Positions 1-64,000 of a stretch of DNA of 64,000 nucleotides are shown here, one piece after another. Both the position numbers and the translations under genes were made by a program. Each line of letters begins with the position of its first letter. Positions within the stretch are counted from its first letter, which is position 1. The notes below the pieces were generated by a model. That model did no database searches. It worked only from the letters and a program-made list of their open reading frames with translations, and was not told the DNA's origin. The stretch comes from Deinococcus hopiensis KR-140 (GTDB taxonomy: Bacteria; Deinococcota; Deinococci; Deinococcales; Deinococcaceae), in assembly GCA_943327755.2 (NCBI GenBank), contig CALPYF020000013.1, forward strand, positions 15,998 to 79,997, written 5' to 3'.

Positions 1-2307
1 TCCCTGCTGCTGTTGCCCATCGCCATTGCCTTCCTGGTGCTGGGCCGATTCCAGCCCGCCGGGTACGTTGGTGCTTCGTACCTCGCGGCCATGTTGACAG
101 CCGCGCTCATGCCGGTTGGGGTGGCGAGCGTCACCACGGTGGGCCTGAGCATCCCTGCGGCTCGCCTGACGCCGACGGTGACCAAGATGAACGCTGAAGT
201 GGCCACGAACCTCCAGCGGTACCAGCGGAGTATCGATCAGGGGTGCAGCTTCACGGAGATCGGGTGCCAGCTCAACGAGCAGGTCATGCTCCCGATTCAG
301 TCCGACCTGAGCAGCCTGAAAGAACTGTTCGGGCAGATGATCCTGATGGTGGCCGCCTTGATCGTCGGGCTGTCGATTGCCGCGTCCGCACTCCGCAGAT
401 TGCCCAGTGGCATTGCTGGTCTGATCGGGATCTCTGGCGGTGGTGAGTCCTCTGGCGTGGAAACTGGAGCGCTCACGAAAGTCCTGGGCGGCGCCGCGAA
501 GCTGGCAGGCGCTGAAATGCTCATGAAAGCCGTGCAGGCCAAAGCTGTGGGCGGCATGCTCGGCAAACGAGGGAGCGGGACCTCCACTGGAGGGAGCACC
601 GCTGGCGGGGAGAGTGCCGCACCAGGTGTGCCCAGTGGATCGGTCAGTGCATCCGGCAGTGTCCCTCCTGAAACCGTCACGGAAGGCGCTCAGGGCGCGG
701 CGGCCACCAATCCCAATGTTCCGCCCGAAGCAGTCACGGCACCCAGCATGAGCACGCCGATTGGCGCGGGGTACGCAGCCTTCCGGAGTGCCCGCGAGAA
801 TGGTCAGGGACGCGCGGGCGCTGCGGTCGCGGGCGGGCGTGGCGTCGCTACGGCCGTGGGTACCCAGGCCCAGGAATCCTTCAGCACGGGCGCTAAGGCA
901 GTGCGTGCGTCCGCCGGTCAGAGCCTCCAGGCAGCTCGGGCGCAGGTTGCCGCGTCCGCCTGGGGTGGAACGGCCAACGCGCAGAAGGCTGGCCAGGCCT
1001 GGGAAGCCGGTGTCGCTGGACCCGCGCGGGCCGTGCGGAATGACATCCGCGCCATCCGCCAGGATGTTGAGACGAGGCGCGGCCCAGACAGCACCAATCA
1101 GTTCGGGCCGCGCGACGCGGACGCCGCAGAGCTGCACCCGCGGGTGACCGTTGCGGAGGCTGAGGCGACCGCGACGGCGGACCGGGCGGCAGCCATCCGG
1201 GGCGCGACTGCGTACGCCGATGACGTCCGCCCCCCGAGCGGCCGGGCCATCAGTGCCATGCGAGCCCAGGGCGGTAGTGAAGGTTCTGCCCGTCCGGGAC
1301 CCGCCATCGTGACCCCACGGCAGGCAACGCAAGACGGCCAGTCGCTCCGGGGAGAAGGAACGAACCTGCCGGCGTACTCCGGAACGCCGAACCAGGCGCC
1401 CCCACCCGCTCCGAATCCGCTGGATGTGGAAGCAGAACGGAACCGGCAACGGGCGGAGCAGGGTCCGAGACCCGCAGTGGTCCTGGGGGGCGTGCCGAGA
1501 CGGGCCATGTCCGCGGCGTCCAGTGGCGGGCGTGCGATTCCGGGGGTGGACGTGAGTCCGCTGGGCCCGAGCCCCGCCCCTGCGCCCGCACCGGCCCCTG
1601 CGCCCACGCCCGCACGTGCGCCGTCCCGGAATGAGATCTCCCAGGCACGACTGGCCAATCGTGAATCGGCAGCGGCGAGCACGCCCGCGGCAGCGCCGCC
1701 CGCTTCACCTGCTCCGGCGCCATCGGCTCCGTCAGCGCCCACCTCGACTCCGGAAGCCCCGCCTGCCCCGAGGCCGACCACTGCACCGGCGAGTGAGACG
1801 CCGTCTGCTGCTGCGCCCGCCCCAACGCCAGCACCGGCCCCGACTGCTCCAGCGACCCCGACACCGACTCCTACACCTCGTCCCACTCCCCCTGCACCCG
1901 CACCGACGCCTGCCGCGACCCCCTCGGCTCCGGCTGCGCCGACTGCACCGACACCAGTGTCTCCCGCCCCCGCACCGCGTCCAGCTCCTGCCCCGGCCCC
2001 ATCGACGCCTGCAGAGACGCCTACGGCGCCGACTGCACCGACACCAGCGTCTCCTGCTCCTGCACCCCGGCCAACTCCGGCACCGGCACCTCGTCCTACT
2101 CCTGCACCGGCACCGACGCCTGCACCTGCACCCCAGGCTGCTCCAGTCACGCCGAACCTGCAGTCAGCTGCAGCGACACCGGCAAGCACGCCCACGCCTT
2201 CATCTCCTCCAGCCCCCGCTGGAACCCCCGCCCCGGCACCCAAGGTCACCCCCGCCAGCGCCGGACAGACGAATCCGTCCTCGACGTCAGACCAGAAAGA
2301 GGATTGA
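1..2307 (+). CDS. TrbL/VirB6-like conjugal transfer membrane protein with a long Pro/Ala-rich C-terminal tail (5' end lies outside the window)
   Basis: Frame is open from base 1. Several hydrophobic segments (IAIAFLVLG, MILMVAALIVGLSIAASAL) are followed by a Gly/Ala-rich linker and about 250 aa of PAPTP repeats. Lies directly upstream of a VirD4-like gene. Confidence 0.6.
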   Translation, partial: SLLLLPIAIAFLVLGRFQPAGYVGASYLAAMLTAALMPVGVASVTTVGLSIPAARLTPTVTKMNAEVATNLQRYQRSIDQGCSFTEIGCQLNEQVMLPIQSDLSSLKELFGQMILMVAALIVGLSIAASALRRLPSGIAGLIGISGGGESSGVETGALTKVLGGAAKLAGAEMLMKAVQAKAVGGMLGKRGSGTSTGGSTAGGESAAPGVPSGSVSASGSVPPETVTEGAQGAAATNPNVPPEAVTAPSMSTPIGAGYAAFRSARENGQGRAGAAVAGGRGVATAVGTQAQESFSTGAKAVRASAGQSLQAARAQVAASAWGGTANAQKAGQAWEAGVAGPARAVRNDIRAIRQDVETRRGPDSTNQFGPRDADAAELHPRVTVAEAEATATADRAAAIRGATAYADDVRPPSGRAISAMRAQGGSEGSARPGPAIVTPRQATQDGQSLRGEGTNLPAYSGTPNQAPPPAPNPLDVEAERNRQRAEQGPRPAVVLGGVPRRAMSAASSGGRAIPGVDVSPLGPSPAPAPAPAPAPTPARAPSRNEISQARLANRESAAASTPAAAPPASPAPAPSAPSAPTSTPEAPPAPRPTTAPASETPSAAAPAPTPAPAPTAPATPTPTPTPRPTPPAPAPTPAATPSAPAAPTAPTPVSPAPAPRPAPAPAPSTPAETPTAPTAPTPASPAPAPRPTPAPAPRPTPAPAPTPAPAPQAAPVTPNLQSAAATPASTPTPSSPPAPAGTPAPAPKVTPASAGQTNPSSTSDQKED

Positions 2308-2309
2308 CC

Positions 2310-2474
2310 ATGACACACGCCCATCAAACGGCGTGGAGAGTTCGGGGAGGCGCCGTTCGTGTCTCCCCGCTCTACACCCCCACGTCACCCGCACAGCCCC
2401 GCAGCACCCACCCCACTCCTCCCGTCAGCGTGACGGTACCGGCCATCTGGCGGCGTCTCTGGAGCGCGCCGTGA
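2310..2474 (+). CDS. small hypothetical protein, 54 aa (MTHAHQTAWRVRGG...WRRLWSAP)
   Basis: AGAAAGAGG purine tract before ATG 2310. Its TGA overlaps the GTG start of the coupling-protein gene (GTGA). Confidence 0.4.
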   Translation: MTHAHQTAWRVRGGAVRVSPLYTPTSPAQPRSTHPTPPVSVTVPAIWRRLWSAP

Positions 2475-5146
2475 CGCCCTCTCAACCGGAGCGGCCGCAG
2501 GCGAACCCGCCGAGTCCCGTCGCCATTGCGGCCATGAGCAGCACCATGCTCAGCGCGTCCATCCTGCTGATGCAAGCCCTGGACGTCGGTCAGCGGTCGG
2601 CTGCCCTGATCTACAAACACACCGGACTCGCGCAGGCCCGGCAGTTGAAGGAGGACGCCATGGCCGCCCTCCTGATCTCCTGCGGGTCGGACGCGAAGTG
2701 TGGCCCCTGGCTCAGCGCGCAGTTCTCCGCGGGCATGGCCGGGTACTGGCTGGCCCTCCTGCTGCCCGTCATCGCCATTCCCCTCACGATGAAATTCTTC
2801 CCCAGTCGCAAGGCGGTCCCGCAGAAGGATCCAGGGCTTGCCCGTTGGGAAAACAAGGCGGCACTGAAGCGGTACATGTACGTCAGTGACTCCACGAACG
2901 ACCCGTTCATCGGCTTCCTCGGGTACCTCAAGAGCGGCGAGGTGGGCGGCACGTTCGATTCCAAGGACCTGCCACCCATGTACATCCCGCTGGAGGACTG
3001 GTGCCAGAACACCCTGGTGTGGGGCGGCATCCGGAGCGGCAAGACGACGTCGTTCTTCCAGCCGAACATCTTCCTGGGCGCCCACCTGGGCATCACGTGC
3101 GTGGTGTTCGACGTGAAGTGGCCGCAGAAGGACAGCGGGTTCTACGAGACGATCGGGTACTGGCATGCGCGGAAGCGGCGCACGGTCCTCCTCGCCCCGT
3201 ACGAGCCGTATGGGGCGCGCGTCAACCTGATCGCGGGCGTCTTCTCCTTCTCGGACGCACTGGAGGTGGCGGACGCCGTGTTCCCACCACCAGAGTTCAT
3301 GGAGGAACGCGGGAAGCACTACAACGACAAGAAGCGCTTCATGATCGCCGCGTTGATGTGGCTCCTCCGCACGGAGATGGGTGACCAGGCCCACATGGGG
3401 CACGTCCTGGAACACGCCATGCTGCCCGACGACCGACTGATGGAATGGGTCGAGACGGCCAGGGACGAGCAGGCGAAAGCGATCCTCACCGGGTACCGGG
3501 ACGCGGGCGAGAGCAACTTCGCAGAGACGAAGAACGGCATCATCAGTGCCCTCAAAGTGTTCTTCAATCAGGATGTGGTCCGGGCAACGAGTGGCCTTCC
3601 GACCGAGACCACACAACTGGAGGAGTGCTTCCGCCAGCCCTCCCTGGTGATGGTCGGCATCAACCAGAAGAACATGATGGACGGCTCAGGCGAGGTGCTG
3701 TTCCGACTCTACAAACGCCTGCTGGATGCAGCGGCGATGCGCGTGGCGGCGGAGCAGGGCGGCCGTCTCCGGGTACACCTGGCGTACATGATGGACGAGC
3801 TGCCCAGCATCGGGAAGATCAACTACATGATGCGGTCCCTGGGAACGCTGCGCTCGTACAACATCTCCCACCACCTTGGAATTCAGAACGACGCGCAGGG
3901 CCAACTGGTGTACGGGGAGGCGTACTGGAAGGCCATCACGACGAACGTGGTGGCCCGCGTGATCGTGTTCCCGCGCGGCATCAATGGGGATGACGCGAAG
4001 AAGATCCGGGACCTGATCGGCAAGACGACCGCCACGGAAGTCGGGGTGACGGGTAGCCGCTCCATCCGCGTTCTGGAGCACGAGGGCAGCAATGCCGTGT
4101 CCGCCAAGCTCGTCGAGCGAGACCTGCTCTCCTACGAGGAGTTCTCTCAATTCACGCTGGGTGAAGCGGTGGTGCGCGTGAACGGTCACCAGCCGATCAG
4201 GACGCAGCTCGCGCCGATGACCATGGCGACCGTGGAGGGAAGTGGCATCAAGCCAGGGTCGAAGCCCAACCTGTTGCACGGGTTCTACCAGGAGACCATC
4301 ACGCGTTGCCCGGGCGGCCTGGTGGCGTACACAGCCCGGATCATTCAGGACGGCGCACTCGCAGGCGCCACCAGTGCAGTGCCCCAGGGAGGCACGCAGA
4401 ATGCGCCGTCACGCCCCGTGCCCGCATCGGTGGCACCACAACCCGTCCCCGCGCAGGGCGCGACGGGGAGTGCAGCCAATCTGTCAGTCGCTGAAGTAGT
4501 GCAGTGGCTCCGGGCGTGCATGGCTGAACTCATCGAGATCGAGCTACAACTGCCGGAGCGGGTGGTCACGGTGCGTGTGGACGGTGAGGCAGACCCTGTC
4601 AATGGCACGAATGCTGTGACGCGATTGGTGATCGGTGGACTCCTCGAACGGACCCGGACGGCCTCTCACGCCCGCCTGACCAAGAAGGCCCACGCCGCAC
4701 TTCCGGCTGATCTGCAAGCCGATCTGGCGGACTATCCGGATGCCTACGCGGTCTACCGGTGGCTGCGGGATAACGCCCTGAGCATCAGCGGTACGCCCGA
4801 ACGTGCGGCGTATGAGGCCCAGTGCGCGAGCACCGAACCCCCCACTACGCCGACCGAGCCTGCCGCTCAGGTGATCGACGGGACCCTGCTCTGCACTATG
4901 ACCCGCACGCGGGAGATCTTCAGGGGTGAGGGCGTCCTCCGGTTCCCCCAGAAGCGGATCGGCAGTCGGGACCACAACCAGATCCCCGTGCAATCACTCG
5001 CTGCGACGGCGGCCGCCGTCCGTCAGGCGCGGGCCGCAGAAGCTGAACCGACTGGGGAGGGCAGGCTGTCCCGGAAGGAGCAGAAGCGGCAATCGAAGGT
5101 GGACCTCGTGAACAGTGTCGTGGGGGGGCCACCCAGCTCGCCCTGA
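2471..5146 (+). CDS. virD4: type IV secretion coupling protein, VirD4/TraG family (891 aa)
   Basis: N-terminal TM segments, Walker A GGIRSGKT, Walker B YMMDELPSIG, and the RSYNISHHLGIQNDAQ motif typical of T4CPs. Start placed at GTG 2471; the upstream part of ORF 1616-5146 is an off-frame reading of the Pro-rich gene. Confidence 0.85.
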   Translation: MTPSQPERPQANPPSPVAIAAMSSTMLSASILLMQALDVGQRSAALIYKHTGLAQARQLKEDAMAALLISCGSDAKCGPWLSAQFSAGMAGYWLALLLPVIAIPLTMKFFPSRKAVPQKDPGLARWENKAALKRYMYVSDSTNDPFIGFLGYLKSGEVGGTFDSKDLPPMYIPLEDWCQNTLVWGGIRSGKTTSFFQPNIFLGAHLGITCVVFDVKWPQKDSGFYETIGYWHARKRRTVLLAPYEPYGARVNLIAGVFSFSDALEVADAVFPPPEFMEERGKHYNDKKRFMIAALMWLLRTEMGDQAHMGHVLEHAMLPDDRLMEWVETARDEQAKAILTGYRDAGESNFAETKNGIISALKVFFNQDVVRATSGLPTETTQLEECFRQPSLVMVGINQKNMMDGSGEVLFRLYKRLLDAAAMRVAAEQGGRLRVHLAYMMDELPSIGKINYMMRSLGTLRSYNISHHLGIQNDAQGQLVYGEAYWKAITTNVVARVIVFPRGINGDDAKKIRDLIGKTTATEVGVTGSRSIRVLEHEGSNAVSAKLVERDLLSYEEFSQFTLGEAVVRVNGHQPIRTQLAPMTMATVEGSGIKPGSKPNLLHGFYQETITRCPGGLVAYTARIIQDGALAGATSAVPQGGTQNAPSRPVPASVAPQPVPAQGATGSAANLSVAEVVQWLRACMAELIEIELQLPERVVTVRVDGEADPVNGTNAVTRLVIGGLLERTRTASHARLTKKAHAALPADLQADLADYPDAYAVYRWLRDNALSISGTPERAAYEAQCASTEPPTTPTEPAAQVIDGTLLCTMTRTREIFRGEGVLRFPQKRIGSRDHNQIPVQSLAATAAAVRQARAAEAEPTGEGRLSRKEQKRQSKVDLVNSVVGGPPSSP

Positions 5147-5185
5147 CGGTCAAGTCGTCACCCCGGCGCATGTCACGCTCGCGAC

Positions 5186-5692
5186 ATGCGCCGAATTCTC
5201 TGTCTCTTGCTGCTCTGCGCGTCCTCCGTGGAGGCGCAGAGCACTGCCGATGTGGCCAAGTCCATTCAGGGTGCCCGCCGGGAGGTGATCGCCGTTCTCC
5301 CCCGTGTCATGAACGAGGCCGTCGCTGCTGCACTGAAGGTGACGGCCGCCCGAGGCACCCGCGTGTTCCTCATTACTGAGCGGGCCACCGTGAAGCGCGG
5401 CGGGTACCTGCTGAACGTCTCGCATGGGCCCAGTGGCATCAACACATACCTCTACCCTGGGGCGATCTCCACACCCTGGATCCTCGTGGACGGGGCGTGG
5501 CTGGCTTCGGGTGCCGCACTGGATGCCGACCTCACGGCACCGGTGGCGATCACCAGGGATGCCGGCACGCTCTCCCGGTTGAACCTCTGGGCGACGCAGG
5601 TCACAGCGGCTGGTCCTACCCCGCGAGTGGATCTGCTGAAGCTCCGGTACGACAACGCCGGACGCCAGTCACCCCCACGTCCTGCACGGTGA
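5186..5692 (+). CDS. secreted PLD/Nuc-fold-like protein lacking the HKD motif (168 aa)
   Basis: Signal peptide MRRILCLLLLCASSVEA. The segment IQGARREVIAV...AAALKVTAARGTRVFLIT resembles PLD-like nucleases; the HxKxxxxD position reads STPWILVDG. Confidence 0.5.
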   Translation: MRRILCLLLLCASSVEAQSTADVAKSIQGARREVIAVLPRVMNEAVAAALKVTAARGTRVFLITERATVKRGGYLLNVSHGPSGINTYLYPGAISTPWILVDGAWLASGAALDADLTAPVAITRDAGTLSRLNLWATQVTAAGPTPRVDLLKLRYDNAGRQSPPRPAR

Positions 5693-5697
5693 GGGGT

Positions 5698-6093
5698 ATG
5701 GAACCAACCATCGACCGTCTGCTTCAACGGATCACGTACCGCTACGAACTCCTCCTCGGGGTCACGCTCATCGGCCTGCTGTTCTGGCCCATGTTCGCGG
5801 GCCTGCCAGGGTTCGTCGGCGCTTTCTCGGTCATGCTCGTGCTCCTGCATGCCCGCAATCTCAGTCAGTACAAACGGGGCACAGAGGACGAAACCATCAT
5901 GGACCGACTACTCAGCGCACTCCCCTTCCGCTACGAACTCCTCCTCCTGATCGCCACCGTGATCTGGGCCGTCTGGTGGTTCGCTGCTGGCATGACCGGC
6001 TGCATGCTGGGCCTCGGCATCGTGGCGCTCACCCTCACGGCCCGGTCCAGCTCACAGCTCAAACGGGGCACCGTCACGATCGGCGAGGCCTGA
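5698..6093 (+). CDS. membrane protein with an internal tandem duplication (131 aa)
   Basis: GAGGGG before the ATG. Two repeats: DRLL..I/L..RYELLL...AR..SQ.KRGT, each containing two hydrophobic helices. Confidence 0.7.
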   Translation: MEPTIDRLLQRITYRYELLLGVTLIGLLFWPMFAGLPGFVGAFSVMLVLLHARNLSQYKRGTEDETIMDRLLSALPFRYELLLLIATVIWAVWWFAAGMTGCMLGLGIVALTLTARSSSQLKRGTVTIGEA

Positions 6094-6095
6094 TC

Positions 6096-7118
6096 ATGCA
6101 CGCGGATATCCCAGGCATCGCCCGCGTGACGCGGCGGGTCACGCTGCCCCCACAACCGGTGTTCGACGTCAGCACGGCCAGTGAATTCGATCATCTGCTG
6201 CGCATGTTGCCCGGCCGGGTGCAGGTGCTCGTCGAGTCCCGCATTCGGGAGGTCGAGGAGATTCGCATGCAGGCGTTCGGGCCCGTGGAGGTTCTGTACC
6301 AGCACGCGCATGTCATCTACCCGATCGAACTGACCCTGGATGACATGAAGGTGCTGGACTCCGTGGGGCAGTGGCGCGCGGACGGACGCCTGGGACTGGA
6401 GGGCACCCTGCACCGCTTCGGTCGACTGGACACGATGGGGCACACGAGCCTCGTCACCGTCCGCGTGGCGAAGGCCTTCGTCGGCCTGGCTGAGCCGCTC
6501 CGGGAGTGGCTGTCGGTCGCGCAGGATGGCCTGGTGATCATGGGACTTCCCGGGAGTGGGAAGACGGCGCTGCTGCGAGATTGCATCCGGATTCTGGGCG
6601 AGCGGCTGGCCGGGCGACTGTTCGTGAACGACTCCTCGAACGAGATTCTGGGGGACGGCTTTCAGCCTCACCCGATCACGGACTGGGTGAGTCGCGTGCC
6701 GATCGGGGACCCGACCTTGCAGTTCGAGAAGCTCAATCAGACGGTGAAGAACTTCCAGCCGCGGTGGATGGTGGTGGACGAGGTCAGCAGCCCGGGGGAT
6801 GCCCGCGCGATTGCATACGCCCGGTCTCGGGGTGCGCGAGCAGTCATGACCTGGCACGCCGGTAGCCTCCGGAGTGCGTACCAGGAGAAGGACGAGCGGA
6901 CCCTCTGGCCGCTCATTCAACGCAACGAGGAGGGCGTCACAGGGCCGCCCGTCGCGTCCCTCGGCATCCTCGTGCGCGGCCGCGGGGAGTACGTCATCTT
7001 CGAGAACCTGGAGGAATGTTTTGACGAGGTAGCCCACGACCGGTTACCGCCCGGCGTGCAGGTGAGCGTGGCGCAGGGCAGTCGCTGGGGGCACCGCGAA
7101 CAGGCTTTGACTGGGTGA
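6096..7118 (+). CDS. SpoIIIAA/Ycf45-like P-loop ATPase (340 aa)
   Basis: GTLHRFG motif, VTVRVAKAFVG, Walker A GLPGSGKT, DSSNEILGDG, Walker B VVDE. This motif order matches SpoIIIAA-like ATPases. Confidence 0.7.
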   Translation: MHADIPGIARVTRRVTLPPQPVFDVSTASEFDHLLRMLPGRVQVLVESRIREVEEIRMQAFGPVEVLYQHAHVIYPIELTLDDMKVLDSVGQWRADGRLGLEGTLHRFGRLDTMGHTSLVTVRVAKAFVGLAEPLREWLSVAQDGLVIMGLPGSGKTALLRDCIRILGERLAGRLFVNDSSNEILGDGFQPHPITDWVSRVPIGDPTLQFEKLNQTVKNFQPRWMVVDEVSSPGDARAIAYARSRGARAVMTWHAGSLRSAYQEKDERTLWPLIQRNEEGVTGPPVASLGILVRGRGEYVIFENLEECFDEVAHDRLPPGVQVSVAQGSRWGHREQALTG

Positions 7119-7130
7119 CAGGAAGGGCAG

Positions 7131-7166
7131 GAAGAGGGGGGGAAGCACTGGCTTCCCCCCCTTCTC
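7131..7166. terminator. probable bidirectional terminator between convergent genes
   Basis: Inverted repeat AGGGGGGGAAGC-actg-GCTTCCCCCCCT followed by TCTCTTGT, between the stops at 7118 (+) and 7181 (-). Confidence 0.6.
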
Positions 7167-7180
7167 TTGTGTGGGGCGCA

Positions 7181-7783
7181 TCACGGACGGGTGACGGGAA
7201 TCACCTGCTCGCTGACCTGCACGCGGCCCTTCTGCGTCCTGATCCGCACACTGCCCACATCGTCTGTCCGGAGGAGCAACGTGACGGTCTGGTGGTACGT
7301 CCCGCAGGGGGTCATCAGTTCCACCGGCAGGAACACACCGCCCTTCCACGGCAGATCCAGCACGAGAACACTCAGGCCCGGCACGCGCTGGAAGTCCGGC
7401 GCCCGCAGCGTGAAGGCCCGGCCGGGAAGCTGTGCCCGGCCGAACCACCAGTGTTGGGTCGCGTGAGCCGGGAGGCCGTACAGACGTATGTGTCCGGCCG
7501 GTGCAGCATGCGCCGCGAGCTGTGCCTGAGCGACCTGGAGGTCCTGACTGAACTCTGCATCTGCGGTGAGTTGGAGATCGTCGAGACGCCGCTCGAGGTC
7601 AGTGGCGGTAGTCCAGCCGGGGCGGGCGTGAATGAAGGCGAGGCAGGCCTCACGCTCGTTCCGGGCGTCCATGGCGCGGGTAGTAGTTCGCCAGAATGAA
7701 GCACTCCAGAGTGGGAACGTGACGAAGATCAGCACGAGGGCCGGGCGTGTCCAGCGGCGGCAAGGACCGGCCTGTCCGGTCAC
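7181..7783 (-). CDS. hypothetical protein with an N-terminal membrane anchor (200 aa)
   Basis: Hydrophobic stretch ALVLIFVTFPLW. Start overlaps the stop of 7780-8268. Confidence 0.5.
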   Translation of the reverse strand: MTGQAGPCRRWTRPALVLIFVTFPLWSASFWRTTTRAMDARNEREACLAFIHARPGWTTATDLERRLDDLQLTADAEFSQDLQVAQAQLAAHAAPAGHIRLYGLPAHATQHWWFGRAQLPGRAFTLRAPDFQRVPGLSVLVLDLPWKGGVFLPVELMTPCGTYHQTVTLLLRTDDVGSVRIRTQKGRVQVSEQVIPVTRP

Positions 7784-8268
7784 TCGCGCGGCTCACGGCG
7801 AACAGCAGCGGGAACCGGGGTAGGTGTCGGTGCTGGAGCAGCTGGGAGCAAACTGACGACGTGATGAAGGAGGTCAAGCTGCTGCTTCATGACGGCCTCC
7901 TGCTTCTGGAGAAAGTCTGTCAGGCTAGCCTCAATGCGTGTGATCGGATCGTAAGGATCGGTAGGGGACGAAGGAACTGGCCGAGCAAGCAAAGTCCAGA
8001 GCAGAGGATTGCTGCAGGCCCGAATGGCTTCGACCTGATGCACACTGAGGCCAACACTGCGGAGAAGGTTGGCAAATTCAACGACTTGATCGAAGTCCGC
8101 ACGCTTGATTTGCAGCTGATTGCGTTCGGCCGTGTAGATGGGAATGCCCAGGTGCGCGGCGCAGGTATTCATCACATTCAGGGCACTCCGGCGGCCGAGC
8201 CCAAGGCGGTCGGCCAGTTCATTGACGGTGGCGTAATCAGGTTGACGGTCCAGTTCAAGATTTGTCAT
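7780..8268 (-). CDS. putative HTH DNA-binding protein with a C-terminal coiled coil (MerR/RacA-like layout, 162 aa)
   Basis: ATVNELADRLGLGRRSALN is HTH-like and is followed by an amphipathic segment ITRIEASLTDFLQKQEAVMKQQLDLL. TACGGT at -12..-7 of ATG 8268 suggests a leaderless start. Confidence 0.6.
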   Translation of the reverse strand: MTNLELDRQPDYATVNELADRLGLGRRSALNVMNTCAAHLGIPIYTAERNQLQIKRADFDQVVEFANLLRSVGLSVHQVEAIRACSNPLLWTLLARPVPSSPTDPYDPITRIEASLTDFLQKQEAVMKQQLDLLHHVVSLLPAAPAPTPTPVPAAVRREPRE

Positions 8269-8703
8269 ATGACTACCGTAGATGTCCTGGGGGTGACGAC
8301 TCGCAGTTCGCGCGCACTGCTGGTATCGGTTTGGCAGAAGCCCGAGTTGATCTGCTGCATCCCATTGAGCCACGGGGAGTCAGCCCGGAGGGCAAGCAGG
8401 CCACTCATCGCTACAGTCTCAATTCCTGGGCGCGTCTAGGTCGCACTCAGTCCCGCATGCAGTACCAAGCATGCCTTCCTTGTTCGATGCGTATGCCCGC
8501 ATCAGCCCACCGCTCACAGCTGAGATGAACGGAGTCGTGCGGCACACGACGACCTCTGCATCATTCCGCTTCAGACGTCTCAGAGGGGGGCATTCGTACG
8601 ATGTATCGCGGGAGTCATCGGCGTACCAGGAAGATGTCTACCGCCCAGCTCAACCTGCTACCGCGACCGAATCAGTAGATGACGGGCATGATGTGGCGAT
8701 TTA

Positions 8704-8975
8704 GGTACCAGCTTTTCCAAGTGATCTCAGCATGTCTTGGCGGTCTTGGTTCGAACTCTTCCAGGAATTCTTATACCACTAGGCGGTTCTGGTTCCAGTT
8801 TTTCCAAGTTGATCTGATGTGACCTAATTTCAGCTTCAATTTGGCAACTTCGCGCAGCTTGGTCATGCTGGTTCCAGCTTTTCCAGATGGTTGTCCCCGA
8901 TATGGCGGTCTTGGTTCCAGCTTTTCTAAGTGAGCCAAATAAAACTTGGCGATTCTGGTTCCAGCTTTTCTAACT
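8704..8975. repeat. six ~25-bp direct repeats (GGCGGTYYTGGTTCCAGCTTTTCYAAGT-like) with 43-44 bp period, followed by a lower-GC tract to ~9250
   Basis: GGT(T/A)C(C/G)A(G/A) cores at 8704, 8748, 8791, 8870, 8913 and 8957 (spacings 44, 43, 79, 43, 44). Confidence 0.8.
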
Positions 8976-9411
8976 GGCGGTGCTGCTCGCGAAAAAGCTG
9001 ATGACCTGCCGTCCAAGCGCGTAATAATGCGGTGTTTTCCACATGATTGATGAGGCGTCTTCATGTGTGATGTGGGTTTCGTTTGGTCGAAAAAGGGCGT
9101 TACATAAGCGTCCCATCTGGGATGTTTTGGACCCCCCGGTCGAAGTGCCGTTTTTTCCCTGGTGGTGAGGGGGAAACCGTTACATCGGCATCATTTCAAA
9201 TTGGGGATTTTATTGTGATTGGTTTTGTGGTGTGGTTCGTTTTTTACAGCATCGCATCCGGCTTTTCTGAGCGTGTCGTGAGTCGCCGCCTTTTCCGGCT
9301 CTCAGCCCATGCCTCAGCACCTTTCTGATCATGCCGACCAGGCCCACCCGACGACGCTCGGACGGAGCCGGAGCACAGCGGTGGCCCGCTCACGCGGGCC
9401 CGGCCGGGCGC

Positions 9412-9702
9412 ATGTCGAAAGTTCTCGCCAGCACTCAACTGCCCGACGGCACCACCCTCTCGTTCGACGCGGGCTTCGATCCGCCTCTCAACATCCACTT
9501 CCTGGACGTGTACCGGGAGGGGGAAGAGGACCCGGTGTTCGAGTCCCTCTTCCACCACCCGGGCGGCCGCTTCTCGTACTCCATCGCGGACCTCACGGCG
9601 GACGTGACCCGCCTCGCCGGTCGCCCCCTACCGGAGCTGACGGCGGCCATCATCGCGCTCGGTCCGGTGCCGAATGAGGTCCGCGACCTCGGCCGCCTCT
9701 AA
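9412..9702 (+). CDS. hypothetical protein (96 aa), hairpin-led
   Basis: ATG 10 nt after a hairpin; high GC3 frame; the next hairpin starts right after the stop. Confidence 0.7.
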   Translation: MSKVLASTQLPDGTTLSFDAGFDPPLNIHFLDVYREGEEDPVFESLFHHPGGRFSYSIADLTADVTRLAGRPLPELTAAIIALGPVPNEVRDLGRL

Positions 9703-9739
9703 CAGTCCTGGCCCGCGCACCGCGGGCCACGCGGCTTGC

Positions 9740-9877
9740 ATGAACCGACGCCTGAACCTCCGCGCGATCACCCTCACCGTCATCGTCACCAGCTGGGCAG
9801 GTGGCTTCGCCTTCCTGTCTCTCACCGTGTCCTCGACCATCCAGGCGAGCACCCCCGCATGGTCCGGTACCCCATGA
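9740..9877 (+). CDS. small putative membrane peptide (45 aa), hairpin-led
   Basis: MNRRLNLRAITLTVIVTSWAGGFAFLSLTVSS; ATGA overlap with the next ORF. Confidence 0.55.
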   Translation: MNRRLNLRAITLTVIVTSWAGGFAFLSLTVSSTIQASTPAWSGTP

Positions 9878-10068
9878 GTCCCCGCGAGCATGAGCGGCTC
9901 GCCCGCTCCCTCCTACAGGCGGCCCTGGATCACCAGCGCACGGCGCTCGCCTGCCCGGACGACTACCGGGCGGGCCTCGCCGCTCGCACCCTGGCCCAGG
10001 ACGCCTTGCATCACGCCCAGCTCGCCGAGCCCCGGGTGACTCCGGTGGGCGTGATCATCCGTACCTGA
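9874..10068 (+). CDS. small helical hypothetical protein (64 aa)
   Basis: MSPREHERLARSLLQAALDHQ...; translationally coupled by an ATGA overlap. Confidence 0.55.
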   Translation: MSPREHERLARSLLQAALDHQRTALACPDDYRAGLAARTLAQDALHHAQLAEPRVTPVGVIIRT

Positions 10069-10145
10069 ACAGGGCCCGGCATTCACCCTGCCCGGACCGC
10101 CTGCCGTCCAGTCCTGGCCCGCGCACCGCGGGCCACGCGGACGTC

Positions 10146-10757
10146 ATGCAAGGCACCCTGACCGGCGTCGTTCTGAATGCCACGACCACCGACACGCAGA
10201 CCACCGTGAAGCTCGCCGGGATCACCGACAACGGGCACCGGGGCGTCACCTGGATTCACACGGTGACCTTCACCGGCCCCCGCAAACTGGCCACCCTGCC
10301 CGCTGAGGGCAGCGTCGCGCGCGTCACCTGCATGGCCACCCAACAGGTCTTCCAGGGCCGCGACGGGCAGAAGGCCAGTGCCGTGAGCTTGCTCGGCGTG
10401 ACCCTCACCCCCCACGCCGGGCCGATCACGCGCAAGGGGTCCACGCCCTTCCTCCTGCAGGCCGTGAACGAGTTCCGCTTCGCCGCGTTCCTCACCCGCG
10501 ACCCTGTGCGTAAACCCATCGGCGTCACTGAAGCGCGCGTGGGCGTGCGCGACCGGAAGGGGCACACGCACTACTTCAACTGCGAAGCCTGGCGCGCCCT
10601 CGCCCCCACCCTGGGCGCCCGACGCGCCGCCGCGGAACTCACCCTCACCTGCATCCTCCGCCGCGATCGGGTGGACACGGCGGCCGGCGCGCGTGCGTTC
10701 GACGTGATGGAAGTCATCGCCCTGAACGCCCAGGGGGTCGCCAATGCCGCAGACTGA
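10146..10757 (+). CDS. ssb: single-stranded DNA-binding protein-like, two OB folds (203 aa)
   Basis: Second half AVNEFRFAAFLTRDP...HYFNCEAWRALA matches the SSB OB-fold pattern; first half is a second beta-rich OB-like unit. No acidic C-terminal tail. Hairpin-led. Confidence 0.65.
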   Translation: MQGTLTGVVLNATTTDTQTTVKLAGITDNGHRGVTWIHTVTFTGPRKLATLPAEGSVARVTCMATQQVFQGRDGQKASAVSLLGVTLTPHAGPITRKGSTPFLLQAVNEFRFAAFLTRDPVRKPIGVTEARVGVRDRKGHTHYFNCEAWRALAPTLGARRAAAELTLTCILRRDRVDTAAGARAFDVMEVIALNAQGVANAAD

Positions 10758-10887
10758 CCCCCGCGAACGGGAGATCCAGGCCCTCCTGCGCCTCATGACG
10801 ACCGGGCGTCACCCCGACGGCCGACGCGCCACGTGGATGGACGAACAACACGCGAACACGCGTCTGAATCAATTACGCCGGACCTGA
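10744..10887 (+). CDS. small hypothetical protein (47 aa)
   Basis: MPQTDPREREIQALLRLMTTG...; overlaps the end of ssb; high GC3. Confidence 0.4.
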   Translation: MPQTDPREREIQALLRLMTTGRHPDGRRATWMDEQHANTRLNQLRRT

Positions 10888-10971
10888 CCGGTGGGGGGAG
10901 GCCACGCGCCTCCCTCCCTTTCTTCATGCTCCGCCAGTCGTGGCCCGCGCACCGCGGGCCAGGCCGCTCGC

Positions 10972-11550
10972 ATGAGCCCACCCAACCTCATCCTGCACGC
11001 CACGACCTGCCTCACCCTGCTCGGCCTCACCGCGAAAGCCGCCCTCCGGGCCTTGGAGGACTCGTGGCAGATCCTCGACGCGGAGACAGGCCGCGCCCTC
11101 GGCACCCTCCAGGGCGACCGGGTCACCGTGGACGCGGCCACCCTCCTCCCGGAGGAACTGGACCGCTGCGTCGCCCCTCTGCTCGGCCCCCCACTCGCCA
11201 CGCGTTTCTTCCAGCAGTTCCCCGCCGCGAGCGGTGACTGGTTCCTCTGTGTGCAGGGTGGGCACGAGATCTCCCTGCGCGCTCGGGATGACACGGTTCT
11301 CGCCAGCGGCCACCTGTTCGAACCCACGAGCGGCGTCCTCTTCGCCACCGTGAACACCTGGAATCCCCTCCTGCACACCCTGCTCCCTGCCCCTGTTCCG
11401 GTCGGGCCGGGCAGTAACGAGAAGCAGGCACGCCTGCTCGATTGGCGAACCCTTAACGTCACGCCCAGCATCGCTGACTCGGACACGCTCGCCTTCTACA
11501 TCTCACGGACGGCACTCGACGCACCCGTACCCGTACGGCTGCTGGTATGA
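10972..11550 (+). CDS. hypothetical protein (192 aa), hairpin-led
   Basis: ATG 10 nt after GGCCA; coding-like codon usage. Confidence 0.7.
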   Translation: MSPPNLILHATTCLTLLGLTAKAALRALEDSWQILDAETGRALGTLQGDRVTVDAATLLPEELDRCVAPLLGPPLATRFFQQFPAASGDWFLCVQGGHEISLRARDDTVLASGHLFEPTSGVLFATVNTWNPLLHTLLPAPVPVGPGSNEKQARLLDWRTLNVTPSIADSDTLAFYISRTALDAPVPVRLLV

Positions 11551-11690
11551 CCCGGGGCACGCGGCCACCCGCACCGTGCTCCTCCTCTCGCAGGCGCTCA
11601 CCCTGGAGACAGGTGAGAGTTGGCCGCACGGCCGCGCCCCGTACGTCTGAACCAGCCCTGGCCCCACCCGCGTGGGGCCAGACTGGCGTC

Positions 11691-12155
11691 ATGCTCATCA
11701 CCGTCGGCCGCCTCGGCGATTCCCACGACACTGGACACGCGGAGTACGTCGGACGAGGCCGGGGCAGCGTCCTCGGCAATCCCCTGCCCGTCATCGGACG
11801 GGGCCGCTGGACGGGCGAGGCCGCCGCGTGGACAAGTCACCTGATCCACTCGGCGCACCTCACGGGCACCGAACGCGAGCAGGCACAGCGGGCGCTGCAC
11901 CGCCTCGGCTTCGAGCAGGGAGAGGCAGCCGCGCTGTACCTGCACGTCCTGCGGGAGCAGTGCCGGACGGACACCCCACAACGCCGTGCCGTGCTGCGAC
12001 TCGCCGCCCTCGCCACGCAGGGCCCCGTGCACCTCCAGTGCTGGTGCACCCCGAAGCCGTGTCACGCGGAGCACATCCGCTCGGCCATCCTCGGCTACGC
12101 GCAGACGTTGGTCGAGAGGCGCGCGACCGCCGCACGGGCTACCGTGCTCGGCTGA
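11691..12155 (+). CDS. DUF4326 domain protein (154 aa)
   Basis: YVGRG..S..GNP N-terminal motif and L.CWC.P.PCH C-terminal motif. Hairpin-led. Confidence 0.8.
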   Translation: MLITVGRLGDSHDTGHAEYVGRGRGSVLGNPLPVIGRGRWTGEAAAWTSHLIHSAHLTGTEREQAQRALHRLGFEQGEAAALYLHVLREQCRTDTPQRRAVLRLAALATQGPVHLQCWCTPKPCHAEHIRSAILGYAQTLVERRATAARATVLG

Positions 12156-12195
12156 ACAGACCTGGCCCCGGCACGGCCGGAGCCACGCGCCGGGC

Positions 12196-12624
12196 ATGGA
12201 TCCCTACACGCTCACCCTCGCCCCGGAAGACACGTTCGAGGTCACCGCGTTCACGGCCGCGGAGTACTGCACGCCCTCCGGACACCGCCTCGGCCAACCG
12301 AACGCCACTGGCATCGTTGACGTTGCTCTCCTCTCCCGCGCGCACCGCCGCGTGGTCCGCGCCCCTGATCGGCTGTTCCTCGCGGACGTGCGCCGCGCCA
12401 CGGCCGAAGGCTGTACCGTGTGGCTCATCCACCTGCACCAGCGGCCCGCCCACGGGTACGAGATCGGCGGCGTCACCATCCTCACGCCCACCGAAGCCGA
12501 CGCCCAGGCGCTCACCGATCAGCTCGAAGCGGCACAGACGCCCGACGCGTGGGCCACCGTCACCGCGCCCTACCGCGCCGGTCTGTTCGACCTGATCAGC
12601 TCCTACCTCACCGGCGAACCCTGA
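12196..12624 (+). CDS. hypothetical protein (142 aa), hairpin-led
   Basis: ATG 10 nt after an imperfect hairpin (right arm GAGCCA). Confidence 0.7.
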   Translation: MDPYTLTLAPEDTFEVTAFTAAEYCTPSGHRLGQPNATGIVDVALLSRAHRRVVRAPDRLFLADVRRATAEGCTVWLIHLHQRPAHGYEIGGVTILTPTEADAQALTDQLEAAQTPDAWATVTAPYRAGLFDLISSYLTGEP

Positions 12625-12831
12625 ACGCCCGGCGCGCCCGGCGGGGCGTGGGCGGAGACGGCGGCGGGCGCACGGCGCGCCCACCGCAGCCCGGCAACGC
12701 CAGACCCGGAACGCGCCGGGGGGTGGCTGCACGCAGTCCGCAAGCGGCCTGCGCGCGAAGGCGGCAATCCACCACCGACAGTCGCAAACCCCCAGAATCA
12801 CCCCACTCCTCCATCACGCGGAAGGGGAAGG

Positions 12832-12883
12832 GACCGGGGTGGCGCACGCCGAACGCCCAGTGCGAGACCCCCGCTCACCGCTC
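12832..12883. repeat. ~52-bp direct repeat, copy 1
   Basis: GACCGGGGTGGCGCACGCCGAACGCCCAGTGCGAGACCCCCGCTCACCGCTC; near-identical to 14476-14526. Confidence 0.85.
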
Positions 12884-12919
12884 CAGTCCTGGCCTGCGCC
12901 CGCAGGCCACGTCCCTCCC

Positions 12920-13375
12920 ATGCTCAGCCGATTCGATCTCGTCGCCGATGGTCCCGATGGCCCGAACACCTGGCAGTGTGCGGTCTACGCTCCCAGTGTC
13001 ACCACCGCCCTTCAGGCCACCCGCGCTGCTGGGTATGCCGGGACGAGTGCCTGGGACCTCGGGCAATTCGAACGGTCGGAAGGCATGACGCCCTTCGTGC
13101 TCACCCCCTCTCAGGCGTGGGACGTCCGGGGTGAGCGGCACGCATCGTTCGGGCGTGCCCAGCTCCTCTCCCCCCTTCTGCACGTCCACCTCCCTCCCGG
13201 AGACGTCGGCACGTCCAGTGAACTGCTGACGCGCTGGACCTTCCCCTCAGACATCCGGGCTCTGCTCGAAGCGGACGCGGGGAGCCCGGGCGAGGTGCAC
13301 TGGATCTGGATGCACGGCGAGCTGCTGGGACGCCCTGCTGATCAGCCCGTCCGGGTTGTGGCACGACCCTCGTGA
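12920..13375 (+). CDS. hypothetical protein (151 aa), hairpin-led
   Basis: ATG 10 nt after TGGCCTGCG-CC-CGCAGGCCA. Confidence 0.7.
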   Translation: MLSRFDLVADGPDGPNTWQCAVYAPSVTTALQATRAAGYAGTSAWDLGQFERSEGMTPFVLTPSQAWDVRGERHASFGRAQLLSPLLHVHLPPGDVGTSSELLTRWTFPSDIRALLEADAGSPGEVHWIWMHGELLGRPADQPVRVVARPS

Positions 13376-13431
13376 CGCGGCGACCTGCCCATGAAGTGCT
13401 GGCCCCCTGCGTCGGGGGCCACCTCGCCTGC

Positions 13432-13755
13432 ATGACCGGGGACGAAACACTGAGTGCGCAGCTGGACCGCCTGCGCGAGAGTTATGACGACGCGATAGAG
13501 GCGCTGGCCGAGCAGTTCGGCCTGATATGGACCGAGATGCACCCACGGGATGCCACGGCGCAGGGCGTCTGGCCACGCCTCACCATCGACGCCACGCCAG
13601 AGGGCACCATCACCTTCCAGGGCTTCCACTTCGAGTTCCGGACGTGCGTTCCCCTGGACTGCCGAGGGGCGTTTCTCGCGGCGGCCATCGCCCACCTGGA
13701 CGCGTACCCTCGCCACGCGTACGACTGGCAGGCGATCCCCGAAGCGGACGACTGA
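13432..13755 (+). CDS. acidic hypothetical protein (107 aa), hairpin-led
   Basis: ATG 10 nt after the hairpin; the next hairpin starts right after the stop. Confidence 0.7.
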   Translation: MTGDETLSAQLDRLRESYDDAIEALAEQFGLIWTEMHPRDATAQGVWPRLTIDATPEGTITFQGFHFEFRTCVPLDCRGAFLAAAIAHLDAYPRHAYDWQAIPEADD

Positions 13756-13792
13756 AGCCCTGGCCCCCGACCCCGGGGGCCACCTCGCCCGC

Positions 13793-14473
13793 ATGAACGG
13801 AATTCAAGCAGCTGGAGGTCGCCGACTGTGCGGCAGTGGACGCACCGCCGGGGAACTGTACCTGGAGTGCGGCCTGATGAAGGGCGGCTCGCCCATCGAG
13901 GACCGCCTCATGGACCTGCCCCTCGAGGTCGACCCAGTGGAGATGGGGGTGAGTGCCATCGGCATCAGCACCTTCACGGACGAGCATGGCGTCACGCATG
14001 TCCTGGACTGGGTGGGCGCGGACTCCTACCCGGAGATGGCGGACTTCATCGAGGAGGCGCGTCGCAAAGGCGTCAGTCGCAAGGTCAGTCGCACGGCGCC
14101 CCTGGGGGACCTCACCTCCCAGAGTTGCCTGTACCTCCTGCACCCCAGGGCCGTCGTCAAGAACGCGAGCACGCTGGCCACCCCCGACGGATTCGCCTGC
14201 CCATGCGGGAAGGGGCACACGGCGCAGGAGGGCTGCATCGGTCTGGGCTGGCACGTCCAGCCGAACGCCGGGGAGGGCCAGCGCCGACTGGCGGACGGCA
14301 CCTACCCCGTCAAGGCACCCCTCTCCCCTGCCCCGGACTACGCGCTCGGCGTGTTCATGGTCGTGCCCATCACGGCCCTCACCGTCATCCAGCACCCCGA
14401 CCCCACCGTCCAGGCCGACCGGGAGAAGCGGGCGGGACAGAGCGGCCTCCCGGTCTTCGTCGCACAGGAATAA
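13793..14473 (+). CDS. Cys/His-containing hypothetical protein (226 aa), hairpin-led
   Basis: RLCGSGR..LECG, HVLDWVG..YP..ADFIEEARRKGVSR and CPCGKGH...CIG motifs. Confidence 0.75.
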   Translation: MNGIQAAGGRRLCGSGRTAGELYLECGLMKGGSPIEDRLMDLPLEVDPVEMGVSAIGISTFTDEHGVTHVLDWVGADSYPEMADFIEEARRKGVSRKVSRTAPLGDLTSQSCLYLLHPRAVVKNASTLATPDGFACPCGKGHTAQEGCIGLGWHVQPNAGEGQRRLADGTYPVKAPLSPAPDYALGVFMVVPITALTVIQHPDPTVQADREKRAGQSGLPVFVAQE

Positions 14474-14475
14474 CA

Positions 14476-14526
14476 GACCGGGGTGGCGCACGCCGGACGC
14501 CCAGTGCGAGATACCCGCTCCCGCTC
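14476..14526. repeat. ~52-bp direct repeat, copy 2
   Basis: GACCGGGGTGGCGCACGCCGGACGCCCAGTGCGAGATACCCGCTCCCGCTC. Confidence 0.85.
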
Positions 14527-14605
14527 ACGCCGGGCCACGCACGGTGCGCGGTCCACCTCTTCCGGCAGTGGTGGCCCCCGGACACCCGGGGGCCATGACA
14601 TTCGT

Positions 14606-15427
14606 ATGCCGACCGATGCCCCCCCACCCCTGCTCAACGTGACCGTGCCCACGCCCTTCAGTACCGCCGTGCCCCTCGACGACCTCACCGAGGACACGCA
14701 CGGCGCCAGCAACCACCTCAAGGGCGCGCTGCGCTGCACCGGGCAACTCCAACCCATCGTGCTGGAATCCCTGCCCAGCGGCGAGTACCGCATCCGGGAT
14801 GGGAATCGCCGCGTCGCGGCCGCCCGGTCGCTCGGCTGGACGCACGTGCAGGCGGACGTGTACGCCGGACTGACCGAAGCGCAGTGGGCCCTGGTGGTCG
14901 CCGGAGTGCACAACCGCAGTGCCAACCCCGTGGAGGAAGCCCGCCTGTACGGCACGCTCACCCAGACGCTCACCGAGGCGGGCATCGCCGCGAACACCGG
15001 CGTTCCCGTGCAAGTCATCCGCGCCCGCCTGTCCCTGCTCAGCCTGCCGGGCGACGTCCTGGACCTGATCGGGACGCGCACCCTGAGCCTGAGTGTCGCC
15101 GAGCGCGCCGCGAAACTCCGGGGCGTGCACGCCGAGCGGGCCGTGCGGGAGATCCGGGAGGCGGAACAGGCGGGCAAGCCGTTCACGGCTGCGCAGCTGA
15201 AGGTGGTCACCGTGGCCCGCGCCAGCAGCCTCGGGGCGCGCCTCATGGCCGCGGCGCCGCCCCCACCCACGCTGCTGCCCCCAGAGACGATCCTCGCCGA
15301 GGAAGTCCGGGCGCTCTGCGAACGGCGGGGCGTGAGCGTGCAGGCCCTGACGCAGGTCCTCACCGGGTCGGTGCCGCCCGTGACCCCCGTGCAGGCGGCC
15401 CACGTCCACCGCGCCGTGGTGCACTGA
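14606..15427 (+). CDS. ParB/RepB/Spo0J-family protein (273 aa), hairpin-led
   Basis: GQLQPIVL...YRIRDGNRRVAAA ParB N-terminal motif, NPVEEARLY, and an HTH AGIAANTGVPVQVIRARLSLL. Confidence 0.85.
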   Translation: MPTDAPPPLLNVTVPTPFSTAVPLDDLTEDTHGASNHLKGALRCTGQLQPIVLESLPSGEYRIRDGNRRVAAARSLGWTHVQADVYAGLTEAQWALVVAGVHNRSANPVEEARLYGTLTQTLTEAGIAANTGVPVQVIRARLSLLSLPGDVLDLIGTRTLSLSVAERAAKLRGVHAERAVREIREAEQAGKPFTAAQLKVVTVARASSLGARLMAAAPPPPTLLPPETILAEEVRALCERRGVSVQALTQVLTGSVPPVTPVQAAHVHRAVVH

Positions 15428-15714
15428 TGGCCCCCACACCACGCACGAAACGGAAGACCCGGACACGGCAGGGCACCCTGCACGAGTCCCTCTACCCGGC
15501 CGTGCGCCGCATGTACCCCACCGCGACGCGAGTCGTGCGGCACGAACGGCTGACGACCCATGGCCGTCACCGCCGTCCGGTGCTCGACGTGACGCTCGCG
15601 GCGTTCGATGCGCAGGGCCGGACGCTGATGGCCCTCCGGCCGGAGGAGATGCCCGAACTCCACGACGCGGTGACGGCCCGGCATGGTCCGGGGTACGTCT
15701 CGCTCGACCTCTGA
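15427..15714 (+). CDS. basic hypothetical protein (95 aa)
   Basis: TGATG overlap with the ParB-like gene. Confidence 0.6.
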   Translation: MAPTPRTKRKTRTRQGTLHESLYPAVRRMYPTATRVVRHERLTTHGRHRRPVLDVTLAAFDAQGRTLMALRPEEMPELHDAVTARHGPGYVSLDL

Positions 15715-15820
15715 GATCGCTGCATGCATACCACGCAGCCCGTGACACCGAAGCAAGACCGACGCCAATAGACGGCAGATGAGTTCACCTCGCGGTCAGT
15801 TGTGCGCTAGCGTGCCCGTC

Positions 15821-18800
15821 ATGACCGAGCGTGTCCACCAGCTCCAGCGGAAGACGGCCGGGGCAGCTCGCCCCGCACGGCCGGACCTCCAGCGCCCGGC
15901 TGAGGAGCTGGCGCACCACCACCGCGCCCTGCAGCGGCAGACAGCCCGCCCGGTCACGGCTCAGCGTCAGGCCGTCGCCCCGGTCCTGCGTGCGGCTGCC
16001 CTGGAGGGGCAGGAGACGGCCCGCCTGACGACCGCGCGCACCCAGCTGCAGCGGCAGGTGGACGCCCTGGCTCCCCTGCCAGCTGCTCCGCGCAGCGCGC
16101 CCACCGCCGTGCCCGCGGCGCCCACGACCCCGTCGGATTGGGTGACCGTGATGCGCGCCCGCGCCGAGGGTGCCGAAGGTCAGCGCCTCGATGCCCGCGC
16201 GTACGGGGAGTTCCAGGCGCTGCAGCGGCAGGTGGCGCACACCCTGGCGCAGGGCTTCCGGCAGGACCGCGGCGACCCCGCCGCCCGGTACGCCACGTAC
16301 GGCACGCACCTCGCGACCCTGCAACGTCACCCGGTGAGTGCCCCCGTCTCTCGGGTCGTCCTGGGCCTGGTGCCCTCCAGTGAGCGGCTTCCCCTGCAAC
16401 GGGCGGCGGACGAGGCCCTGCAGCGTCTGCAGGCCCAGGAACAGGCCGCCCTGAACGCAGAGACCTGCCACTCGCTGCAGCGGCAACTGGCTGAACTCGA
16501 CGCAGAGGCCACGCAGCCCGTGTTGCAGCGCATCCAGGCGCGGCGTGGCGGGGGCGCACCACTGCCGGAGGCCGTGCAGCGGCACCTGGAGCAGGGCCTC
16601 AACCATGACCTCAGTCGTGTGCGCATCCACGACGACGCGGAAGCCGACAAGTTGGCCAAAGGCGTGAATGCCATTGCGTTTACGACAGGCACGGACATCT
16701 TCTTCCAGGCGGGGCGGTTCGAGCCGAACACCCAGAGCGGCTTGGAACTCCTCGCGCATGAGGTCACGCACACGGTGCAGCAGAGTCAGGGCCGCGTGGG
16801 CACCGGCATCGACCCGGACGCTGGCCTGGAAGCGGAGGCGCGCGCCATGGGCGCACGACTGGCCCAGAAGACCACCCTGCCGACGCGGGCCACCCAACCC
16901 CAGCCTCACTCGACCGTTACACCAACCACGACCTTCCAGCGGCGTCCCGCCGCGGGAACGGCGCCCGTCCGCACGCCGACTCCGCAAGCGGTCGGTCGGG
17001 TCGGCATCATCACCCACTCCGACGGAGCCAACCTCCGCACGCAACCGGACGCGCAGGCCAGCAAGGTCCTGCCACAGCCTCTTCCGGTCGGCACGAAAGT
17101 CGGCGTGATCAGTCAGGCGGCGAACGGCTGGAGTCGGGTGTCCCTCCCGTCCGGGCAGAGCGGGTGGCTTCAGACCCTGCGCGTCACCACGAACCTGCCC
17201 GATCCCGGCTCGCGCCTGATCCGGGTAGCACAGCAGACGACCGCAATTGGCGTGGCGGAACGCTACTACCGCGCCCTCGTGCGGCCCGGTCAGGACCTCC
17301 GGTATTACGTGAATGTGCTCGAGCAGGTGAACCGCCAGCGGGGGACAGGCGCGTTCCAGGCGGGTCAGACCCTCCAGGCGGGCAGCCTGCTGTGGGTTCC
17401 CGGCGCCGCGTATGCGCAGACCCTGGCGGGGACTGTTCAATCCGGCTCGATCACGGGCGGAGCCCTGGCACGGGTCAATGCCGCCATGGGGCAGAGTCCC
17501 GGCGCGAACATCATGCGTTCCGTGCTGGAGTCGCCGCAGTACGTGCGGGAAGTGCTGGGGGACGCCTGGGTGACGGTGAAGGAGCACTGGCCCGTGATCC
17601 TGGCGACGACCACGGCGCTGATCGGCGCGGAGTTGCTCGTGGGGGTGCTCGCGGCCGCGCCGGAACCCACCACCGTCACGAAATTCCTGGCGGTGGGCCT
17701 GCAGGGCATCATCACAGCCGTCGCCGGGGTGGGGGCCGTCACGGCCGGAGCGGCCGCTCTCGAAGCGGGCGCGCGGTGGCTGAAGACGGCGTGGAGTTCC
17801 CGTGGGAACGCCACGCAGATCAAGGTGGCGGCCAAGGCGTTCCTGACGATGATCGGGCAGACCGTAATGGCGGTCGCCAGTGCGGCTGGGGTGCGCGCCA
17901 GTGCCGGGCGTACAACGGCCCTGCGCGGCCTGTACACGCGGGAGCAACTGGTCGCCCAGATCGGCAACAAGGCCACGTACGAGGCGCTGATGGACGTCCT
18001 GGCGGCGCGGGGCGTCAAGACTAACAACGCGCAACTGCTGGGGAATCTCCTGAAGAAGGTTCCGGATCCCCTCGAGCTCAAGGGCTTCCTGCGCAAGGTG
18101 GACAAGCCCAGCGAGTTCCTGGCCACGCTGAACAAGTACCCACTGAACCGCGTGCGTCAGGTCCTGGCTGAGATCGACAGCCAGAGCATTCCGCCGCAGT
18201 TCGCGAGTCGACTGCTGACCCTCAATCTCGAAAATCCCGTCCCGACCAGGCCGCTGAACGCGGCGCGCGTCGCCTTACTGAACCAGAAAGTGCCCGGCGG
18301 AGCGGCCGACAAGACCTTCGGGGGCAAATCCGTGGTGCTGCGCGAAGAGCTGACGCCCACCCAGGCGGCGCAGGACAAGGCGGCAGGCGCGCGGTACCAG
18401 GCTCTGCTCGACGACATTCTGGAACGCAGCCCCTACGTCTACCGCTACACCACACGGTTCGCCCTGAACAAGGTGCGTGAGAACGGCTGGGACATCCGCG
18501 AAGCCTTCATGACCAACGTCCTCGTGAAGAATCCCAACGACGTGAGCCTGGGGGCACAACTCAAGCCCGCCTGGTACCAGTTCAGCGACGGGAACCCTGA
18601 TGTGGTCGTCAAGATCCCCAGGCGCCTGCTGAAAGCCTCCACCGTCCCACGCCCCTCCGGGAATACGGCGGAAGTGGCGGGCTGGGAATTCACGACGTCC
18701 GCCTATCCGGAAGCGGGGAAAGGCGGGCTGCTGCAGTTCATGGGCACGCTGGACAACGGTGTCCTGGAAAGTGGCATCAAGACTGGCGAGATCGAAATCA

Positions 18801-18844
18801 TAGAGCTGTCGGGCGGCACGTCCCGGTTGCCGCGGCCCCGATAA
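15821..18844 (+). CDS. DUF4157 (eCIS-core) protein with SH3b, LysM-like, hydrophobic and variable C-terminal (putative toxin) regions (1007 aa)
   Basis: DUF4157 motif DLSRVRIHDD...AFTTGTDIFF...LLAHEVTHTVQQ, SH3b ANLRTQP...GWSRV...SGW, and a TM region. TAGCGT at -13..-8 of ATG 15821. Confidence 0.8.
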   Translation: MTERVHQLQRKTAGAARPARPDLQRPAEELAHHHRALQRQTARPVTAQRQAVAPVLRAAALEGQETARLTTARTQLQRQVDALAPLPAAPRSAPTAVPAAPTTPSDWVTVMRARAEGAEGQRLDARAYGEFQALQRQVAHTLAQGFRQDRGDPAARYATYGTHLATLQRHPVSAPVSRVVLGLVPSSERLPLQRAADEALQRLQAQEQAALNAETCHSLQRQLAELDAEATQPVLQRIQARRGGGAPLPEAVQRHLEQGLNHDLSRVRIHDDAEADKLAKGVNAIAFTTGTDIFFQAGRFEPNTQSGLELLAHEVTHTVQQSQGRVGTGIDPDAGLEAEARAMGARLAQKTTLPTRATQPQPHSTVTPTTTFQRRPAAGTAPVRTPTPQAVGRVGIITHSDGANLRTQPDAQASKVLPQPLPVGTKVGVISQAANGWSRVSLPSGQSGWLQTLRVTTNLPDPGSRLIRVAQQTTAIGVAERYYRALVRPGQDLRYYVNVLEQVNRQRGTGAFQAGQTLQAGSLLWVPGAAYAQTLAGTVQSGSITGGALARVNAAMGQSPGANIMRSVLESPQYVREVLGDAWVTVKEHWPVILATTTALIGAELLVGVLAAAPEPTTVTKFLAVGLQGIITAVAGVGAVTAGAAALEAGARWLKTAWSSRGNATQIKVAAKAFLTMIGQTVMAVASAAGVRASAGRTTALRGLYTREQLVAQIGNKATYEALMDVLAARGVKTNNAQLLGNLLKKVPDPLELKGFLRKVDKPSEFLATLNKYPLNRVRQVLAEIDSQSIPPQFASRLLTLNLENPVPTRPLNAARVALLNQKVPGGAADKTFGGKSVVLREELTPTQAAQDKAAGARYQALLDDILERSPYVYRYTTRFALNKVRENGWDIREAFMTNVLVKNPNDVSLGAQLKPAWYQFSDGNPDVVVKIPRRLLKASTVPRPSGNTAEVAGWEFTTSAYPEAGKGGLLQFMGTLDNGVLESGIKTGEIEIIELSGGTSRLPRPR

Positions 18845-18878
18845 TGACTCGCACCACACGCGCCGCATCAGGAGAGCC

Positions 18879-19193
18879 ATGAACAGCGAACGACAATTGG
18901 ACAATCAGGGCAACGCCATCGGCCTCTTTCGATCGGCCTTCCAAACTGCGGTTGGACACTTGCAGGAGACGCACCAGAACCTGCAAGACGTGTCTCAGGA
19001 GGAGCTGCTGGCCGCGACTGCCGCGCAGAAAGCAAGTCGCGCCTGGTACTTCGAGAACGATGGCGTGACCCAGCACGATCTGGACCTGTTCGATGAGGTG
19101 ATGCTGGATTACTGGGCGAGCCTGCTCGACTGCCTGAAGGACCCGAGGGCCGACACGACCGTGGACGCCTGCCTCAATCTGCTCTTCCGCTGA
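18879..19193 (+). CDS. putative cognate immunity protein (104 aa)
   Basis: Small acidic ORF with CAGGAGAG RBS, 35 nt after the toxin-like gene. Confidence 0.55.
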   Translation: MNSERQLDNQGNAIGLFRSAFQTAVGHLQETHQNLQDVSQEELLAATAAQKASRAWYFENDGVTQHDLDLFDEVMLDYWASLLDCLKDPRADTTVDACLNLLFR

Positions 19194-19541
19194 ACAGGGG
19201 AAGCGCAGCCGGTCATTACTTGATCTGTCAGTTGACATCCAGAAGTGTTCGAGTGATATGGAATCAAGCGCATAGATCGCGTTCCATAGGCGATAACTTG
19301 CGGCTGTCAGACCCTCAGCAAAATGATGGGCTGCTCGATCTGGGCTTCCTCCCGAAAACTGGACGGGATGAAATAGAGACTCTGGCTCGCCCTTGCCAGT
19401 CATAGGCTGGGAAGTGAGGCCCCTATGAACAATCGGCAGTTCAGCACCTGAATAAAAATCGATTCCCGTTCCGCAGGCCTGCAAGTGCGCTTCACACACG
19501 AGTCTTGATTCATGTGCCTCACGACCATTGGAATGTCTTGG

Positions 19542-20846
19542 TCACAGGGGTGCGTTGAGCAGGCTCTGGAGAAGTGGCAGCGCCTCTGCGGCGGGTCGCC
19601 GGGCCGCCGCAAGCACAGCATGCACCTGCTGGTCTGTCAGATCCTCGAAGGCCATCAGGCCCATCGGCGACAGAGGCCGGCCCAGGCGCACTTTGATGAG
19701 CGTGAGGGCCATGGTTCTGGGGTTGGTGTCCAGGTCCGGCGCGGCGTCCGAGATTGGCGTGGCCTTACGCTTGGGTGCGACCGCCTTTTGGGCGCTCGTT
19801 CGGGGCTGGGGGATGCCCTGCGTCCACTTTTCAGGGTGACGGATGCCGTCGACGATGCTGGCGGGGAGGCTGCGGGGTTTCCAGCCGGTGGTCAGGGCCA
19901 CGTCGATCTTGCGCAGCACTGGCTCAACCCGCTCCGGATGATCGGAGGCCAGGGATTCCGCCACGGGCCGGGTCACGCCCCGCGCGATGAGGAGTTCGGC
20001 CAGCTCAGGTTGCGGTGCCGACACGAACTGGTAGGTCACGGTGCCGCTGAACCCGCGTCCTGTAAAGGCGGCGCCTTTGAGGTACCCCTGCTCCTGCAGG
20101 TGCTCGTGCGCGAGGGTCAGGACGCGCCGGGCATTGTCCGCGCGGGTTTCGTCGATGCCGCAGGCGCGCACCCAGTCCTTCATGGGTACGGTGAGTTCTG
20201 AGGCCAGTGAGCCGTCCGCCTGAATGCGGTGCGCCTGAATGACGCGGTACAGGCTGCGGGCGGGGGCCTGCTTCAGTCGGGCGAGAAGTTCCGCGTCGAG
20301 GATCTGGTAGAGCCCGGCGCGAATGGCGTCCGCGAAGGTGGGACTGAAGATGACTTCAATGGGGAGTCGCTCGTCGAGTTGACGGTGCTCGAAGGGTTGC
20401 CGTGCGCCGCCGGAATCCACGAGGCGCAGTTCGCTGATGATGCCGACGACGCTGGTCGCGCCGGTGTGCCGCTGGTCCGTTTCGTTCCAGCTGGTGCGCA
20501 CCATACTCCAGCGCACGCCAGCCAGGCGGAGCAGCGCTTCACGGAGTCGCACATACGACCGGCCGCCGACGTCCAAGCCAGCCATGCGCAGGATGTCGGT
20601 GGGTTTGACTTCAATCCGGTCTCCAAGGGGGCATCCGGCTCGGAAGAACATGGTCTGCAAGGCCAGGAGCACGTCGCTGTCGGTTCCGTGGGGCCGGCCG
20701 TTGTTGGCGTGCCCTTCGATGCGGTAGAGGGTGTTGCCGATGGCGTAGTCGACAGTCCATGAGGTGGATTCTTTCGGAAGGACCTTCTGCACGCTGAAGA
20801 TGCCCGCCAGGGTCATGTCCAGTTCGTTGATTCGCAGGGGGTCCAC
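19542..20846 (-). CDS. repA: plasmid replication initiator protein (RepA-like, 434 aa)
   Basis: PHGTDSDVLLAL, LREALLRL and ARSLYRVI motifs of Deinococcus-type initiators. Adjacent iteron arrays. TATCAT at -12..-7 of GTG 20846. Confidence 0.85.
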   Translation of the reverse strand: MDPLRINELDMTLAGIFSVQKVLPKESTSWTVDYAIGNTLYRIEGHANNGRPHGTDSDVLLALQTMFFRAGCPLGDRIEVKPTDILRMAGLDVGGRSYVRLREALLRLAGVRWSMVRTSWNETDQRHTGATSVVGIISELRLVDSGGARQPFEHRQLDERLPIEVIFSPTFADAIRAGLYQILDAELLARLKQAPARSLYRVIQAHRIQADGSLASELTVPMKDWVRACGIDETRADNARRVLTLAHEHLQEQGYLKGAAFTGRGFSGTVTYQFVSAPQPELAELLIARGVTRPVAESLASDHPERVEPVLRKIDVALTTGWKPRSLPASIVDGIRHPEKWTQGIPQPRTSAQKAVAPKRKATPISDAAPDLDTNPRTMALTLIKVRLGRPLSPMGLMAFEDLTDQQVHAVLAAARRPAAEALPLLQSLLNAPL

Positions 20847-20965
20847 CCCTTGATGATATCAGTCAAGACTTCTTAAAAAGATTGATTTGTTGTCATCAAG
20901 GCGGGGGGGCAGGCCTGATTTTTATTGTGCTGGACGTGCCTGCACGGGATAAATGAGATGCGTTA

Positions 20966-21254
20966 CCTCACAACGCCCGATGAAATCCCTCACAACGCCC
21001 GCGCCATTCCCTCACAACGTCCGCTATTTCCCCTCAGAACGCCCGCGGTTTTCCCTCACAACGCCCGGCCGTTGGTGCCCTCCGGGAATCGCGTAGTGCG
21101 GCATGGATCGGGGGTTCTGAGTGATTTCATCGGGCGTTGTGAGGTGATACTTCGGGCGTTGTGAGGTGTTTTCACGGGCGTTCCGAGTGATGACGTCGGG
21201 CGTTGTGAGGGATTTGTCCTGATCCTGTCTCTGCGCCTATCGGGCGTTGTGAGG
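20966..21254. repeat. iterons / probable oriV: five CCTCACAACGCCCG copies plus five inverted copies, 22-bp period
   Basis: Forward copies at 20966, 20988, 21010, 21032, 21054. Inverted CGGGCGTTGTGAGG copies at 21131, 21153, 21175, 21197, 21241. Directly upstream of rep. Confidence 0.9.
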
Positions 21255-21325
21255 GATGTTCATACCATCACCTGCCTCACCGAGATCCCAGCGCTGGCCC
21301 ACCGCGGGTGGGCCACGAGACGAGC

Positions 21326-22846
21326 ATGACCATCAGCACCAGCAGCGTGTTCTCCTTCAAGACGGCGAAGTTCCCTGGACTCGGGAAGGGCGGCCGGGTG
21401 CAGATCCCACAGCATCTGCACAGCCAACTCGACACGTCCAACCGGATGCGCATCATCCCGTGGGCTGCCGCTGAAGCAGTCGCCCAGGTCCTGCTGGGCC
21501 GCGTGGAGGCTGAACGCACTCCCAAGTCCCTCACCGTCCAGACCATCGACAAGGACGGGCAGCCCGTCCTCATGGCCTCCCACCCCGCCCAGGCGACGTG
21601 GGTGAATGCCGGGCAGACCGTGCGCCCGTACATCCTCCTGATCGCCGAAGCCCAGCTCGCAGCCAAGCACACCGAACTCGCCGAACGCTGGGGCGAACTC
21701 CTGCACACCATCGACCGGCACGCCGTCACCCTCCCCGCCACTGAGGATCAACTGGCCACGCTCAGCTACACCGCTGAATTCAAGGATGATCTCCAGCGCG
21801 TCCTGGACACCCTGTACTACACCGGGAAGCTCTACGCGGACACCTGCTCCTGGATCACCGGGCCCCTCTCCGCCCCCGCCGCGTGGACGCATTCCCCGGT
21901 CCTCCTCGGGCAGTCCCCCCGCCAGCCCGGCGAGCCCGGTGCGGATCTCAGCGAGGAAGGCCGCCTCACCCGGCGGGCCGCGTACGGCATCCGCGCCCTG
22001 CTCGTCGGCCCCACCGGCTGCGGGAAGACCGAACTCGGCAAGCGCGTCGCCCTGTCCACCGGTTCGACGATCGTCTCCCTCAAGGGCCGCCCCGGTCTGG
22101 AGGACCGCGACATGATTGGGTTCATCTCCCCCACCCTGCAGGGCGCCCGCTGGGTGGACGGCCCGCTCGCCCGGGCCATGCGCCTCGCGCAGCAGGGCAC
22201 ACGCACCACCCTCCTGATCGACGAGCTGCTCCGCCTGGACGCGTACCACCGCAACGCCCTGATCGGCCTGCTCGACGACGTCAGCGCCACGGAACTCAAA
22301 GCCACGCTGGGCGTCGACGTGCCCGACGGGCGGTACTACACCCTGGATCTCCCCGGCGCCGGTGAAGTCCTGTACGCCCCGACGCGCCTACTCAGCGTCC
22401 TGTGCACCACGAACGCCGGCAGCTCGTACACGCAGAGCGGCGAGCTCGACCCCGCCCTCCTGCGGCGCTTCCAGCGTGTCATGTTCGTCTCGTACCCTGC
22501 CGAGGCGGTCATCATGCCGGTCTACGCGAAGGCGGCCACACCTGGGACGGCGCGCGTCGCGTACGCCCTGGAAGTGGCCACGCGCAGCATGACGGTCGAC
22601 CAGGGGCAGCTGCTCGCCCGGCCCATGAACACCGGCATCACCCTGAACTTCCTCGCGGAAGTGCAGGACCTCGTCCAGGCGGGCCTCTCCGAGACCAACG
22701 CCTTGCGCGAGGCGCTGCTCGTCACCGTCACGCCGTTCTGCTGCGAGTTGACCGACGAGGGCCTGCCCGACCCGGCGGCCGTGAATGCCCTGAAGGCCCG
22801 CCTGGAAGAGCAACTCCGCAAGGGCCTGCTTCACAAGGCCGCGTGA
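21326..22846 (+). CDS. MoxR-like AAA+ ATPase with an N-terminal extension (506 aa), hairpin-led
   Basis: Walker A GPTGCGKT, WVDGPL, Walker B LIDE, sensor TTN, and LDPALLRRF Arg finger. Confidence 0.85.
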   Translation: MTISTSSVFSFKTAKFPGLGKGGRVQIPQHLHSQLDTSNRMRIIPWAAAEAVAQVLLGRVEAERTPKSLTVQTIDKDGQPVLMASHPAQATWVNAGQTVRPYILLIAEAQLAAKHTELAERWGELLHTIDRHAVTLPATEDQLATLSYTAEFKDDLQRVLDTLYYTGKLYADTCSWITGPLSAPAAWTHSPVLLGQSPRQPGEPGADLSEEGRLTRRAAYGIRALLVGPTGCGKTELGKRVALSTGSTIVSLKGRPGLEDRDMIGFISPTLQGARWVDGPLARAMRLAQQGTRTTLLIDELLRLDAYHRNALIGLLDDVSATELKATLGVDVPDGRYYTLDLPGAGEVLYAPTRLLSVLCTTNAGSSYTQSGELDPALLRRFQRVMFVSYPAEAVIMPVYAKAATPGTARVAYALEVATRSMTVDQGQLLARPMNTGITLNFLAEVQDLVQAGLSETNALREALLVTVTPFCCELTDEGLPDPAAVNALKARLEEQLRKGLLHKAA

Positions 22847-22922
22847 GGCGGTGGCCCCCTCCGGGGGGCTTTCTTCATGTGGGGAGTTCTGGCCCCCAGA
22901 CGCTGGGGGCCACGGTATACGC

Positions 22923-24422
22923 ATGACCCAGCAGAAATGGTGGCAGACCCCCCGCATTCAGAAGTGGGCGTGGGACGCCTGGCGGTACTACTCCTGGCGG
23001 CCCACCTACCGCCTCACCCTCACCCCCAGCGAACCGTCCGCCTACGTCGACATGGTCAATCACGTCGTCGTGTGCAACCCCGAGTACCCGTACCCGCCCC
23101 TGCACCTCGCCCGCCACGTGCGTGGCCTACCGGCGGACCTGCACGAGTTCCAGCAGACCTACCTCGAATCCCTCATCGCGCACGAGGCCGGGCACACGCA
23201 CCACTCCGGTCTACTCCCCGCGGGGCTGCACGGCCAGCTCGTGAACATGCTCGAGGACGAACGCATGGAGCGCCTCACCGCCGTGGACTTCCCGCACCTC
23301 ACGGCGCTGTTCCAACTGGCAGCGGACGTGGACGCCGCGCACGCCATCGAACAGGGTGGCCTGGGTGGAGACGTCCTGCGTGGTTGCCTCCTGCACCGCT
23401 TCACTGCCCACCATCCCACGTGGTCGTTCACGCCCGATCAAGCGGACGCAGGCCTGTGGCCCGAGGTGAAGGCGATCGTGGAGGAGGCCTGGGTCGCCCC
23501 CACGTACGACGCGGTCGTCGACGCCGCCCGGCGCATCCTGCAGATCCTGAATCTCCCCGAGCAGGCGCCCGAACGCGAGGAGTTCCGGTTCTTCCTCGAT
23601 GGAGGTGGGCAGGCCCTGCTGCCGCAGACACCCGGTCCATCCCTCCAGGGGAGTGCCGCTGGAGACGGGCCCGGCCAGTTGCACGGTGCGGAGCCCCGCC
23701 CGATCAAACCGGAGGTGGATCCGCAGGTGACGCCCCGCGCCGAGTACCTCCAGGCCCAGGTGCATGGTGAGGCCCGCCGCCTCGCCGCAGCCCTGTGCCC
23801 CCCGGCCCTGCCCGACCGGACGCAACCCAGCCGCGACCGCGGCCGCTACCGGTACGACCGGCACGAGACAGGTAGCGAGCGCCCCTTCGACCTGAAGGTC
23901 GGCTCGAAGCGCCCCGGTCCAGCACACCTGCGGCTCGCGATCGACGTGAGCAGCAGCATGAACCACCAGGACCGCGTGGCGCACGCCCGGCGCATGGCGT
24001 TCATCCTGACGCTGGCCGCGCAGCAGAGCGGCACGCCCATCCTGGCCACCGCGTTCGCCGATGATGCGCAGACGCTCATTCAGACGGGCACGCTGCCCAC
24101 CGCCGCCCTGAATGCCGTGGCGGATCTGCAGGCGTACGGCAACACCCGCCTCGCCCCCACACTCCAGGGCCTGTGGTCCCCCGTCCTGCCCGGCCGGAGT
24201 ATCACCGTGATCCTCAGCGACGGCGCCCTCATGGAGCGTGATTACACCCAGTGCGCCCAGCTGCGCGCGCGGCATGATGGCCTCGTCGTGCCGATCCTGC
24301 TCGACGTGCAGCCGGACGTGGCGGCCGCGTACGAGCGCGCGTTCGGCCCCTGCGTGCTGATGAGCGATCCGGCCCAGCTCACCACACACGTCCTGACATT
24401 CCTGCGCACCCTGCTCCGCTGA
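22923..24422 (+). CDS. zincin-like (HExxH) plus vWA domain protein, MoxR partner (499 aa), hairpin-led
   Basis: AHEAGH...NMLEDERME in the N-terminal part; MIDAS motif DVSSSM, T (GNT) and LSDG in the C-terminal part. Confidence 0.85.
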   Translation: MTQQKWWQTPRIQKWAWDAWRYYSWRPTYRLTLTPSEPSAYVDMVNHVVVCNPEYPYPPLHLARHVRGLPADLHEFQQTYLESLIAHEAGHTHHSGLLPAGLHGQLVNMLEDERMERLTAVDFPHLTALFQLAADVDAAHAIEQGGLGGDVLRGCLLHRFTAHHPTWSFTPDQADAGLWPEVKAIVEEAWVAPTYDAVVDAARRILQILNLPEQAPEREEFRFFLDGGGQALLPQTPGPSLQGSAAGDGPGQLHGAEPRPIKPEVDPQVTPRAEYLQAQVHGEARRLAAALCPPALPDRTQPSRDRGRYRYDRHETGSERPFDLKVGSKRPGPAHLRLAIDVSSSMNHQDRVAHARRMAFILTLAAQQSGTPILATAFADDAQTLIQTGTLPTAALNAVADLQAYGNTRLAPTLQGLWSPVLPGRSITVILSDGALMERDYTQCAQLRARHDGLVVPILLDVQPDVAAAYERAFGPCVLMSDPAQLTTHVLTFLRTLLR

Positions 24423-24468
24423 ACCCGGCAGGAGTGGCCCAGCCAGGGGGCTGGGCCACGGGAGGCGT

Positions 24469-25581
24469 ATGAGTCTCACCACAGCCATCGATGCCTGCGA
24501 CCTGCGCGCCCTGATTGCCACGCACTGCGGCGCACCGGCCGCCCGGGGCCTCGGCACCAAGGGCGGCACCATCCATGATCCCCGCCCCGGCATGCAGGAA
24601 GCCGACCCCAGCTTCAGCGTCTGGCGCAACCGCGCCGGAACGTGGATGTGGAAGAAGCGCGGGCGCAACGCCGGGAGCGGTACCGCCTACACCTTCCTGA
24701 TCAGCCTCGGCTTCAGCGGCCCGGACGCCCGGGCGGAACTCCTGCGCTTTACGGGCACGCCCGATCAGGGCTTCACGCCCAGCACCGCCACCGAGAAACC
24801 CCCCGTGGACGTCCTCGCACTCGCGCAGGAGGCACTGGCCGACCTCCGCGCGGTCGCGCACCGGGACGCCGAGGCACTCCGCCGGCGGCTCACCCCCCTG
24901 CACGAGGACCATCCGGCCGCGAAGGACCTCGCCCGGCGGGGCCTGTGGCCCCCCAGTGAACTCGACGTCGCCGCCCTCGGGAATGACCTGGTCTTCGCCG
25001 TCCGGGGCCCCACCGGGCGCGTCGTGAACTTCAAGCGGCGCGTGCACGGCGCGGCGCGCAGCAAGTACTCCGTCATGATTCCCGGCCACGGCACGCCCGC
25101 TTGGTGCAACCCCCGGTACGGGCAGGCCAGCCGCCTCCTGGTCATCGAGGGTGAACTCAACGCGGCCGCGGCCTGGCGAGTCATCCGGGAGTTGGGGTTG
25201 GACTTCGACGTGCAGGGCCTGCCCGGCACGGACACCACACCCTTCCTCGAAGGCCTGGACCGCGAGGTGTGGGTGTACGCCGACGCGGATGAGAGCGGCG
25301 AGCGTATGCGGGCCCGCATCCAGGATCTCGCGTTCCGTGTGGGCGCGCCCCGCGTGCGGCAGATCCCCGCCCTGGCGGAGGGAGACTTCTGCGACGTGCT
25401 CGGCCGCGCCGGGGTGCTGGCCCTGGCTGACGTGTTGCACGCTGAGCAGCACCAGGACGTGGAACCGGACTCCATCGCCCTCTGGCCGGCGCAGCTGGAA
25501 GTGCAGCACGCCGCGCGCCTCACCCCCCTGCTCGGCGTCACGCAGGATTACGCAGGCTGGCCCCTGATGACCCGCTCCTGA
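24469..25581 (+). CDS. Toprim-domain (DnaG-like primase) protein (370 aa), hairpin-led
   Basis: VIEGELNA (Toprim Glu), YADADESG (DxD) and GDFCDVL. The N-terminal DPSFSVW region resembles the primase Zn-binding domain but lacks its cysteines. Confidence 0.75.
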   Translation: MSLTTAIDACDLRALIATHCGAPAARGLGTKGGTIHDPRPGMQEADPSFSVWRNRAGTWMWKKRGRNAGSGTAYTFLISLGFSGPDARAELLRFTGTPDQGFTPSTATEKPPVDVLALAQEALADLRAVAHRDAEALRRRLTPLHEDHPAAKDLARRGLWPPSELDVAALGNDLVFAVRGPTGRVVNFKRRVHGAARSKYSVMIPGHGTPAWCNPRYGQASRLLVIEGELNAAAAWRVIRELGLDFDVQGLPGTDTTPFLEGLDREVWVYADADESGERMRARIQDLAFRVGAPRVRQIPALAEGDFCDVLGRAGVLALADVLHAEQHQDVEPDSIALWPAQLEVQHAARLTPLLGVTQDYAGWPLMTRS

Positions 25582-25591
25582 ACCCCACGCC

Positions 25592-25623
25592 CACGCCCCC
25601 CACTTGACACGGTGGGGGGCGTG
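25592..25623 (+). terminator. perfect 12-bp hairpin, possible terminator
   Basis: CACGCCCCCCAC-ttgacacg-GTGGGGGGCGTG followed by TTGCTCTT, 11 nt after the Toprim stop. Confidence 0.5.
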
Positions 25624-25639
25624 TTGCTCTTCATTGAGC

Positions 25640-26056
25640 ATGATCAAGGTGATGACCAGCAAGGATGGACCCGTGTGCGCCGCGTACCGCTGGCCGATCG
25701 GCGAGGCGATCGTCGACGCCTTGCGCGCCATGTACCCCGCGCAGCGCGTCTGGATGGTCCCCAGCACCGCCGCCGAGGTGGAGAAACTCGGGCTGGAAGT
25801 CCTGACCACCGTGCAGGACACGGAACGGGCCGACGCGTACCGGGTGGCCATCCAGGGTGAGCGCGTGGAGCGCGCCCTGCACCGCCGCACCCTGCGCGGT
25901 CTCGTCCGCCGGGGCGCGGTCTTCCACAACGGCACTGCCACGGGCGAAGCGACCAGCATGGAGGAAGCCGAACGACTCGCCCGGGAGACGTACGACGAGG
26001 CCGTCCCGAAACTGAACCTGAACCTGCGCGATCTGCTCGGCCTGCCGCCCCTTTAG
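25640..26056 (+). CDS. hypothetical protein (138 aa)
   Basis: High GC3 frame from ATG 25640 (MIKVMTSKDGPVCAAYRW...). Confidence 0.65.
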   Translation: MIKVMTSKDGPVCAAYRWPIGEAIVDALRAMYPAQRVWMVPSTAAEVEKLGLEVLTTVQDTERADAYRVAIQGERVERALHRRTLRGLVRRGAVFHNGTATGEATSMEEAERLARETYDEAVPKLNLNLRDLLGLPPL

Positions 26057-26089
26057 GTGTGGCCTCCTGGCGGAGGCCAGGTCAGGGTC

Positions 26090-26191
26090 ATGCACCCCAC
26101 CCGACTCCGCCGCGAGAGCGCCCCGCACCGTGCCCCCCGCAGTCTCCCCCACCGGCCCAGCCTGCACCAGCCACGCCTCCCCCACCGATGA
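26090..26191 (+). CDS. His/Arg/Pro-rich micro-ORF (33 aa), hairpin-led
   Basis: ATG exactly 10 nt after TGGCCTCC-TGGC-GGAGGCCA. Chained by ATGA overlaps to 26188-26268 (26 aa) and then to 26265. Confidence 0.4.
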   Translation: MHPTRLRRESAPHRAPRSLPHRPSLHQPRLPHR

Positions 26192-26264
26192 TCCCACCAC
26201 AGGCCGCACGCGAACCGCGTGCGGCCACGTCCTGCATGGAACGACCTTCCACCAGGAGACCCCC

Positions 26265-26876
26265 ATGATCGAGATCCCGAAGACCTTCGAAGAGCAGGCC
26301 GCCCAGCGCATGACCCTCTACGCGGACGCCCTCCACACCCATGGCGTGTTCCCCGGCGCGCCCCTCGCGTTCGTGGGTGTCCTCACCACCGGCCTACCCG
26401 GCGAGGTCATCGAACTGGCCCTGATCACTCCGGGTGCCGAGCACGTCTGGCGCGCCCAGCCACTCGGGTCCATCGAGGGAGGTGCGTACCGGCGGCATGG
26501 CCTCACGACCCTGGACCTCGCGAGCGAGCCGCCCTTCACCCAGGTGTACCCGCAGGTGCTGGAGGTTCTGCAGTCCGCCGGTCCGGTCACCCTGATCGCG
26601 TGGGCGGGGCGCTTCATCACGGCGGCCGTGGCCGCCAGCCTTCCACCGGGTACACCGCCCCTGACGCCACTGGACCTCCAGGCGATCGTGGACGAGCAGG
26701 ACTGGACGCTGAATCCGTACGCGCGGTACCTGCCGAGCCTGCCCGGCATGGGGTACACGGTCGAGACGCCGCAGATCGACCCGGCCAGTGCGCTCAGTCA
26801 CGCGCGCGCGCTCCAGGCCGTCACGGCAGCGCTGCTGGAGCGCCGCTCCACACGAACCATCCCACCCCGCTGGTGA
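26265..26876 (+). CDS. DnaQ/DEDDh exonuclease-fold protein with degenerate catalytic residues (203 aa)
   Basis: FVGVLTTGL..EVIELALI, RRHGLT..DL..EPPF..V and LIAWAGRF follow the DEDDh ExoI/ExoII layout, but the acidic residues are replaced. CAGGAG RBS. Confidence 0.6.
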   Translation: MIEIPKTFEEQAAQRMTLYADALHTHGVFPGAPLAFVGVLTTGLPGEVIELALITPGAEHVWRAQPLGSIEGGAYRRHGLTTLDLASEPPFTQVYPQVLEVLQSAGPVTLIAWAGRFITAAVAASLPPGTPPLTPLDLQAIVDEQDWTLNPYARYLPSLPGMGYTVETPQIDPASALSHARALQAVTAALLERRSTRTIPPRW

Positions 26877-26981
26877 TCCAGCACGTGTAACTCAAGGAAG
26901 TGGCCGCAGATGCGGCCACCTTTCCCTTCGAGAACGTCAGAGATGGCCTGTCCGCGATGCGGCCCGGCCCCGCCAGCGCGC

Positions 26982-27716
26982 ATGTTGTATTTCGCGAGCA
27001 CGAGCAGTGACTTGGACGACCTGGACGCCCACCCGGACATTGGGGTGATGACCGGACCGCGCGTGGGTGGACTGGGCAGCATACTGACGTCCCAGCGCCC
27101 CTGGGCGTCGGACTGCGACGCCCTGAGCAAGCACGGCTTCCACTATGACGAGTTCGTCGAGCACCTGCGGCGCGTGCACGACCCGGAGTTGATCGCCCGC
27201 TGCCAGTTCGTGGTGGTCCCCGATGTCCCCGGTTGCGGACGCAGCACCCTCGCGGCATTCCACGCGGCCGCGCCGGAACTCGCCGAACTGGGGTTCCCCC
27301 TCGCGTACTGCCTGCAAGACGGTGCAGAGGAACTGGAGTTGCCGCCCTGCGACGTGGCCTTCCTGGGCGGCAGTGACCCCTGGCGGGAGGCGGTTGGCGC
27401 CGCGCTCCTGGAACGGGCGGCCGCTGAATGCCTGCGAACCCACGTGGGCCGCGTGAACAGCGCGCGGCGCGTCCGGCACCTGAGTTTCTGCCATTGCGAC
27501 AGCGTGGACGGCACGTACGTGGGCTTCCGAGGCGTGGAGCGGGGCGCGCGGGAGATCGGGTCGTGGCTGCGGGGCGCGGCGGATGAGAAGCTGCTGGGCG
27601 CGGCGGACCTGCGGGCCATGACGCTGGACCCGGCGCGCGTGGCGCGCTGGCGGGAGCGGCGTCGCCCCGCCCCGCGGTGGGGCGAGATGCAGCCCGGCAC
27701 TGAGCGGCTGTTCTGA
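26982..27716 (+). CDS. TGT/DpdA-like TIM-barrel protein (244 aa)
   Basis: WASDCD, VVPDVPG, CLQDG, FLGGS, HVGRVNS and DSVDGT resemble the motif series of phage/plasmid transglycosylase-like proteins. Degenerate hairpin upstream. Confidence 0.55.
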   Translation: MLYFASTSSDLDDLDAHPDIGVMTGPRVGGLGSILTSQRPWASDCDALSKHGFHYDEFVEHLRRVHDPELIARCQFVVVPDVPGCGRSTLAAFHAAAPELAELGFPLAYCLQDGAEELELPPCDVAFLGGSDPWREAVGAALLERAAAECLRTHVGRVNSARRVRHLSFCHCDSVDGTYVGFRGVERGAREIGSWLRGAADEKLLGAADLRAMTLDPARVARWRERRRPAPRWGEMQPGTERLF

Positions 27717-27733
27717 GGCATGCACGGGGCACC

Positions 27734-27762
27734 TTGTAAAAAGTGTTCAACATTTGTACCTT
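27734..27762 (+). promoter_or_regulatory. sigmaA-type promoter for a leaderless parA transcript
   Basis: TTGTAA (27734)-N17-TACCTT (27757-27762), with GTG at 27769; the -10 box sits at -12..-7. Confidence 0.7.
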
Positions 27763-27768
27763 ACTCTC

Positions 27769-28776
27769 GTGCCCCGAAAGAAGCGGACCCCAGATCAGCG
27801 ACCGGAGGGCGTGGTGCTCACCTCTCAGCTCCGCCAGCAACTGCCCGCCGTCCTGAGCGCGGTGCAGCGTGGGCAGGAGTTCACCCTGAGGCACTACGCC
27901 ACCGACGTGGCCCGCATCGTTCCCCTCACGACCGTACCCAAGGAGACCCCCATGCGCCCCACCATGACTGTCCTCGCCACCTACAACCAGGCTGGCGGCA
28001 GCGGCAAGACCAGCCTCACCCGCGACCTGGGCTACGCACTCGCCACTCGCGGTCACCGGGTTCTCCTCATTGACGCAGACCCCCAGGCCAGCCTCACGCG
28101 GTGGCTCGGCCTCTTCCAAACCCCTGAAGACGGCTCGGTCCCTGCAGCCCTGAGCGTCCAGGCCACCATCCGCCAGGTGCTCGACGAGACCGCCGACACC
28201 CTCCCTCAACCGATCCCAGCCTTCGACATGGACGTCATCCCCTCGAACCGCCACCTCAAAGGCGCCGAACTCTACCTGAGTGGACAGCTCCCCGAAGAAC
28301 AGGGCCGACTGCGCCGCGCCATTCAAGCCCTCAGTGACCGCTACGACTACGTCCTGATTGACACACCCCCCGCGGACAACGCTCTCGTCCTGGCCTGCAT
28401 TGCCGCAAGCGATCTGATGATCATGCCTGTCACCGGCTCAAAGGGCCTGGACAACATCGACAACGTCAGCCGGGTCATTCGGCAGGCCCGTGCCATCAAC
28501 CCGGGCCTGAACTTCGGTCTGTTCGTCGTCACTGGCTACAACAAAAATCTTCTCCACGACGCCGAGGTATACGACGCCCTGACGCAGGTGTATGCCGATC
28601 TCGGCCCCACCGCGCCGCCCATCGCCTTCCGCCCCGGCATCTACAAGGATGCGCCCAACGCGATGCAGCCCGTCGCGGTGTACCGACCCAAGAGTCCGGC
28701 CGTGCAGGAGATCGATGCCGTCACGGACGCGGTCGTGCATGCTGCCGCCCGCCAAGCTCAGCTGGTGGCCCCATGA
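27769..28776 (+). CDS. parA: ParA partition ATPase with an N-terminal Phd/YefM-like extension (335 aa; internal SD-led start at 27952)
   Basis: Deviant Walker A NQAGGSGKT, LIDADPQASLT, YDYVLIDTPP. N-terminal SQLRQQLPAVLSAVQRGQEFTLRHYATDVARIVP. Confidence 0.9.
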   Translation: MPRKKRTPDQRPEGVVLTSQLRQQLPAVLSAVQRGQEFTLRHYATDVARIVPLTTVPKETPMRPTMTVLATYNQAGGSGKTSLTRDLGYALATRGHRVLLIDADPQASLTRWLGLFQTPEDGSVPAALSVQATIRQVLDETADTLPQPIPAFDMDVIPSNRHLKGAELYLSGQLPEEQGRLRRAIQALSDRYDYVLIDTPPADNALVLACIAASDLMIMPVTGSKGLDNIDNVSRVIRQARAINPGLNFGLFVVTGYNKNLLHDAEVYDALTQVYADLGPTAPPIAFRPGIYKDAPNAMQPVAVYRPKSPAVQEIDAVTDAVVHAAARQAQLVAP

Positions 28777-29723
28777 GTGGTCGGCGTGGCCGGCCAGGTG
28801 GTCTCTCCCTGCACGACCAGCAGATCCGTGCGCAGGCGTCAAACGACGAACTGAATCAGGTGGTGAAGGCAGCGTACGCCTCAGGCGTGCACGAGATCCC
28901 GCTGAGCGAGATCGACATCACGGGCGACTGGAACCCTCGAGGCAGCCTTGGGAATGACCCATACGGCGAGGCGGATCTCGCAGGCCTGATGGCGGCCATC
29001 CAGGAATACGGCCAACTACAACCAGTCCTACTGCGCCCCCACCCTGACCGCACTGGTCCCTACCGCTACCAACTGGTCGCTGGGTGGCGGCGGTACCACA
29101 GCCGCCGTCTACTCGGTGACACCGTCGTCCTTGCGAGCGTCTACAGCTTCCGGGATGATCAGCTTGACGCGCTGTCCACGTTGGAGAACACGCAGCGTGA
29201 GGAACTCGATCAGTTCGAGGTGGTGCGCGGTGTGTTCCGGACGCTCGCCGCCCAACTGAATGTCGAAATGGATGCCCTCCCTGGCTTGATGAGCCGCGTC
29301 CTGAAGACGGGCGAGGATCCCCACGACCTGCAGGACAAACTTAAAGTCCTCACCAGTGCCAGTCTCTCTACCTTCAACACCAAGTACGCCCGCGTGCTGC
29401 GGTTGCGCCCGGCAGAGATTCGTGCGGTGTACGGCCGGACGGTGGCGCCCACTGTCGCGCTGGAACTTGTGCGGCTGGGCGAGCGCCCGGAGCGAGCCAC
29501 TCTCCTTCAGCAGGCCGTCGACGGCGCCTGGACCACCCGAACCGCGAAAGACCGTGTGAACGAAGTCCTCAAGGGCACACAGGAACGCCCTGAGGTCTAT
29601 GACGCTGCTCTCCGAGTCACCCGGCACCTGAAACCCGCTCGACTCGATGCCCTCACCACCGAACAGCAGGCTCACGTGCATAACCTGCTTCGCCAGCTTG
29701 AGGAGGCGTTTGCGCCATCCTGA
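28773..29723 (+). CDS. parB: ParB partition protein (316 aa)
   Basis: WNPR, GQLQPVLLRP, YQLVAGWRRY, ENTQREEL. ATGA overlap with parA. Confidence 0.9.
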   Translation: MSGRRGRPGGLSLHDQQIRAQASNDELNQVVKAAYASGVHEIPLSEIDITGDWNPRGSLGNDPYGEADLAGLMAAIQEYGQLQPVLLRPHPDRTGPYRYQLVAGWRRYHSRRLLGDTVVLASVYSFRDDQLDALSTLENTQREELDQFEVVRGVFRTLAAQLNVEMDALPGLMSRVLKTGEDPHDLQDKLKVLTSASLSTFNTKYARVLRLRPAEIRAVYGRTVAPTVALELVRLGERPERATLLQQAVDGAWTTRTAKDRVNEVLKGTQERPEVYDAALRVTRHLKPARLDALTTEQQAHVHNLLRQLEEAFAPS

Positions 29724-29804
29724 GCCAGGCCTTGCCGGGACGAACAAGAGGAGGCGATATCGCCTCCTCTCAAGCTATTCGCCTTTTCCAGTTCGCTCTT
29801 GCAT

Positions 29805-29894
29805 CCCGGGGTTGATGCGCGTCAACCCAGCTCCACACCCGGGGTTGATGCGCGTCAACCCAGCTCCACACCCGGGGTTGATGCGCGTCAACCC
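29805..29894. repeat. three tandem 33-bp repeats with a palindromic core, candidate parS
   Basis: CCCGGGGTTGATGCGCGTCAACCC(AGCTCCACA) at 29805, 29838 and 29871, 81 bp after parB. Confidence 0.85.
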
Positions 29895-29945
29895 TGTTGT
29901 AAGGAAGCTATGGCCCGTGACCAGGTCACGGGCCCAGTCGGGCAC

Positions 29946-32900
29946 ATGTCACTGATCAGCCTGTTCGATGCCGTGAAGCCCGCAGCCCAGCCTGCCCGCA
30001 AGGCCAGCCAGGGCAAGGTCAAGAGCAAGGGCGCCGCACACCCCACTCAGGCCGCCCCCGCTGTGATCACAGTGGATCCAGCCCTCGACGCATTCCGGAT
30101 GCGCTCCGCGCCGACGTACGCTCCCGCCTCCAGCGCCGAACCCTACGGCGTAGAGGCTCTGCCCATCGTCAGCACGGACGCTCGCCTGAAGGCCAACCAG
30201 GCCGTCCGCGACATCCTCGCCCGCGGCGTCACCCCCGCCGACCACGCCGCCCTGCGCGCCTGGAGTGGTGAAGGCGGCCTCGGCGAGCACAGCGCCAGCA
30301 CCAGCGCCTTCTACACCCCCGGCGAACTCGTGCAGGTCGCGTACGACCTCAGCCAGGCGCTCGGCAGCACCCGCCGCATCCTCGAATTCAGCTGCGGTGG
30401 CGGCGCCTTCCTCGCGCGCGCACCCAAGTTCAGTGACGTGGTCGGCGTGGAACTCGACGAGACCAGCGCCGCCGTCGCGCAGGCTCTGCACCCTCACGTG
30501 ACCGTCTGGAACGCCTCCTTTGAGACGTACACCACGCAGAGCGAGGACGCCCCGTTCGATCTCGTGATCGGCAACCCGCCCTTCGGCACACGCGGCGCCC
30601 AGGCGAGATTGCACCGCCCCGACCTCCGGCAGGCGCACTGGTACTTCGTCCTCGAAGGCCTGCGCCGCGTCACCCCCGGCGGCCTGATGACCGTCGTCGT
30701 GCCCGAGAGCATGCTCCGCGTGGACAGCGACCGCCCGCACCGCGAGGCGCTGATCGACCTCGCGCACCCCCTGATGCTGTCCGCCGTGCCCGAAGGGGCC
30801 TTCCGGGCGGCCGGGGCGGGCGTCACCACCGTCCTGCTGGTCCTGCGCCGCCACGATGCCAGCGTGACCGAAGCGCTGGCCGCCCTCACCCACGAGGAGC
30901 AGGCCCAGCTGCGCGAGCAGCGCCTGACGCACAGCGGGTACCTCCGCCAGATCGTGAACGGGGAAGGCGTCTTCTACCGCAGCGGGACCGAGTGGAAGCT
31001 CCAGTACGCCGGGGAACCCCTCGGCACGCCCCGCCACCAGGCCAAGATCGGGGACGGCCGCTTCGGCGACCCCGTGTACCCCGGTGGACTGCGCGTGGAC
31101 CTGGCGACCCTCACCAAGCAGGCCAGTGCGCGCGTGAACGACATCCTGACGCTGCCCGGCGCGCTCGCGGCCATCCAGACCCTGTTCGGCTCGAAGCCCG
31201 TGCCCGGCAGGCCCGCCCCCAGGCGCACCCCATCACGGACGGAGAGACCAGTGCGTGCGGCACGTACCGCTTCCAGGGCGGCCACTGGCAGTACGGCTCG
31301 CACCTGAGCAACCCCGCCGTACTCAGCGCCCTGACCGTCGCCCAGGCCATCACGGCGGCCCGCACTGGCCGGCAGCACGCCGCACGCGACACGGCCCTGC
31401 GCCTGCACGACACCCACCTGAGCACGCACGGCGCGTACGACCTGACCCTGCTGCGCCGCGCTGCAAAATCCGCGCCCGCCCTGCACGCGCTCGTCGAAGC
31501 GAACGGGGACGTCCCGGCGCTCCTGACCGAACTCACCGACCGGGAACCCCCCATCACGCCCGGCACGGTGGGCGAGGTCGCCCACCAGCTCGAAGCGTAC
31601 GGCCTGCTCACCATCACGAGCCTCGCCCAGTACGCTCAGGTCACGGATGGGGACGCCGCCGCGCACCTGCTCGCCCAGTACGCCTTCACCGGGCACACGT
31701 GGGAGGCCGCCAGCACGTACTACCGGGGCCGCGCGCACGAGAAGGCCCGCCTCGCCGAGACCCTGGCCGCCGATCACACCGGCACCGAGCGCCAGGCCCT
31801 CCTGCAACAGGCGCAGACCTGCCGCGAACGCGCCCTCTGGGTGGACATCACCGACATGACCCTCGAGGCGCGGGACCCACTGATCCCCGAGCACGTCCTG
31901 GCCGACTGGGTGAACGCCAACCTCGGGACCTGCGTGGCCGTCAAGCGCAACTCGTGGGACGCCGACGGTGCGCCCGTGAACCTAATCCAGGCGGTCCGCG
32001 GTGAGCACGGTGTCACCCTGCGCCTGCGCAACGCCCTGGATGACGAGCTCGCCCTGAAGGAGCGGCAGGCCATCAGTCCTGGGCGCGTGCGGGAACTGGA
32101 GGCGTACCTGAACTTCCGCACGCCGGTTGAACCGGTCGTGAACCAGGACGTGAAGACGCCCGAGCAGATCACCGCCGAACGCCACGCGCATCAGGCCCGC
32201 GCGGTACAGTTCGAACGGCAGCTCGCCGCGCACTTCCGCACGTGGCTGCTCGGCAGTGAGCACGTGGGCACGGTGGAACTCACCCTGAACGAGCACCGGT
32301 ACGGCCTGCTGACCGCCACGCCCGACCTGCGCCCCCTGACGCTCCCCCGGTACCAGGGGCCGCTCGCGCATCCCTTCCAGGCCGGACACGTCCGCGCCGC
32401 CGCGCGTATGGACGGCGTCATCCTGGACTTTTCAGTTGGGCTTGGGAAGACTTTGACCGCGCTGATGCTGGCTGAACTGCTTCTCCAGTCTGGCCGCGCC
32501 CGCCTGCCCGCGGTGGTCGTGCCGCTCTCCCGCCTGGGGGACTGGGTCATGAACGCCGCCACGGCCCTCCCGGGGTTGCGGATCAGCGTGATCGGCGGGG
32601 AACCCGTCCGTGCGCCGGACGGCAGCGTCGCGCTGGACGAGGACGGCGAACCCAGGGTCCTGACGGACACCGGGGACCGCCGCCGCGCGAAGATCGCCGC
32701 GCTCCTGACCAGTCCCCCGGATCTCGTGATCTTCACGTACGAGGCGTTCGAGATGACCCCCATGCTCGAAGAGACCCGCAAGAAGTACGTGCAGAGCGAC
32801 GAGACCCTCATGAGCGCGCTGGCCACCACGACCACGTTCGACGAGCGGCACCGGAAGATGGGCGGGCACCGCGCGCTCGCGGCCGGGGAGAAGTTCACGC

Positions 32901-35164
32901 AGCGGCACCTGGGGCGCGTCAAGGTCGCCACGAGCACCGACGTGCCCTTCGAAGCGCTCGGCATCGACGCGGTCCTGTGGGACGAGGCGCACGCGCTGAA
33001 GAACACGTACGCCGCGCCCGCCGTGTACGGGGACTCCAGCCCGAAATTCCTAGGTGGGGGAGGGGAGAGTAACCGCGCGCTGGACGGCAACCATAAGGCC
33101 CGCTTCATCCGCGAGCGTGGCGGCTGCACGGTTGCCCTGAGCGCCACGTGGTTCACGAACAGCCCTCTGGAGATCTGGAACATGCTCTCCCTCGTAACCG
33201 ACGCGCTGCCCGCGTACGGCATCACGAATGTGCAGGCCTTCACCGCCCGCTTCTGCGTGATCGAACCCCGCCTGATCACCCTCCCGGAAGGGGACGTGGA
33301 GTTCCACTCGTGCGTCGTGGGCTTCCGGAACCTGGACGAGCTGCGCGCCATCATCGGCCAGCACGTCATCCGGGAGACGGAGGACACCTGCCAGATGCAC
33401 GACCGCGTGGGGATGCCCCTGCCGCCCCTGACCACTGTCGAGCACCTGTTCGACCTGCACCCGGTCGTGCAGGACGAATACGACGCGGAGCAGGCCACCA
33501 TCAGCGAGGCTGAGAGTGACGGGGAGAAGCACCTGTTCTCGATCTTCTCCCGCCTGAGCAAGCTCACCCTGCACCCCCCGCTGATGAACGTCCAGGCCCC
33601 GAATGCCCGTTTCGCGGCGTGTGTCGAGGCCTGCCTGGCAGCCCGTGCCCAGGGTGGCCGGAATGTCGTGTTCATGTACACCGGCGGCGAAGGCGGCATG
33701 ACGTACACGGCCCTGCGCGACCAGCTCATCGCGGCCGGGTACCCCGCCGGTGAAATCGAGATCATCACCGCGAGCACGCACCAGGGTGGGGAACGCCTGA
33801 CGGTCGAACGCCGGTTCCGCCGTGGCGTCCTGACCTGCGTCATCGGCAGCAGCGTGATCGAACAGGGCGGCAATTACCAGGGTGCCACCGACCTCCACCA
33901 CCTCGATTACCCGCACCACCACATGGCGTTCGTGCAGCGCATCGGACGCGGCCGCCGTCAGGGCACCTGGGTGAAGGAAATCCGCAACCACGTGTACTTC
34001 GCCCGGGGCAGCTTCGACGTCATCCGCTTCCAGAACATGATGGGCAAGAAAGGCTGGGCGCAGCAGGTGTTCGACCCCACCCTCACCAGCTGCGAGAACA
34101 CCGACGTGGGCTTCGACGGCGAGGAACTGGCCGTCATGCTCAGCCGCGACCCGGACGCCACCCGCCACGCCATCCGCGCCAAGCGGGAGGCCCGGCAGGC
34201 GGAGAGTCACGCCGCGAGCCTGCTGGCAGACCTCACGGTCATCCGCGAGTACCTCGAAGCGCTCAGCCTGCTGGAGAAGCGCGACCGGACCGCCCGCAGC
34301 CGCGAGCACGGCCCGAGCACGCAGGACGTCGCCGGGATCAATCGCCTGGTGACCGCCCTGCGTGGCCTGCACGGTCAGGTACAGGCCCTGCGCGCCGCGG
34401 CGAACCCCATGGCTGCCCTCACCCGCCTTCAGCAGCCGATCCTGTGGGTGGAGGGCCTGCCCATCCACGCTGGGCTGACGTTCGAGCACCAGGGCAACCC
34501 CGTGACCGTCCGGGACCTGCGCGGCGCAGACACGGGCATCCGGGTCACGGACGTGGGTGGGAACGTGGACGTCATCGCGCACGTGGACCTTGCCAGGGCC
34601 CGGCACGTGCAGCCCACCCGCACGGAAGGCGCGTACGGTGCGGAAGGCCTCACCCGCCTACGCGCCGAACTTCAGGAGCGCATCCTGAGCGCTGAAGTCG
34701 CGCCCCAGACACCGGCTCAGCCTGCGGTCCCCATCCAGCTCGCCCCGGTGACGGAGATCCAGTCTGTTCCAACGCAGGACGCAGCTCCGGTGCAGCAGAC
34801 CCAGGCGGGCCCGCTGGTCGCGGCAGCAGACCCGGTGGTGGAGACCACGCCCACCCCGCGCCCCGCACCCGCCGTCCACACCGTCCAGCGCCCCCCGCTG
34901 CGCCTCCGGTACGGGCTCACCGTGACCGAGCAGCTCCCCGCCCGCCCCGCGCAGGTGTACGCCATCCAGGGCGACACCCTCACGCCCGGCGCGTTGGACG
35001 GCTGCCCGCTCGTGATCGTCGAGTACCGCGCCGAGCGGGACGTACGGATGGTCACGCTGGTGTTCCCGGACCCCACCCGCGCGGCGCAGACCCGCACGCT
35101 CCTCCGGCAACAGGACCCCCGAGTCCGCGCCCGGATGGATCAGCTGCTGCTCGCGGCCATCTGA
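29946..35164 (+). pseudogene. DarB-like N6-adenine methyltransferase plus SNF2 helicase, split by a single frameshift near 31190
   Basis: 5' frame carries LEFSCGGG and NPPF; 3' frame carries DFSVGLGKT, WDEAH, SATWFTNS and QRIGRGRR. The coding frame switches at TTCGGCTCGAAGCC (LFG|LEARARQA). May be a sequencing error. Hairpin-led at 29946. Confidence 0.8.
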
Positions 35165-35204
35165 TCAGAAGCTCTGGCCCCCAGCAGGGGGCCACGCGGG
35201 CATC

Positions 35205-35684
35205 ATGCATACCACCACGATCTCCTTCCACCAGCCCCAGCCGCCCCTGAGCACCACCCTGACCTGCACGCCCGACCCACAGCAGGACTTTGTCGCCGAC
35301 CACAACCTGGGGACGCTCACCCCGGACCCCACGCCCACCAGCGTGCCCATCCGGGACGGCCTGCACTTCACGCCCGCCTGGAGTGAAGCGGACGAAGCCC
35401 GCGTGCGGATCACGTTCCTGGGCTTCACGCCTGAACAGGCCCTCCGGGAAGCACGGACGGACGCGATGCGCGCCGCGCGCCGCCGGGCCCTGTGCGGTGT
35501 CACGTGGCACGTCCAGCGGGTCACCTGCCGGGTCACGAACGCGGCCGGGGAGGTCCTGGCGTGCCGCACGATCGGCGGGATCTCCAGTGACCTCAGTGGC
35601 GGGGCACGCGCGCAGTTGGAAGGTGACCTCACCAGCGAAGCGCTCGCCGAGGCGCGCGACCGGGCCATCCTGGGGCTGAACTGA
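35205..35684 (+). CDS. hypothetical protein (159 aa), hairpin-led
   Basis: ATG 10 nt after the hairpin. Confidence 0.7.
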   Translation: MHTTTISFHQPQPPLSTTLTCTPDPQQDFVADHNLGTLTPDPTPTSVPIRDGLHFTPAWSEADEARVRITFLGFTPEQALREARTDAMRAARRRALCGVTWHVQRVTCRVTNAAGEVLACRTIGGISSDLSGGARAQLEGDLTSEALAEARDRAILGLN

Positions 35685-35902
35685 TGCAGCGGCACACCAG
35701 TCTGGACGGGTTGAATGCCGGCGACACCGTGCGCGTGAACGCGACGTGCCGCATCCCGGAGTGTCGCGGGCGACCGGGCATGATTGCGTTCATGTACGCC
35801 GCGCAACCTGCCTTCGGCACGCCGGCGGAATTCATCGTGGATGTCGACTTCATTCTTCGGCCTCTGGGCCGGGAGGAGTTCGATGTCCCTGCGGCGCCAT
35901 GA
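35684..35902 (+). CDS. small beta-rich hypothetical protein (72 aa)
   Basis: TGATG overlap; GDTVRV...G.I pattern is SH3/KOW-like. Confidence 0.55.
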   Translation: MQRHTSLDGLNAGDTVRVNATCRIPECRGRPGMIAFMYAAQPAFGTPAEFIVDVDFILRPLGREEFDVPAAP

Positions 35903-35943
35903 GTGGTGGCCCACCCGGCTCCCGGGTGGGCCAGGTCGCCGTC

Positions 35944-37146
35944 ATGACCTATACCCAGCCCCGTCCGGCCCCCACCGCCCAGCACGCCCCGATCCTCCCC
36001 GACGACAAGGCCCGCGCCGCCGAACTCTGGGAATCCGTCAAGGGCACGGTCCTGGAGGACGACTTCCGCCGTGTCAGCCGCGAGCACCCCGACAAGGACG
36101 CCAGCCGCATGCACTACCTGGCCTTCCTCGCGGACATCGAGGGCCTGTTCGCCGCGCCTGAAGCGGACCCGTGGGAGGCGTCCCAGCCCGCCCCGGTCAC
36201 CCAGCCTGTCCTGAGCGCCCCGCAGCCCGAGCCCACCCCAGAGCCCGAGCCGCAGCAGTCCACGCCCGCTACGGAACCCGCCCCGGACCCCGAGATGCAG
36301 CCCGACGCGACCCCCGCGCCCGAGGAGGGCGCCGCTGAATCCGAACCCGTCAGCGACGCGCAGGACGCCCCCGCGCCCATCGCCACGCTCGCCGCCCCGG
36401 TGCACAGCGGCCTGATCGCCCAGCTCGCCGGGCTGCTTGCCGACGGCGGGGAACTCACCTTCCAGCTGCTGCGGGTCGGGGGAGACGTCACCATCGGCAT
36501 CTTCCCCAAACCGCACCCCGGCGAGGCGGCCCCTGTACCGTTCATGCTGACCGAGACGCCCGACTGGATGGACGCGAACCTCGTGACCGCCATGCAGGGC
36601 TACGCCGGGGCGCGCCGGGATGCCTTCAGCGTCGCCCAGCAGGCCGCGCAGCGTCAGCAGGCCGCGAACAAGAAGGCGGCCGACAAGCCCGCCCCCACCC
36701 CCGCGAAGGCGAAAACGAGCGTCCTGACCCTCAAGGCCGCCGAGGGCACGACCCTGAAAGGCACCCTCGGCGGCAAGGACGTCCCCCTGGTGGTCGGGAA
36801 GAACGACGTGCCGCAGGGCACCCTGGAGATCGTCGCCACGCACCCCGCGTTCGGGGAGGTGAAGAAGACGGTCGCCACGCACGCGAACAAGGAGCACGAC
36901 TTCACCGAGCAGCAGGGCGCGCGCGTCACCGTGAACGTCACCCCGCAGAGTGCCACGCTCGAAGTCACCAAGGGCGACACGGTCATCGCCCTGCATCACG
37001 GCATCGAGATCCTGCTCGCGCCCGGCACGTGGGTCGTGAATGCGCAGGCGGCCGAGCACGCCACCGCGAATCAGACGATCAGCGTGAAGGCTGGGAAGCC
37101 CCAGGTGATCGAGATGACACTCAAGGAAGAGCAACGCCTCTTCTGA
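35944..37146 (+). CDS. PRTRC system protein E-like, fused to C-terminal PEGA-like beta repeats (400 aa), hairpin-led
   Basis: Central LIAQLAGLL...VTIGIFPK...PFMLTETPDWMDANL..AMQGY plus an Ala/Lys-rich tail resembles protein E. Two PEGA-like units follow. Lies next to protein C. Confidence 0.65.
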   Translation: MTYTQPRPAPTAQHAPILPDDKARAAELWESVKGTVLEDDFRRVSREHPDKDASRMHYLAFLADIEGLFAAPEADPWEASQPAPVTQPVLSAPQPEPTPEPEPQQSTPATEPAPDPEMQPDATPAPEEGAAESEPVSDAQDAPAPIATLAAPVHSGLIAQLAGLLADGGELTFQLLRVGGDVTIGIFPKPHPGEAAPVPFMLTETPDWMDANLVTAMQGYAGARRDAFSVAQQAAQRQQAANKKAADKPAPTPAKAKTSVLTLKAAEGTTLKGTLGGKDVPLVVGKNDVPQGTLEIVATHPAFGEVKKTVATHANKEHDFTEQQGARVTVNVTPQSATLEVTKGDTVIALHHGIEILLAPGTWVVNAQAAEHATANQTISVKAGKPQVIEMTLKEEQRLF

Positions 37147-37181
37147 CAGCGCTGGCCCCCTCTGGGGGCCATGTCGTCTGC

Positions 37182-37442
37182 ATGAGCCTGCCCCACTTAC
37201 ACGCCGCCCTGAACCGTACCGATTGGGCCGCCCTCGCCGAACAGAAAGAGGTCCTGGCGAACGAGGTCGCCAGCATCCGCTCCGCGAGGGCGCTCCTGGC
37301 CGCGCACGAGTGCGACTCGGCCGCTGACCTCGCCCTCGATCAGGCGGAGTCGCTCGACGGCATCCTGCACTGGATGGATGCGCTGATGGACGCCGCGCAG
37401 CAGGATGGGTTCCCCGTCGTGTTCCACATGGCCTCCAAGTGA
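37182..37442 (+). CDS. helical hypothetical protein (86 aa), hairpin-led
   Basis: ATG 10 nt after the hairpin. Confidence 0.7.
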   Translation: MSLPHLHAALNRTDWAALAEQKEVLANEVASIRSARALLAAHECDSAADLALDQAESLDGILHWMDALMDAAQQDGFPVVFHMASK

Positions 37443-37478
37443 CAGTGCTGGCCCCCTCCCGGGGGCCACGCGAAGCAC

Positions 37479-37709
37479 ATGACGAATCCCACAGTCAGCG
37501 GTCAACCCCAGGATCTCACCCGTAAGTTCGAGTTCGACGGGCACACCCTCGCAGACCCCAACCCGAAGATGACGCCCGAGCAGGTCAAACAGTTCTACGC
37601 CCCCACGCACCCGGAACTCACCACCGCCGGGATCGGGAGCCCCGTCACGGACCTGAAAGCCGGGACGATCACCATCACGTTCATCAAGAACTATGGCCGG
37701 AAAGGCTGA
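37479..37709 (+). CDS. PRTRC system protein C (ubiquitin-like; 76 aa), hairpin-led
   Basis: RKF.F.G..LADP.P..TPEQVK.FYA..HPELTTA...P....F...GRKG with a C-terminal Gly. Confidence 0.85.
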   Translation: MTNPTVSGQPQDLTRKFEFDGHTLADPNPKMTPEQVKQFYAPTHPELTTAGIGSPVTDLKAGTITITFIKNYGRKG

Positions 37710-37851
37710 TCCGTGCCCGCCCCGCACGCCACTCGTGCTGGACGTGCCCCGGCAGGGGCCGTCCGGGGCGCTCGACGCCCTGCGCCGCAGCCTGAAGACC
37801 ACGCGGGGCGCGCCCGAGCCGAGCGCAGCCCAGGTGCCCCTCCTGCCATAG
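37693..37851 (+). CDS. small PRTRC-associated ORF, paralogue 1 (52 aa, ends VPLLP)
   Basis: High GC3 frame overlapping the start of the F-like ORF; similar to 40732-40920 and 44580-44780. Confidence 0.55.
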   Translation: MAGKADPCPPRTPLVLDVPRQGPSGALDALRRSLKTTRGAPEPSAAQVPLLP

Positions 37852-38867
37852 TCGACCAGCTCATCTCAGTGGTGCCGCGCGCCGTGCCTTCCCTGGCCGG
37901 CGTGCGGCCCCTTGTGCTTCAAGCGGACCTGGATGCCGCCGAGCGGATGTACGAAGAAGGTCTGCGCAACGACCCCATCCCGCTCGTGACGCCCCTGCTG
38001 GGCACCGTTCTCCCGGACCCCGGCCCGGACGGGACGCTCGACCAGCGCCTCCAGCGCGCCCTGACGGCCGCCCTGCGCACCGACGGCTGGACGCTCAGCG
38101 TGCAGAACGAACGTGGCCACCTGCACTTCCGGGGGGAGACGGACGTGTCGTGCACGATTGACCTCCACCGCCTGCACGCCGCCCTGTGGCCCGTGGACCG
38201 ACACCTGCTCCCAGGCCTTCTCTTTGCACTGGAAGTCGGGTCCAGTCGGGTCACGCCCATCGTAGGCCCGCATGGAGCGTCGTTCATCTGTCAGCAGCAC
38301 TTCAGCACGGAAGCCCTGGCGGAGTACACCCTGCCAGAACGCTTCGAACGGCCGGACCTGGTCCTCACGGAGCGGGATGCCGTTCGGGCCGCGCGACGAC
38401 TGGGCATTCCACACGGGCAGCAGGTGCAGGACGCGTTGCCCTGGCCATACTTCCGGGATCTGCTGAGCCTGGAGGACACCCTGGCACGCCTGGAGCAGGT
38501 GCTGCCCCGTGTGCCCGCTCTCGGTCCACTCCTGACGCTCCTGCCAGAGTTGCACGCCGCAGACGGCGCGTTCCTCCACCCCACGGACGACGAGTGGAGT
38601 GATCTCTTCCATGACCCGATCCCGCACACGTTCCTGACCATCACGGGTGGGGACGATGACCTGAGCCTGGACACCATGAACGAGTTCCTTCAGAACCACT
38701 GGGAGTGCGGGAACGTCAGCCCCCAGTGGTGCGTGCAGGTCGGCCGGAATGGCGAGGGACACGACCGGCTCGCGGCGTACCTCCAGCACGCGCCCAGGAT
38801 CGCCGAGCTGGCCGCGAAGTGCGTCGGCGTGCTCGATTTTGCCAATCGGAGTCTGCCAAAGCCATGA
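37713..38867 (+). CDS. PRTRC protein F-like, paralogue 1 (true start uncertain; coding signal begins ~37848)
   Basis: Follows protein C; clearly similar to 40746-41894 (DL..LHAAL...D..LLPG, GIPH...V.D..PWPY). Confidence 0.6.
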   Translation: MPAPHATRAGRAPAGAVRGARRPAPQPEDHAGRARAERSPGAPPAIVDQLISVVPRAVPSLAGVRPLVLQADLDAAERMYEEGLRNDPIPLVTPLLGTVLPDPGPDGTLDQRLQRALTAALRTDGWTLSVQNERGHLHFRGETDVSCTIDLHRLHAALWPVDRHLLPGLLFALEVGSSRVTPIVGPHGASFICQQHFSTEALAEYTLPERFERPDLVLTERDAVRAARRLGIPHGQQVQDALPWPYFRDLLSLEDTLARLEQVLPRVPALGPLLTLLPELHAADGAFLHPTDDEWSDLFHDPIPHTFLTITGGDDDLSLDTMNEFLQNHWECGNVSPQWCVQVGRNGEGHDRLAAYLQHAPRIAELAAKCVGVLDFANRSLPKP

Positions 38868-38977
38868 CCGTCGCCCAACCCCAGCATTTCCAGAATGGAC
38901 CTGACGCTTCTGGATCAGGTCCGTGATACGTCCAGAAGACAGCCTCGTGTGGGATAAGTATCCAATACAGTGACCGC

Positions 38978-39856
38978 ATGCGGCACGACGGTGAAACGTG
39001 GGTCGAGCTCGGTGGTGTGCGCCAGTGGGTCCGCATTGCTGGATCGACCTGTAACACCGTGCCCCTCATCGTCCTTCACGGTGGCCCTGGAGGTCACCAC
39101 TGGGTCTTTGAGCGGACGGCAGGAACACGCTTGGAGACCGAGCGCACGGTGGTGTATCACGAGCAACGCGGCTGCGGTCGGAGCGAAGCGCCCGCTGACT
39201 CAGCCGCATACAGCATTCCCATACTTGTTGAAGACATTGTTCAACTCATGACCTGGTTGAATGTGCCGTGCGTTGATCTGCTCGGGTATTCGTTTGGGGG
39301 CGGTTTGGCCCTGAAGGTGGCACAGGTCAGACCAGATCTGATCAGACGAGTGATTGCGCAGGCTCCTGTCCTTGATGTGTGGCACTCAGAGATCGTCGAG
39401 TACCAATTAGCCGAGTTTAAAAAACTGACCTCGGCGAGCGAATCAGCCATGCCGAATCGAAGAGTATGTGAAAGCTCAGCGGAAGAGCTTGAGCAGATCT
39501 GGGCCATGGCAGGTGAATCACTGGTGAATCTATTCCTATTTCAGGACGCTGCGCATGGTGCTCAAAACCGACAGTGGTGGGCTGAAAGTGGATTGATCAA
39601 TACCGGGGAGATGCAGGCCGCATTGGCCTGTAGCCCGCACCATGAGGCCATCGATAGAACGATCCAGATACCAACGCTTCTCCTGATGGGCTTACATGAT
39701 CGTAACGTGCCACTTTCGTCTGTCAGGCGGCTGATGAACAACGTGGAGGATGTGAGGTTGATTTTGTTTGAGAACAGTGCGCACTTTCCAGACATTGAAG
39801 AAGTCGACGCTTACGTCCGCGTTGTTCTGGATTTTTTATCTGCTGTGACGTCGTGA
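38978..39856 (+). CDS. alpha/beta hydrolase, proline iminopeptidase-like (292 aa); lower-GC cargo
   Basis: LHGGPG, YHEQRGCGRS, nucleophile GYSFGG, D..V and SAHFP. TACAGT at -12..-7 of the ATG. Confidence 0.9.
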   Translation: MRHDGETWVELGGVRQWVRIAGSTCNTVPLIVLHGGPGGHHWVFERTAGTRLETERTVVYHEQRGCGRSEAPADSAAYSIPILVEDIVQLMTWLNVPCVDLLGYSFGGGLALKVAQVRPDLIRRVIAQAPVLDVWHSEIVEYQLAEFKKLTSASESAMPNRRVCESSAEELEQIWAMAGESLVNLFLFQDAAHGAQNRQWWAESGLINTGEMQAALACSPHHEAIDRTIQIPTLLLMGLHDRNVPLSSVRRLMNNVEDVRLILFENSAHFPDIEEVDAYVRVVLDFLSAVTS

Positions 39857-39983
39857 TCAGGAGAAGAGCCGACAGTGCGACAGCGTCACGTCAACACCGT
39901 TCAGTGAGATGGCGGTCCCCACTGTTACCTGAATGAAACGCACCGTAGCTGTGGCCCACCCCGATGTGGGCCACTCGAAGGGC

Positions 39984-40694
39984 ATGGTCAACGTGTTCCT
40001 CACCCCAGCCCCGGAGCGGCGCACCCCCACCCCCCTCGCCCCGGAGATGGCCCTGCTCCTGTACGGCGGCCACCAACGCGCCGCGATCCTCAAGCACCCC
40101 GTACACGACACCCCGCAGGGCTACGTGCTCGGGCCGGGCCAACTCCTCAGTAGAGAGGATCAGCAGCGCCTCGTGGACTTCACCGCCGGGACGGGGTTGA
40201 CGTTCACGGTGCCGACGACCCTGGCCACCGGCGTGCACTGCGTGTGCTGGTGGGTGCCGCCCCACACGCGGCCCCTGCTGTTCGATGCGAAGTACGACGC
40301 GGCCCGCTCCGTCGCGCGCCTCAGCGGCCAGCCCGTCCCGCACCCCGGCCTGGTGTTCATCGCCTCGCCCGGCACGCTGACCGTGTACGCCGTACGCGGC
40401 GATCAGCGCCCCACCCCAGCCACGGCCCTGTGCCACGCGCCGTACTGGAACATGTTCAGTTCCGCCCAGGTGTGCCGTGGCACCACCCGCTACCCGGAGG
40501 CCTGCACGCCAGACACGCAGGACGCGTGGGAAACGGCGTTCTTCCAGTCGGTGTTCACCGGGCCCAGCCGCACCGATCGGTACATGAATTGGAGCAAGAG
40601 CTACGAGGAACTGCTCGATGAGGCCAGGGCCCAGGGAGCCTTCCCGGACAGCGCGCTGCTGGAGACCGGGCGAATCCTGGCGGACCTCGCGTGA
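39984..40694 (+). CDS. PRTRC system protein B (prokaryotic E2 family D-like), copy 1 (236 aa), hairpin-led
   Basis: VPHPGLVF, LTVYAV...RP...LCHAPYWN....VCRG (putative catalytic Cys) and WETAFFQSVFT. Confidence 0.85.
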   Translation: MVNVFLTPAPERRTPTPLAPEMALLLYGGHQRAAILKHPVHDTPQGYVLGPGQLLSREDQQRLVDFTAGTGLTFTVPTTLATGVHCVCWWVPPHTRPLLFDAKYDAARSVARLSGQPVPHPGLVFIASPGTLTVYAVRGDQRPTPATALCHAPYWNMFSSAQVCRGTTRYPEACTPDTQDAWETAFFQSVFTGPSRTDRYMNWSKSYEELLDEARAQGAFPDSALLETGRILADLA

Positions 40695-40731
40695 AGGGCT
40701 GGCCCACCTTCGGGTGGGCCACCGCGCGCGC

Positions 40732-40920
40732 ATGGAGGAGCCCACATGCCCCGACTTCACCCCGACCCTGCGCGCCCTGCTGCCCACCGGAACGCGCGTC
40801 ATTCCCGCGCCCAAAGCAGCCGACCTGCAATCCCCCGACCTGAAACGCCTGACCGTCACCCTGAGGCAGAGCGGCGCCAGTCCCGCGCAGAGCAGCCCGC
40901 TCGTGCCCCTGCTGCTCTGA
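40732..40920 (+). CDS. small PRTRC-associated ORF, paralogue 2 (62 aa, ends VPLLL), hairpin-led
   Basis: ATG 10 nt after the hairpin; high GC3; stop overlaps CTG of the F frame. Confidence 0.65.
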   Translation: MEEPTCPDFTPTLRALLPTGTRVIPAPKAADLQSPDLKRLTVTLRQSGASPAQSSPLVPLLL

Positions 40921-41894
40921 TCCCGGCCGTTCCCCGCCTGGACGGCGTGACGCCCCTGATCCTCGACGCGGACCTGCGTGGCCTGGACGCCCGCGTGCAG
41001 CTCGCTCTGCATCAGGACCCAGCAGACGTGCTCCGCGCCCTGTTCCGGGATCTCCTCCCCGATGAACCGGGCAGCGCCCCGACCCTTCAGGCAGAACTCA
41101 ACCTGCTGGCACCCCTGGAGGACGCCGAGGTGACCCTGCACGCCTGCACGGACCAGGTCACGCTCACCGTCGAAGCCAGCGCGAACGGGTTCACGCACCT
41201 GCCCGCCCTGCATGCGGCCCTCGCCCGGCGTGACCCACACGTCCTCCCCGGGATCCTTGCCGCACTCGAAACGCACTCCGCGCGCCTCACCCCGCAGTTC
41301 GGGCCGCGTGAAGCGCATGGGCTGGCCGAGCAGTGGCACCACGAGGACCGCGTCATCGAGGACCTCCTCCAGGAGCACCCGGACTGGGACACCCTGACGA
41401 AGCGGGACGTGATCCGCCTCGCGCGGCGCAGCGGCATCCCGCACCCCTGGGTGGTGCGTGACGAGATGCCCTGGCCGTACCTGCGGGACGTGCCAGGCCT
41501 GGACGAAACCGTGGCGCGCCTGCGGTCCCTCGTGCCGGACTTCCCGGCCCTCGCGCCCCTGCTGCGTGCCCTGCCGGAGTTGCGCGAGGCGCATGGCGCC
41601 CTGCCGGCCATGACAGCCGAGGAGCGCGGCAGCGGTCTGCTCGACCACCTGCCCGGTCGGGCATACAGCCCTCTGAAGGAAGGGGCAAGCGCGATGGTGG
41701 ACGTGCTCGATGAGGTGATGGACCTGCACTGGCAGGGCGGGGAGACCGGCGCGGCCCTGCACCTGATCCTGCACGACTGCGACGCGGACCGCGCGCGGCT
41801 CGCGGACCTGCTCACGCACGCCCCGCGCGTGGAAGACGCCCTGAACCGCATTCACGACGCCCTGACGACTGCGGAGAACACGTGCTCATCCTGA
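40746..41894 (+). CDS. PRTRC protein F-like, paralogue 2 (start 40746 or 40917)
   Basis: Paralogue of 37713-38867. GGAGG precedes ATG 40746, but GC3 bias begins at CTG 40917. Confidence 0.65.
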   Translation: MPRLHPDPARPAAHRNARHSRAQSSRPAIPRPETPDRHPEAERRQSRAEQPARAPAALIPAVPRLDGVTPLILDADLRGLDARVQLALHQDPADVLRALFRDLLPDEPGSAPTLQAELNLLAPLEDAEVTLHACTDQVTLTVEASANGFTHLPALHAALARRDPHVLPGILAALETHSARLTPQFGPREAHGLAEQWHHEDRVIEDLLQEHPDWDTLTKRDVIRLARRSGIPHPWVVRDEMPWPYLRDVPGLDETVARLRSLVPDFPALAPLLRALPELREAHGALPAMTAEERGSGLLDHLPGRAYSPLKEGASAMVDVLDEVMDLHWQGGETGAALHLILHDCDADRARLADLLTHAPRVEDALNRIHDALTTAENTCSS

Positions 41895-41979
41895 GGGCGA
41901 CTGCCCCACAGAATGAATGTCATGCACTTGTGTCAGCACGTGCGTTCACGCCATCATGGGCGACAAAGGAGGACCACCG

Positions 41980-42174
41980 ATGCGCAACCGACTGAGCAAA
42001 CTCATGCAGGACCTGCTGGCCACCCGAGAAGGCACGGCGGCCGTGCACCGCGCCGCGACGAACGAAGAGGGATTCGTCCGGACCGTTGTCAACGGCAAGC
42101 GCGTCGTCGTGGCCACCCGTGACGGCCTCCGCAACATGCAGCGCAACAGACCGCGCCCGACCGTCAGCAGATGA
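41980..42174 (+). CDS. small basic protein (64 aa)
   Basis: AAGGAGG RBS; ATGA overlap with the next gene. Confidence 0.65.
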   Translation: MRNRLSKLMQDLLATREGTAAVHRAATNEEGFVRTVVNGKRVVVATRDGLRNMQRNRPRPTVSR

Positions 42175-42977
42175 ACATCGCCTTCCCGGTCCTGCTCCTC
42201 ACCCTGGTACTCCTACCAGGGTTTTTGTTGCGCTACGGCATGTTGCGCGGCACCTACCGCCGCAGCCCCATCACCGCCCAGACCGTGACGGCTGACCTGG
42301 GCAGCGTCACCTTCTTCAGTGCGCTGATCCACCTGTTCTTCGGCTGGGCAACATTCAACTGGGGCGTGGCCCCAAAACTCGATGTCCTCCTGCCCCTTCT
42401 CCTCGGTCAATTCGGAAAGGACAGCGTGTTGCTCACGACGATCCTTCAGGATCTCGGCGGGCGCCCCTGGGTGTACATCGGGTACTTCTTCGGGACCAGT
42501 GCAGCCGCCTACCTGCTCGGCCTGGGGCTGCATGACAGCATGCGGCGCGGCACCCTCGCCCGACGGCTCCCGCTGATCAACGACTGGCACGACCTGCTCT
42601 CCAGAGACGCCAACCGTCAGCCGAACCCCAATGGCGGCCCCGACCTGCTCCCGGACGTGTACATCACGACCGTAGTCGATCTGAAGATCAAAGATCAGCC
42701 GGTGCTCGTCCGAGGCCTCGTGAAGGACTGGTTTCTCACGCCGGCGGGCGATCTGGACTACATCGTCCTGAGCCGGGCATTCCGTCGACCCCTGAGCGCC
42801 GAAAGTCCAGCAGGCGATCCAGATCCGGTCACAGGGGTTGACAGTCGCTACTACGACATCAGGGGCGATCACTTCATTCTTCGTCGCAGTGAGATGATCA
42901 CCCTGAATGTCCTGCACCTATACATCGCGGATGACTCTTCATCTGAACCCCTGCCCACGCTCGACGCCTCGTCCTGA
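42171..42977 (+). CDS. multi-pass membrane protein with a soluble C-terminal domain (DUF6338-like, 268 aa)
   Basis: LLLTLVLLPGFLL N-terminus, three TM segments, then a beta-rich GLVKDW....DYIVL region. Confidence 0.65.
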   Translation: MNIAFPVLLLTLVLLPGFLLRYGMLRGTYRRSPITAQTVTADLGSVTFFSALIHLFFGWATFNWGVAPKLDVLLPLLLGQFGKDSVLLTTILQDLGGRPWVYIGYFFGTSAAAYLLGLGLHDSMRRGTLARRLPLINDWHDLLSRDANRQPNPNGGPDLLPDVYITTVVDLKIKDQPVLVRGLVKDWFLTPAGDLDYIVLSRAFRRPLSAESPAGDPDPVTGVDSRYYDIRGDHFILRRSEMITLNVLHLYIADDSSSEPLPTLDASS

Positions 42978-43022
42978 AGCGGGGAGTTCTGGCCCACCGC
43001 CAGGGTGGGCCAGTGCACGCGC

Positions 43023-43751
43023 ATGCCCTTCCAGGTCACGTACCCGCCCAGCCCCGCCGAGCTCATGCCCCAGCCCCTCCTGCCCACCCTCGCTCTGCTG
43101 ATCTACGAGCGCGCCACTCAGCACGGCAGCCAGGTCCTCCTGCGCAAGCACGCCGTGCGGCAGGACGAGAGGGCGTGCACGCTCGGACCCGCCCAGGCGC
43201 TCACCCGGGCCGACGTCAACGACCTCACGCGCCTCCTCGCTGGTCAGGGCCTGCAGCGCACCCGCCCCACGACCCTCGCGGTCGGCCTCCAGTGCGTCGC
43301 CTGGTGGCGGCCGCCCGGCCTACGCCCCATGCTCTTCGACGCAAAGTACGCCCAGTCGAGGAGCGTCGCGCGCCTGTCCGGCATTCCGGTCCCTCACCCA
43401 GGTCTGGTCTTCGTCGCCACGCCCGGTACGCTCAAGGTGTACGCCGTCACCGGGAACGGGCTTCCCACGGACGACACGCCCCTGATGCACGCCCCGTACT
43501 GGAACATGTTCCCCGGCGGGCAGCTCTGCCGCGGTACCACCCGCTACCCCGACTCGTGCACACCTGCCGCGCAGGACGATTGGGAGACCGCGTTCTTCCA
43601 GTCCGTGTTTACCGGCCCCAGCCGCACTGACCGGTACATGAACTGGGGCAAGAGCTACGAGGAACTCCTCAACGCGGCCCTCGCCGCCGGGACGTTCCCC
43701 GAACAGGTCCTCATTCCCGCTGGACTGACCCTCGCCCAGGCCCTGAGCTGA
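43023..43751 (+). CDS. PRTRC system protein B (E2 family D-like), copy 2 (242 aa), hairpin-led
   Basis: VPHPGLVF...LMHAPYWN....LCRG...WETAFFQSVFT. Confidence 0.85.
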   Translation: MPFQVTYPPSPAELMPQPLLPTLALLIYERATQHGSQVLLRKHAVRQDERACTLGPAQALTRADVNDLTRLLAGQGLQRTRPTTLAVGLQCVAWWRPPGLRPMLFDAKYAQSRSVARLSGIPVPHPGLVFVATPGTLKVYAVTGNGLPTDDTPLMHAPYWNMFPGGQLCRGTTRYPDSCTPAAQDDWETAFFQSVFTGPSRTDRYMNWGKSYEELLNAALAAGTFPEQVLIPAGLTLAQALS

Positions 43752-43794
43752 CACCCGAGAGTCCTGGCCCCCTGACGGGGGCCACGCGGGCATC

Positions 43795-44583
43795 ATGCAC
43801 ACCCTGACCTTCGACCCCAAGGACCCCGTCCGCCTCATTCTCGTGGGCGTTGGCGGCACCGGCAGCCTCATGCTCACCCACCTCGTCCGACTCGACCAGG
43901 CCATCCGCGCCCTCGGCGGCGCCGGCCTGCACGTCACGGCCTTCGATCCGGACGTGGTCAGTGAAACGAACCTCACCCGGCAGAACTTCGCCCCCGCCGA
44001 CATCGGCCGCCATAAGGCCGTCGTGCTCGTCGAGCGCTGCAACCTGTACGCGGGCCTGTGCTGGGACGCGTACCCCCGTACCCTCCAGGACGGGGACGTG
44101 AAGGGTGCGCACGTCGTCATCAGCTGCGTGGACAGCGCCCAGAGCCGCCGGGCCATCCACGCCGCCTTCCGCTCCCAGCCCCCGCAGTACTGGCTGGACT
44201 GCGGGAACGACGCGGCCACCGGGCAGGTCATCCTCGGGCAGGTCCGTCAGAGTCCGGCGCGCCTCCCGCACGTCCTGGACCGCGACCCCACCATGCACAC
44301 GGGCGTGGATGATGACCGCCCCAGCTGCTCGGCCGCGGAGGCCCTGACCCGTCAGCACCTGTTCATCAATCCGGCCGTCGCCCTCCAGGCGGTGCAGCTC
44401 CTCGGTGAACTCCTCCTGAACGCGAAGACCCCCACGTGCGGGGCGTTCATCAACCTCGCTGAGCCACTGCGCGTCGTGGCGCTCCCCGTGCCCGAGGGAC
44501 AGCCCGACGTCCCGCGTGCCCGCCGCCCCAAGCCCCTACTCAAAGCCCGCCGGGAACGCCGTCCCCGCCGTCCCGCCGCATGA
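43795..44583 (+). CDS. PRTRC system ThiF-family (E1-like) protein (262 aa), hairpin-led
   Basis: GVGGTGS, D.VSETNLTRQ.F...DIG..KA, SCVD, WLDCGN and SCSAAEAL..Q.LFIN. Confidence 0.9.
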   Translation: MHTLTFDPKDPVRLILVGVGGTGSLMLTHLVRLDQAIRALGGAGLHVTAFDPDVVSETNLTRQNFAPADIGRHKAVVLVERCNLYAGLCWDAYPRTLQDGDVKGAHVVISCVDSAQSRRAIHAAFRSQPPQYWLDCGNDAATGQVILGQVRQSPARLPHVLDRDPTMHTGVDDDRPSCSAAEALTRQHLFINPAVALQAVQLLGELLLNAKTPTCGAFINLAEPLRVVALPVPEGQPDVPRARRPKPLLKARRERRPRRPAA

Positions 44584-44780
44584 CGCCCATCCCGACCATC
44601 TCCGAGGAGGAGTTCATCATATGGCTCGACTCGCACCGCACCCGACAACCCCCGCTCCGCACGCTCGCCCAGCGTACGCGCGCCCCCGAGGCGCTCACCC
44701 GCGCCCTGGTCAAACTCACACGGACGCAGGAGCGTACGCCATCCGACCCGCGCTTGCCCCCACCACCCCTGCTGCCCTGA
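44580..44780 (+). CDS. small PRTRC-associated ORF, paralogue 3 (66 aa, ends PPLLP)
   Basis: ATGA overlap with ThiF; high GC3; stop overlaps CTG 44777. Confidence 0.6.
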   Translation: MTPIPTISEEEFIIWLDSHRTRQPPLRTLAQRTRAPEALTRALVKLTRTQERTPSDPRLPPPPLLP

Positions 44781-45814
44781 TCCCACATCGCACGGCACCC
44801 CTGAACGTGCCCCGCGCGCACCGCCTCCCCACCGGGTACGTCATCCGCCCAGTGGAGGAGGGCGTCATGGACGCCGCGTGTACCCTCGCCCTACACCTCA
44901 CCCAAGTAGGCCTCATCCCCCGCCGCGCCCCCCGTCCGGGCGAGACGCCGGAGTCGTACTCCCTGAACTCGTATGTGGAGACCTGGCGGGCAGATCTCAG
45001 CGCGCCGGACGTGCTCCTTGATGTCACTCTCCTGTGCGGGTACTCGCAGCACAACACGGCCACCATCGGCGTGGAGGTCCTGCCCCAGTCCGGCCGGGTG
45101 CTGGACCTGCGGGCCCTGCGCGCGGATCTGCGCGCCCGGGACCGGTACCTGTTCGGCGCCCTGATGTTCGCCCTGCGCGCAGCTCTCGCCCCGTACCAGC
45201 CTGTCTTCACTGGTCAGGACGCCGTCCAGGGCGAGGAGGCCCTGCGGTTCGGGGAGATGTGGTGGGATGACCACCTCGAAGCGCTCAGCGAAGCCGAGCA
45301 CGAGGAACGCACCCGCGAACCCCGCGCGCGTGACCTGTGCCGCTGGCTGCAGCGCCAGGGCGCGCCCACGCCCTACGACCTGGGCCGCACGTACCCCATG
45401 GACACGTGGACTGCGCCAGACGACGTGGCCCGCTCCCTCCAGGCCCGCCTGCACGCCCACCGGGTGGTCCCAGGGCTGACGGAGGCCGCGGACCTGCTCG
45501 CGCACCTCGCCACGCTGCCCTTCGAGTGGCGCACCACGCGCGCCTGGGCCGAGGACAGCCTGCACCCGGGGGTGATCGACGTGGTGATCTGCCAGGACAC
45601 CCCAGAGCGCGACCCCGTGCTGGAATTCCACCGGGACGTGACCGACCTGCTCGGCATGCCGCACACGGAGAGCCCCGTCGAATCCCTGGCCATGCTCGAA
45701 GTCCACGACTGGGCCTCACACGAGGCCGCACTGAGGTACCTGCGCGCGGTCGCGGACGTGCAGGCCCGCTCGCGCGCCATGTGGGACGCCCTCACCCGCG
45801 GCGCCACCTCGTGA
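44777..45814 (+). CDS. PRTRC protein F-like, divergent paralogue 3 (frame open from 44516)
   Basis: LDLRALRADLRARDRYL..ALM.AL and A.P..L...YP resemble paralogues 1 and 2; same upstream architecture. Confidence 0.55.
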   Translation: MIPHRTAPLNVPRAHRLPTGYVIRPVEEGVMDAACTLALHLTQVGLIPRRAPRPGETPESYSLNSYVETWRADLSAPDVLLDVTLLCGYSQHNTATIGVEVLPQSGRVLDLRALRADLRARDRYLFGALMFALRAALAPYQPVFTGQDAVQGEEALRFGEMWWDDHLEALSEAEHEERTREPRARDLCRWLQRQGAPTPYDLGRTYPMDTWTAPDDVARSLQARLHAHRVVPGLTEAADLLAHLATLPFEWRTTRAWAEDSLHPGVIDVVICQDTPERDPVLEFHRDVTDLLGMPHTESPVESLAMLEVHDWASHEAALRYLRAVADVQARSRAMWDALTRGATS

Positions 45815-45852
45815 CGTAGCCCTGGCCCCCTGCCCGGGGGCCACGGACGCGT

Positions 45853-46230
45853 ATGAGCGAACTCAGCCTTCTGGACCACATGGCCCGCACTCACTTCCCC
45901 GCTGAACCGGCGTGGCAGGCCCGCCGGGCCCTCATCGACTTGCTGGATGACCTGGATCACGAGACGCTGCGCACCCTCCGCGTCCAGCGGCACCAGGCAC
46001 CGAACGCGCCGGACGCCCCCGCACTCGAACAGGGCACGCTTGGCGCCCTGATCGAGGACTACGTGCACACCAACCCAGGAGTCACCGCCGTGGAGGTGCA
46101 GCAGGCCTTCCCACACGCCCACCCCGGTAACATCACCGACGTGCTCGCCGACTTCAGGGCGAGCAGGCGGGTGCGCGTGATTCACAAGCACCTGTACCCC
46201 TGGTCGCCCGCCGCAGTCTCCACCCCGTGA
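45853..46230 (+). CDS. hypothetical protein with a possible C-terminal wHTH (125 aa), hairpin-led
   Basis: LIEDYVHTNPGVTAVEVQQAF...ITDVLADF..RRV pattern. Confidence 0.7.
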   Translation: MSELSLLDHMARTHFPAEPAWQARRALIDLLDDLDHETLRTLRVQRHQAPNAPDAPALEQGTLGALIEDYVHTNPGVTAVEVQQAFPHAHPGNITDVLADFRASRRVRVIHKHLYPWSPAAVSTP

Positions 46231-46265
46231 AGCGCTGGCCCCCAGCTGGGGGCCACCCCGCACGC

Positions 46266-47003
46266 ATGAGCGCCACCATCACCATCTCCACCGAGCGCAC
46301 CCAGCGCGCTGCCCCCGCCCTGCACGAACCGGTCCTCGCCCTGGTCCTGTACGCGCCCGGCGGCCAGGACGGCCTGAACAGCGCGTACACCCGCAAGCAC
46401 CGCATCCGGCACGACAGCCGTGGCCGGGCCATGCTGGGCGCCGCGCAGGCGCTGACCCACGAGGACGCCCGTGACCTCCTGATGACCCTGGGCGGCCGGG
46501 CTCTCACCCCCACCCGAGAGAACACGCTGGCCACCTCACCCACCGCGTGCGCCTGGTGGATCCCCACCGGGGAACGAGCCCTCCTGTTCAACCCCAAGTA
46601 CGCCCAGGCCGGCAGCGTGGCCCGCTTCTTTGGGCAATCCGTGCCCCACCCACCGCTGGTCTTCATTGCTGGGCCGGGCAGCCTGAGCGTGTACGCCCTC
46701 CGGGAGAACACGCGCCCCACCCTGGACACGCCCGTGTGCCACGCGCCGTTCTGGAACATCTTCCCCAGCGGACAGGTGTGCCGGGGGTCCACCGCGTACC
46801 CGCAAGCCTGCACGCCGGACACGCAACCGGACTGGGAGGCGGTGTTCTTCCAGTCGGAGTTCACCGGGCCGAGCCGCACCGACCGGTACATGAACTGGGG
46901 GAAGAGCTACGAGGAACTGCTGGACGCGGCGCAGGCGCAGGGCACGTTCCCGGCCGAGGTGCTCGTGGACGCGGGGAAGACCCTCGGGCAGATCCTGACC
47001 TGA
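46266..47003 (+). CDS. PRTRC system protein B (E2 family D-like), copy 3 (245 aa), hairpin-led
   Basis: VPHPPLVF...VCHAPFWN....VCRG...WEAVFFQSEFT. Confidence 0.85.
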   Translation: MSATITISTERTQRAAPALHEPVLALVLYAPGGQDGLNSAYTRKHRIRHDSRGRAMLGAAQALTHEDARDLLMTLGGRALTPTRENTLATSPTACAWWIPTGERALLFNPKYAQAGSVARFFGQSVPHPPLVFIAGPGSLSVYALRENTRPTLDTPVCHAPFWNIFPSGQVCRGSTAYPQACTPDTQPDWEAVFFQSEFTGPSRTDRYMNWGKSYEELLDAAQAQGTFPAEVLVDAGKTLGQILT

Positions 47004-47038
47004 TCGCCGTCACCCCCAGGCACGTCACCCTGCGGGAC

Positions 47039-47476
47039 ATGGACACGCCGCCGGTCACCGAACCACACTTCCCCTCGCGCCTCGTCCTCCTCGCCGACAA
47101 CGACGCGTGCTGCGCCCGGCTCCAGACCGGGAAGGACACCTCGGTGACCGGCCACGGGCCTACCATCGAGGCCGCCCTGACGCACCTGGCGGCCCAACAG
47201 CCCGTCCTGCTGCCGCCCGCCCCAGGCCTCGACGTCCCCCTGACGCCCGGCCATCACCTCACCGTTGAACTGCGCGTGCAGCAGCCGGACTTCGATTTCG
47301 TCTTCGCGGCCTGGTGGACCACCCCACAGGGCCGCGCGCTCCACCGACCCGTCCTCGCGGAGACCGCCCCGCAGGCCATGGCGGACCTGCTGGCCGCCCA
47401 CCCTGACCCCGCCGCGATCCGACCAACCCAGTCACGCCCGGGCGGCACCCGCACGCCCGGTCCCACCCGGAAGTAG
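47039..47476 (+). CDS. hypothetical protein (145 aa; an in-frame CTG at 47000 overlaps the upstream stop)
   Basis: High GC3 frame following protein B copy 3. Confidence 0.6.
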   Translation: MDTPPVTEPHFPSRLVLLADNDACCARLQTGKDTSVTGHGPTIEAALTHLAAQQPVLLPPAPGLDVPLTPGHHLTVELRVQQPDFDFVFAAWWTTPQGRALHRPVLAETAPQAMADLLAAHPDPAAIRPTQSRPGGTRTPGPTRK

Positions 47477-47535
47477 TGCTGCACCGCCCGCCCAAGAGTG
47501 ATGGCCCCCGGGCGTGCCGGGGGCCACGGGCACGC

Positions 47536-47910
47536 ATGGCCCAGACCACACAACGTCCATCCCGGTTCATCCCTGGGGAAGTCCGCGCCGTGCAGGGCGA
47601 TCAGACCCAGACCGTGCCCTGCGTCCGTCTCGCTGACCTGCCCGGCGCTGCACTGCACCGCATGCAGGGTGACGCCGGGTGGGCCCTCACGCATGAACGC
47701 TCCGGGCTCGCCATCCGCGCCCTGCTGCCCACGGAACGCGTCGGGCGGCGGCTGATGCGTCGCCTCGCCGGGCACAACTTCGACCGGGAGCAGGCCGAAA
47801 TCATCCGGGACGAGGAGCTCACCGCTGACGTGCTCGGCCACGCATCCCAGCTCACCGGCGAGCAGCTGTACGCCCACAACCCCGACGGGACCTGGACGCT
47901 GACGTTCTGA
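47536..47910 (+). CDS. hypothetical protein (124 aa), hairpin-led
   Basis: ATG 9 nt after the hairpin. Confidence 0.7.
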   Translation: MAQTTQRPSRFIPGEVRAVQGDQTQTVPCVRLADLPGAALHRMQGDAGWALTHERSGLAIRALLPTERVGRRLMRRLAGHNFDREQAEIIRDEELTADVLGHASQLTGEQLYAHNPDGTWTLTF

Positions 47911-47942
47911 CCCGCCCCCATTCCACCCCAACAGGAGTGACC

Positions 47943-48464
47943 ATGTTCAACCCCAATGGATACGACATCAAAGGCGTGAAGTACCTCCCCACCCACGACG
48001 GCGTCGCCTTCACTGGCACGCTGTACAAGGACGGCAAGCGGATCGGCAGCGTCGAGAACGGCGGTACCGGCGGCCCCAACTGCGCACACTTCGATACGCG
48101 TGAAGGCGGGACCGCCTTCCGCGCGTGGGTCGCCACCCTCGGCACGCACACCTACCCCGCCCAGAATGGCAGACCCGAACTCACCGTGCCGTTCGACGAG
48201 GAGACCGCCATCGAGTGCCTGCTCCAGATCGACGACGCGCGCCGCGAGGCGCGGGCCTTCGACCGGCGAGCCCAGAAGGCCATCGTCTACCGCGAGGCGG
48301 GCGACGGACCCGATCAGTACCGCAGCGTGAAGTTCGCGTCCACCCTGACGCCCACCCGCGCCCTGGCCGCCTACCGGGCCAGTGCCCCCTGGTGGTCCCG
48401 CGTGACGGAGGTCTGGCACATCGGCGAAGGCTGGAAGCTGGAACGGGCTACACCCCAGGACTGA
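47943..48464 (+). CDS. hypothetical protein (173 aa)
   Basis: CAGGAG RBS; beta-rich N-terminus FTGTLYKDGKRIGSVENGGTGG. Confidence 0.75.
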   Translation: MFNPNGYDIKGVKYLPTHDGVAFTGTLYKDGKRIGSVENGGTGGPNCAHFDTREGGTAFRAWVATLGTHTYPAQNGRPELTVPFDEETAIECLLQIDDARREARAFDRRAQKAIVYREAGDGPDQYRSVKFASTLTPTRALAAYRASAPWWSRVTEVWHIGEGWKLERATPQD

Positions 48465-48508
48465 CCAGGGCTGGCCGGGGGGGTTGCCCCCCGGCCCACC
48501 TGCTCTTG

Positions 48509-49339
48509 ATGACTCTCCACGGCTTCATTCCGGTCCTCACCCACCGCTTCCCACTCGACGCGCTCCTCACCCCGTACGTGGAACGTTACGCGCCTGCCGC
48601 GCTGATCAGCGCCGCCGAACTCCGCGCCGCGCCCGGCGCACCCCTGCCCGCCTTGCCCCTGATGATCGACAGCGGCGGGTACCAGGCCCTGGACGCCCAC
48701 GCAACCGTCGTAGACACCGGACCGTTCGCGGCGCTGCACGTGCCCGGCGCGGTCCCACTCACCCCACTGGACGTGTATGACCTGCAGCGGTCCGCGCGGG
48801 CTGCCGTGTGCTTCACCCTGGATTTCCCGTCTCCCGCTACCGCGACCACCGACGAACGTGTCCGCCGCCTCCACCTTGGGGAACGCAATGCCCTGTGGGC
48901 CCTGTCCCAGATCCGCCCCGGCACCCTGTACGCCAGCGTCCAGCCCGGCCAGGACCTCACCGCGGTTCTCGCTGCCCGCCCGGACGGCATCGCCCTGGGC
49001 GGCCTCGCCCCGCACAGCGCCGACCGCGACCGCCTCCGGCACGAGATCCGCACCGTCCGCGCCCAGCTCCCCGCCGGACTGCCCCTGCACGTGTTCGGCC
49101 TCGGGCACCCCGACTCCATCCACGCAGCCCTTTCGGCCGGCGCGACCACCGTGGACTCCAGCAGCCCGCAGCGCATGGCCGCCAGCGGCCGCGCCTGGAC
49201 GGGGGAGGTCATTCCGGACGCCGCCCCACACGAACGCCTGCGGCTCGCCGTCACGAACCTCCTCACCGCCCTGCACGCGGACGTGCCCCTCGCCCTGCAC
49301 CCCGCGTGGCGACCCCTCACCCCCAGGAGAAGCGCGTGA
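48509..49339 (+). CDS. tRNA-guanine transglycosylase (TGT)-fold protein without the C-terminal Zn domain (276 aa), hairpin-led
   Basis: MIDSGGYQ, TLDFP, GIALGGL, HVFGLG and VDSSS; all TGT catalytic-position Asp residues are present. Confidence 0.85.
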   Translation: MTLHGFIPVLTHRFPLDALLTPYVERYAPAALISAAELRAAPGAPLPALPLMIDSGGYQALDAHATVVDTGPFAALHVPGAVPLTPLDVYDLQRSARAAVCFTLDFPSPATATTDERVRRLHLGERNALWALSQIRPGTLYASVQPGQDLTAVLAARPDGIALGGLAPHSADRDRLRHEIRTVRAQLPAGLPLHVFGLGHPDSIHAALSAGATTVDSSSPQRMAASGRAWTGEVIPDAAPHERLRLAVTNLLTALHADVPLALHPAWRPLTPRRSA

Positions 49340-51408
49340 CCAGGCCAGCCCCGATCACCGCCCTTCCCGTCCTCTCCGGCCCGGACCTCGCCCTGGCGTG
49401 CGGCGTCACCACGCTCCCCGTCAGCGCCCTGATCACCAGCCCCACCGGGAGCGGCAAGACCCACCTCGCCCGCGAAGCCGCCCGGCACGCCCTCACGTGC
49501 GGCGAACGCGTCATCGTGACCGTGCCCACCAAAGCCCTCGCGCACGAGATCGCCCGCACCTGGGCGGACTTGCCCGGCCGCGTGCAGGCCTTCACCCGCG
49601 ACCAGCCCAGCCCCCCGTACCGCGCCGCGCACGTCCTGATCATGACGCCCGAACGCCTGGACCTCGTGACGCGCCGCTGGCGCCGCCACCACCCCTGGCT
49701 CGCGCGGGTGGGCCTCCTGATCACCGACGAGATCCACACCATCAGCGACCCCGCCCGCGGCGCCGCCCTGGACGCCGCCCTCACGCGCCTGCGGGCCACG
49801 CTGCCCCTCCTGCGCGTCCTGGCCCTGACGGCCACCTGCGGGAACCCCCGCGTCCTCGCCGACTGGCTGGGCGCCCTTCACATTGGAGGTGGCATCCGAC
49901 CGATGCCACTTACCTGGACTGCCAAGACCGTCCGCGCAGTCGCTGACAAACCCGCCGCCCTCCAGCGGGTGCTCACGCCCGGGGAGTCCACGCTGGTGTT
50001 CGTGCACGGCCGCCAGCGGGCCGCTGATCTCGCCGCGCACCTCAAGAAGGCTGGGCATGCCAGCGCCGCGCACCACGCGGGCCTCACGCCGGGCGTGCGT
50101 GCCCAGGTCGAACGCGATTTCCGTGAGGGCCGTACCCGTGTCCTGATCGCCACGCCCACCCTGGAAGTCGGCGTGAACCTCCCCGCTGAGCACGTCGTTC
50201 TGTACGACCTCACCACCTTCGGTCTCGATGGGCGACAGGCTCTCACTGTGAACGCTGCGTGGCAGCGCGCCGGACGCGCCGGACGGCCCGGCGCCACGCG
50301 CGCCCACGTCACGGTGCTCGGCACCCGCGCGGAGCAGCCCGGCCAGTACGAACGCGGCCGCTTCGAACCGCTCAGCAGTCCCCTGAGCCGCGGCGAGCAC
50401 CTGCTGGGTTTCCTGCTCGGATGCGTGGACGGCGGGTACGCCCGCACCCGCGCACAGGCGACCCGCATGGCCCAGCAGACCTTCGCGGCGCACACCGGCA
50501 CCCTGAACGCCCCTCGCGCCGTGGCGACCCTCCTCCAGCAGGGTGCCCTCGCCGACCACGGGGGCGTGCTCAGCGTCACGCCACTGGGCCGCGTGGCCAG
50601 TCAGGCGCTGCTCCCTGTGCCCGTCGTCGCGGCCGTTCGCGCCCTCCCACAGGACCCGACGGTGCTGGACGTGCTGCTGGCCGCCGCCGCGCATGTCCGC
50701 CTGCCCAGCCTCGGGGACGAGTCGCGCGCCACCCTCGTCGGCGCCCTGATGAGCGTTCCGTCCCGCACGCTGGACGCGGGCACCGCCCCGCCGGACGCGG
50801 TGATCGGCGCGGCCCTCCTGCACGCCACCACCCACCACGGGGACGACGGGGCCGCGGAGCTGAGTGGCCTGCACGAGCCAACCCTGACGGCCCTGCGCGA
50901 GGAAACTCTCCGCATCGTGAGCGCCTGGCACGCCCTGTCCCCCAGCATCAGCGTGAACCTCACCCGCGTGAGCCTCGCCGCGCAGCTCCCTCCACTCACC
51001 GCGACCCTCGCGCTGCTCAGCGGGGTCGGGCAGGTCACCGCCCGCGCACTCAGCGCCGCCGGCGTCCCGGATCTCCCCACGCTCGCCCGCACGCCCCCCG
51101 CGCAGCTCACCGCTGCCGGATTCACGCTCCGCACCGCAGAACGGCTGACCCAGGCTGCCCAGGCATACGGCCCGCTCACCCTGAGCGAACCCACCCCCGC
51201 GCCCCGCACCCGGACGGTCCTCGCCGACCCGGCCCGGCTCGCCCGCGCACGCCTCTTGACGGTCACCCCCACGACACACGGCTGGACGGTCACCGGCGGA
51301 AGTCAAGCACGCACCGTCACCCGCCAGGGCGAGGCCTTCATCTGCGACTGCCCGGATGGCGTGCAGCTGTGCAAACACCTCTTGGCCGTGGGATTGCACC
51401 TGGCGTGA
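49336..51408 (+). CDS. Ski2/Hel308-like DEAH helicase with HhH and C-terminal SWIM zinc finger (690 aa)
   Basis: SPTGSGKT, PTKAL, TPE, TDEIH, TAT, HHAGL, ATPTLEVGVNLPA, QRAGRAGR and SWIM CDC..CKH. GTGA overlap with the TGT-fold gene; AGGAG RBS. Confidence 0.9.
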   Translation: MTRPAPITALPVLSGPDLALACGVTTLPVSALITSPTGSGKTHLAREAARHALTCGERVIVTVPTKALAHEIARTWADLPGRVQAFTRDQPSPPYRAAHVLIMTPERLDLVTRRWRRHHPWLARVGLLITDEIHTISDPARGAALDAALTRLRATLPLLRVLALTATCGNPRVLADWLGALHIGGGIRPMPLTWTAKTVRAVADKPAALQRVLTPGESTLVFVHGRQRAADLAAHLKKAGHASAAHHAGLTPGVRAQVERDFREGRTRVLIATPTLEVGVNLPAEHVVLYDLTTFGLDGRQALTVNAAWQRAGRAGRPGATRAHVTVLGTRAEQPGQYERGRFEPLSSPLSRGEHLLGFLLGCVDGGYARTRAQATRMAQQTFAAHTGTLNAPRAVATLLQQGALADHGGVLSVTPLGRVASQALLPVPVVAAVRALPQDPTVLDVLLAAAAHVRLPSLGDESRATLVGALMSVPSRTLDAGTAPPDAVIGAALLHATTHHGDDGAAELSGLHEPTLTALREETLRIVSAWHALSPSISVNLTRVSLAAQLPPLTATLALLSGVGQVTARALSAAGVPDLPTLARTPPAQLTAAGFTLRTAERLTQAAQAYGPLTLSEPTPAPRTRTVLADPARLARARLLTVTPTTHGWTVTGGSQARTVTRQGEAFICDCPDGVQLCKHLLAVGLHLA

Positions 51409-51466
51409 TCGACGTGACGTCCTCGCAGCACTGGCCCACACCGGGGGTGTGGGCCAGGACGGCAGC

Positions 51467-51973
51467 ATGCTTACCCCTCTGACGATCAGCGTCCCCGGCG
51501 CTCACAAGCCCGCTCCCACCCCTCAGCAGGCCCTCGAGGACCTCCGCAAGGTGGCCCGGCACCGCCCCGCCCTGCGCCTGCGCCTCAAACGCCTCGCGCG
51601 CCTGCTCGCCGCTGGCCGCGCCCTGAAACTCACCGGCGACCCCTGCCGCGTCCAGGCCACCGTCACGGCCCTGCGCGCCTACGCCGCAGAGGGACCTGTG
51701 GTGCTCACGGCCGTCACCCCCGACGACATCCTCGCCGGTCTCACGCGTGGACCCGTGCGGGTCAGCGTGCACGACCAGGACGGCTGGCCCATCTGCGAGT
51801 ACCGCCTGTCGCACGCCACGGCTGGCGTGGACATCCTCTGCCGGGACGGCCGCAGCCGCTTCCTGCCACGTGACGAGTTCCGCGCGCAGTTCCGCCTCGC
51901 AATCTACACGCTCCGCGTCCCCGCCACGTGGGTCGCCGAAGATGCCCCCGTTCAGCAGGAGCAGGCCGCGTGA
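51467..51973 (+). CDS. hypothetical protein (168 aa), hairpin-led
   Basis: ATG 10 nt after the hairpin. Confidence 0.7.
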   Translation: MLTPLTISVPGAHKPAPTPQQALEDLRKVARHRPALRLRLKRLARLLAAGRALKLTGDPCRVQATVTALRAYAAEGPVVLTAVTPDDILAGLTRGPVRVSVHDQDGWPICEYRLSHATAGVDILCRDGRSRFLPRDEFRAQFRLAIYTLRVPATWVAEDAPVQQEQAA

Positions 51974-52709
51974 CAGTCACCCCCACGTCAGGCACCGTGC
52001 ACCCTATGCCGCACCAGATCGCGTACACCGACGCCAGCCTCGCCGTTCAGGACGTGTACGCCCTGGCGGCCGTCGTGAACGGCGTGACCATCACGACCAC
52101 CGCGCGGGCGCACACCACCCAGCAGGCTGAACTGCAGGCCGCACGCCTCGCGGTCCAGCACGCCGATCCCGGCCCCCTGCACCTGCATGTGGACTGCATT
52201 GCCACCGCGCACGTCCTGACGGGACTCGCGCGGTCCAAGTCGCCCCTGACCGAACCTGCGCAGGAGCTCCTCCAGCTCGCCGCGGAACGGGGCGTCGCCC
52301 TGCACGTGCAGTGGATTCCCAGAGGGGAGAACGCCGCCCACCACCCGGCGCATCACACCGCCGGGCACATGCGTACCCACCGCCGCGCCCGCCGGGTCCA
52401 CCTCCCCCCACTCCCCCCCAGACCCCCGGTCTGGTCGTCCGCCTGCGCCACCACCCGGACGGCACATCCGCCTGCGGCGGTGGACTGCGCGCGGTCGCCC
52501 ACGGGCCCCTGGCCGCCCTGCGCATCCTGATCGACCTCGCGGGCCGCGCCCCGCCTGGCGTCCGCGTCCGGGTCCGCGGCGTGCCGCCCTATGCCGCGCA
52601 CCTCTGGACCCACCCCGAGCACGCGCCGGACGACCTGCTCGCCTCCCTCAGTGCAGCCCGCTGCACCCTCTCCCTGCGCGGCAGCCGACTGCACTTGATG
52701 ACCCCGTGA
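51970..52709 (+). pseudogene. RNase H-like protein, apparently frameshifted in a C7 run (52413-52419)
   Basis: AYTDAS, TTQQAELQA, HVDC and QWIPRGEN are RNase HI-like motifs. Coding signal continues in the -1 frame (PQTPGLVVRLRHH...) to 52709. Confidence 0.6.
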
Positions 52710-52765
52710 CTTCACCCCGCTGGTCTGCCCACCACGTCCCCTCACCCCCCAAGGAGTCCGACACC

Positions 52766-53128
52766 ATGACCACCCCCCACCTGACCGACCTGCTCGACCG
52801 CTACGCCACCCTCCGCGACACCATCCTCGGCCTGGAAGCTGAACGCGACCAGCTCGGCGCGGAACTCAAAGCCGCTCTGCTGGACGGCGAGACCGTGCAG
52901 ACCGACCTGTACCGGGCGGAACTGCGCACCTCGACCACCGTCGAGTACCCCCTGGACCGCTTCCGGGAATGCTTCGGGGACGCGGCGACCCTGGAGGTGG
53001 CCACCATCGACCGGAAGAAAGCCGATCGTCTCGCCACGGCCGGGGATCTGGACGCGGATACGCTCGCCAACCTCGCCGTGAAGAAACCCCGCGCCCAGAG
53101 CCTCGTCCTCACCCAGGTCCGCGCATGA
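52766..53128 (+). CDS. hypothetical protein with an N-terminal coiled coil (120 aa)
   Basis: AAGGAG RBS; LLDRYATLRDTILGLEAERDQLGAELKAAL heptads. Confidence 0.75.
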   Translation: MTTPHLTDLLDRYATLRDTILGLEAERDQLGAELKAALLDGETVQTDLYRAELRTSTTVEYPLDRFRECFGDAATLEVATIDRKKADRLATAGDLDADTLANLAVKKPRAQSLVLTQVRA

Positions 53129-53523
53129 CCGGCAGCAACGTGCAGCCCGCCGCGACCGCCGCCCCACAAACCGCGGCCACCCACACGGTCACGCTTACCC
53201 TCGCGTCCGGCCTGACCGTCCACGTGGCCCACCGGCAGGACGTCGACGGGGAAGCCATCGTGATCGAGGCGCCGCAGGGCAGCGGCGGCTTCCATCCCAC
53301 CTGGGCTGCCACGTGCGCCGCCCACCTGGTCGACGGTGCGGCTGGCACCTTCAAGGACCACAGCGATCCCCTGGAGCCCGCGAGCGTCACCCTGCACCCC
53401 GCCTGCCTGACCCTGAGCGTGCACGGTGGGGACGTCACCCTGCACGTCACGCCCGCCGACCGTCAACTGCTCGCCGACGCCATCACGGCCGTCGCGGCCG
53501 CCACGCCGGAGCGGGTCGCGTGA
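53125..53523 (+). CDS. hypothetical protein (132 aa)
   Basis: ATGA overlap; high GC3. Confidence 0.65.
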   Translation: MTGSNVQPAATAAPQTAATHTVTLTLASGLTVHVAHRQDVDGEAIVIEAPQGSGGFHPTWAATCAAHLVDGAAGTFKDHSDPLEPASVTLHPACLTLSVHGGDVTLHVTPADRQLLADAITAVAAATPERVA

Positions 53524-53876
53524 TGGTCCTGCACCGCCTGGCCGCGCACTGCGAGGGCGATCTGGTCGCCCTGGTCTCCCTGCTGGACGTTCTCGACGAG
53601 GACACGCTTCACGCCGCCCGGACTGAACGGGCCGCCCTGCCCACCCCACTCGCCCCGCAGCCCCTGAGTGCCGAGCAGCTTGACCAGCAGGCCCTCGCGG
53701 ACGAGCGCACAGCCCAGCAGCTGGGCGAGCTGCGCGCGGAGAGCCTCGAGGCGTCCGGGCTCCCCCTGCCGGACCTCACCCGTCTGGACCGCCGGGCATA
53801 CCTGTGCCTGGAGCTCGCGAGCCTCCTGCGGGACGCGGCCGCCCTGAGGCGTGAACTCGCCCTCGACCTCGCCTGA
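53523..53876 (+). CDS. helical hypothetical protein (117 aa)
   Basis: TGATG overlap; high GC3. Confidence 0.65.
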   Translation: MVLHRLAAHCEGDLVALVSLLDVLDEDTLHAARTERAALPTPLAPQPLSAEQLDQQALADERTAQQLGELRAESLEASGLPLPDLTRLDRRAYLCLELASLLRDAAALRRELALDLA

Positions 53877-53890
53877 CTCCTGGAGTGCCC

Positions 53891-54001
53891 ATGAATCTGC
53901 TCACCCTGTTCCTCGCGTACGTCGGCCTGCTCGCCACACTCGGCACCCTCACGGCCGCAGTCATCGCCGTGAAGGTCCGCCGGGGCCCCCGGCACCCGTA
54001 A
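53891..54001 (+). CDS. small single-TM peptide (36 aa)
   Basis: GGAG RBS; MNLLTLFLAYVGLLATLGTLTAAVIAVKVRRGPRHP. Confidence 0.6.
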   Translation: MNLLTLFLAYVGLLATLGTLTAAVIAVKVRRGPRHP

Positions 54002-54039
54002 CCAGTCCTGGCCCCCTGCCCGGGGGCCACGTGAGCCGC

Positions 54040-54153
54040 ATGCTCACCGCGATCCTGTCTGTCCTGATCCCGCTCGCCCTCTGCCGCACCCTGTACGGAG
54101 GTTCCATGCACCCCACCCGCTCCAACGTCCCTTCTGCTGGGAGCCGCGCGTGA
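54040..54153 (+). CDS. small peptide (37 aa), hairpin-led
   Basis: ATG 10 nt after the hairpin; GTGA overlap with the next gene. Confidence 0.5.
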   Translation: MLTAILSVLIPLALCRTLYGGSMHPTRSNVPSAGSRA

Positions 54154-54587
54154 CCGCCCTGGCGAGTCTGCTGCTCACGCCCCAGGGCACCCCACCTACG
54201 GCCCATGACGCGACGGGCTGCATGGCCGTGTGCGCCCTGCTCGTCGCGGCGCAGCAGCATGGTCTCGTGCCGATCCTGCCGGAGGACGCGCCCCGTGCCC
54301 GCGCCGCAGACGGGTACTGCGGCGACCATCTGAAACGCGTGGAGCCCGGCGAGGTGGAAGCCCTCTCCCTGGCGAGTCGCGTGCAGGAGCACCCGGACGC
54401 CCCGGCGTACCTGATGCACGAGGGCACGCTCCTGGTACTGGAGGACGGCCGCCTGATCTTCCGGGGGGTGCACCGGCACAGCGGACTGGAACGCGCGTAC
54501 CGGGACGTCCGGTACGGGACGCTGCTGGGCCTCCGACACCGCCTGCCCGCCGAGCACCTCCTGACCTTCGAGCAGGTGCCCCTGTGA
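54150..54587 (+). CDS. hypothetical protein (145 aa)
   Basis: Coupled by GTGA overlaps at both ends. Confidence 0.65.
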   Translation: MTALASLLLTPQGTPPTAHDATGCMAVCALLVAAQQHGLVPILPEDAPRARAADGYCGDHLKRVEPGEVEALSLASRVQEHPDAPAYLMHEGTLLVLEDGRLIFRGVHRHSGLERAYRDVRYGTLLGLRHRLPAEHLLTFEQVPL

Positions 54588-54931
54588 CGGGCGGCCTGAT
54601 CCCCAGGCCGGACCTGATCACGTTCGAAGGCGAACCCATGGTGATCGGCCGGGTGAGCGTCTTCGCGTACCTGGACGGTGAGCCGACCGGGTTCCTCCTC
54701 GGGACGGACACCGAGTCGGACGCGCGGCTGCTGTACCATGCGACCCCAGCAGCGGTGACCTGCTTCCACCTGGACGCCCTGGATGCCCTGAACGACGCCC
54801 GCCTGACGCCGTTCCTAACGGCGCTGCGCCGGTGGAACCGGACGGGCGACGCCCAGGCTGCCCAGGAGGTCCTGACCCTCTGGGAGACCCCACTGGCCCG
54901 GGAGCTACTGCTGGCCCCCACGCTCCTATGA
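54584..54931 (+). CDS. hypothetical protein (115 aa)
   Basis: GTGA and ATGA overlaps; high GC3. Confidence 0.65.
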   Translation: MTGGLIPRPDLITFEGEPMVIGRVSVFAYLDGEPTGFLLGTDTESDARLLYHATPAAVTCFHLDALDALNDARLTPFLTALRRWNRTGDAQAAQEVLTLWETPLARELLLAPTLL

Positions 54932-55422
54932 AACACACCACCAAGACCACCCTGCGGCAGGCCCTGAAGGTCCTGTCTCCCACCACCCTGCGCATGTTCG
55001 CCATCGAGATCGGCCTCGTGGAGCACCGGCGCGGCCGCGCGACGAACGAGGTGACGTCCGCGCAGCTCGCCGATCACGTGCACGCCCACCCGGTCCGGGC
55101 ACGGCAGGTGGCGGCGTCCCTGCGCGCCGCGTCGAAAGATCCCCGCTTCCTGCCGACTCTGGAGGCGCTGGATGGGGTGCGGGGGGCGGGGCCACTCACG
55201 CTGAGCACGTGGACGCTCACGCCCGAAGGCCTGAACCGGGTGCGGGTGCAGCACGGTCAGAAGCCGCCGGTGTGGGTGGAGTACAGCACGGACGCCCGGG
55301 TGGGCCTGATTGCCCTCGCGGCGCCTGACGCCACGGTGGCGGCCCCGGTCCTGCCATCGACCTTCCCGGAGACGGTGGGGAAGGAACTCCCAGCGTTGAT
55401 CCTGCCACCCGCCCCTCGCTGA
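54928..55422 (+). CDS. hypothetical protein (164 aa)
   Basis: ATGA overlap; high GC3. Confidence 0.65.
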   Translation: MKHTTKTTLRQALKVLSPTTLRMFAIEIGLVEHRRGRATNEVTSAQLADHVHAHPVRARQVAASLRAASKDPRFLPTLEALDGVRGAGPLTLSTWTLTPEGLNRVRVQHGQKPPVWVEYSTDARVGLIALAAPDATVAAPVLPSTFPETVGKELPALILPPAPR

Positions 55423-55467
55423 CGCACCCTGCAGTTCTGGCCCCCTCCCGGGGGCCACGTGACACGC

Positions 55468-55818
55468 ATGATCGAAGCCAACGACAACCAGCAGGTCACC
55501 CAGTCCCCGACAGCAGCACCTCAGCCCCGCTCCTCGACCGTGCAGCTGAGTGCGCTCGTTCAGGACCCTGCCACGCTCGAACGTCTCGCACTGGCCCTTC
55601 AGCACGCCCCGGACGCCCTGGCGGACGTGCTGAGTGTGGAACTGCCCGGGCTGCTGGATAGCGTGGGCGCGTACCACGTGGCCTGCCCGGGGTGCAGCGC
55701 GAAGCATGTGGAATGCACGCTCCTCGAAGCGCCGGACGAGACGTGGACGTGCCCCACCTGCGGGGTGGCGAGTGCTGCACACGACTGGATGCAGTCCCGC
55801 CGCGCGCTCCGCGCCTGA
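55468..55818 (+). CDS. zinc-ribbon protein (116 aa), hairpin-led
   Basis: CPGC...WTCPTC. Confidence 0.75.
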   Translation: MIEANDNQQVTQSPTAAPQPRSSTVQLSALVQDPATLERLALALQHAPDALADVLSVELPGLLDSVGAYHVACPGCSAKHVECTLLEAPDETWTCPTCGVASAAHDWMQSRRALRA

Positions 55819-55856
55819 CCAGCCCTGGCCCCCACTCCGGGGGCCACGCGGCCGTC

Positions 55857-56055
55857 ATGGCAAAGCTGCTGATCACTCTCGACCCCGCGTGCCCTGAATA
55901 GCTACCGCAAGCCCTCTCTCAGGCCACCGGGAGTGAGATCGTCGCCCTCGAACGCGATGGACGCACCCTCTATGCCGCGTGCCGCCGGGTGGGGCTCACC
56001 ACGGCCCTGATCGGCACGGTGCACCTGCTCGACCATCCCCTTCCGAAGGGGAATA
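55857..56055 (+). pseudogene. 5' remnant of a hairpin-led gene with an internal TAG (55899), truncated by the merR-thioesterase insertion
   Basis: MAKLLITLDPACPE*LPQALSQ...HLLDHPLPKGN. A probable 3' remnant lies at 58344-58454. Confidence 0.6.
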
Positions 56056-56220
56056 ATGCTCCGCTGACCAAGGAGAGAGAGGACCGTAATCCCGTGACCG
56101 CTGGCACGAAAATGGGCGCATACGCTTTACTGAAAACCTGCTGGATGCATCACTCAATGACAGTTGTCGATGACATGCGGAGTCCGTTTTCTTTCCGGGT
56201 CGGTGACCAACGGAAGCGGT

Positions 56221-57495
56221 CTACTCCCAGATTGAGCGGAGCGTGTCCACCCTCGCCTGCCAGGCCAGCACTTGCAGGTGGGCATTGGCCTGATCCTGAC
56301 CACCCATCGCCGTCCAGGGCACCGAGATGTAGGTGGGGAGCCCTGGCAGGCTGAGCGAATGTCCCGCGGCAGGGTCAGTGAGATGCTGTACGGGCAACTT
56401 GGCCTGTTCACGCCTGAACTGGGCCACCTGGCTTAACTCCATGGCAGGCCAGACCTGATCCTCACCTCCACTGACCAGCAGAACCGGACCGGCAATCCTC
56501 TCGACCGGGATAGTCGCTACCGCGATGTCCTCCCTAGATGCCCGCGCCACTGCTTCCCGGTGAATGGGCGTCATGTTATAGGGGCCTGATCCACCGAAGA
56601 ACGCCGACCAGTCCGTCTGGTAGGGAATATAGGGGAGGGGATTGCCGCCCCATGCCCACGAGGACATCGGCTGACCCGCCGGAAACTGCCTGGTCCGGTC
56701 AATCCCCTCAAAGATCAGCCCGCTAGAAGCGATGGCCGCCACGGCACCCACGTCTGAAGGGAACGTAGACCCGATGAGCAACGCGGCTTCCGCTCCCTTG
56801 GACGCGCCGGTCACGCTGACACGGCGCCCGGCCACTTCGGGCCGGGCGCGCAGCCAACAGAGGGCGTCATGGAAGTATTCCAGGGGAATATTGATCAGAT
56901 CGGCAGGCAGCGTGGAGTGTGGAACGCCGAAATAGGCCAGATTGAGGACTATCAAGCCCTCAGATGCCAGGAGGGCGGCCACGGTGTCATACAGGCCCCC
57001 TTCTGAACCCCCCAGAAAGAGACACGCTCCACGCAGGTCTCGCCCGGAGGCCGGTGCCAAGAGTTGCCCGTACAGCCCGTTGTCACGCACATCCTCCACC
57101 TGAAGGTCAGGCCAGCGGGAGAGACGCCGCGTGGTCGCTCGGGCCTGTTCCTGATCACCCACCGTGAGAGAAAGCGTCAGGTCGTACCCACCTGGCGGCA
57201 GTTCGAAGAACGCTGGAAAGAGGTCAGGGCGCGGTCGCAAGCTCCAGATCAGACCGGAAGGGTTGATCCCCTGGTAGCTGCCGTCCAGGGCAGGATCGCG
57301 GGCCAGATTGAGCTGCCCGTCACCCCTCGTTCTGAAGCTCGCTGAGGACCGCCACACCTCACCGTGCAGATCGGTCGTTTCGGCCGTGACAGTGACTCCG
57401 GTAAGCGGAGGCAGATCACTGGCTTGAAGGTTGAATGGGGCGGACAGGAGCGCGTCGGGTGTGACGTTCAGCAGCATAGGGAACCTCTCCGGCAC
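56221..57495 (-). CDS. acyl-CoA thioesterase / BAAT family hydrolase (424 aa)
   Basis: N-terminal bile-acid hydrolase-type domain (G.Y.G..P.GL.WS), GGSEGG, nucleophile GASKGAE, D..WP and AGH. Confidence 0.9.
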   Translation of the reverse strand: MPERFPMLLNVTPDALLSAPFNLQASDLPPLTGVTVTAETTDLHGEVWRSSASFRTRGDGQLNLARDPALDGSYQGINPSGLIWSLRPRPDLFPAFFELPPGGYDLTLSLTVGDQEQARATTRRLSRWPDLQVEDVRDNGLYGQLLAPASGRDLRGACLFLGGSEGGLYDTVAALLASEGLIVLNLAYFGVPHSTLPADLINIPLEYFHDALCWLRARPEVAGRRVSVTGASKGAEAALLIGSTFPSDVGAVAAIASSGLIFEGIDRTRQFPAGQPMSSWAWGGNPLPYIPYQTDWSAFFGGSGPYNMTPIHREAVARASREDIAVATIPVERIAGPVLLVSGGEDQVWPAMELSQVAQFRREQAKLPVQHLTDPAAGHSLSLPGLPTYISVPWTAMGGQDQANAHLQVLAWQARVDTLRSIWE

Positions 57496-57522
57496 GGCAC
57501 GGCCGGGTGGTGGAAGGTGAGT

Positions 57523-58296
57523 TCAGTTCAGCAGGAAGCCGAGTTCGGTGCCCTCTGGGGTGTCCAGGGTGTAGGCAGAACCTGGGTGGTGGCCGTCCTG
57601 ACTGGCCGCGAGGTAGATGGCGCCATACGTGGCGCTGAACGTGCGCCAGTCGTCCCGGTGGAGCGCGCAGACCACGGGAGTTTCCGGGAGGGTCATGAAG
57701 CGGACGCGGCCCTGTCCGACCAGTGGCTCAGCCACAGGGAGGCACACCTCGGTCTGGAGAGGACCGCTGAAGTAGTCCTGCCCGTGGTAAAGGCCGAAGT
57801 CCATGCCCTGCACCTGAACCCCAGCGGTCTGGGCGTGCTGGCGTAACGTCCAGACGCTCTGGCGGTAGTAGGTGTCAAAGCTCTCCGCTTCGGCATTCAT
57901 GGTGAGACTCAGGACATGCTGCGCCTCCCAGCAGCGGTACCGGACGCTCACGCTGGGTAGCACCCGCCGTCCATTCAGTAGTTCCCCTACCTCCAGCAGC
58001 AGTTCACGTTTTCTCTGAAACTGTTCGATGAGGCGTCGCTCGTGCCGTTCGAGAATCGCCGTGGCCTGCTCCGGGGAACCGCTGAGAAGGTCGTTTAATT
58101 CATTCAGGGGAAGGTCCAGGGCGCGCAGATGGGCGAACCTCTGGCCGAGCGGAATCTGTTCCGGGGTGTAGTACCGGTACCCGTTGTCCTGATCAATCTG
58201 GGCAGGCGAGAGGATTCCGCTGTCGGCATAGAACCGGAGTGCGGAGACACTGAGGCCGACCAGGGACGCAAACTGTCCGATGGAGAGCAGTTTCAT
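57523..58296 (-). CDS. MerR-family regulator with a GyrI-like effector domain (257 aa)
   Basis: LSIGQFASLVGLSVSALRFY...NGYRYY and a C-terminal effector domain. AGGAGG RBS. Confidence 0.92.
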   Translation of the reverse strand: MKLLSIGQFASLVGLSVSALRFYADSGILSPAQIDQDNGYRYYTPEQIPLGQRFAHLRALDLPLNELNDLLSGSPEQATAILERHERRLIEQFQRKRELLLEVGELLNGRRVLPSVSVRYRCWEAQHVLSLTMNAEAESFDTYYRQSVWTLRQHAQTAGVQVQGMDFGLYHGQDYFSGPLQTEVCLPVAEPLVGQGRVRFMTLPETPVVCALHRDDWRTFSATYGAIYLAASQDGHHPGSAYTLDTPEGTELGFLLN

Positions 58297-58314
58297 GCTT
58301 ACCTCCTAGGCGTC

Positions 58315-58345
58315 AGTGTGAAGTCTCAGGCCGCTTGAGAGTCAA
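58315..58345 (-). promoter_or_regulatory. MerR-type promoter/operator
   Basis: On the minus strand TTGACT-N19-CACACT, with the dyad TCTCA-N7-TGAGA in the 19-bp spacer. Confidence 0.75.
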
Positions 58346-58454
58346 GGGCAACACCCCAAGGTGTCTGCGGTTACCCGTTGTTCGTACCCCCGGGGCACGC
58401 CAGGACATGCGCGTGACCCTGACGCCCGAGCACGTGGACGCCCAGGTGGCGTGA
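58344..58454 (+). pseudogene. probable 3' remnant of the gene starting at 55857
   Basis: KGNTPRCLRLPVVRTPGARQDMRVTLTPEHVDAQVA*. Its stop abuts the next hairpin, as for intact genes. Confidence 0.5.
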
Positions 58455-58488
58455 AGCCCTGGCCCCGCCCCGGGGCCACGCCTCACGG

Positions 58489-59013
58489 ATGCCGAGAACG
58501 CCCCGCACCCCACGCACGCCCGAGCAGGCCAGTGCACGCAACGCCCAGCGCTGGAATGACCGCCAGCGTGCCCGCCTGCCCCTGTTCATGGACGCCGGGC
58601 TGGAGGGCGACCTGATCCGGACTGGCGTCCTGCGCGACCGCCGCCCTGATCATCAAGTCCGGCTGAATGAGGACCTGCGAGAGCGGCTCGGGGCGCTGGA
58701 GGCGGCAGCGGCCGTGCGCGGTGAGCAGTTCCGCCGCTCAATGAAGTCCCACTGCCCAGAGACCTATCCCGCTGCGCTGCGTCAGTTGCGCCGCCTGCGG
58801 GCGCTCGCGCCGAGCCTGCGGCGGGCCATCCACACGAGCGATCACTGGCTCACGGCGCTGCGCCGCGCGCTTCCCGAGGGCGCACTCCTGAACATCCTGG
58901 ACGAGATCTGGACAGAGCACGCCCAGACGCTGCGGCAGCTGTCAGACATCGACGCGCGCATTCAACGGAAGACCGCGCTTGGCCAGGTGAACCCCTGGCA
59001 CCCCGTGGACTGA
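58489..59013 (+). CDS. basic helical hypothetical protein (174 aa), hairpin-led
   Basis: ATG 10 nt after the hairpin; RLPLF motif. Confidence 0.75.
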   Translation: MPRTPRTPRTPEQASARNAQRWNDRQRARLPLFMDAGLEGDLIRTGVLRDRRPDHQVRLNEDLRERLGALEAAAAVRGEQFRRSMKSHCPETYPAALRQLRRLRALAPSLRRAIHTSDHWLTALRRALPEGALLNILDEIWTEHAQTLRQLSDIDARIQRKTALGQVNPWHPVD

Positions 59014-59021
59014 AGTCGAGA

Positions 59022-59279
59022 TCAGAGGAGCAGCGTGACGAGGCCCGCGGCAGCCACACCACCAGTGAGGTACACGGGCATCCGTCCGAGGGCCGCTGTG
59101 ACCCGCTCGCCAGGCCGAACAAAACCAAGCGTCCACACGTTCAGAAGGGCCAGCGCCACGACGAACCCACAGGCCAGCAGGACCGCCCAGTGCAGGAGCG
59201 GGAGAGGGAACACGACGGCCAGCAGGACGCTCACGAGAAGCGCAGCGGCAATCAGGAAGGTCTCCTGATCGGCCGTCAC
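59022..59279 (-). CDS. small membrane protein (85 aa)
   Basis: Three hydrophobic segments; start overlaps the upstream stop. Confidence 0.6.
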   Translation of the reverse strand: MTADQETFLIAAALLVSVLLAVVFPLPLLHWAVLLACGFVVALALLNVWTLGFVRPGERVTAALGRMPVYLTGGVAAAGLVTLLL

Positions 59280-59998
59280 GAAGCCACACCAGTACGAGTC
59301 ATAGGTCTACTCTGCACAAACAGGGCTGCCAGGGGCAAGACCACGCCCGGTCCGACGAGTTCACCCGCGCGCTCCTGCAGGAAGGCGGCGGGCACACTGA
59401 GCCCGTCCGCGCTCACGACGAAGAGCATACCTGTGGGGTGCGCCCAGACGACGTGCCCGCCCAGCTCCCGGGCGTGCGGCCACGCCCCCATGCGGCCGGT
59501 GACGGCACACGCCGTCCAGTGGCGCACCCACGCCGCGAGGGCCGGGTGAACGCCGCACAAGCGGACGCCCTGCACCTGACGGGCGAGGTGGAGTCCCGAC
59601 TGGGGGTCACGGGTGGTGACCGTGAGGTGCGGGGCGAAACCGCCGCCGTGCGCGGTAGGCGTATCCAGGGTTGGGTGGAAGGCCTGGACACTGAGGAAGC
59701 GAGTCTGGCTCACGCTGTACCGGACGCCGCCGGTGGCCAGGGTGAAGCGGACGGTGGTGACGTGCAAGGTCTCCTCGACGAGATCCTGCTCATTCAGGGC
59801 GGTCAGGGGCTGGACGTGGTAGCGGACCTGGCCGGCCTGGGTGTTCAGGAGGTGCGCGACCCGCAAGGCATTCGCTTCCGGGCAGTGCAGGACGTGCAGT
59901 GGGGTGCGGACGGGGCCGCCGGGGGCGTCGTGGGTGCGCAGGAGGGCGAACACGCCGGGAACGGGCGCGCCATCGTGGGGGTGTGGGGGGAGGGACAT
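59276..59998 (-). CDS. hypothetical protein (240 aa)
   Basis: Minus-strand frame with coding-like codon usage from ATG 59998. Confidence 0.55.
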   Translation of the reverse strand: MSLPPHPHDGAPVPGVFALLRTHDAPGGPVRTPLHVLHCPEANALRVAHLLNTQAGQVRYHVQPLTALNEQDLVEETLHVTTVRFTLATGGVRYSVSQTRFLSVQAFHPTLDTPTAHGGGFAPHLTVTTRDPQSGLHLARQVQGVRLCGVHPALAAWVRHWTACAVTGRMGAWPHARELGGHVVWAHPTGMLFVVSADGLSVPAAFLQERAGELVGPGVVLPLAALFVQSRPMTRTGVAS

Positions 59999-60160
59999 AA
60001 CCAGAGCGTCCCGTGCGTAGGGGTGACGAGTGCAAAAACATGCGGTCCCAGTGGACCCGGTGGTCAGGGGTGGCCTGCCCGGGGGGCAGGCCAGGGCAGA
60101 GGGGTTCACGCGTGTCGCACGCCGATCACGCCCGTTTCGTCCTCATTCCAGGAGCACCCC

Positions 60161-60670
60161 ATGAACGAGATTCCGCACCGCAGCAGCCTCGTGCTGGTCG
60201 ACGCCATCGGCACCCGCATCACCGTGTACGCGAACACTCCGCAGGAACTCCGCGCCCTGCAACGCGAGTACGGACGGCGAGGGTACCGCCCCGAAGGGGA
60301 GATCCCGTGCGGCGGCCTCCAATTGCCGTACGCGCAGCACGACACGTTCGACTGGTCGCTGATCGGCGCGACCCCGTGGACGAGCCCGGATGGAGAGCGG
60401 GGCGTGATTCATGACGGCAGCTTTTACAAGCTCAGGGAGCTCGAAGCCGTGGACTCCAGGAAGATGAAGTTACCTCAGGCCCTGAAGTACAGCCGTGGGG
60501 CCCGGGAGACCGACCCGGAGCACCTCGTGGAGGAATCGAACGGGGAGTTCAAGTACCGGACGCTGATCATGTTTCGGGGTGGCGGGAAGGCCATGCCGGA
60601 ATTCAGCCTGCCGGGCGGGCAGCGGCAGCGGCACGCGGTGGGGCCCGCGCAGGAGAACGCCGCCGACTGA
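60161..60670 (+). CDS. ddrB: DdrB ssDNA-binding/annealing protein homologue (169 aa)
   Basis: GEIP.GG.Q.P...FDWSLIGA..W.SP.GE..VIH.G..Y..RELEAVDSRK.KLP.A.KYSRGA is nearly the D. radiodurans DdrB core as recalled. CAGGAG RBS. Confidence 0.92.
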   Translation: MNEIPHRSSLVLVDAIGTRITVYANTPQELRALQREYGRRGYRPEGEIPCGGLQLPYAQHDTFDWSLIGATPWTSPDGERGVIHDGSFYKLRELEAVDSRKMKLPQALKYSRGARETDPEHLVEESNGEFKYRTLIMFRGGGKAMPEFSLPGGQRQRHAVGPAQENAAD

Positions 60671-60805
60671 CCCGCGAGTGGGGGAGAGGACCGTGCCTCT
60701 TCCCCTCCCGCATGCCTTCGCTTCAGGGGTGGCCCCACCGATGCGGTGGGGCCAGGCCGCGCTGCAACCCCACGCGCTCTGTCGTGGCGTTCAGGAGACC
60801 CCATC

Positions 60806-63589
60806 ATGCCTAAAACTGCCCCACGTGCCCGCCCGATCCCCTTCACCCCTCGACTGACGCCACCGGACGCCCGGTTTGCAGTGCCGACCCTGAGCGCGGA
60901 CGCGCAACTTGCGTACGACCGTCTCTCCCAGGATGGACGGCTCTCCCAGGTGGCCCTGACCAGACTCGTCGGGGAAGCGCGGGCAGGAGAAGTGCTGGCG
61001 GAACTCACGGCGGCGTGGCTGGCTGTGGAGGTGCCGGGGGGCCTGGAGACGCGCACGGGCCGGGCAGGGTACATCGCGCCCGTGGCGTGGGTGCCGGCAG
61101 CGGGTCTGCTGGAGGTGGAGGCGGCCGCGCGGCTGCTCTCTGGGCGCAGTGGGCTGCTGGGGATGTTTGCGCGGGCGCTGGACATGGATTCGGCAGGGGC
61201 GCTGGGGGTGATGCGGGCCCTGGTGATGCTGGGCCTGGCGCAGGGCGGTCCGGTGGGGGCGACGTTCGCATTCCGGGTGCATGCTCAGGATCAGGTGCAC
61301 GTGCAGGAGGTCCAGGCTTGCCCGCCATCTGGCGGGCATGTTCGCCTGGAGGCGAGTGTGGTGGAGGCGCCGGTGAACGGTGAGGGTGATCGCCATAGCG
61401 TGGTCACCCCTACGCCGCATACCGTGAAGGCAGGAGGCGAGCGTATGACCCGGTCTATTCCAGCGCAGTTCACGGTCGAGCAGCGGCAGTTCATGACGGC
61501 CGTCACGACGTCGAGACGACACCTGTTCCTGCGGGCGACCGCCGGGGCGGGGAAGACGACCACGTTGACGGAGGCGGCGTGGCACCTGGAGGAGCGTGGC
61601 GTGTACTTCGCGTACAACCGGCACGCCGTCTCGGACCTCCAGCCGCGCTTACCGGCCCGGGTGCGCGCCCTGACGCTGCACTCGCATGGATTCCGCCTCC
61701 TGCAGCAGCAGCTGGGCAGCCCCTTGCAGATCCTCGACGAGAAGGGCCGCCTGGTCGCGTCCACGGTGATCCCGGACCACACACAGCTCCATGCACCGGC
61801 TGCGCGGGCGTGGACGATCGCGCGCGAGGAAGGCCTGCATGTCCCGACGCCTGAGCAGGCGAAGTGGCTGGCGGACCGGGCGGAGTGGCCCGCGGCGCCC
61901 GACGAGCTGGTGGACTTGATCCCCGTGTTCCATCAGGTGGGCGCGGACCTGTGGTCGGACGCAGGTGCGGCGGACTTCACGGACCTGCTATGGCTGCCGG
62001 TGACGCTCGGGTACGGGGTTGGGAGCCTGTCCCTGGCACTCGTCGACGAGGCGCAGGACCTCACGCCGCTGCGGCAACGGTACGTGTTGCACCTGCTGGG
62101 CCTGCGTGGCGCGTCAGCGTCCCCTGGGCGGCTGATCTTCGTGGGGGACAGCGACCAGTCGATCTACACCTGGGCGGGGGCTGACCCCATGGCACTGTCC
62201 CGCCTCAAAGAGCGCGTGGACGCCTTGGAACTTCCGCTGAGCGTGTCGTTCCGCTGTCCGCGTGAGGTGGTGCGGTACGCGCGGGCGCACTCGAGCTTCA
62301 TCCGGCCAGCGCCGCGCGCGGAGCCGGGCATCGTCGAGCATGTCAGCGCAGAAACGGCCACGTACGCTCGCGGGGACGTGGTGCTGTGCCGCACGAACGC
62401 ACCGTTGATCCGTCTGGCGCTGGAGTTGATGAGTCGGAAACTCAGTGTGGCGGTGACCGGGCGGGATCTCGCGCAGCGCCTGCGGGACGGCGTGACGGAG
62501 GCGTTCCCACCGGACTTCGAGAACGACATGGTGACGGACCTTGTCCGGGCGTACCTGGAGCCAGTTGCTGCGCCACTGAAGGCGCGGGCGAGTACGGGTG
62601 ACCAGGGAGCCCGGCGGGCGCTGACGGAACTCCTGGACGTGGGGCGTTGCCTGCGGTACCTGGCGTGGGTGGTGTCGCGGCGCACGGGTGCGGGAACCCA
62701 GGCGGATGCGCTGACGCTCCTGGGGCAGCTGTGCCGGGAGGACGCGGAGGCGGACGTGCTGCTGGCGTCGGTGCACCGGGCCAAGGGCAAGGAGTGGCCG
62801 CGCGTGACCATCCTGTACCCCGAGCTGATGCCGCTGAGTCAGGGGGACGAGGCGGAGGAGCGAGCCGTGCAGTTCGTGGCGGTGACGCGCGCGCAGCGGG
62901 TGTTGCGGTTCGCATACGGGAAGGAGGCGTGGGCGGCGCAGCAGCTCGTGGTGCCGGGCGTCCTACCCGCTGTGGAAGTGGAGGAGGTCGCACCTGAACT
63001 GCCTGCCTGGGCCGAGGTGCTGGAAGGTGTTGCTCCGGTGCCCTCGCCCGTTCTGGCCGTGTCGGTGCCGCCGCCCAGCTCGGGGTGCCGGTCGATGCTG
63101 CCGGCGCTGCCGCAGGGGGGACCGCCGGTGGCGACTCTGACGGATCTCCGGGGGGCGTGGCCGCTGTTCGGTGGGGGCACGCCCATGCCGCTGGGTCTCG
63201 TACGCGAGCGGCTGGCGGCGCTCGCTGAGGAGGATCGGACCTTGCTGCGCACGTGGGCGGTCGACGGTCTGACGCTGCTGCAGGGCGTGGAGGCGCCGTA
63301 CGTGGCGGTGCACGAGGTGCACCTGGCGTTGTTCGAGCGGGCGGCGCGTCAGGCGCGACTGGCGATTCCGGCAATGTTCGGGACGGGCGTGCCGGTGTGT
63401 GTGTTTGAAGGGCCGCTGTTGCGCGTGCGCCTGGCGCGGAAGGTGCGGCTGAGCGGGCGGGTTCTGCGGGTGGCACTGGGGGACGTGGAATTGCGGTTCG
63501 ACCGGGCAAGTGGGGAACTGCTGGATGGGGCGGAACCACTCGCGCCGTTCATCCGGCCGGCGGAGTTGGGTCGTTTGCAGGCCAGCTGA
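60806..63589 (+). CDS. UvrD/Rep-family SF1 helicase with N- and C-terminal extensions (927 aa; strong internal start at 61445)
   Basis: ATAGAGKT, TLHSHG, DFTDLL, VDEAQD, VGDSDQSIY, SFRC, CRTNA, SVHRAKGKEW and FVAVTRA. Confidence 0.9.
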   Translation: MPKTAPRARPIPFTPRLTPPDARFAVPTLSADAQLAYDRLSQDGRLSQVALTRLVGEARAGEVLAELTAAWLAVEVPGGLETRTGRAGYIAPVAWVPAAGLLEVEAAARLLSGRSGLLGMFARALDMDSAGALGVMRALVMLGLAQGGPVGATFAFRVHAQDQVHVQEVQACPPSGGHVRLEASVVEAPVNGEGDRHSVVTPTPHTVKAGGERMTRSIPAQFTVEQRQFMTAVTTSRRHLFLRATAGAGKTTTLTEAAWHLEERGVYFAYNRHAVSDLQPRLPARVRALTLHSHGFRLLQQQLGSPLQILDEKGRLVASTVIPDHTQLHAPAARAWTIAREEGLHVPTPEQAKWLADRAEWPAAPDELVDLIPVFHQVGADLWSDAGAADFTDLLWLPVTLGYGVGSLSLALVDEAQDLTPLRQRYVLHLLGLRGASASPGRLIFVGDSDQSIYTWAGADPMALSRLKERVDALELPLSVSFRCPREVVRYARAHSSFIRPAPRAEPGIVEHVSAETATYARGDVVLCRTNAPLIRLALELMSRKLSVAVTGRDLAQRLRDGVTEAFPPDFENDMVTDLVRAYLEPVAAPLKARASTGDQGARRALTELLDVGRCLRYLAWVVSRRTGAGTQADALTLLGQLCREDAEADVLLASVHRAKGKEWPRVTILYPELMPLSQGDEAEERAVQFVAVTRAQRVLRFAYGKEAWAAQQLVVPGVLPAVEVEEVAPELPAWAEVLEGVAPVPSPVLAVSVPPPSSGCRSMLPALPQGGPPVATLTDLRGAWPLFGGGTPMPLGLVRERLAALAEEDRTLLRTWAVDGLTLLQGVEAPYVAVHEVHLALFERAARQARLAIPAMFGTGVPVCVFEGPLLRVRLARKVRLSGRVLRVALGDVELRFDRASGELLDGAEPLAPFIRPAELGRLQAS

Positions 63590-64000
63590 CGGGGACCAGT
63601 CACCGAAGGCGTTCGCAGAGCTGTTCAGTCGGCGGGTGAGTGGGTGCCGTATCGTGACACATCTCCACCTGATTTCGAGGCGAAGTGCCCTGGGAAGGCG
63701 TGCACCGTACCCCCTGGGCGCCTCTGTGCTGGCTTTGAAGCCACCAGCAAACGTCTCTGAGTAGGCAGAGACGTAGATGATCTTGCTCACCCGTTTCCGG
63801 CCCGCCTGAAGCTTCCGGGGCGTGCATCGTTTGCTCGGCAGTTCAGCCACAGATTCCTGTGAAACGACGAAAGCATTTGATGAGGCACCGATCTGAGCAC
63901 CCTGTCCGGGGCAGTCGCAGGCAGGTCCGTCCCCGCAGATTTCAGAGAGGGGCAGGGTTGAGCGTTGCTCTGCACTGTGCTGGAGCCGGGGGGGTGGATA

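Follow-up and report, generated by a model that had tools for sequence, protein, structure and literature searches.

A predicted Phd/YefM-fold domain fused to ParA in a Deinococcus plasmid partition locus with a candidate internal translation start

The partition cassette and its ATPase

The window (the whole 64-kb stretch of DNA that was analyzed) contains what is, as read from its sequence, a plasmid parA-parB-parS partition cassette with candidate parS sites (Table 1). The 335-aa frame of parA is opened by the GTG at 27769 and closed by the TGA at 28774-28776, where the parA stop and the parB ATG overlap (ATGA). The relatives of the parB product in the PDB are Noc, Spo0J and KorB. The candidate parS repeats have no other copies in the 64-kb window (0.02 expected by chance), and analogous repeated palindromes are located downstream of parB in the loci L084, L087 and L090. 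The locus thus has both hallmarks of ParABS systems, a neighbouring ParB gene and, as predicted from sequence, repeated centromere-like sites. In every locus read, parB adjoins the 3' side of the Phd-ParA gene. The plasmid carrying the window locus shows 98.7% identity here to pDEGR-2 of Deinococcus grandis ATCC 43672, a complete plasmid sequence which holds a 98.7% identical copy of the locus.

Table 1. Features of the partition locus, with positions in the window
Feature	Position	Strand	Evidence or remark
-35-like hexamer TTGTAA	27734..27739	+	TTGnnn kept at the same position in relatives
Promoter spacer, 17 nt, AAAGTGTTCAACATTTG	27740..27756	+	Holds the palindrome TGTTcAACA (27744-27752)
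TGTTCAACA, within the promoter: candidate operator of the Phd-like domain			
-10-like hexamer TACCTT (TAnnnT)	27757..27762	+	6 nt before GTG 27769
parA, long form, 335 aa: Phd-like domain, linker and ParA ATPase	27769..28776	+	ORF; AAA_31 1.1e-30
Alternative start, GGAGG (27804-27808) and GTG (27814-27816), 320 aa	27804..27816	+	Annotated in D. grandis pDEGR-2
Predicted Phd/YefM-fold N-terminal domain, residues ~13-55, strand-helix-strand-strand	27805..27933	+	Profiles, hhalign, AlphaFold/Foldseek
Internal Shine-Dalgarno sequence AAGGAG, linker codons K58-E59	27940..27945	+	6 nt before ATG 27952
Internal in-frame ATG, M62, predicted start of the 274-aa short ParA	27952..27954	+	
Walker A NQAGGSGKT, Ala at the signature lysine position	27985..28011	+	
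K225 codon AAG, putative surrogate signature lysine	28441..28443	+	Aligned with McdA Lys151
parB, 316 aa, ParB/Noc/KorB type	28773..29723	+	ParB_N 1.5e-9; TIGR00180 over cut-off
Candidate parS: 33-bp unit repeated three times in tandem, 20-bp near-palindrome GGGTTGATGCGCGTCAACCC in each	29805..29903	+	

The ParA consists of three parts: an ATPase core, an N-terminal domain of the Phd/YefM fold and a flexible linker, which carries a Shine-Dalgarno (SD) sequence and an in-frame ATG. The long protein was modelled by AlphaFold with a mean pLDDT of 88. Its core is of the small Soj/McdA-like type and is grouped by Foldseek with Soj, ParA and McdA (target-normalised TM-score up to 0.91). The hallmarks of the ParA/Soj/MinD proteins are present and conserved, namely GGSGKT, IDADPQ with the Walker A' aspartate and VLIDTPP of Walker B. 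A preliminary description of this DNA had stated that Walker A lacks the signature lysine. This is real, since the motif reads AGGSGKT instead of KGGxxKT, and an explanation can now be added. A pattern that demanded A or S at the signature position retrieved 107 relatives; 89 of them have A and 18 have S at this place, and all 107 have K at the position of K225. In the AlphaFold model this residue is located after Walker B at the N-terminus of helix 226-243. In McdA, Lys151 is a relocated signature lysine with demonstrated function (PMC6582323). The alignment of K225 with Lys151 explains the missing Walker A lysine, the role of which is presumably taken over by K225, by analogy with McdA. The combination typical for McdA-like ParAs, i.e., Ser, Thr or Ala at the signature position and a lysine equivalent to Lys151, was thus found. 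The McdA-type relocated lysine is thereby shown to occur in a large set of plasmid ParAs from Deinococcota, whose partners are ordinary ParB/parS.

The N-terminal domain and the spread of the fusion

The first 61 residues had been described as containing the peptide SQLRQQLPAVLSAVQRGQEFTLRHYATDVARIVP, which is present, and as fitting the DNA-binding pattern of Phd. This assignment stands at the level of the family profile, hhalign and the predicted fold, but not for the window sequence alone, which matches PF02604 with E = 0.2 and 11.9 bits and stays below the gathering score (cut-off 29.8). Scanning residues 1-61 alone against Pfam and NCBIfam gave nothing beyond this sub-threshold Phd match, and a word-based search for homologues of the isolated N-domain region retrieved two near-identical proteins and no others. 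However, PF02604 is matched by 10 of 16 homologous N-domains (best 1.6e-10), and the profile of the N-domain family matches solved Phd-fold antitoxins in the PDB at 2e-8 to 4e-4. When the window N-domain was compared by hhalign with a profile of the Pfam-positive members, an E-value of 5.5e-6 was obtained. In the Foldseek search with the AlphaFold N-domain, nearly all of the top 45 matches are N-terminal domains of Phd, YefM, VapB46 or RelB, to which the model fits with an rmsd of 0.7-2 Å. The predicted Phd-like fold is confirmed by the agreement of family profile, hhalign and AlphaFold/Foldseek model, and the Phd identity, as far as sequences tell, is convincing only via the family and not from the single sequence.

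Within the N-domain a single residue is invariant, R22, located where helix 1 begins. Compared with the related locus L081, the differences in the N-domain are distributed as 15/4/28 over the three codon positions. Such a bias to the third position is expected for a coding sequence under purifying selection. The toxin-neutralising C-terminal region of antitoxins is absent, as the N-domain leads into the linker and then into ParA. No toxin gene was found downstream of Phd-ParA in any of the loci read, where parB is always next.

The fusion was located at about 27 sites in Deinococcaceae, distributed over about 24 of 125 genomes (about a fifth), and in at least 29 clusters at 50% identity; the loci stem from both isolates and metagenomes, but they are kin, so that locus counts overstate their independence. 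It had been proposed that the fusion might be due to a sequencing error. Relatives were checked for a stop codon between the domains, and 26 of the 27 Deinococcaceae family matches reaching the N-domain have none, which speaks against such an error. The apparently short homologue P0003 results from a gene call at the internal ATG, upstream of which the Phd frame is open. The fused ParAs form one clade with 99% support. A second system with a tandem arrangement, Phd-Phd-ParA, was found elsewhere in the same genome. This tandem form arose at least two times, once in L086 and once in L087, L090, L102 and L108. Among 80 genome-contig loci, no unfused Phd gene was detected upstream of short ParAs; this sample therefore gives no support to a recent joining of two neighbouring genes. 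The Phd-ParA fusion is genuine and, judged by its distribution among the sequences, old. Literature searches returned no description of it, which does not prove that none exists.

Promoter, translation starts and candidate operator

The long form was described before as starting from a leaderless GTG at 27769 behind a consensus promoter. The sequence TTGTAA-N17-TACCTT with the GTG 6 nt further on was found in a layout of the leaderless type; the word consensus, however, does not apply, as 7 of 12 sigma-70 consensus positions are matched. A scan for sigma-70 promoters and terminators between 27000 and 30200 found nothing, its consensus being unsuited to Deinococcus leaderless promoters. The leaderless motif of Deinococcus is TAnnnT, located about 6-7 bp ahead of the start codon (PMC12340547), and the window promoter fits this pattern. 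The arrangement TTGnnn-N16-19-TAnnn[T/C]-N4-10 followed by an in-frame ATG or GTG is shared by 23 of 28 loci studied, and the GTG at 27769 is invariant among close relatives. Translation of the long form probably begins at this codon on a leaderless mRNA. Leaderless initiation at GUG is poor in E. coli and Haloferax; Deinococcus uses this start. The alternative GTG at 27814 is conserved neither as a codon nor in its SD sequence and was therefore not accepted as the main start: relatives show GTT or GTC/ATC at this position, and the GGAGG lies in an insertion absent from them. It could add a third form of the protein.

Many promoter spacers among the relatives contain a palindrome between -35 and -10. 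These are individually unlikely in 9 loci (at most 47 of 2000 shuffles), and a GTAC or TGTACA core, as in the operators of YefM and Phd, is present in 9 loci. The window palindrome is short (4+1+4 nt) and was reached by 419 of 2000 shuffles; as stand-alone evidence it was rejected, and the weight lies in the family pattern, in which the palindromes of relatives at the same promoter place are stronger. In the window, a GTAC core occurs within TTTGTAC (27753-27759) at the border between spacer and -10 hexamer. The spacer is identical to that of L081 at 16 of 17 positions while the flanking hexamers differ, and among close relatives in general it is better conserved than the promoter hexamers. 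The candidate operator is present as a single copy in the 64-kb window, and the promoter palindromes are distinct from the parS repeats.

In addition to the GTG, an SD-led ATG at 27952 had been named as the start of a bare ParA. The AAGGAG is found in front of it, and a second conserved linker ATG is located at 27964-27966 (M66). Among the loci having a linker ATG, 23 of 25 keep the pair, with GGAG 4-9 nt upstream of the ATG, compared to a background of 3.0% of internal ATGs preceded by GGAG in this genome. Depending on the clade, the pair lies 10, 14 or 18 codons from Walker A. This varying distance indicates that SD and ATG are kept as a unit. The natural short derivatives of the clade begin at the point of the internal start, and the gene caller took the equivalent ATG for P0003. 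A subfamily with the Walker A sequence FNHAGGAAKT (L112, L117 and L118) has no linker SD-ATG, so the short form is not obligatory. GAG, AAG and CAG are preferred codons in the GC-rich genus Deinococcus anyway. The conservation of the putative internal ribosome site suggests that a long form, probably a repressor, and a short, motor-only form are made.

Proposed regulation in comparison with known partition systems

From these observations we infer a mechanism of autoregulation. Transcription would start at or next to the GTG at 27769 and give a leaderless mRNA, from which leaderless initiation would produce the 335-aa long form. Its Phd-like domain would dimerise, bind the palindrome in the spacer between -35 and -10 and repress the par operon, thereby filling the role which the winged-HTH domain has in type Ia ParAs. 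On the same mRNA, AAGGAG-N6-ATG (27952) would give a 274-aa ParA without DNA-binding domain, and this short form may serve as the nucleoid-bound motor pool acting together with ParB and parS. We regard this model as a whole, with autorepression by the Phd-like domain and a long and a short ParA in a parABS cassette, as rather probable. A more far-reaching version is speculative and, in our estimate, rather doubtful: the single mRNA could be a two-output device, in which leaderless initiation by 70S ribosomes at GUG yields the repressor-ParA and SD-led initiation the motor-only form, with a ratio tracking the balance of leaderless and canonical translation. If this were true, par expression and segregation would follow the translation balance, e.g., after stress or irradiation in Deinococcus. 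The tandem Phd-Phd-ParA proteins may be single-chain pseudo-dimers, which would uncouple the ATP-driven monomer-dimer cycle of ParA from the constitutive dimerisation of a single Phd domain.

It is conceivable that the long fusion alone is produced and, like P1 ParA, both regulates and partitions, the linker SD-ATG being a functionless relic of the ancestral parA start or a K/Q-E...M peptide that arose by chance. If an upstream gene was fused to parA, the old ribosome site would end up inside the linker, the codons GAG, AAG and CAG are favoured regardless, the pair is missing in one subfamily, and a sister group fused to an XRE-HTH domain retains it sometimes but not always. However, the pair was kept in the 23 of 25 loci across three Walker A variants and at 35-40% protein identity, while the rest of the linker varies freely in length and sequence. 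The spacing from SD to ATG stays within 4-9 nt in spite of the three different distances to the core, and a GGAG-led ATG has a background of 3%. We consider a long form without a short one unlikely. It is less likely still that the Phd-like domain is translated without being a repressor of the promoter, and instead serves constitutive dimerisation, another (centromere-like) DNA site or the docking of a partner. Such functions would suit a fold whose members are dimers, the N-terminal extension of IncC1 modulates oligomerisation and binds no specific site, and the window palindrome alone is weak. On the other hand, many independent loci have a palindrome precisely in the interval from -35 to -10, many with a GTAC core, the spacer is conserved above the promoter hexamers among close relatives, the candidate operator is unique in the window, and R22 at the start of helix 1 is the only invariant residue of the domain.

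Two further readings would remove the fusion protein or give it another purpose. If only the short ParA from ATG 27952 were real, the upstream 183 nt would be an untranslated leader; the choice of the internal ATG by the gene caller in P0003 and the single-sequence Pfam match below threshold would agree with this, and an assembly or sequencing error could likewise have created the fusion. We regard this as very improbable, because an open frame and conservation of the domain at the protein level are seen in dozens of isolate and metagenome loci, with substitutions mainly at third codon positions, a confidently predicted fold and the nearly identical copy (98.7%) in a complete plasmid sequence. 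The name "prevent-host-death family antitoxin", given by NCBI to at least two homologues, P0005 and P0009, might point to a true type II antitoxin acting against a toxin encoded nearby or elsewhere, but this is extremely improbable: the Phd-fold DNA-binding part stands alone (residues ~13-55) and is followed by linker and complete ParA, and parS-like repeats come after parB. An antitoxin in cis arrangement is contradicted by the next gene, which in every locus read is parB and not a Doc, YoeB or RelE toxin. Such antitoxin names, the non-conserved GTG start annotated in D. grandis and gene calls at the internal ATG skew the counts of toxin-antitoxin and partition systems.

If the favored model of autorepression and two ParA forms is true, it represents a third solution of ParA self-regulation, in addition to the winged HTH used by type Ia and the small repressor encoded apart from ParA in type Ib. 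An antitoxin DNA-binding module would then clearly have been reused outside toxin-antitoxin systems, and RK2 IncC would be joined by a second dual-isoform ParA, independent of the first and much more widespread.

The type Ia ParAs, like P1 ParA and SopA of F, use an N-terminal winged-HTH domain for site-specific DNA binding and autoregulation of the par operon. The ParA described here is similar in having an ATPase with an N-terminal, in this case predicted, DNA-binding domain and in the order parA, parB, parS. It differs in the domain itself, which is a Phd/YefM strand-helix-strand-strand of ~45 residues instead of a winged HTH of ~100 residues, in its small Soj/McdA core, in the relocated signature lysine and in the conserved internal start. 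P1 ParA (3ez2) shows 17% identity to the model with an rmsd of ~14 Å over the whole model, and the SopA and RepA equivalog models score far under their cut-offs. The winged-HTH N-domain with a type Ia core, by which type Ia is defined, was thus not found. In type Ib systems, like TP228 ParG and omega of pSM19035, the repressor is a separate protein which is also the centromere-binding protein. The small Soj-like ParA is shared with this type, as is the operon control, predicted here, by a small dimeric DNA-binding fold common in antitoxins; in contrast, the putative repressor domain lies within ParA here, with a separate ParB and a different predicted site.

Phd of phage P1 and YefM have the same N-terminal fold (rmsd 1.4-2.3 Å) and are dimeric autorepressors on promoter-overlapping palindromes with a GTAC/TGTACA core. 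Similar palindromes occur in the promoters of many Phd-ParA loci, whereas the window has TGTTcAACA with GTAC only at the border of spacer and -10. Unlike these antitoxins, the N-domain has no toxin-neutralising C-terminal segment and no toxin gene, and is covalently joined to ParA. In RK2 (IncP-1), one parA gene with two in-frame starts gives IncC1 and IncC2, the short form being the ATPase core (PMC2666795). The candidate long and short ParA from one gene, as read from the sequence, resemble this pair, which serves as their experimental precedent. The IncC1 extension alone neither dimerises nor binds DNA, and the operon is controlled by KorA and KorB. In contrast, the extension found here is a folded domain with an obvious predicted activity, DNA binding, which could help to explain the use of two forms; moreover, unlike in RK2, the long form is predicted to be leaderless and the short form SD-led. 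In the McdA-like plasmid ParA of Cyanothece PCC 7424 (PDB 6NON/6NOP) and in type 1 McdA, the Walker A signature lysine is likewise absent and is replaced by a lysine (Lys151) that opens the helix following Walker B (PMC6582323, PMC7182216). K225 corresponds to Lys151, and S-t-KG and S-KG align exactly. McdA, however, has neither an N-terminal DNA-binding domain nor a second start; in place of a small McdB-like protein, the partner encoded here has 316 aa and a ParB_N domain, and parS-like palindromes are present. Phd-ParA is a variant on kinds already known, namely type Ia ParA, IncC1/IncC2 and McdA-like ParA.

The N-terminal domain and the spread of the fusion

The preliminary description of the studied ParA-type gene had assigned its N-terminus to the Phd/YefM antitoxins, and this assignment was borne out by family profile, hhalign and predicted fold. 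Residues 1-61 alone give a sub-threshold match to PF02604 (E=0.2), so the Phd identity rests on the family. Full-length homologues were found at 35-70% identity, several of them with precomputed PF02604 matches, and two carry the NCBI name "prevent-host-death family antitoxin". In alignment A2, which consists of 16 N-domains from full-length homologues, 10 of the 16 match PF02604 (best 1.6e-10). Its profile matches the solved Phd-fold antitoxins 3dbo_A (2e-8; deposited as uncharacterized protein), VapB46 (9e-7), RelB (4e-5) and P1 Phd (3e-4). Against a profile of the Pfam-positive members only, the domain of the window reaches an hhalign E-value of 5.5e-6. AlphaFold models residues 13-50 as strand-helix-strand-strand (pLDDT 81-91), with a linker of low confidence leading to the ATPase. 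When this domain was submitted to Foldseek on its own, nearly all of the 45 best matches were the N-terminal domains of antitoxins such as VapB46, Phd, YefM and RelB (rmsd 0.7-2.3 A, probability 0.5-1.0); its shortness keeps the E-values modest, at about 1e-2. The domain thus has the Phd/YefM fold. It comprises just that half of an antitoxin which serves DNA binding and dimerisation, and has no toxin-binding tail; every locus that was read has parB as its downstream gene. Compared with the two closest relatives, loci L081 and L095, differences at codon positions 1/2/3 of the N-domain stretch number 15/4/28 and 12/8/23. This predominance of third positions shows that the stretch is translated and that purifying selection acts on it.

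When 125 Deinococcaceae genomes were searched in six frames and matches beginning at residue 21 or earlier were counted, Phd-ParA turned up at about 27 places, spread over about 24 genomes. No stop codon separates the two domains at 26 of 27 places, and the fusion stands. An exhaustive profile search yielded at least 29 cluster representatives (50% identity) whose match extends from the N-domain across the ATPase. In the tree of the ATPase core, every Phd-fused protein falls into one clade (99% support), which also includes three true short derivatives (L096, L097 and L002). These have lost the Phd part, and their genes start at the point where the fused genes have their internal start. The homologous protein P0003 (64% identical) was ruled out as a truly short relative: its gene call is the internal ATG, upstream of which the frame is open and encodes a Phd-like domain. 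By these comparisons the fusion is genuine, old and common. No paper on a Phd-ParA fusion was found in a literature search.

Predicted translation starts and candidate operator

The sequence details quoted in the preliminary description (TTGTAA-N17-TACCTT, GTG 27769, AAGGAG-N6-ATG 27952, NQAGGSGKT) are all present, and its observation is confirmed. Its interpretation as a ParA with a Phd-like repressor domain and two predicted forms, a long one from the GTG and a short one without the Phd-like domain from the ATG, is supported by the comparisons made here. The promoter was overrated as "consensus": only 7 of 12 positions match, and a sigma-70 scan did not report it.

An in-frame linker ATG was identified in 25 of 28 loci, 10-18 codons before the GG of Walker A; 23 of the 25 have GGAG 4-9 nt 5' of it and the remaining two AAGGA, although these loci are related and the counts are not independent trials. 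Such a GGAG precedes 3.0% of 14,753 internal in-frame ATGs in this genome. Apart from this SD-ATG pair, the linker varies freely in length and sequence. Its distance to the ATPase core is 10, 14 or 18 codons depending on the clade, while the SD-ATG spacing of the pair is kept; this speaks against a frozen relic and for selection acting on the SD-ATG pair as such. The pair is missing in the FNHAGGAAKT subfamily (L112, L117, L118) and kept only sometimes in the XRE-fused sister group. Thus, its retention after fusion is not automatic and the short form is not obligatory.

In 23 of 28 Phd-ParA loci, TTGnnn is followed after 16-19 nt by TAnnn[T/C] and, 4-10 nt further, by the first in-frame ATG/GTG; in the window, 6 nt separate TACCTT from the GTG. 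Leaderless transcripts that begin with AUG or GUG make up 60% of the mRNAs of D. deserti (PMC4007540), and the -10 element of leaderless genes in D. radiodurans is TANNNT about 6-7 bp before the ORF (PMC12340547). The promoter layout agrees with both studies. The first GTG is invariant among close relatives. The start annotated in D. grandis (GTG 27814 with GGAGG) is not kept; relatives lack the segment or have GTT/ATC there.

Within the 16-19-nt spacer a palindrome is frequent (e.g., AAGTTTAAACTT, GGTTTAAACC, GTTCTGTACAGAAC, AGGTGTACACCT, ATGTTTtAAACAT). In nine loci its arm length is reached by at most 47 of 2000 shuffles, and a GTAC or TGTACA core occurs in nine loci. Operator palindromes of YefM have the core TGTACA and operator repeats of Phd the core GTAC (PMC1802561). 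The palindrome of the window itself (TGTTcAACA) is weak alone (reached by 419 of 2000 shuffles). Its spacer, which occurs once in the window, is identical to that of L081 at 16 of 17 positions, whereas both hexamers differ. At L086:2880-2925 an operator-like sequence is found twice, 5' of the -35 (AAACCCGTACGACTTT) and in the spacer (AAACTCGTACGACTTT), an arrangement reminiscent of the palindrome pairs in YefM and Phd operators. Within each system compared, the promoter palindromes differ from the parS repeats, which calls for two DNA-binding specificities. From the spacer palindromes, their operator-type cores and this second specificity we infer that the long form may bind the promoter spacer through its Phd-like domain and would thereby block RNA polymerase.

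Partition cassette and plasmid

Coordinates of the partition genes in the window
Feature	Position	Strand	Basis
parA ORF, 335 aa	27769-28776	+	open frame in sequence
parB, 316 aa	ATG at 28773, inside ATGA overlap with parA end	+	ParB_N 1.5e-9

Residues 66-335 form the ParA-type ATPase (Pfam: AAA_31 1.1e-30, CbiA 5e-15). ParB scores above the cut-off of TIGR00180, and its nearest solved structures are Noc, Spo0J and KorB. Its N-terminus (window 28773-28830) is arginine-rich (MSGRRGRPGG); such peptides stimulate the ParA ATPase in other systems. Three 33-bp tandem repeats, 80 bases 3' of parB, each contain the 20-bp near-palindrome GGGTTGATGCGCGTCAACCC, which is found nowhere else in the window (chance expectation 0.02). 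They represent a candidate parS.

Plasmid pDEGR-2 of Deinococcus grandis ATCC 43672, recorded as circular with 374 kb, matches the locus at 98.7% identity; the contig bearing the window has 101 kb in its own assembly. Near-identical parA copies are present in the genomes G030, G071, G076 (99% identical ParA) and G058 (89%), which represent three other species of the genus. They suggest that species share the plasmid, or its par region.

The N6-methylase/SNF2-helicase gene next to the repeats (window 29910-35164) is broken near 31190 into overlapping frames (29799..31307 and 30992..35164). It lacks 7 nt (ACAGACG) present in pDEGR-2, where the counterpart is one 1739-aa ORF; the break reflects either a pseudogene with a frameshift or an error in the assembly. 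The listed ORF 29799..31307 has a TTG start that falls within the three parS-like repeats, whose translation is PGVDARQPSST three times; the true start is probably the ATG near 29910.

Relocated lysine and related ParA systems

The Walker A motif (AGGSGKT) lacks the signature lysine, as had been described. Cyanothece has a McdA-like plasmid ParA of solved structure, and there Lys151, at the beginning of a later helix, takes the place of the signature lysine in the ATP sandwich dimer (PMC6582323). K225 of the studied ParA aligns exactly with Lys151 ("TGS-KGLDNI" vs "EAStKGVNSL"), lies at the N-terminal end of helix 226-243 in the AlphaFold model, and is conserved as lysine in all 107 relatives compared.

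The same genome holds a second partition system (contig C7:68155-69132; locus L090:1333-2499), with two Phd-like domains in tandem before ParA (388 aa). It possesses its own promoter palindrome (GGTAAAcCtTTTACC), its own linker CAGGAG-N6-ATG and repeated TAGGTCACnGTGACCTA palindromes 3' of parB. Tandem forms had at least two origins (L086 vs L087/L090/L102/L108). Some members of the wider lysine-relocated family carry, at the same N-terminal place, XRE-type (L015, L022, L054) or MerR/excisionase-like HTH domains (L053, L061); these loci belong to Rubrobacter, a Deinococcales MAG and Calidithermus. Therefore, the ParA core recruited DNA-binding domains repeatedly, and its N-terminus looks like a place where repressor domains dock time and again.

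The Phd-ParA gene is a variant on already known ParA kinds. One parA gene with two starts gives two functional forms in IncC1/IncC2 of RK2 (PMC2666795). ParAs with a relocated lysine were previously noted on cyanobacterial plasmids (PMC7182216); those found here belong to Deinococcota and have partners of the ParB/parS type.

Follow-up and report, generated by a model that had tools for sequence, protein, structure and literature searches.

A Deinococcus variant of the PRTRC ubiquitin-like tagging cassette with three predicted E2-F modules and no encoded JAB peptidase

The gene cluster at positions 35944-47003 of the window, the 64,000-nucleotide stretch of Deinococcus hopiensis KR-140 DNA analyzed here, is a variant of the already known PRTRC ubiquitin-like tagging cassette and not a new type of system. 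PRTRC, the ParB-Related, ThiF-Related Cassette (NCBIfam TIGR03734-03742), corresponds to operon type 6d of Iyer, Burroughs & Aravind 2006 (PMC1779556). Judged by sequence, the cassette represents a Deinococcus-specific branch of PRTRC, and it is hosted by a conjugative, plasmid-like element with rep, parAB, a type IV coupling protein and a VirB4/TraC-like ATPase. It consists of one E1 (ThiF), one ubiquitin-like protein (Ubl, protein C), protein E, and three copies of a unit containing a small ORF, an F gene and a B gene, the small ORF being part of what was duplicated rather than F and B alone. We favor, with some confidence, a reading in which one E1-Ubl pair feeds three E2-F modules of differing specificity, with no tag removal encoded. 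The Deinococcus cassette is a useful natural test case for PRTRC, with one activating enzyme, one tag and three transfer enzymes.

All genes named in the earlier note were found at the starts it gave, and the HMM searches it had proposed (TIGRFAM PRTRC models and Prok-E2_D) placed E, C, ThiF and the three B proteins above the curated cut-offs. Protein E (35944-37146; all window features described here lie on the + strand) scored 40.1 bits against TIGR03741 (cut-off 37.95). It is enlarged to 400 aa with the PRTRC_E domain in the center, whereas canonical E has ~140-150 aa. Between a methylase/SNF2 gene and protein E sit two conserved genes with no family match, the hairpin-led p159 (35205-35684) and p72 (35684-35902), which take the same position in D. 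grandis and in genomes G026, G109 and G057. Between E and C lies s86 (86 aa, 37182-37442), which has no Pfam match and whose relatives adjoin ThiF in other Deinococcus PRTRC loci.

The ubiquitin-like modifier, protein C (76 aa, 37479-37709), scored 69.2 bits against TIGR03738 (cut-off 45.95) and matched PF14454 (Prok_Ub) with an E value of 2.9e-18, the sole Prok_Ub match in the entire genome. Its C-terminus reads NYGRKG-stop. Because C is encoded in finished form, with a free C-terminal glycine, the tag is predicted to need no trimming or maturation. The ThiF-family E1 (262 aa, 43795-44583; TIGR03736, 245.3 bits, cut-off 144.75) is likewise the only copy in the genome. It carries the motifs GVGGTG, CVD and PSCS (Cys178), and comparison with canonical ThiF showed GxGGxG, N..RQ, CVD and PSCS to be invariant.

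The three PRTRC B proteins, B1 (39984-40694), B2 (43023-43751) and B3 of the “downstream” module (46266-47003), scored 149.7, 148.4 and 149.9 bits against TIGR03737, for which the cut-off is 131.45. They matched PF14460 (Prok-E2_D) with E values of about 1e-31 to 1e-33 (4.1e-33 for B1 and 7.5e-31 for B3). All three contain the motif AP[YF]WN-x7-C-x-G (AP-Y-W-N-x7-C-R-G in B1), with the cysteine at Cys164, Cys169 and Cys172 in B1, B2 and B3, respectively; the P, N, C and G of P-x2-N-x7-C-x-G are invariant over 36 B sequences, canonical ones included. An AF2 model of B1 (pLDDT 87) presents a helix, four strands, the Cys loop and three helices in order; Foldseek with this model recovered no E2/UBC structure (best E 0.15). 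B is assigned as a predicted E2-like protein from its Pfam profile and conserved motif, together with the succession of secondary structure elements. With C ending in Gly and the catalytic positions of ThiF and B kept, the sequences fit a chemically competent cassette.

A separate small ORF precedes each F gene, and the long F reading frames overstate gene length. The first, s1 (52 aa, 37693-37851, ending VPLLP-stop), starts at an ATG inside the end of C and lies directly before F1; its GC3 is 0.88 in its own frame vs 0.63 in the F frame, and its peptide and PLLP end are conserved over 11 loci. Directly before F2 lies s2 (62 aa, 40732-40920, ending VPLLL-stop), with a GC3 of 0.87 vs 0.59 in the F frame and conservation across loci. 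The third, s3 (66 aa, 44580-44780, ending PPLLP-stop), directly precedes F3, and its ATG shares bases with the stop of ThiF (ATGA); in eight loci, small ORFs of the downstream type have a conserved (S/T)LEE-x3-WL motif. The F genes most likely start at a GTG 18-27 nt past the stop of the preceding small ORF, which for F1 is the GTG at 37869.

The earlier note had called three genes F-like. They are mutually related and are remote homologs of PRTRC F by hhalign, but no curated HMM matches them, the proteins being too diverged for TIGR03742 or PF14456. Alignment of the F family with canonical PRTRC F (PF14456) by hhalign gave a probability of 96% and an E value of 4.6e-9 over 279 columns, and TIGR03742 touched 3 of 33 family members. 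By hhalign and the F tree, F1 (37869-38867, “upstream” module) is a distant PRTRC F of the alpha-hel2/PF14456-like type; F2 (40947-41894, “middle” module) is 37% identical to F1 and confined to the three-module lineage, and F3 (44807-45814, “downstream” module) matches F2 with an E value of 1e-4. Overall, the F copies are 20-37% identical to one another. The AF2 model of F1 (pLDDT 90.8) had no PDB match and thus no solved structural relative, and the Deinococcus F family has no invariant polar residues. That F may act as a specificity factor is our guess, read from its co-duplication with B.

The constant adjacency and co-duplication of F and B would also suit a different role, in which F, or protein E, is the substrate and not an adaptor, each B tagging its neighboring F with C, for example as a switch for some plasmid function. 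Lysine content is high for this genome in protein E (5.0%, ~92nd percentile) and in C (7.9%). F, however, has 0-2 lysines in ~330 residues, none of which reaches 75% conservation in the family, as would hardly be expected of an obligate lysine acceptor, although this depletion is not significant against the genome. We regard a substrate role as improbable.

Several genes between the modules are not shared by all loci. An alpha/beta-fold hydrolase (38978-39856; PF00561, E 3.3e-20) in a region of lower GC (0.61 in 38-40 kb) was not found between F1 and B1 in D. grandis, G004 or G109, and is a strain-specific insertion, not part of the cassette. Between F2 and B2 lies variable cargo, x85 and the predicted membrane protein y268 (41917-42977), whose sole family signal is a sub-threshold DUF6338 match; this pair recurs in G004, gives way to other genes in D. 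grandis and is absent from G109. The hairpin-led z125 (125 aa, 45853-46230), between F3 and B3, has no family match and is conserved in D. grandis and G004.

The expanded set of E2 and F genes described in the earlier note is present, but it is not special to this window. B copy number exceeds that of ThiF in ~11 of 31 B-positive Deinococcus genomes. The basal Deinococcus layout is C-s-F-B-ThiF-s-F-B, with two modules, and a third module occurs in at least 5 genomes, D. grandis pDEGR-2 among them. Across plasmids, B was found at 329 places in 320 records, nearly always singly, and most of the surplus is from Deinococcus. The expansion is thus a trait of a lineage of Deinococcus plasmids in which two modules are basal. 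Support for the multi-B clade in the B tree is 100/100; the downstream copies there do not form one clean clade, and the copies of G057 and G116 look as if they arose by independent duplication or gene conversion. The F tree places the downstream copies of 10 loci on one side of a 100/100-supported branch, and a “mid” group (100/98) is nested in the upstream group. Because the downstream F copies form one 100/100 group, the module duplication appears to be old and maintained. All copies are intact in five three-module and at least 6 two-module genomes.

Module junctions are insertion hot spots whose cargo differs by strain (the hydrolase here, x85/y268 here and in G004, two reverse-strand genes in D. 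grandis), and the B copies of one locus group together in G057 and G116, suggesting recent duplication or conversion. Such features would be expected if the extra F-B modules were redundant remnants left when related PRTRC cassettes recombined (plasmid mosaicism), with one working module and no division of labor. Against this, the upstream/downstream F split predates the divergence of all sampled elements and both types are intact everywhere, the catalytic positions are invariant in every B copy, and the paralogs, though diverged to 20-59% identity, show no decay. Cassette fusion would have brought in a second E1 and a second Ubl, and these are absent in every case. We therefore hold redundancy to be unlikely. 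Modules with specificities of their own are consistent with the parallel F and B trees, with the kept catalytic positions, and with faster divergence of F and of the B N-terminal domains (38-47% identity among the B copies) than of the E2 cores (66-70%). In a Phocaeicola prophage, PRTRC protein B is reported to be a hypervariable hotspot that recurs and is ascribed to a diversity-generating retroelement (preprint 10.64898/2026.10.01.756045), which lends outside support to B carrying specificity.

In the proposed pathway, ThiF would adenylate Gly76 of C, which would then be transferred, possibly via ThiF Cys178, to the invariant cysteine of B1, B2 or B3. Each B would partner its own co-duplicated F, and the recipient protein would be set by the divergent B N-terminal domain together with the fast-evolving F. 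The tag, needing no maturation, would be irreversible by the cassette itself, since no peptidase is encoded that could remove it.

As the earlier note had observed, no JAB is in view: searches of the contig carrying the window (C13) with TIGR03735 and PF14464 gave no match, and no H-x-H...S-x-x-D motif was present in the unassigned ORFs of the cluster. B2 directly abuts ThiF, at the site that JAB holds in the canonical order B-A-ThiF. No PRTRC-type JAB was found in this genome, and TIGR03735, which scored 239 and 144 bits on canonical plasmids as a positive control, matched 0 of 111 Deinococcus genomes, 32 of which have PRTRC ThiF; JAB loss thus appears to be genus-wide. A JAB from another locus of the cell could still carry out deconjugation in trans, making the cassette not truly irreversible, and the genome does encode two Prok-JAB proteins (contig C49, 14427-14735; contig C66, 176-517). 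The former, however, is the single chromosomal JAB common to every sampled Deinococcus, and the latter, beside an E1-like gene, belongs to a separate E1-JAB pair on a different contig. Neither kind lies near the PRTRC cassette in five other PRTRC-positive genomes, and C requires no trimming, so we consider supply in trans quite unlikely.

Sulfur transfer, too, employs ThiF-family enzymes and beta-grasp carriers that end in Gly, a role discussed in PMC1779556. Loss of JAB removes the sole part pointing specifically to protein conjugation. C might then be a non-modifier, with ThiF, C and B forming a sulfur-relay or small-molecule-activating pathway of the ThiS/MoaD type. HMM searches, however, found no sulfur-metabolism, rhodanese or cofactor genes in the cassette, the cassette retains three copies of an E2-like protein whose Cys is invariant, and C ends in K-G vs G-G in ThiS/MoaD. 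A sulfur relay is in our judgment very unlikely, and a conjugation cascade remains our preferred reading.

Most genes of the cluster have their own hairpin, as had been noted earlier. Nine gene-leading hairpins (35908..46254) with a GGCCC[CA] stem and a loop of 2-7 nt start at 35908, 37154, 37450, 39953, 40701, 42991, 43766, 45824 and 46237, leading E, s86, C, B1, s2, B2, ThiF, z125 and B3, respectively, and each ends 10-11 nt before the ATG. The pattern gave 11 exact matches vs 0 expected, and 29 of the 31 hairpin-ATG pairs in the 4.63-Mb genome are on this contig. Since the hairpin, specific to this element, leads nearly all genes or gene pairs, the cassette is probably expressed together with the element's other establishment-type genes. 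For the suggestion of the earlier note that it may act on host proteins at entry, there is one line of evidence, the hairpin signal common to the cassette and these genes.

Canonical PRTRC cassettes, exemplified by the Cupriavidus taiwanensis plasmid NZ_LT984809 and the Sphingobium sp. CAP-1 plasmid NZ_CP046256, have one copy of each gene, arranged ParB-E-C-F-B-A-ThiF; the single copies agree with the earlier note. The Deinococcus cassette shares with them E, C, B and ThiF above family cut-offs, a remotely homologous F, the order E-C-(small ORF)-F-B...ThiF and residence on a large conjugative or plasmid element. It differs in lacking protein A (JAB), PRTRC-type ParB and protein D, in having three B and three F where canonical cassettes have one each, and in its longer E, its F beyond TIGR03742/PF14456 and its leader hairpins. 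The two-module Deinococcus forms (e.g., genome G169; D. gobiensis I-0 plasmid NC_017791) belong to the same JAB-less lineage with the same C-s-F-B-ThiF-s-F-B backbone, but are without the middle module (s2-F2...B2 or B1). D. grandis pDEGR-2 (AP021851), with 95% identity across 72% of the region, shares all three modules; compared with it and the two-module forms, only the window has the hydrolase between F1 and B1.

As predicted from its genes, the cassette resembles the anti-phage systems Bil (BilABCD) and CBASS Cap2/Cap3 in its E1, E2 and Ubl logic, cysteine chemistry and location on mobile DNA; ThiF is weakly similar to the Rossmann part of Cap2-type E1-E2 models, and no PADLOC model matches B, C or F. 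Unlike these systems, it has separate small E1 and E2 proteins, three E2s and no JAB/DUB, and lies among plasmid establishment genes, not in a defense island. Bub operons, as summarized by Ye et al. (bioRxiv 10.1101/2024.11.21.623953), feature oxyester intermediates, a peptidase-E1 fusion and a serine protease. The cassette is like Bub in being a diverged bacterial E1/E2/Ubl operon family, but, against Bub as so described, has an invariant cysteine in its E2-like proteins and encodes no peptidase. In the eukaryotic ubiquitin cascade, one E1 serves many E2s. The cassette differs from that cascade in having no recognizable RING/HECT E3 or deubiquitinase, a partner F whose fold has no solved relative and a B whose model recovered no E2 structure with Foldseek; it is like it in that one E1 and one modifier are common to paralogous E2-like proteins, whose cores are conserved while their other surfaces diverge.

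A codon-position GC filter applied to the window (GC 68–72%) delineated a single run of co-oriented genes on the plus strand, and curated TIGRFAM and Pfam models placed its main members above their cut-offs, confirming the identities that an earlier note on this DNA had proposed for protein E, protein C, ThiF and three copies of protein B. Protein E (35944–37146, +) was a marginal pass with TIGR03741 (40.1 bits, cut-off 37.95), whose domain accounts for about 100 of its 400 residues. The ubiquitin-like modifier, protein C (37479–37709, +; Prok_Ub), scored 69.2 bits with TIGR03738 (cut-off 45.95) and 65.8 bits with PF14454. The PRTRC ThiF-family E1 (43795–44583, +) reached 245.3 bits with TIGR03736 (cut-off 144.75), and a profile search of the KR-140 genome found a single copy. 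The three E2-like proteins, assigned by TIGR03737 / PF14460 (Prok-E2_D; cut-off 131.45), are B1 (39984–40694, +; 149.7 bits), B2 (43023–43751, +; 148.4 bits) and B3 (46266–47003, +; 149.9 bits).

Key motifs are retained in all of the putative conjugation proteins. ThiF carries GVGGTG at residue 18, CVD at 111 and PSCS at 176, all invariant when aligned with canonical PRTRC ThiF, and protein C ends in NYGRKG-stop, leaving a free Gly. The motif AP[YF]WN-x7-C-R-G occurs in all three B copies, as the earlier note had described (HAP[YF]WN...CRG), and its Pro, Asn, Cys and Gly do not vary among all 36 B proteins compared, two of which are canonical ones from proteobacteria. The predicted model of B1 displays the UBC-domain order of elements after an extra N-terminal beta domain. 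Foldseek comparison of this model with the PDB returned no E2 and no significant match (best E 0.15), and a PDB sequence search with ThiF, B and C was empty.

F1–F3 had no match at E ≤ 0.01 in Pfam or NCBIfam, including TIGR03742 / PF14456, and TIGR03742 gave nothing above cut-off in the whole KR-140 genome, its best score (11 bits) being located elsewhere than the F genes. The three proteins are related to one another, with paralogue identities of 20–37%. A profile of the three retrieved only 36 clusters from 1.84 billion representative proteins, a word-indexed protein search with F1 found only 2 relatives, and BLAST gave no significant pairwise alignment between F and canonical F. Weak TIGR03742 matches were seen in 3 of 33 F-family members (E down to 9e-5). 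Alignment of the Deinococcus F family with 20 canonical PRTRC F proteins (PF14456) by hhalign gave 96% probability and E 4.6e-9 over 279 columns, and the position of F agrees with the canonical cassette order ParB-E-C-(small ORF)-F-B-A-ThiF. The hhalign match and the agreeing gene position together justify the label ‘F-like’ used previously for these three genes, provided that it is read as remote homology to PRTRC F and not as membership by curated cut-off, which none of them attains.

The AlphaFold model of F1 (pLDDT 90.8) had no significant Foldseek match in the PDB and one match among viral models, an uncharacterised phage protein (E 9e-5). Protein F was once suggested to be an enzyme (PMC1779556); no polar residues conserved across the Deinococcus-type F family were found, and our analysis lends no support to an enzymatic role. 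Lysine depletion of F, considered as a mark of conjugation enzymes, was not significant (3rd–16th genome percentile) and was discarded.

Each F gene in the window is preceded by a small plus-strand ORF, namely s1 (37693–37851), s2 (40732–40920) and s3 (44580–44780), ending in (V/P)P(L/M)L(P/L)-stop. Comparison of the window with loci L007, L022, L025–L031 and L041 (11 loci) revealed, at 25 of 25 F genes, a +1-frame ORF of 50–75 codons that stops right where the F core begins. Its C-terminus is conserved as a peptide, while the PLLP codons and all three stop codons vary. In the window, GC3 of the s ORFs is of coding type (0.85–0.88), against 0.59–0.64 for the stretch of the F frame that overlaps them upstream, and a GTG lies 18–27 nt downstream of each s stop, before the first helix of the F1 model. 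The s1 start codon falls within the last codons of C, the s3 start and the ThiF stop share ATGA, and s2 is led by a hairpin of its own. (S/T)LEE-x3-WL is common to the downstream-type small ORFs. A comparable small ORF lies between C and F in the PGAP annotation of D. wulumuqiensis, Cupriavidus and Sphingobium.

The coding-type GC3, the conservation of peptide over varying codons and the GTG after the stop argue that s1–s3 are separate micro-proteins; F would then probably be translated from the GTG by coupling to s. A programmed −1 frameshift joining s to F was rejected as the simplest reading, since the PLLP codons and stops vary, no slippery sequence is present and a GTG lies downstream, although an s-F fusion product is possible. 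The s ORFs were also considered as counterparts of the first 50 residues of canonical F (380 aa), an equivalence dismissed because hhalign found nothing beyond a loose likeness of ‘FLTLP’ to ‘PLLP’. As a small ORF stands before every F, the repeated unit is s-F-B.

The cassette encodes no peptidase. The earlier note had recognised no JAB-like protein A in the window, and this absence proved to be genome-wide: TIGR03735 matched nothing in the KR-140 genome (4.63 Mb, 102 contigs, 100% complete by marker genes) or in 111 Deinococcus genomes, 32 of which contain PRTRC ThiF. With the same model, the canonical plasmids of Cupriavidus taiwanensis (NZ_LT984809) and Sphingobium sp. CAP-1 (NZ_CP046256), used as positive controls, gave 239 and 144 bits, respectively. 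Generic Prok-JAB detected two genes in the KR-140 genome, one a chromosomal gene present in every sampled Deinococcus and the other the C66 gene described below, and none on the window contig. Neither a JAB at the cassette in five other PRTRC-positive genomes nor a JAB metal motif in unassigned ORFs of the cluster was found, and B2 directly abuts ThiF, the site of protein A in canonical cassettes. An alpha/beta-fold hydrolase (38978–39856, GC about 0.61), inserted between F1 and B1 in KR-140 only, was considered as a JAB substitute and rejected, being strain-specific and of lower GC. Elsewhere in the KR-140 genome, contig C66 carries on its minus strand (89–1962; locus L004) a 449-aa E1-like protein (GCGAVGG, C-terminal CxxC) followed by a 175-aa JAB at the end of the 13.6-kb contig; this pair is a second, unrelated E1-JAB system.

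Protein C of Cupriavidus (L021:6123–6347) extends five residues past the conserved G-x-K-G and would therefore need trimming, whereas C of Sphingobium (L020:6110–6316) and of Deinococcus ends at the Gly, so that JAB loss goes with a ready-made modifier. A ready-made modifier is also found alongside a JAB.

A PRTRC-type ParB (TIGR03734, about 555 aa) was likewise not found beside E: the best score in the window was 47.8 bits versus 278.6, given by a 316-aa partner of ParA 6 kb upstream, and nothing in the KR-140 genome exceeded the cut-off. The ParB proteins of the window are of the ordinary partition type. Protein D (TIGR03739) had no match in the KR-140 genome, with a model that was also silent in all control genomes.

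D. grandis plasmid pDEGR-2 matches the cassette region at 95% identity across 72% of the region's length and shares its three modules. Protein B was detected in 35 of 301 Deinococcota genomes, 31 of the 35 belonging to Deinococcus. Modules were counted from this B survey, ThiF counts and gene maps of 20 loci. Three modules surround one ThiF in five genomes (KR-140, G004, G123, G026 and G109), and at least six further genomes have two modules, with a compact C-s-F-B-ThiF-s-F-B arrangement in G169; the remaining Deinococcus PRTRC types have a single B adjoining ThiF. Among 72,556 plasmids (PLSDB), a canonical B query matched 320 records at 329 places. The B1 query matched 177 records at 185 places; all 8 surplus places belong to records with multiple listed places, seven of them in Deinococcus and one in a Cupriavidus plasmid. 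These counts bear out the premise that protein B is normally single, the exception being a Deinococcus lineage. The expansion is thus a lineage trait, already in public Deinococcus plasmids, where the copies are annotated only as hypothetical proteins or ‘PRTRC system protein B’.

In the B tree, proteins from multi-module elements form one clade (100/100), within which B1 and B2 share a sub-clade with the upstream B of two-module forms. Separation is clearer in the F tree, where a 100/100 branch has all ten downstream F proteins on one side, which indicates that the upstream/downstream split is older than the sampled elements. Nested within the upstream set, the four middle F copies group together at 100/98, pointing to the middle module as a later copy of the upstream module. 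Every module copy is intact, and cargo at module junctions differs across strains, which marks these junctions as hot spots of insertion. Whole B paralogues are 53–59% identical, with 66–70% identity in the E2 core and 38–47% in the N-terminal domain, against 20–37% between F paralogues. This pattern would be expected if the core keeps serving one E1 and modifier while other surfaces specialise. A preprint describes PRTRC protein B of a prophage as a hotspot of hypervariation and ascribes this to a diversity-generating retroelement (10.64898/2026.10.01.756045), which fits a recognition role of B.

The window contig also carries a VirB4/TraC-like ATPase, two RepA genes, a coupling protein, a ParB-like gene, ParAB and a methylase/SNF2 giant gene. 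A GGCCC-stem hairpin (7–9 bp, loop 2–7 nt) occurs at 28 window sites (9383–58489), followed by an ATG without a Shine-Dalgarno sequence; the hairpin-ATG gap is 11 nt at 25 of the 28. The previously noted hairpins of most cassette genes belong to this set, and their 11-nt spacing upholds the start positions assigned there. Genome-wide (4.63 Mb), 29 of 31 hairpin-ATG pairs lie on the window contig, all on the plus strand. The hairpin is a putative element-specific expression signal, common to PRTRC genes and other establishment-type genes.

Several neighbours deserve mention. At 48125–51408, the gene of a TGT-fold protein (tgt_general 49.8 bits; weak DpdA match) overlaps that of a Hel308/Ski2-like helicase, which also has a helix-hairpin-helix domain, and the two may act as a pair in DNA modification or anti-restriction. 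A VWA-domain protein and an AAA_5 (MoxR-like) ATPase (21326–24422) lie together in the same tract as the cassette. ATP-binding and VWA-like proteins occur near the canonical Cupriavidus cassette (L021:15023–18245) and an AAA ATPase after B in D. wulumuqiensis (L042:15159–16799); AAA ATPase/VWA genes may be a recurrent PRTRC neighbour. DdrB is a single-strand-DNA-binding repair protein of Deinococcus, and a DdrB-like domain protein (PF12747, E 3.9e-40) precedes a UvrD-like helicase at 59438–63589 of this plasmid-like element. A 1021-aa protein with eCIS_core/DUF4157 and SH3b domains (15779–18844) looks like a plasmid-carried polymorphic-toxin-type protein.

The cassette thus comprises one E1 whose nucleotide-binding and Cys motifs are intact, one free-Gly modifier and three invariant-Cys E2-like proteins. 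In the pathway that we envisage, C would be adenylated and transferred onto the B cysteines, the target would be chosen under the guidance of F, and tagging would be irreversible by the cassette itself. The earlier note's suggestion that the triplicated modules may give one E1-Ubl pair different target specificities seems reasonable. A fuller scheme, which we advance tentatively and regard as rather unlikely, is a small hierarchy in which three E2-like enzymes draw on a single E1 and a single modifier, each of the three being paired with its own F, whose fold has no solved relative, and a PLLP-ended micro-protein as an E3-like specificity device; having no encoded eraser, a conjugative element could then irreversibly tag several host or plasmid proteins on establishing itself.

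PRTRC cassettes occur on large plasmids in more than 320 PLSDB records, including many Pseudomonas, Burkholderia and Xanthomonas plasmids, and a literature search found no functional study of PRTRC/6d cassettes. The Deinococcus branch offers a natural dissection, in which JAB and the special ParB are dispensable and s-F-B behaves as a single evolutionary unit; protein D may be dispensable as well, on a TIGR03739 search that was silent in control genomes too. Three matched F-B pairs, together with their mismatched combinations, are available in one element and bear on the role of F and the seat of specificity. Should the modules direct a single modifier to different targets, the cassette would present an E1 with several dedicated E2s in bacteria, of which we know of no earlier case.

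A PHROGs search yielded nothing useful, and B, C, F and E had no match to PADLOC models for anti-phage Ubl systems. When compared with Bil, CBASS Cap2/3 and 6A-MBL (PADLOC), only the KR-140 ThiF gave weak partial matches to E1-E2 models (E 5e-5, <20 bits). The Deinococcus form is a variant of a known, uncharacterised cassette.

Follow-up and report, generated by a model that had tools for sequence, protein, structure and literature searches.

Two overlapping genes on the forward strand form a compact unit in the 64,000-nucleotide window (the whole stretch of DNA that was analysed). The first (48509-49339) encodes a 276-aa protein, P0001, with a minimal guanine transglycosylase (TGT) fold that has no zinc site; the second (49336-51408) encodes a 690-aa Hel308/Ski2-like DExH helicase, P0002. 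The TGA stop codon of the TGT gene (49337-49339) overlaps the GTG start codon of the helicase gene (49336-49338), and GGAG is located 5 to 9 nt upstream of this start within a Shine-Dalgarno-like GGAGAAG stretch (the whole element, from GGAGAAG through GTGA, spans 49327-49339 on the forward strand). The first-pass annotation had read the GTGA at 49336-49339 as a sign of translational coupling, and the overlap is indeed there. In loci from cyanobacteria, metagenomes and D. ficus, annotation or gene calling likewise gives 4-nt overlaps between the two genes.

GC-rich hairpins on the forward strand bracket the pair. The first (48473-48496; 10-bp perfect stem, 4-nt loop, −34 kcal/mol, z −3.3) lies between the end of the preceding gene (stop at 48464) and the start of the TGT gene and carries no U-tract; it is the hairpin that led the earlier reader to describe the pair as hairpin-led. 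The second (51431-51457; 12-bp perfect stem, 3-nt loop, −31.9 kcal/mol, z −2.6) follows directly 3' of the helicase stop and closes the two-gene unit. Consensus scans scored neither an intrinsic terminator nor a promoter at these hairpins.

The pair is part of a one-directional tract that includes genes for an N6-methylase and an SNF2 helicase, PRTRC genes, an RNase H-like ORF and a UvrD helicase. This Deinococcus conjugative plasmid also encodes a T4 coupling protein and RepA. None of the neighbouring genes in the window, PRTRC-B included, is kept beside the pair in other Deinococcus loci, and for this reason we rejected a functional link between the pair and the PRTRC genes. An ORF at 26877-27716 was considered as a second TGT fold in the window and discarded; it had no Pfam match and an hhalign probability of 0.03 against the family profile.

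The TGT assignment of P0001 is supported by several lines of evidence. The Pfam TGT profile (PF01702) matched with an E-value of 1.6e-17, although only over profile positions 76 to 270 of 357. An AlphaFold2 model was obtained with a pLDDT of 94.1 and a pTM of 0.91, and its closest Foldseek matches in the PDB were the Tgt enzymes of Z. mobilis and T. maritima (TM about 0.73). Mapped on Z. mobilis Tgt, D54-S55-G56-G57 corresponds to the D102 motif, L104-D105 to D156, G164-G165 to G229-G230, and D216-S217 to the D280 nucleophile. All of the DSGG, LD, GG and D-S positions picked out from the translation alone are confirmed by this mapping. In an alignment of 26 family members, D54, S55, G56, G57, D105, G164, G165, H194, G197 and D216 are invariant and F196 is nearly so. 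We predict that D54 acts as general acid/base, that D105 reads the guanine edge and that D216 is the nucleophile; G164-G165 probably line the pocket, with H194 and F196 flanking the base. The Zn-binding tail is missing, as had been noticed earlier: the protein has no CxCxxC motif and just one Cys, and its C-terminus follows the nucleophile by about 60 residues. It is near neutral in charge, whereas the helicase is very basic (pI 10.6). The dN/dS ratio of the small TGT was 0.15 against D. grandis and that of the helicase 0.21; both genes are under purifying selection.

The small TGT shares the DSGG, LD, GG and D-x motifs with bacterial Tgt, and the catalytic and guanine-binding residues D102, D280 and D156 of the Z. 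mobilis enzyme are all kept. However, bacterial Tgt is about 100 residues longer and has the zinc subdomain, and its Tyr258 and Met260 are replaced by His and Phe. At the positions of H194, F196, S214 and S217, bacterial Tgt has Tyr, Met, Met/Leu and Cys, whereas all four residues of the small TGT agree with DpdA-type enzymes. Comparison with the family models placed P0001 far below the equivalog cut-offs: 35.6 bits against bacterial Tgt (TIGR00430, cut-off 306.75), 29.1 bits against ArcTGT (TIGR00432, cut-off 350), whose C-terminal PUA-type domains it lacks, and 21.8 bits, over residues 160 to 224 only, against DpdA (NF041059, cut-off 200). For comparison, a true DpdA domain from another Deinococcota genome scored 488 bits against NF041059. 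In a quick IQ-TREE phylogeny of 85 rows, the small TGTs formed a clade (support 99) apart from the Tgt clade (support 100). The phylogeny called for in the first-pass annotation thus agrees with the HMM scores in placing the protein outside the housekeeping Tgt enzymes. By these comparisons the small TGT is neither Tgt, ArcTGT, canonical DpdA nor phage DpdA, and belongs to a well-supported clade of its own.

These data bear on the idea that the pair is an accessory tRNA- or RNA-guanine transglycosylase with an RNA helicase as partner. The DSGG motif is that of the tRNA enzymes (DpdA has DCGA), the top PDB matches by both sequence and fold are tRNA enzymes, and Ski2-like helicases include RNA helicases. 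However, a full housekeeping Tgt (520 bits, zinc motif CNCYAC) is already present in the genome, the family scores and the separate clade speak against a second one, and the small TGT lacks the zinc subdomain and N-terminal elements. In Tgt, these parts contribute to tRNA binding and dimerisation. The helicase, moreover, matches DNA helicase families best, and its HhH domain 5 is of the DNA type and accompanied by a SWIM finger. We consider an RNA substrate extremely unlikely.

The likeness to DpdA of S. Montevideo (PDB 7UI4) is closer in some respects. Both have the TIM-barrel TGT fold with three invariant Asp residues, His, Phe and Ser around the nucleophile, and linkage to preQ0 genes (for the small TGT, in the loci of relatives), and both are paired with an ATP-hydrolysing or helicase partner. 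The residues of DpdA with roles equivalent to those of the small TGT are Asp95, Phe99, Asp130, Leu236 and Asp256 (PMC10164549). In contrast, two features described as conserved across the DpdA family (PMC10164549), a CXCX2CX22H zinc site and four insertions, have no counterpart: the zinc motif is absent, and 276 aa, compared with about 400, is too short. Because these defining elements are missing, the small TGT is not a DpdA family member. The partners differ as well, DpdB being ParB-like and the partner here a Hel308-SWIM helicase that is sometimes fused to the TGT.

TGT-fold proteins that share some of these features are found in two other settings. Phage and viral DpdA-like enzymes (DpdA1-4; PHROG 887 and 1279) are also small, some of 240 to 295 aa, and reside on mobile elements, but their fold similarity to the small TGT (TM 0.5-0.64) is below that of cellular Tgt. 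P0001 gave no match in PHROGs, tblastn with the small TGT found none across 50,697 phage records, and IMG/VR yielded one weak partial match; on these results we rejected a phage origin. Cap10 of type IV CBASS likewise has no zinc site, and its H226 and D248 are 22 residues apart (bioRxiv 10.1101/2025.04.06.647259), as are H194 and D216; the likeness is drawn from the published description. By analogy with what has been put forward for type IV CBASS, the small TGT could pass a protein-conjugated 7-deazaguanine on to a target. Since neither a CD-NTase nor a QueC-like Cap9 gene adjoins the TGT in any locus examined, PADLOC reported no CBASS match, and the same His also occurs in DpdA-type enzymes, we give this analogy hardly any credence.

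The helicase carries a Walker A motif GSGKT (K41) and a DEIH box, with DEAD (aa 31-169), Helicase_C (aa 205-319) and HhH (aa 560-609) domains. The HHH_5 match in P0002 was just below threshold (26.6 bits; cut-off 27) and above it in orthologues. At the C-terminus, a SWIM motif, C670-x-C672-x6-C679-x-H681, is encoded at 51343-51378 on the forward strand. The Pfam SWIM match of P0002 is weak (11.3 bits), but several orthologues and fusions pass the cut-off, and the motif CxCx7-9CxH is invariant in all 26 helicase orthologues. The helicase with HhH and SWIM domains that had been read from the translation is therefore borne out. A sequence search of the PDB returned A. fulgidus Hel308 (2P6R, 132 bits), and P0002 shows the Hel308 architecture of DExH core, Helicase_C and C-terminal HhH; yet it scored 134.3 bits against the Hel308 equivalog NF040935 (cut-off 1200). 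By this measure P0002 is a Hel308 relative and not an orthologue. It also matched HamB (E about 1e-22 in PADLOC, 46.8 bits in the PDB search), and its top family matches are DNA helicases. The core, Helicase_C and HhH domain 5 are common to archaeal Hel308/Ski2-like helicases, HamB and P0002, and ratchet-domain matches were found in P0002 orthologues. Unlike Hel308 and HamB, P0002 has the invariant C-terminal SWIM finger and is linked or fused to a TGT.

Absence of the gene pair elsewhere had been named beforehand as a possible refutation. The pair was found in Deinococcota, Cyanobacteriota and Verrucomicrobiota, with gene order permuted between the phyla, and natural fusions occur in both orders (TGT-helicase and helicase-TGT), most of them on more than one contig or with several cluster members. 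Where helicase-family members were on long contigs, a TGT was adjoining or fused in 3 of the 3 examined. The linkage of TGT and helicase is obligate. Among Deinococcus genomes, 14 of 111 carry the small TGT. A module combining a TGT with a Hel308-SWIM helicase did not turn up in our literature search; the BREX-related 'BRC' system (PMC12839542), which contains TGT, GNAT and HerA, is built differently. The small TGT and its helicase form a previously undescribed family, the TGT being a stripped-down relative of Tgt and DpdA.

Several relatives connect the module to 7-deazaguanine metabolism. Their operons include queC, queD and queE, the preQ0 transporter gene yhhQ, and a DUF6884-DpdA fusion. 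In one genome (G069), small TGT, yhhQ, queD, queE, queC and a long DpdA follow each other on one strand; a second (G066) has the order hel1-TGT-yhhQ-queD. Locus L021 reads queC-long DpdA-HTH-hel1-TGT-hel2, and in L019 queE and queC are 5 kb away. Within the 111 Deinococcus genomes, QueC is present in 12 of the 14 TGT carriers vs 33 of the 97 non-carriers (Fisher p 3e-4, kinship ignored); D. ficus is probably one of the two carriers without it. Full-length long DpdA was found in 3 of the 14 carriers, and one more has only its N-terminal part. In three loci (L113, L115 and L020) the surrounding 7-10 kb contain no second TGT and no DpdA, and the small TGT is therefore the sole candidate modifying enzyme there.

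In the window itself, queC, queD and queE are absent, as had been reported, yhhQ was not found, and the sole FolE match of the genome is on contig C1, whereas the window belongs to contig C13. The host nevertheless has the whole preQ0/preQ1 pathway: besides Tgt and FolE, the genome encodes two copies of QueC as well as QueD, QueE, QueF and QueA. It also contains a DpdA-like island (contig C38). DpdB and DpdD gave no match in the host genome, a weak result, as the control genomes were silent too. The link to 7-deazaguanine and DpdA-type biology suggested by the first-pass annotation thus gains comparative support from the operons of relatives, the co-occurrence with QueC and the host pathway; the small TGT itself falls outside the DpdA family.

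A role in DNA repair would leave these linkages and the QueC co-occurrence unexplained. Such a module would confer plasmid-borne stress tolerance in a radiation-resistant genus, the helicase finding stalled forks or damage and the TGT swapping damaged for intact guanine. Hel308 is a fork-repair helicase family, P0002 matches Hel308 by sequence, the same plasmid tract has a UvrD helicase and an RNase H-like ORF, and conservation of the guanine pocket is complete. The family, however, is patchy even in Deinococcus, plasmid-borne, and present also in defence-like islands of cyanobacteria and Verrucomicrobia, and we regard repair as very unlikely.

The explanation that we favour, with a probability of roughly 0.45, is that the pair constitutes a helicase-coupled DNA-guanine transglycosylase that uses preQ0 or preQ1 of the host, the helicase taking the place of DpdB. 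Retention of the active site, the DpdA-like residues H194, F196, S214 and S217, and the linkage to preQ0 genes are best read as supporting exchange. We infer the DNA substrate, the incoming base, writing rather than excising, and the biological role from sequence comparisons. In this scheme, the basic helicase, which ends in HhH and SWIM domains, would bind DNA, open or thread it using ATP, and offer single-stranded or flipped-out guanines to the zinc-less barrel. Double displacement would follow: D216 would attack C1' and guanine would leave, whereupon D54 would activate N9 of the incoming preQ0 or preQ1 from the host Que pathway and the covalent intermediate would be resolved. The helicase would stand in for two parts of DpdA, the zinc subdomain and the insertions that bind DNA, and for the ATPase DpdB. 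DpdA needs DpdB, for which a helicase-like, ssDNA-generating role has been proposed (PMC10164549). The product on the plasmid would be a DNA mark, either protecting against restriction or matching a 7-deazaguanine self-mark of the host. Of writing, excising and sensing 7-deazaguanine, between which the first-pass annotation did not choose, excision is chemically the least likely for the small TGT; once a TGT has inserted preQ1, the step cannot be reversed.

Several points count against a writer. A base exchanger and a glycosylase would look alike at the sequence level. A second writer looks redundant where DUF6884-DpdA shares the cluster. The small-TGT family is absent from the phage records searched and nearly absent from viral contigs, and the anti-restriction 7-deazaguanine writers known to us are phage enzymes. 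Two Deinococcus carriers have no QueC. Finally, the surroundings of relatives outside Deinococcus resemble defence islands, with GmrSD, LlaJI, Abi (AbiE) and a conserved PD-(D/E)XK and UvrD pair as neighbours, and suit an immune function equally well or better.

Such a function could take the form of a defence effector or sensor, the main rival to our favoured reading. The helicase would scan foreign DNA, and the TGT would excise guanine, leaving unmodified DNA with abasic sites or covalent TGT-DNA adducts, or would recognise the 7-deazaguanine of an invader. 7-Deazaguanine placed by a DpdA-type writer would spare self DNA, and in larger clusters a PD-(D/E)XK and UvrD pair would finish the job. 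A separate DUF6884-DpdA writer with queC is indeed in the cluster of L001, L002 and L021 and, within about 3-9 kb, near the module in L097 and L098; a conserved PD-(D/E)XK and UvrD pair adjoins the module in L002, L020, L113 and L115. The absence from phages, the DpdA-like island on C38 and the match of P0002 to HamB point the same way; Hel308-like helicases act in Hachiman, and glycosylases directed against 7-deazaguanine phages are known (bioRxiv 10.1101/2025.10.29.685425). However, in Deinococcus the module occurs as two genes alone and so few carriers have a full-length long DpdA that a guanine-excising enzyme would lack a self-mark. D54, the general base for the base-insertion half-reaction, is invariant. 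In Deinococcus the pair has no linked nuclease, HamA (DUF1837, the Hachiman partner) included; the TGT is the sole conserved neighbour of the helicase there. PADLOC named no known defence system, its only match to the TGT being DpdA (E 2e-4). On balance we hold a defence role to be unlikely, though worth weighing seriously. A narrower version, which appears quite doubtful to us, would make the small TGT the killing arm of a 7-deazaguanine self/non-self system: helicase-driven attack on unmodified guanines would inflict guanine loss or covalent TGT-DNA adducts on foreign DNA, and DNA modified by the writer would be immune because the glycosidic bond of 7-deazaguanine resists the TGT reaction. 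If this were true, one fold would supply both writer and restriction enzyme, with discrimination by bond chemistry and not by a nuclease.

To our knowledge, replacement of a base in intact, already replicated DNA is confined to bacterial DpdA, acting with DpdB, and the DpdAs of phages. Helicase-coupled exchange by the pair described here, in which a natural, minimal TGT barrel no longer has nucleic-acid-binding parts of its own and is tied or fused to a helicase of Hel308 type, would allow a direct test of what ATP does in the reaction, and a compact helicase-guided base exchanger could serve for site-directed labelling of DNA. Should a defence role hold instead, the module would represent a new type of restriction that works via a transglycosylase. 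If our favoured reading is true, 7-deazaguanine DNA biology would extend to plasmids of Deinococcus, cyanobacteria and Verrucomicrobia.

Two ORFs, 48509-49339 and 49336-51408, encode a TGT-fold protein of 276 aa (P0001, the small TGT) and a Hel308/Ski2-like helicase of 690 aa (P0002), as the first-pass annotation had described. The GTGA stop/start overlap that it noted joins the two ORFs, with a GGAG a few bases upstream, and its leading hairpin is present at 48473-48496 as a stable, GC-rich structure without a U-tract. A second stable, GC-rich hairpin, also without a U-tract, is located at 51431-51457. The two hairpins bracket the pair and were scored in consensus scans as neither terminators nor promoters. 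Comparison with the Deinococcus grandis copies showed purifying selection on both genes (dN/dS: TGT 0.15, helicase 0.21). The ORF downstream of the helicase probably starts at an ATG near 51467, directly after the hairpin, rather than at 51356, and a GC-rich hairpin appears to precede successive units of the plasmid tract (51431-51470 region). The ORF two genes 3′ of the helicase (51928-52530, ~200 aa) showed weak similarity to RNase H (21.6 bits, under the cut-off of 25.8).

The window has a G+C content of ~70% and belongs to a conjugative plasmid. It carries genes for a T4 coupling protein (1616-5146), RepA (19542-20846, minus strand), MoxR, VWA and a UvrD helicase, and the plasmid stretch shares 95% protein-level identity with D. 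grandis plasmid pDEGR-2. The one-directional tract that contains the pair also includes a large N6-adenine methylase ORF, overlapping or fused with an SNF2-type helicase ORF (29799-35164). The ORF at 26877-27716 matched no Pfam family and does not resemble the small-TGT profile (hhalign probability 0.03). Just upstream of the pair are a gene for PRTRC ThiF and two copies of PRTRC-B. None of these PRTRC genes travels with the pair in other Deinococcus loci, and hardly any other gene of the window does; the conserved Deinococcus module is the two genes alone.

The Pfam TGT match of P0001 (E 1.6e-17) was restricted to profile positions 76-270 of 357. An AlphaFold2 model computed from 26 family members was very confident (pLDDT 94.1, pTM 0.91), and its best solved structural neighbours were the Tgt enzymes of Z. 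mobilis and T. maritima (TM ~0.73). Alignment with Z. mobilis Tgt bore out the catalytic positions annotated earlier: D54 corresponds to D102, D105 to D156, G164-G165 to G229-G230, F196 to M260 and D216 to the nucleophile D280. All family members keep the catalytic and pocket residues together with an invariant H194; F196 is rarely replaced by L. The loss of the Zn-binding tail was likewise borne out. The CxCxxC...H motif is present in the genome's own Tgt and in DpdA-type proteins, whereas P0001 lacks it and has a single cysteine.

P0001 failed all three equivalog models: Tgt (35.6 bits, cut-off 306.75), ArcTGT (29.1 bits, cut-off 350) and DpdA (21.8 bits, cut-off 200). Every solved TGT type scored roughly alike against the family profile (ArcTGT 58 bits, T. 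maritima Tgt 53, Z. mobilis Tgt 49, QTRT1 38 and DpdA 7UI4 37). In an 85-sequence tree, the small TGTs, all natural fusions described below and 17 metagenomic representatives formed one supported clade (SH-aLRT 99), separate from bacterial Tgt (100), a haloarchaeal group and DpdA-type proteins; this tree came from a quick search and contains some long branches, and its deep branching order is unreliable. The signature columns of P0001 are of mixed character. DSGG is common to tRNA TGTs, DpdA-type proteins having DCGA instead, whereas H194, F196, S214 and S217 are as in DpdA-type proteins and unlike bacterial Tgt. A role of the pair in RNA modification is a minor alternative. Another minor alternative is a role like that of Cap10 of type IV CBASS, which also has no zinc site and has a His-Asp pair at the same 22-residue spacing; however, none of the Cap10 partner genes accompanies the small TGT. 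The family is rare: searching 1.84 billion representatives with its profile gave 93 matches below 1e-30. Viral TGT-like structures resemble P0001 less closely than cellular Tgt does.

P0002 contains GSGKT and DEIH motifs, the Pfam domains DEAD and Helicase_C, and an HhH domain. Its closest matches are DNA helicases of the Hel308 type, along with other enzymes of the Ski2-like group; the score was 132 bits for A. fulgidus Hel308 and only 47 bits for HamB. A role of the pair in DNA repair is a further minor alternative. The HhH and SWIM regions annotated earlier were both recovered, the latter as a C-terminal CxCx7-9CxH motif that is invariant in 26/26 orthologues, several of which passed the Pfam SWIM cut-off. 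With a pI of 10.6 the helicase is strongly basic, whereas the TGT is near neutral (pI 7.3), so that nucleic-acid binding by the pair seems to fall mainly to the helicase.

The pair is conserved in Deinococcus, cyanobacteria, Verrucomicrobia and metagenomes. The order TGT then helicase was found in D. grandis, D. ficus, D. xinjiangensis, a Deinococcus MAG and a second copy in the window's own genome. Nostoc, Picosynechococcus, other cyanobacteria, Verrucomicrobia and metagenomes have the order hel2 (a second helicase gene), a ~200-aa gene on the opposite strand, hel1 (the P0002 orthologue) and small TGT, and overlaps of a few bases are also common in these clusters. From its sequence, the ~200-aa product is read as a putative HTH regulator. 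Three helicase-family members were looked up on long contigs, and each had a TGT adjoining or fused. TGT-helicase fusions were found in P0039, P0040, P0042, P0043, P0044, P0059, P0211 and P0215, and P0055 has the reverse order, helicase-HhH-SWIM-TGT. Most of these natural fusions recur on more than one contig or in several cluster members, and they are strong evidence that the TGT and the helicase function as a single unit.

Two copies were seen in other states. The second pair in the window's genome (contig C23, L016 6218-9093, minus strand; 51% and 46% identity to the window's TGT and helicase) has its helicase split into ORFs of 349 and 329 aa and may be decaying. On D. gobiensis plasmid P2 (L005 11995-13287), a single CDS of 430 aa, with the annotation DEAD/DEAH helicase, combines the TGT with no more than the first ~200 residues of the helicase and appears to be what is left of a truncated pair.

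The window contains no que genes, in agreement with the annotated absence of preQ0 synthesis genes, but the host genome encodes Tgt, QueA, QueF, FolE and two queC/D/E sets. In relatives, 7-deazaguanine genes are found close to the module. One genome (G069) has, on a single strand, small TGT, yhhQ, queD, queE, queC and long DpdA (a fusion of a DUF6884/YaaA-like domain with DpdA); another (G066) has hel1, TGT, yhhQ and queD in order, with long DpdA 9 kb off. A cyanobacterial MAG locus reads queC, long DpdA, HTH, hel1, TGT, hel2, with long DpdA at the corresponding place in Nostoc and Picosynechococcus plasmids, and queE and queC lie 5 kb from a verrucomicrobial module. Among 111 Deinococcus species genomes, 14 carry a small TGT (two as decayed copies) and 45 carry QueC. 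QueC was present in 12/14 carriers versus 33/97 non-carriers (odds ratio 11.6, Fisher p 3e-4), a p-value that overstates the case because related genomes are not independent. Neither DpdB nor DpdD was detected in the window's genome, and the control genomes were equally silent.

Contig C38 of this genome contains a DpdA-like island of lower GC (L015 5338-14487) with two further TGT-fold genes. After a 327-aa DpdA-like protein with CxCxxC come a protein of 260 aa and a putative ATPase of 1017 aa; long DpdA, queC, queE, queD and yhhQ are on the opposite strand, and neither DpdB nor DpdD was detectable in the island. The same arrangement was seen in a second Deinococcus species and in a genome of another genus of the same order (L097, L110/L111). 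The island looks like a non-canonical Dpd-like system.

DpdA uses Asp95 and Asp256 in a double displacement, conserves its zinc site and insertions, and requires the DpdB ATPase, possibly for making ssDNA (PMC10164549). The small TGT retains the chemistry, but its zinc subdomain is gone, it is much shorter than Tgt or DpdA, and it is tied to a helicase instead. For these reasons the simplest model, to which we give a probability of about 0.45, is that the pair would be a helicase-coupled DNA-guanine transglycosylase with host preQ0 or preQ1 as the incoming base. The evidence throughout is comparative, and from it we infer which substrate and which base are used and in which direction the reaction runs.

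The main rival, an immune role for the module, appears less likely to us. It would fit the separate DpdA writer within some clusters, the GmrSD, LlaJI and Abi genes among the neighbours, and the essential absence of the family from the phages and viral contigs searched (PHROGs, 50,697 phage records and IMG/VR). It would also fit the conservation, next to the module in four loci (L002 11258-15940, L020 8148-11696, L113 12345-15848 and L115 12014-17096), of a PD-(D/E)XK nuclease and UvrD-type helicase pair. This pair adjoins hel2-HTH-hel1-TGT on the opposite strand and is 40-52% identical between phyla; a ~380-aa gene adjoins it in L002 and L115, and two of the loci have GmrSD genes close to it. 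Possibly this larger unit is a defence system. However, the Deinococcus module is usually alone without long DpdA, whose full-length gene is present in only 3/14 carrier genomes.

A literature search returned no description of a module of a TGT and a Hel308-SWIM helicase. The small TGTs constitute a new clade of TGTs, and their ATPase partner is of a new kind.
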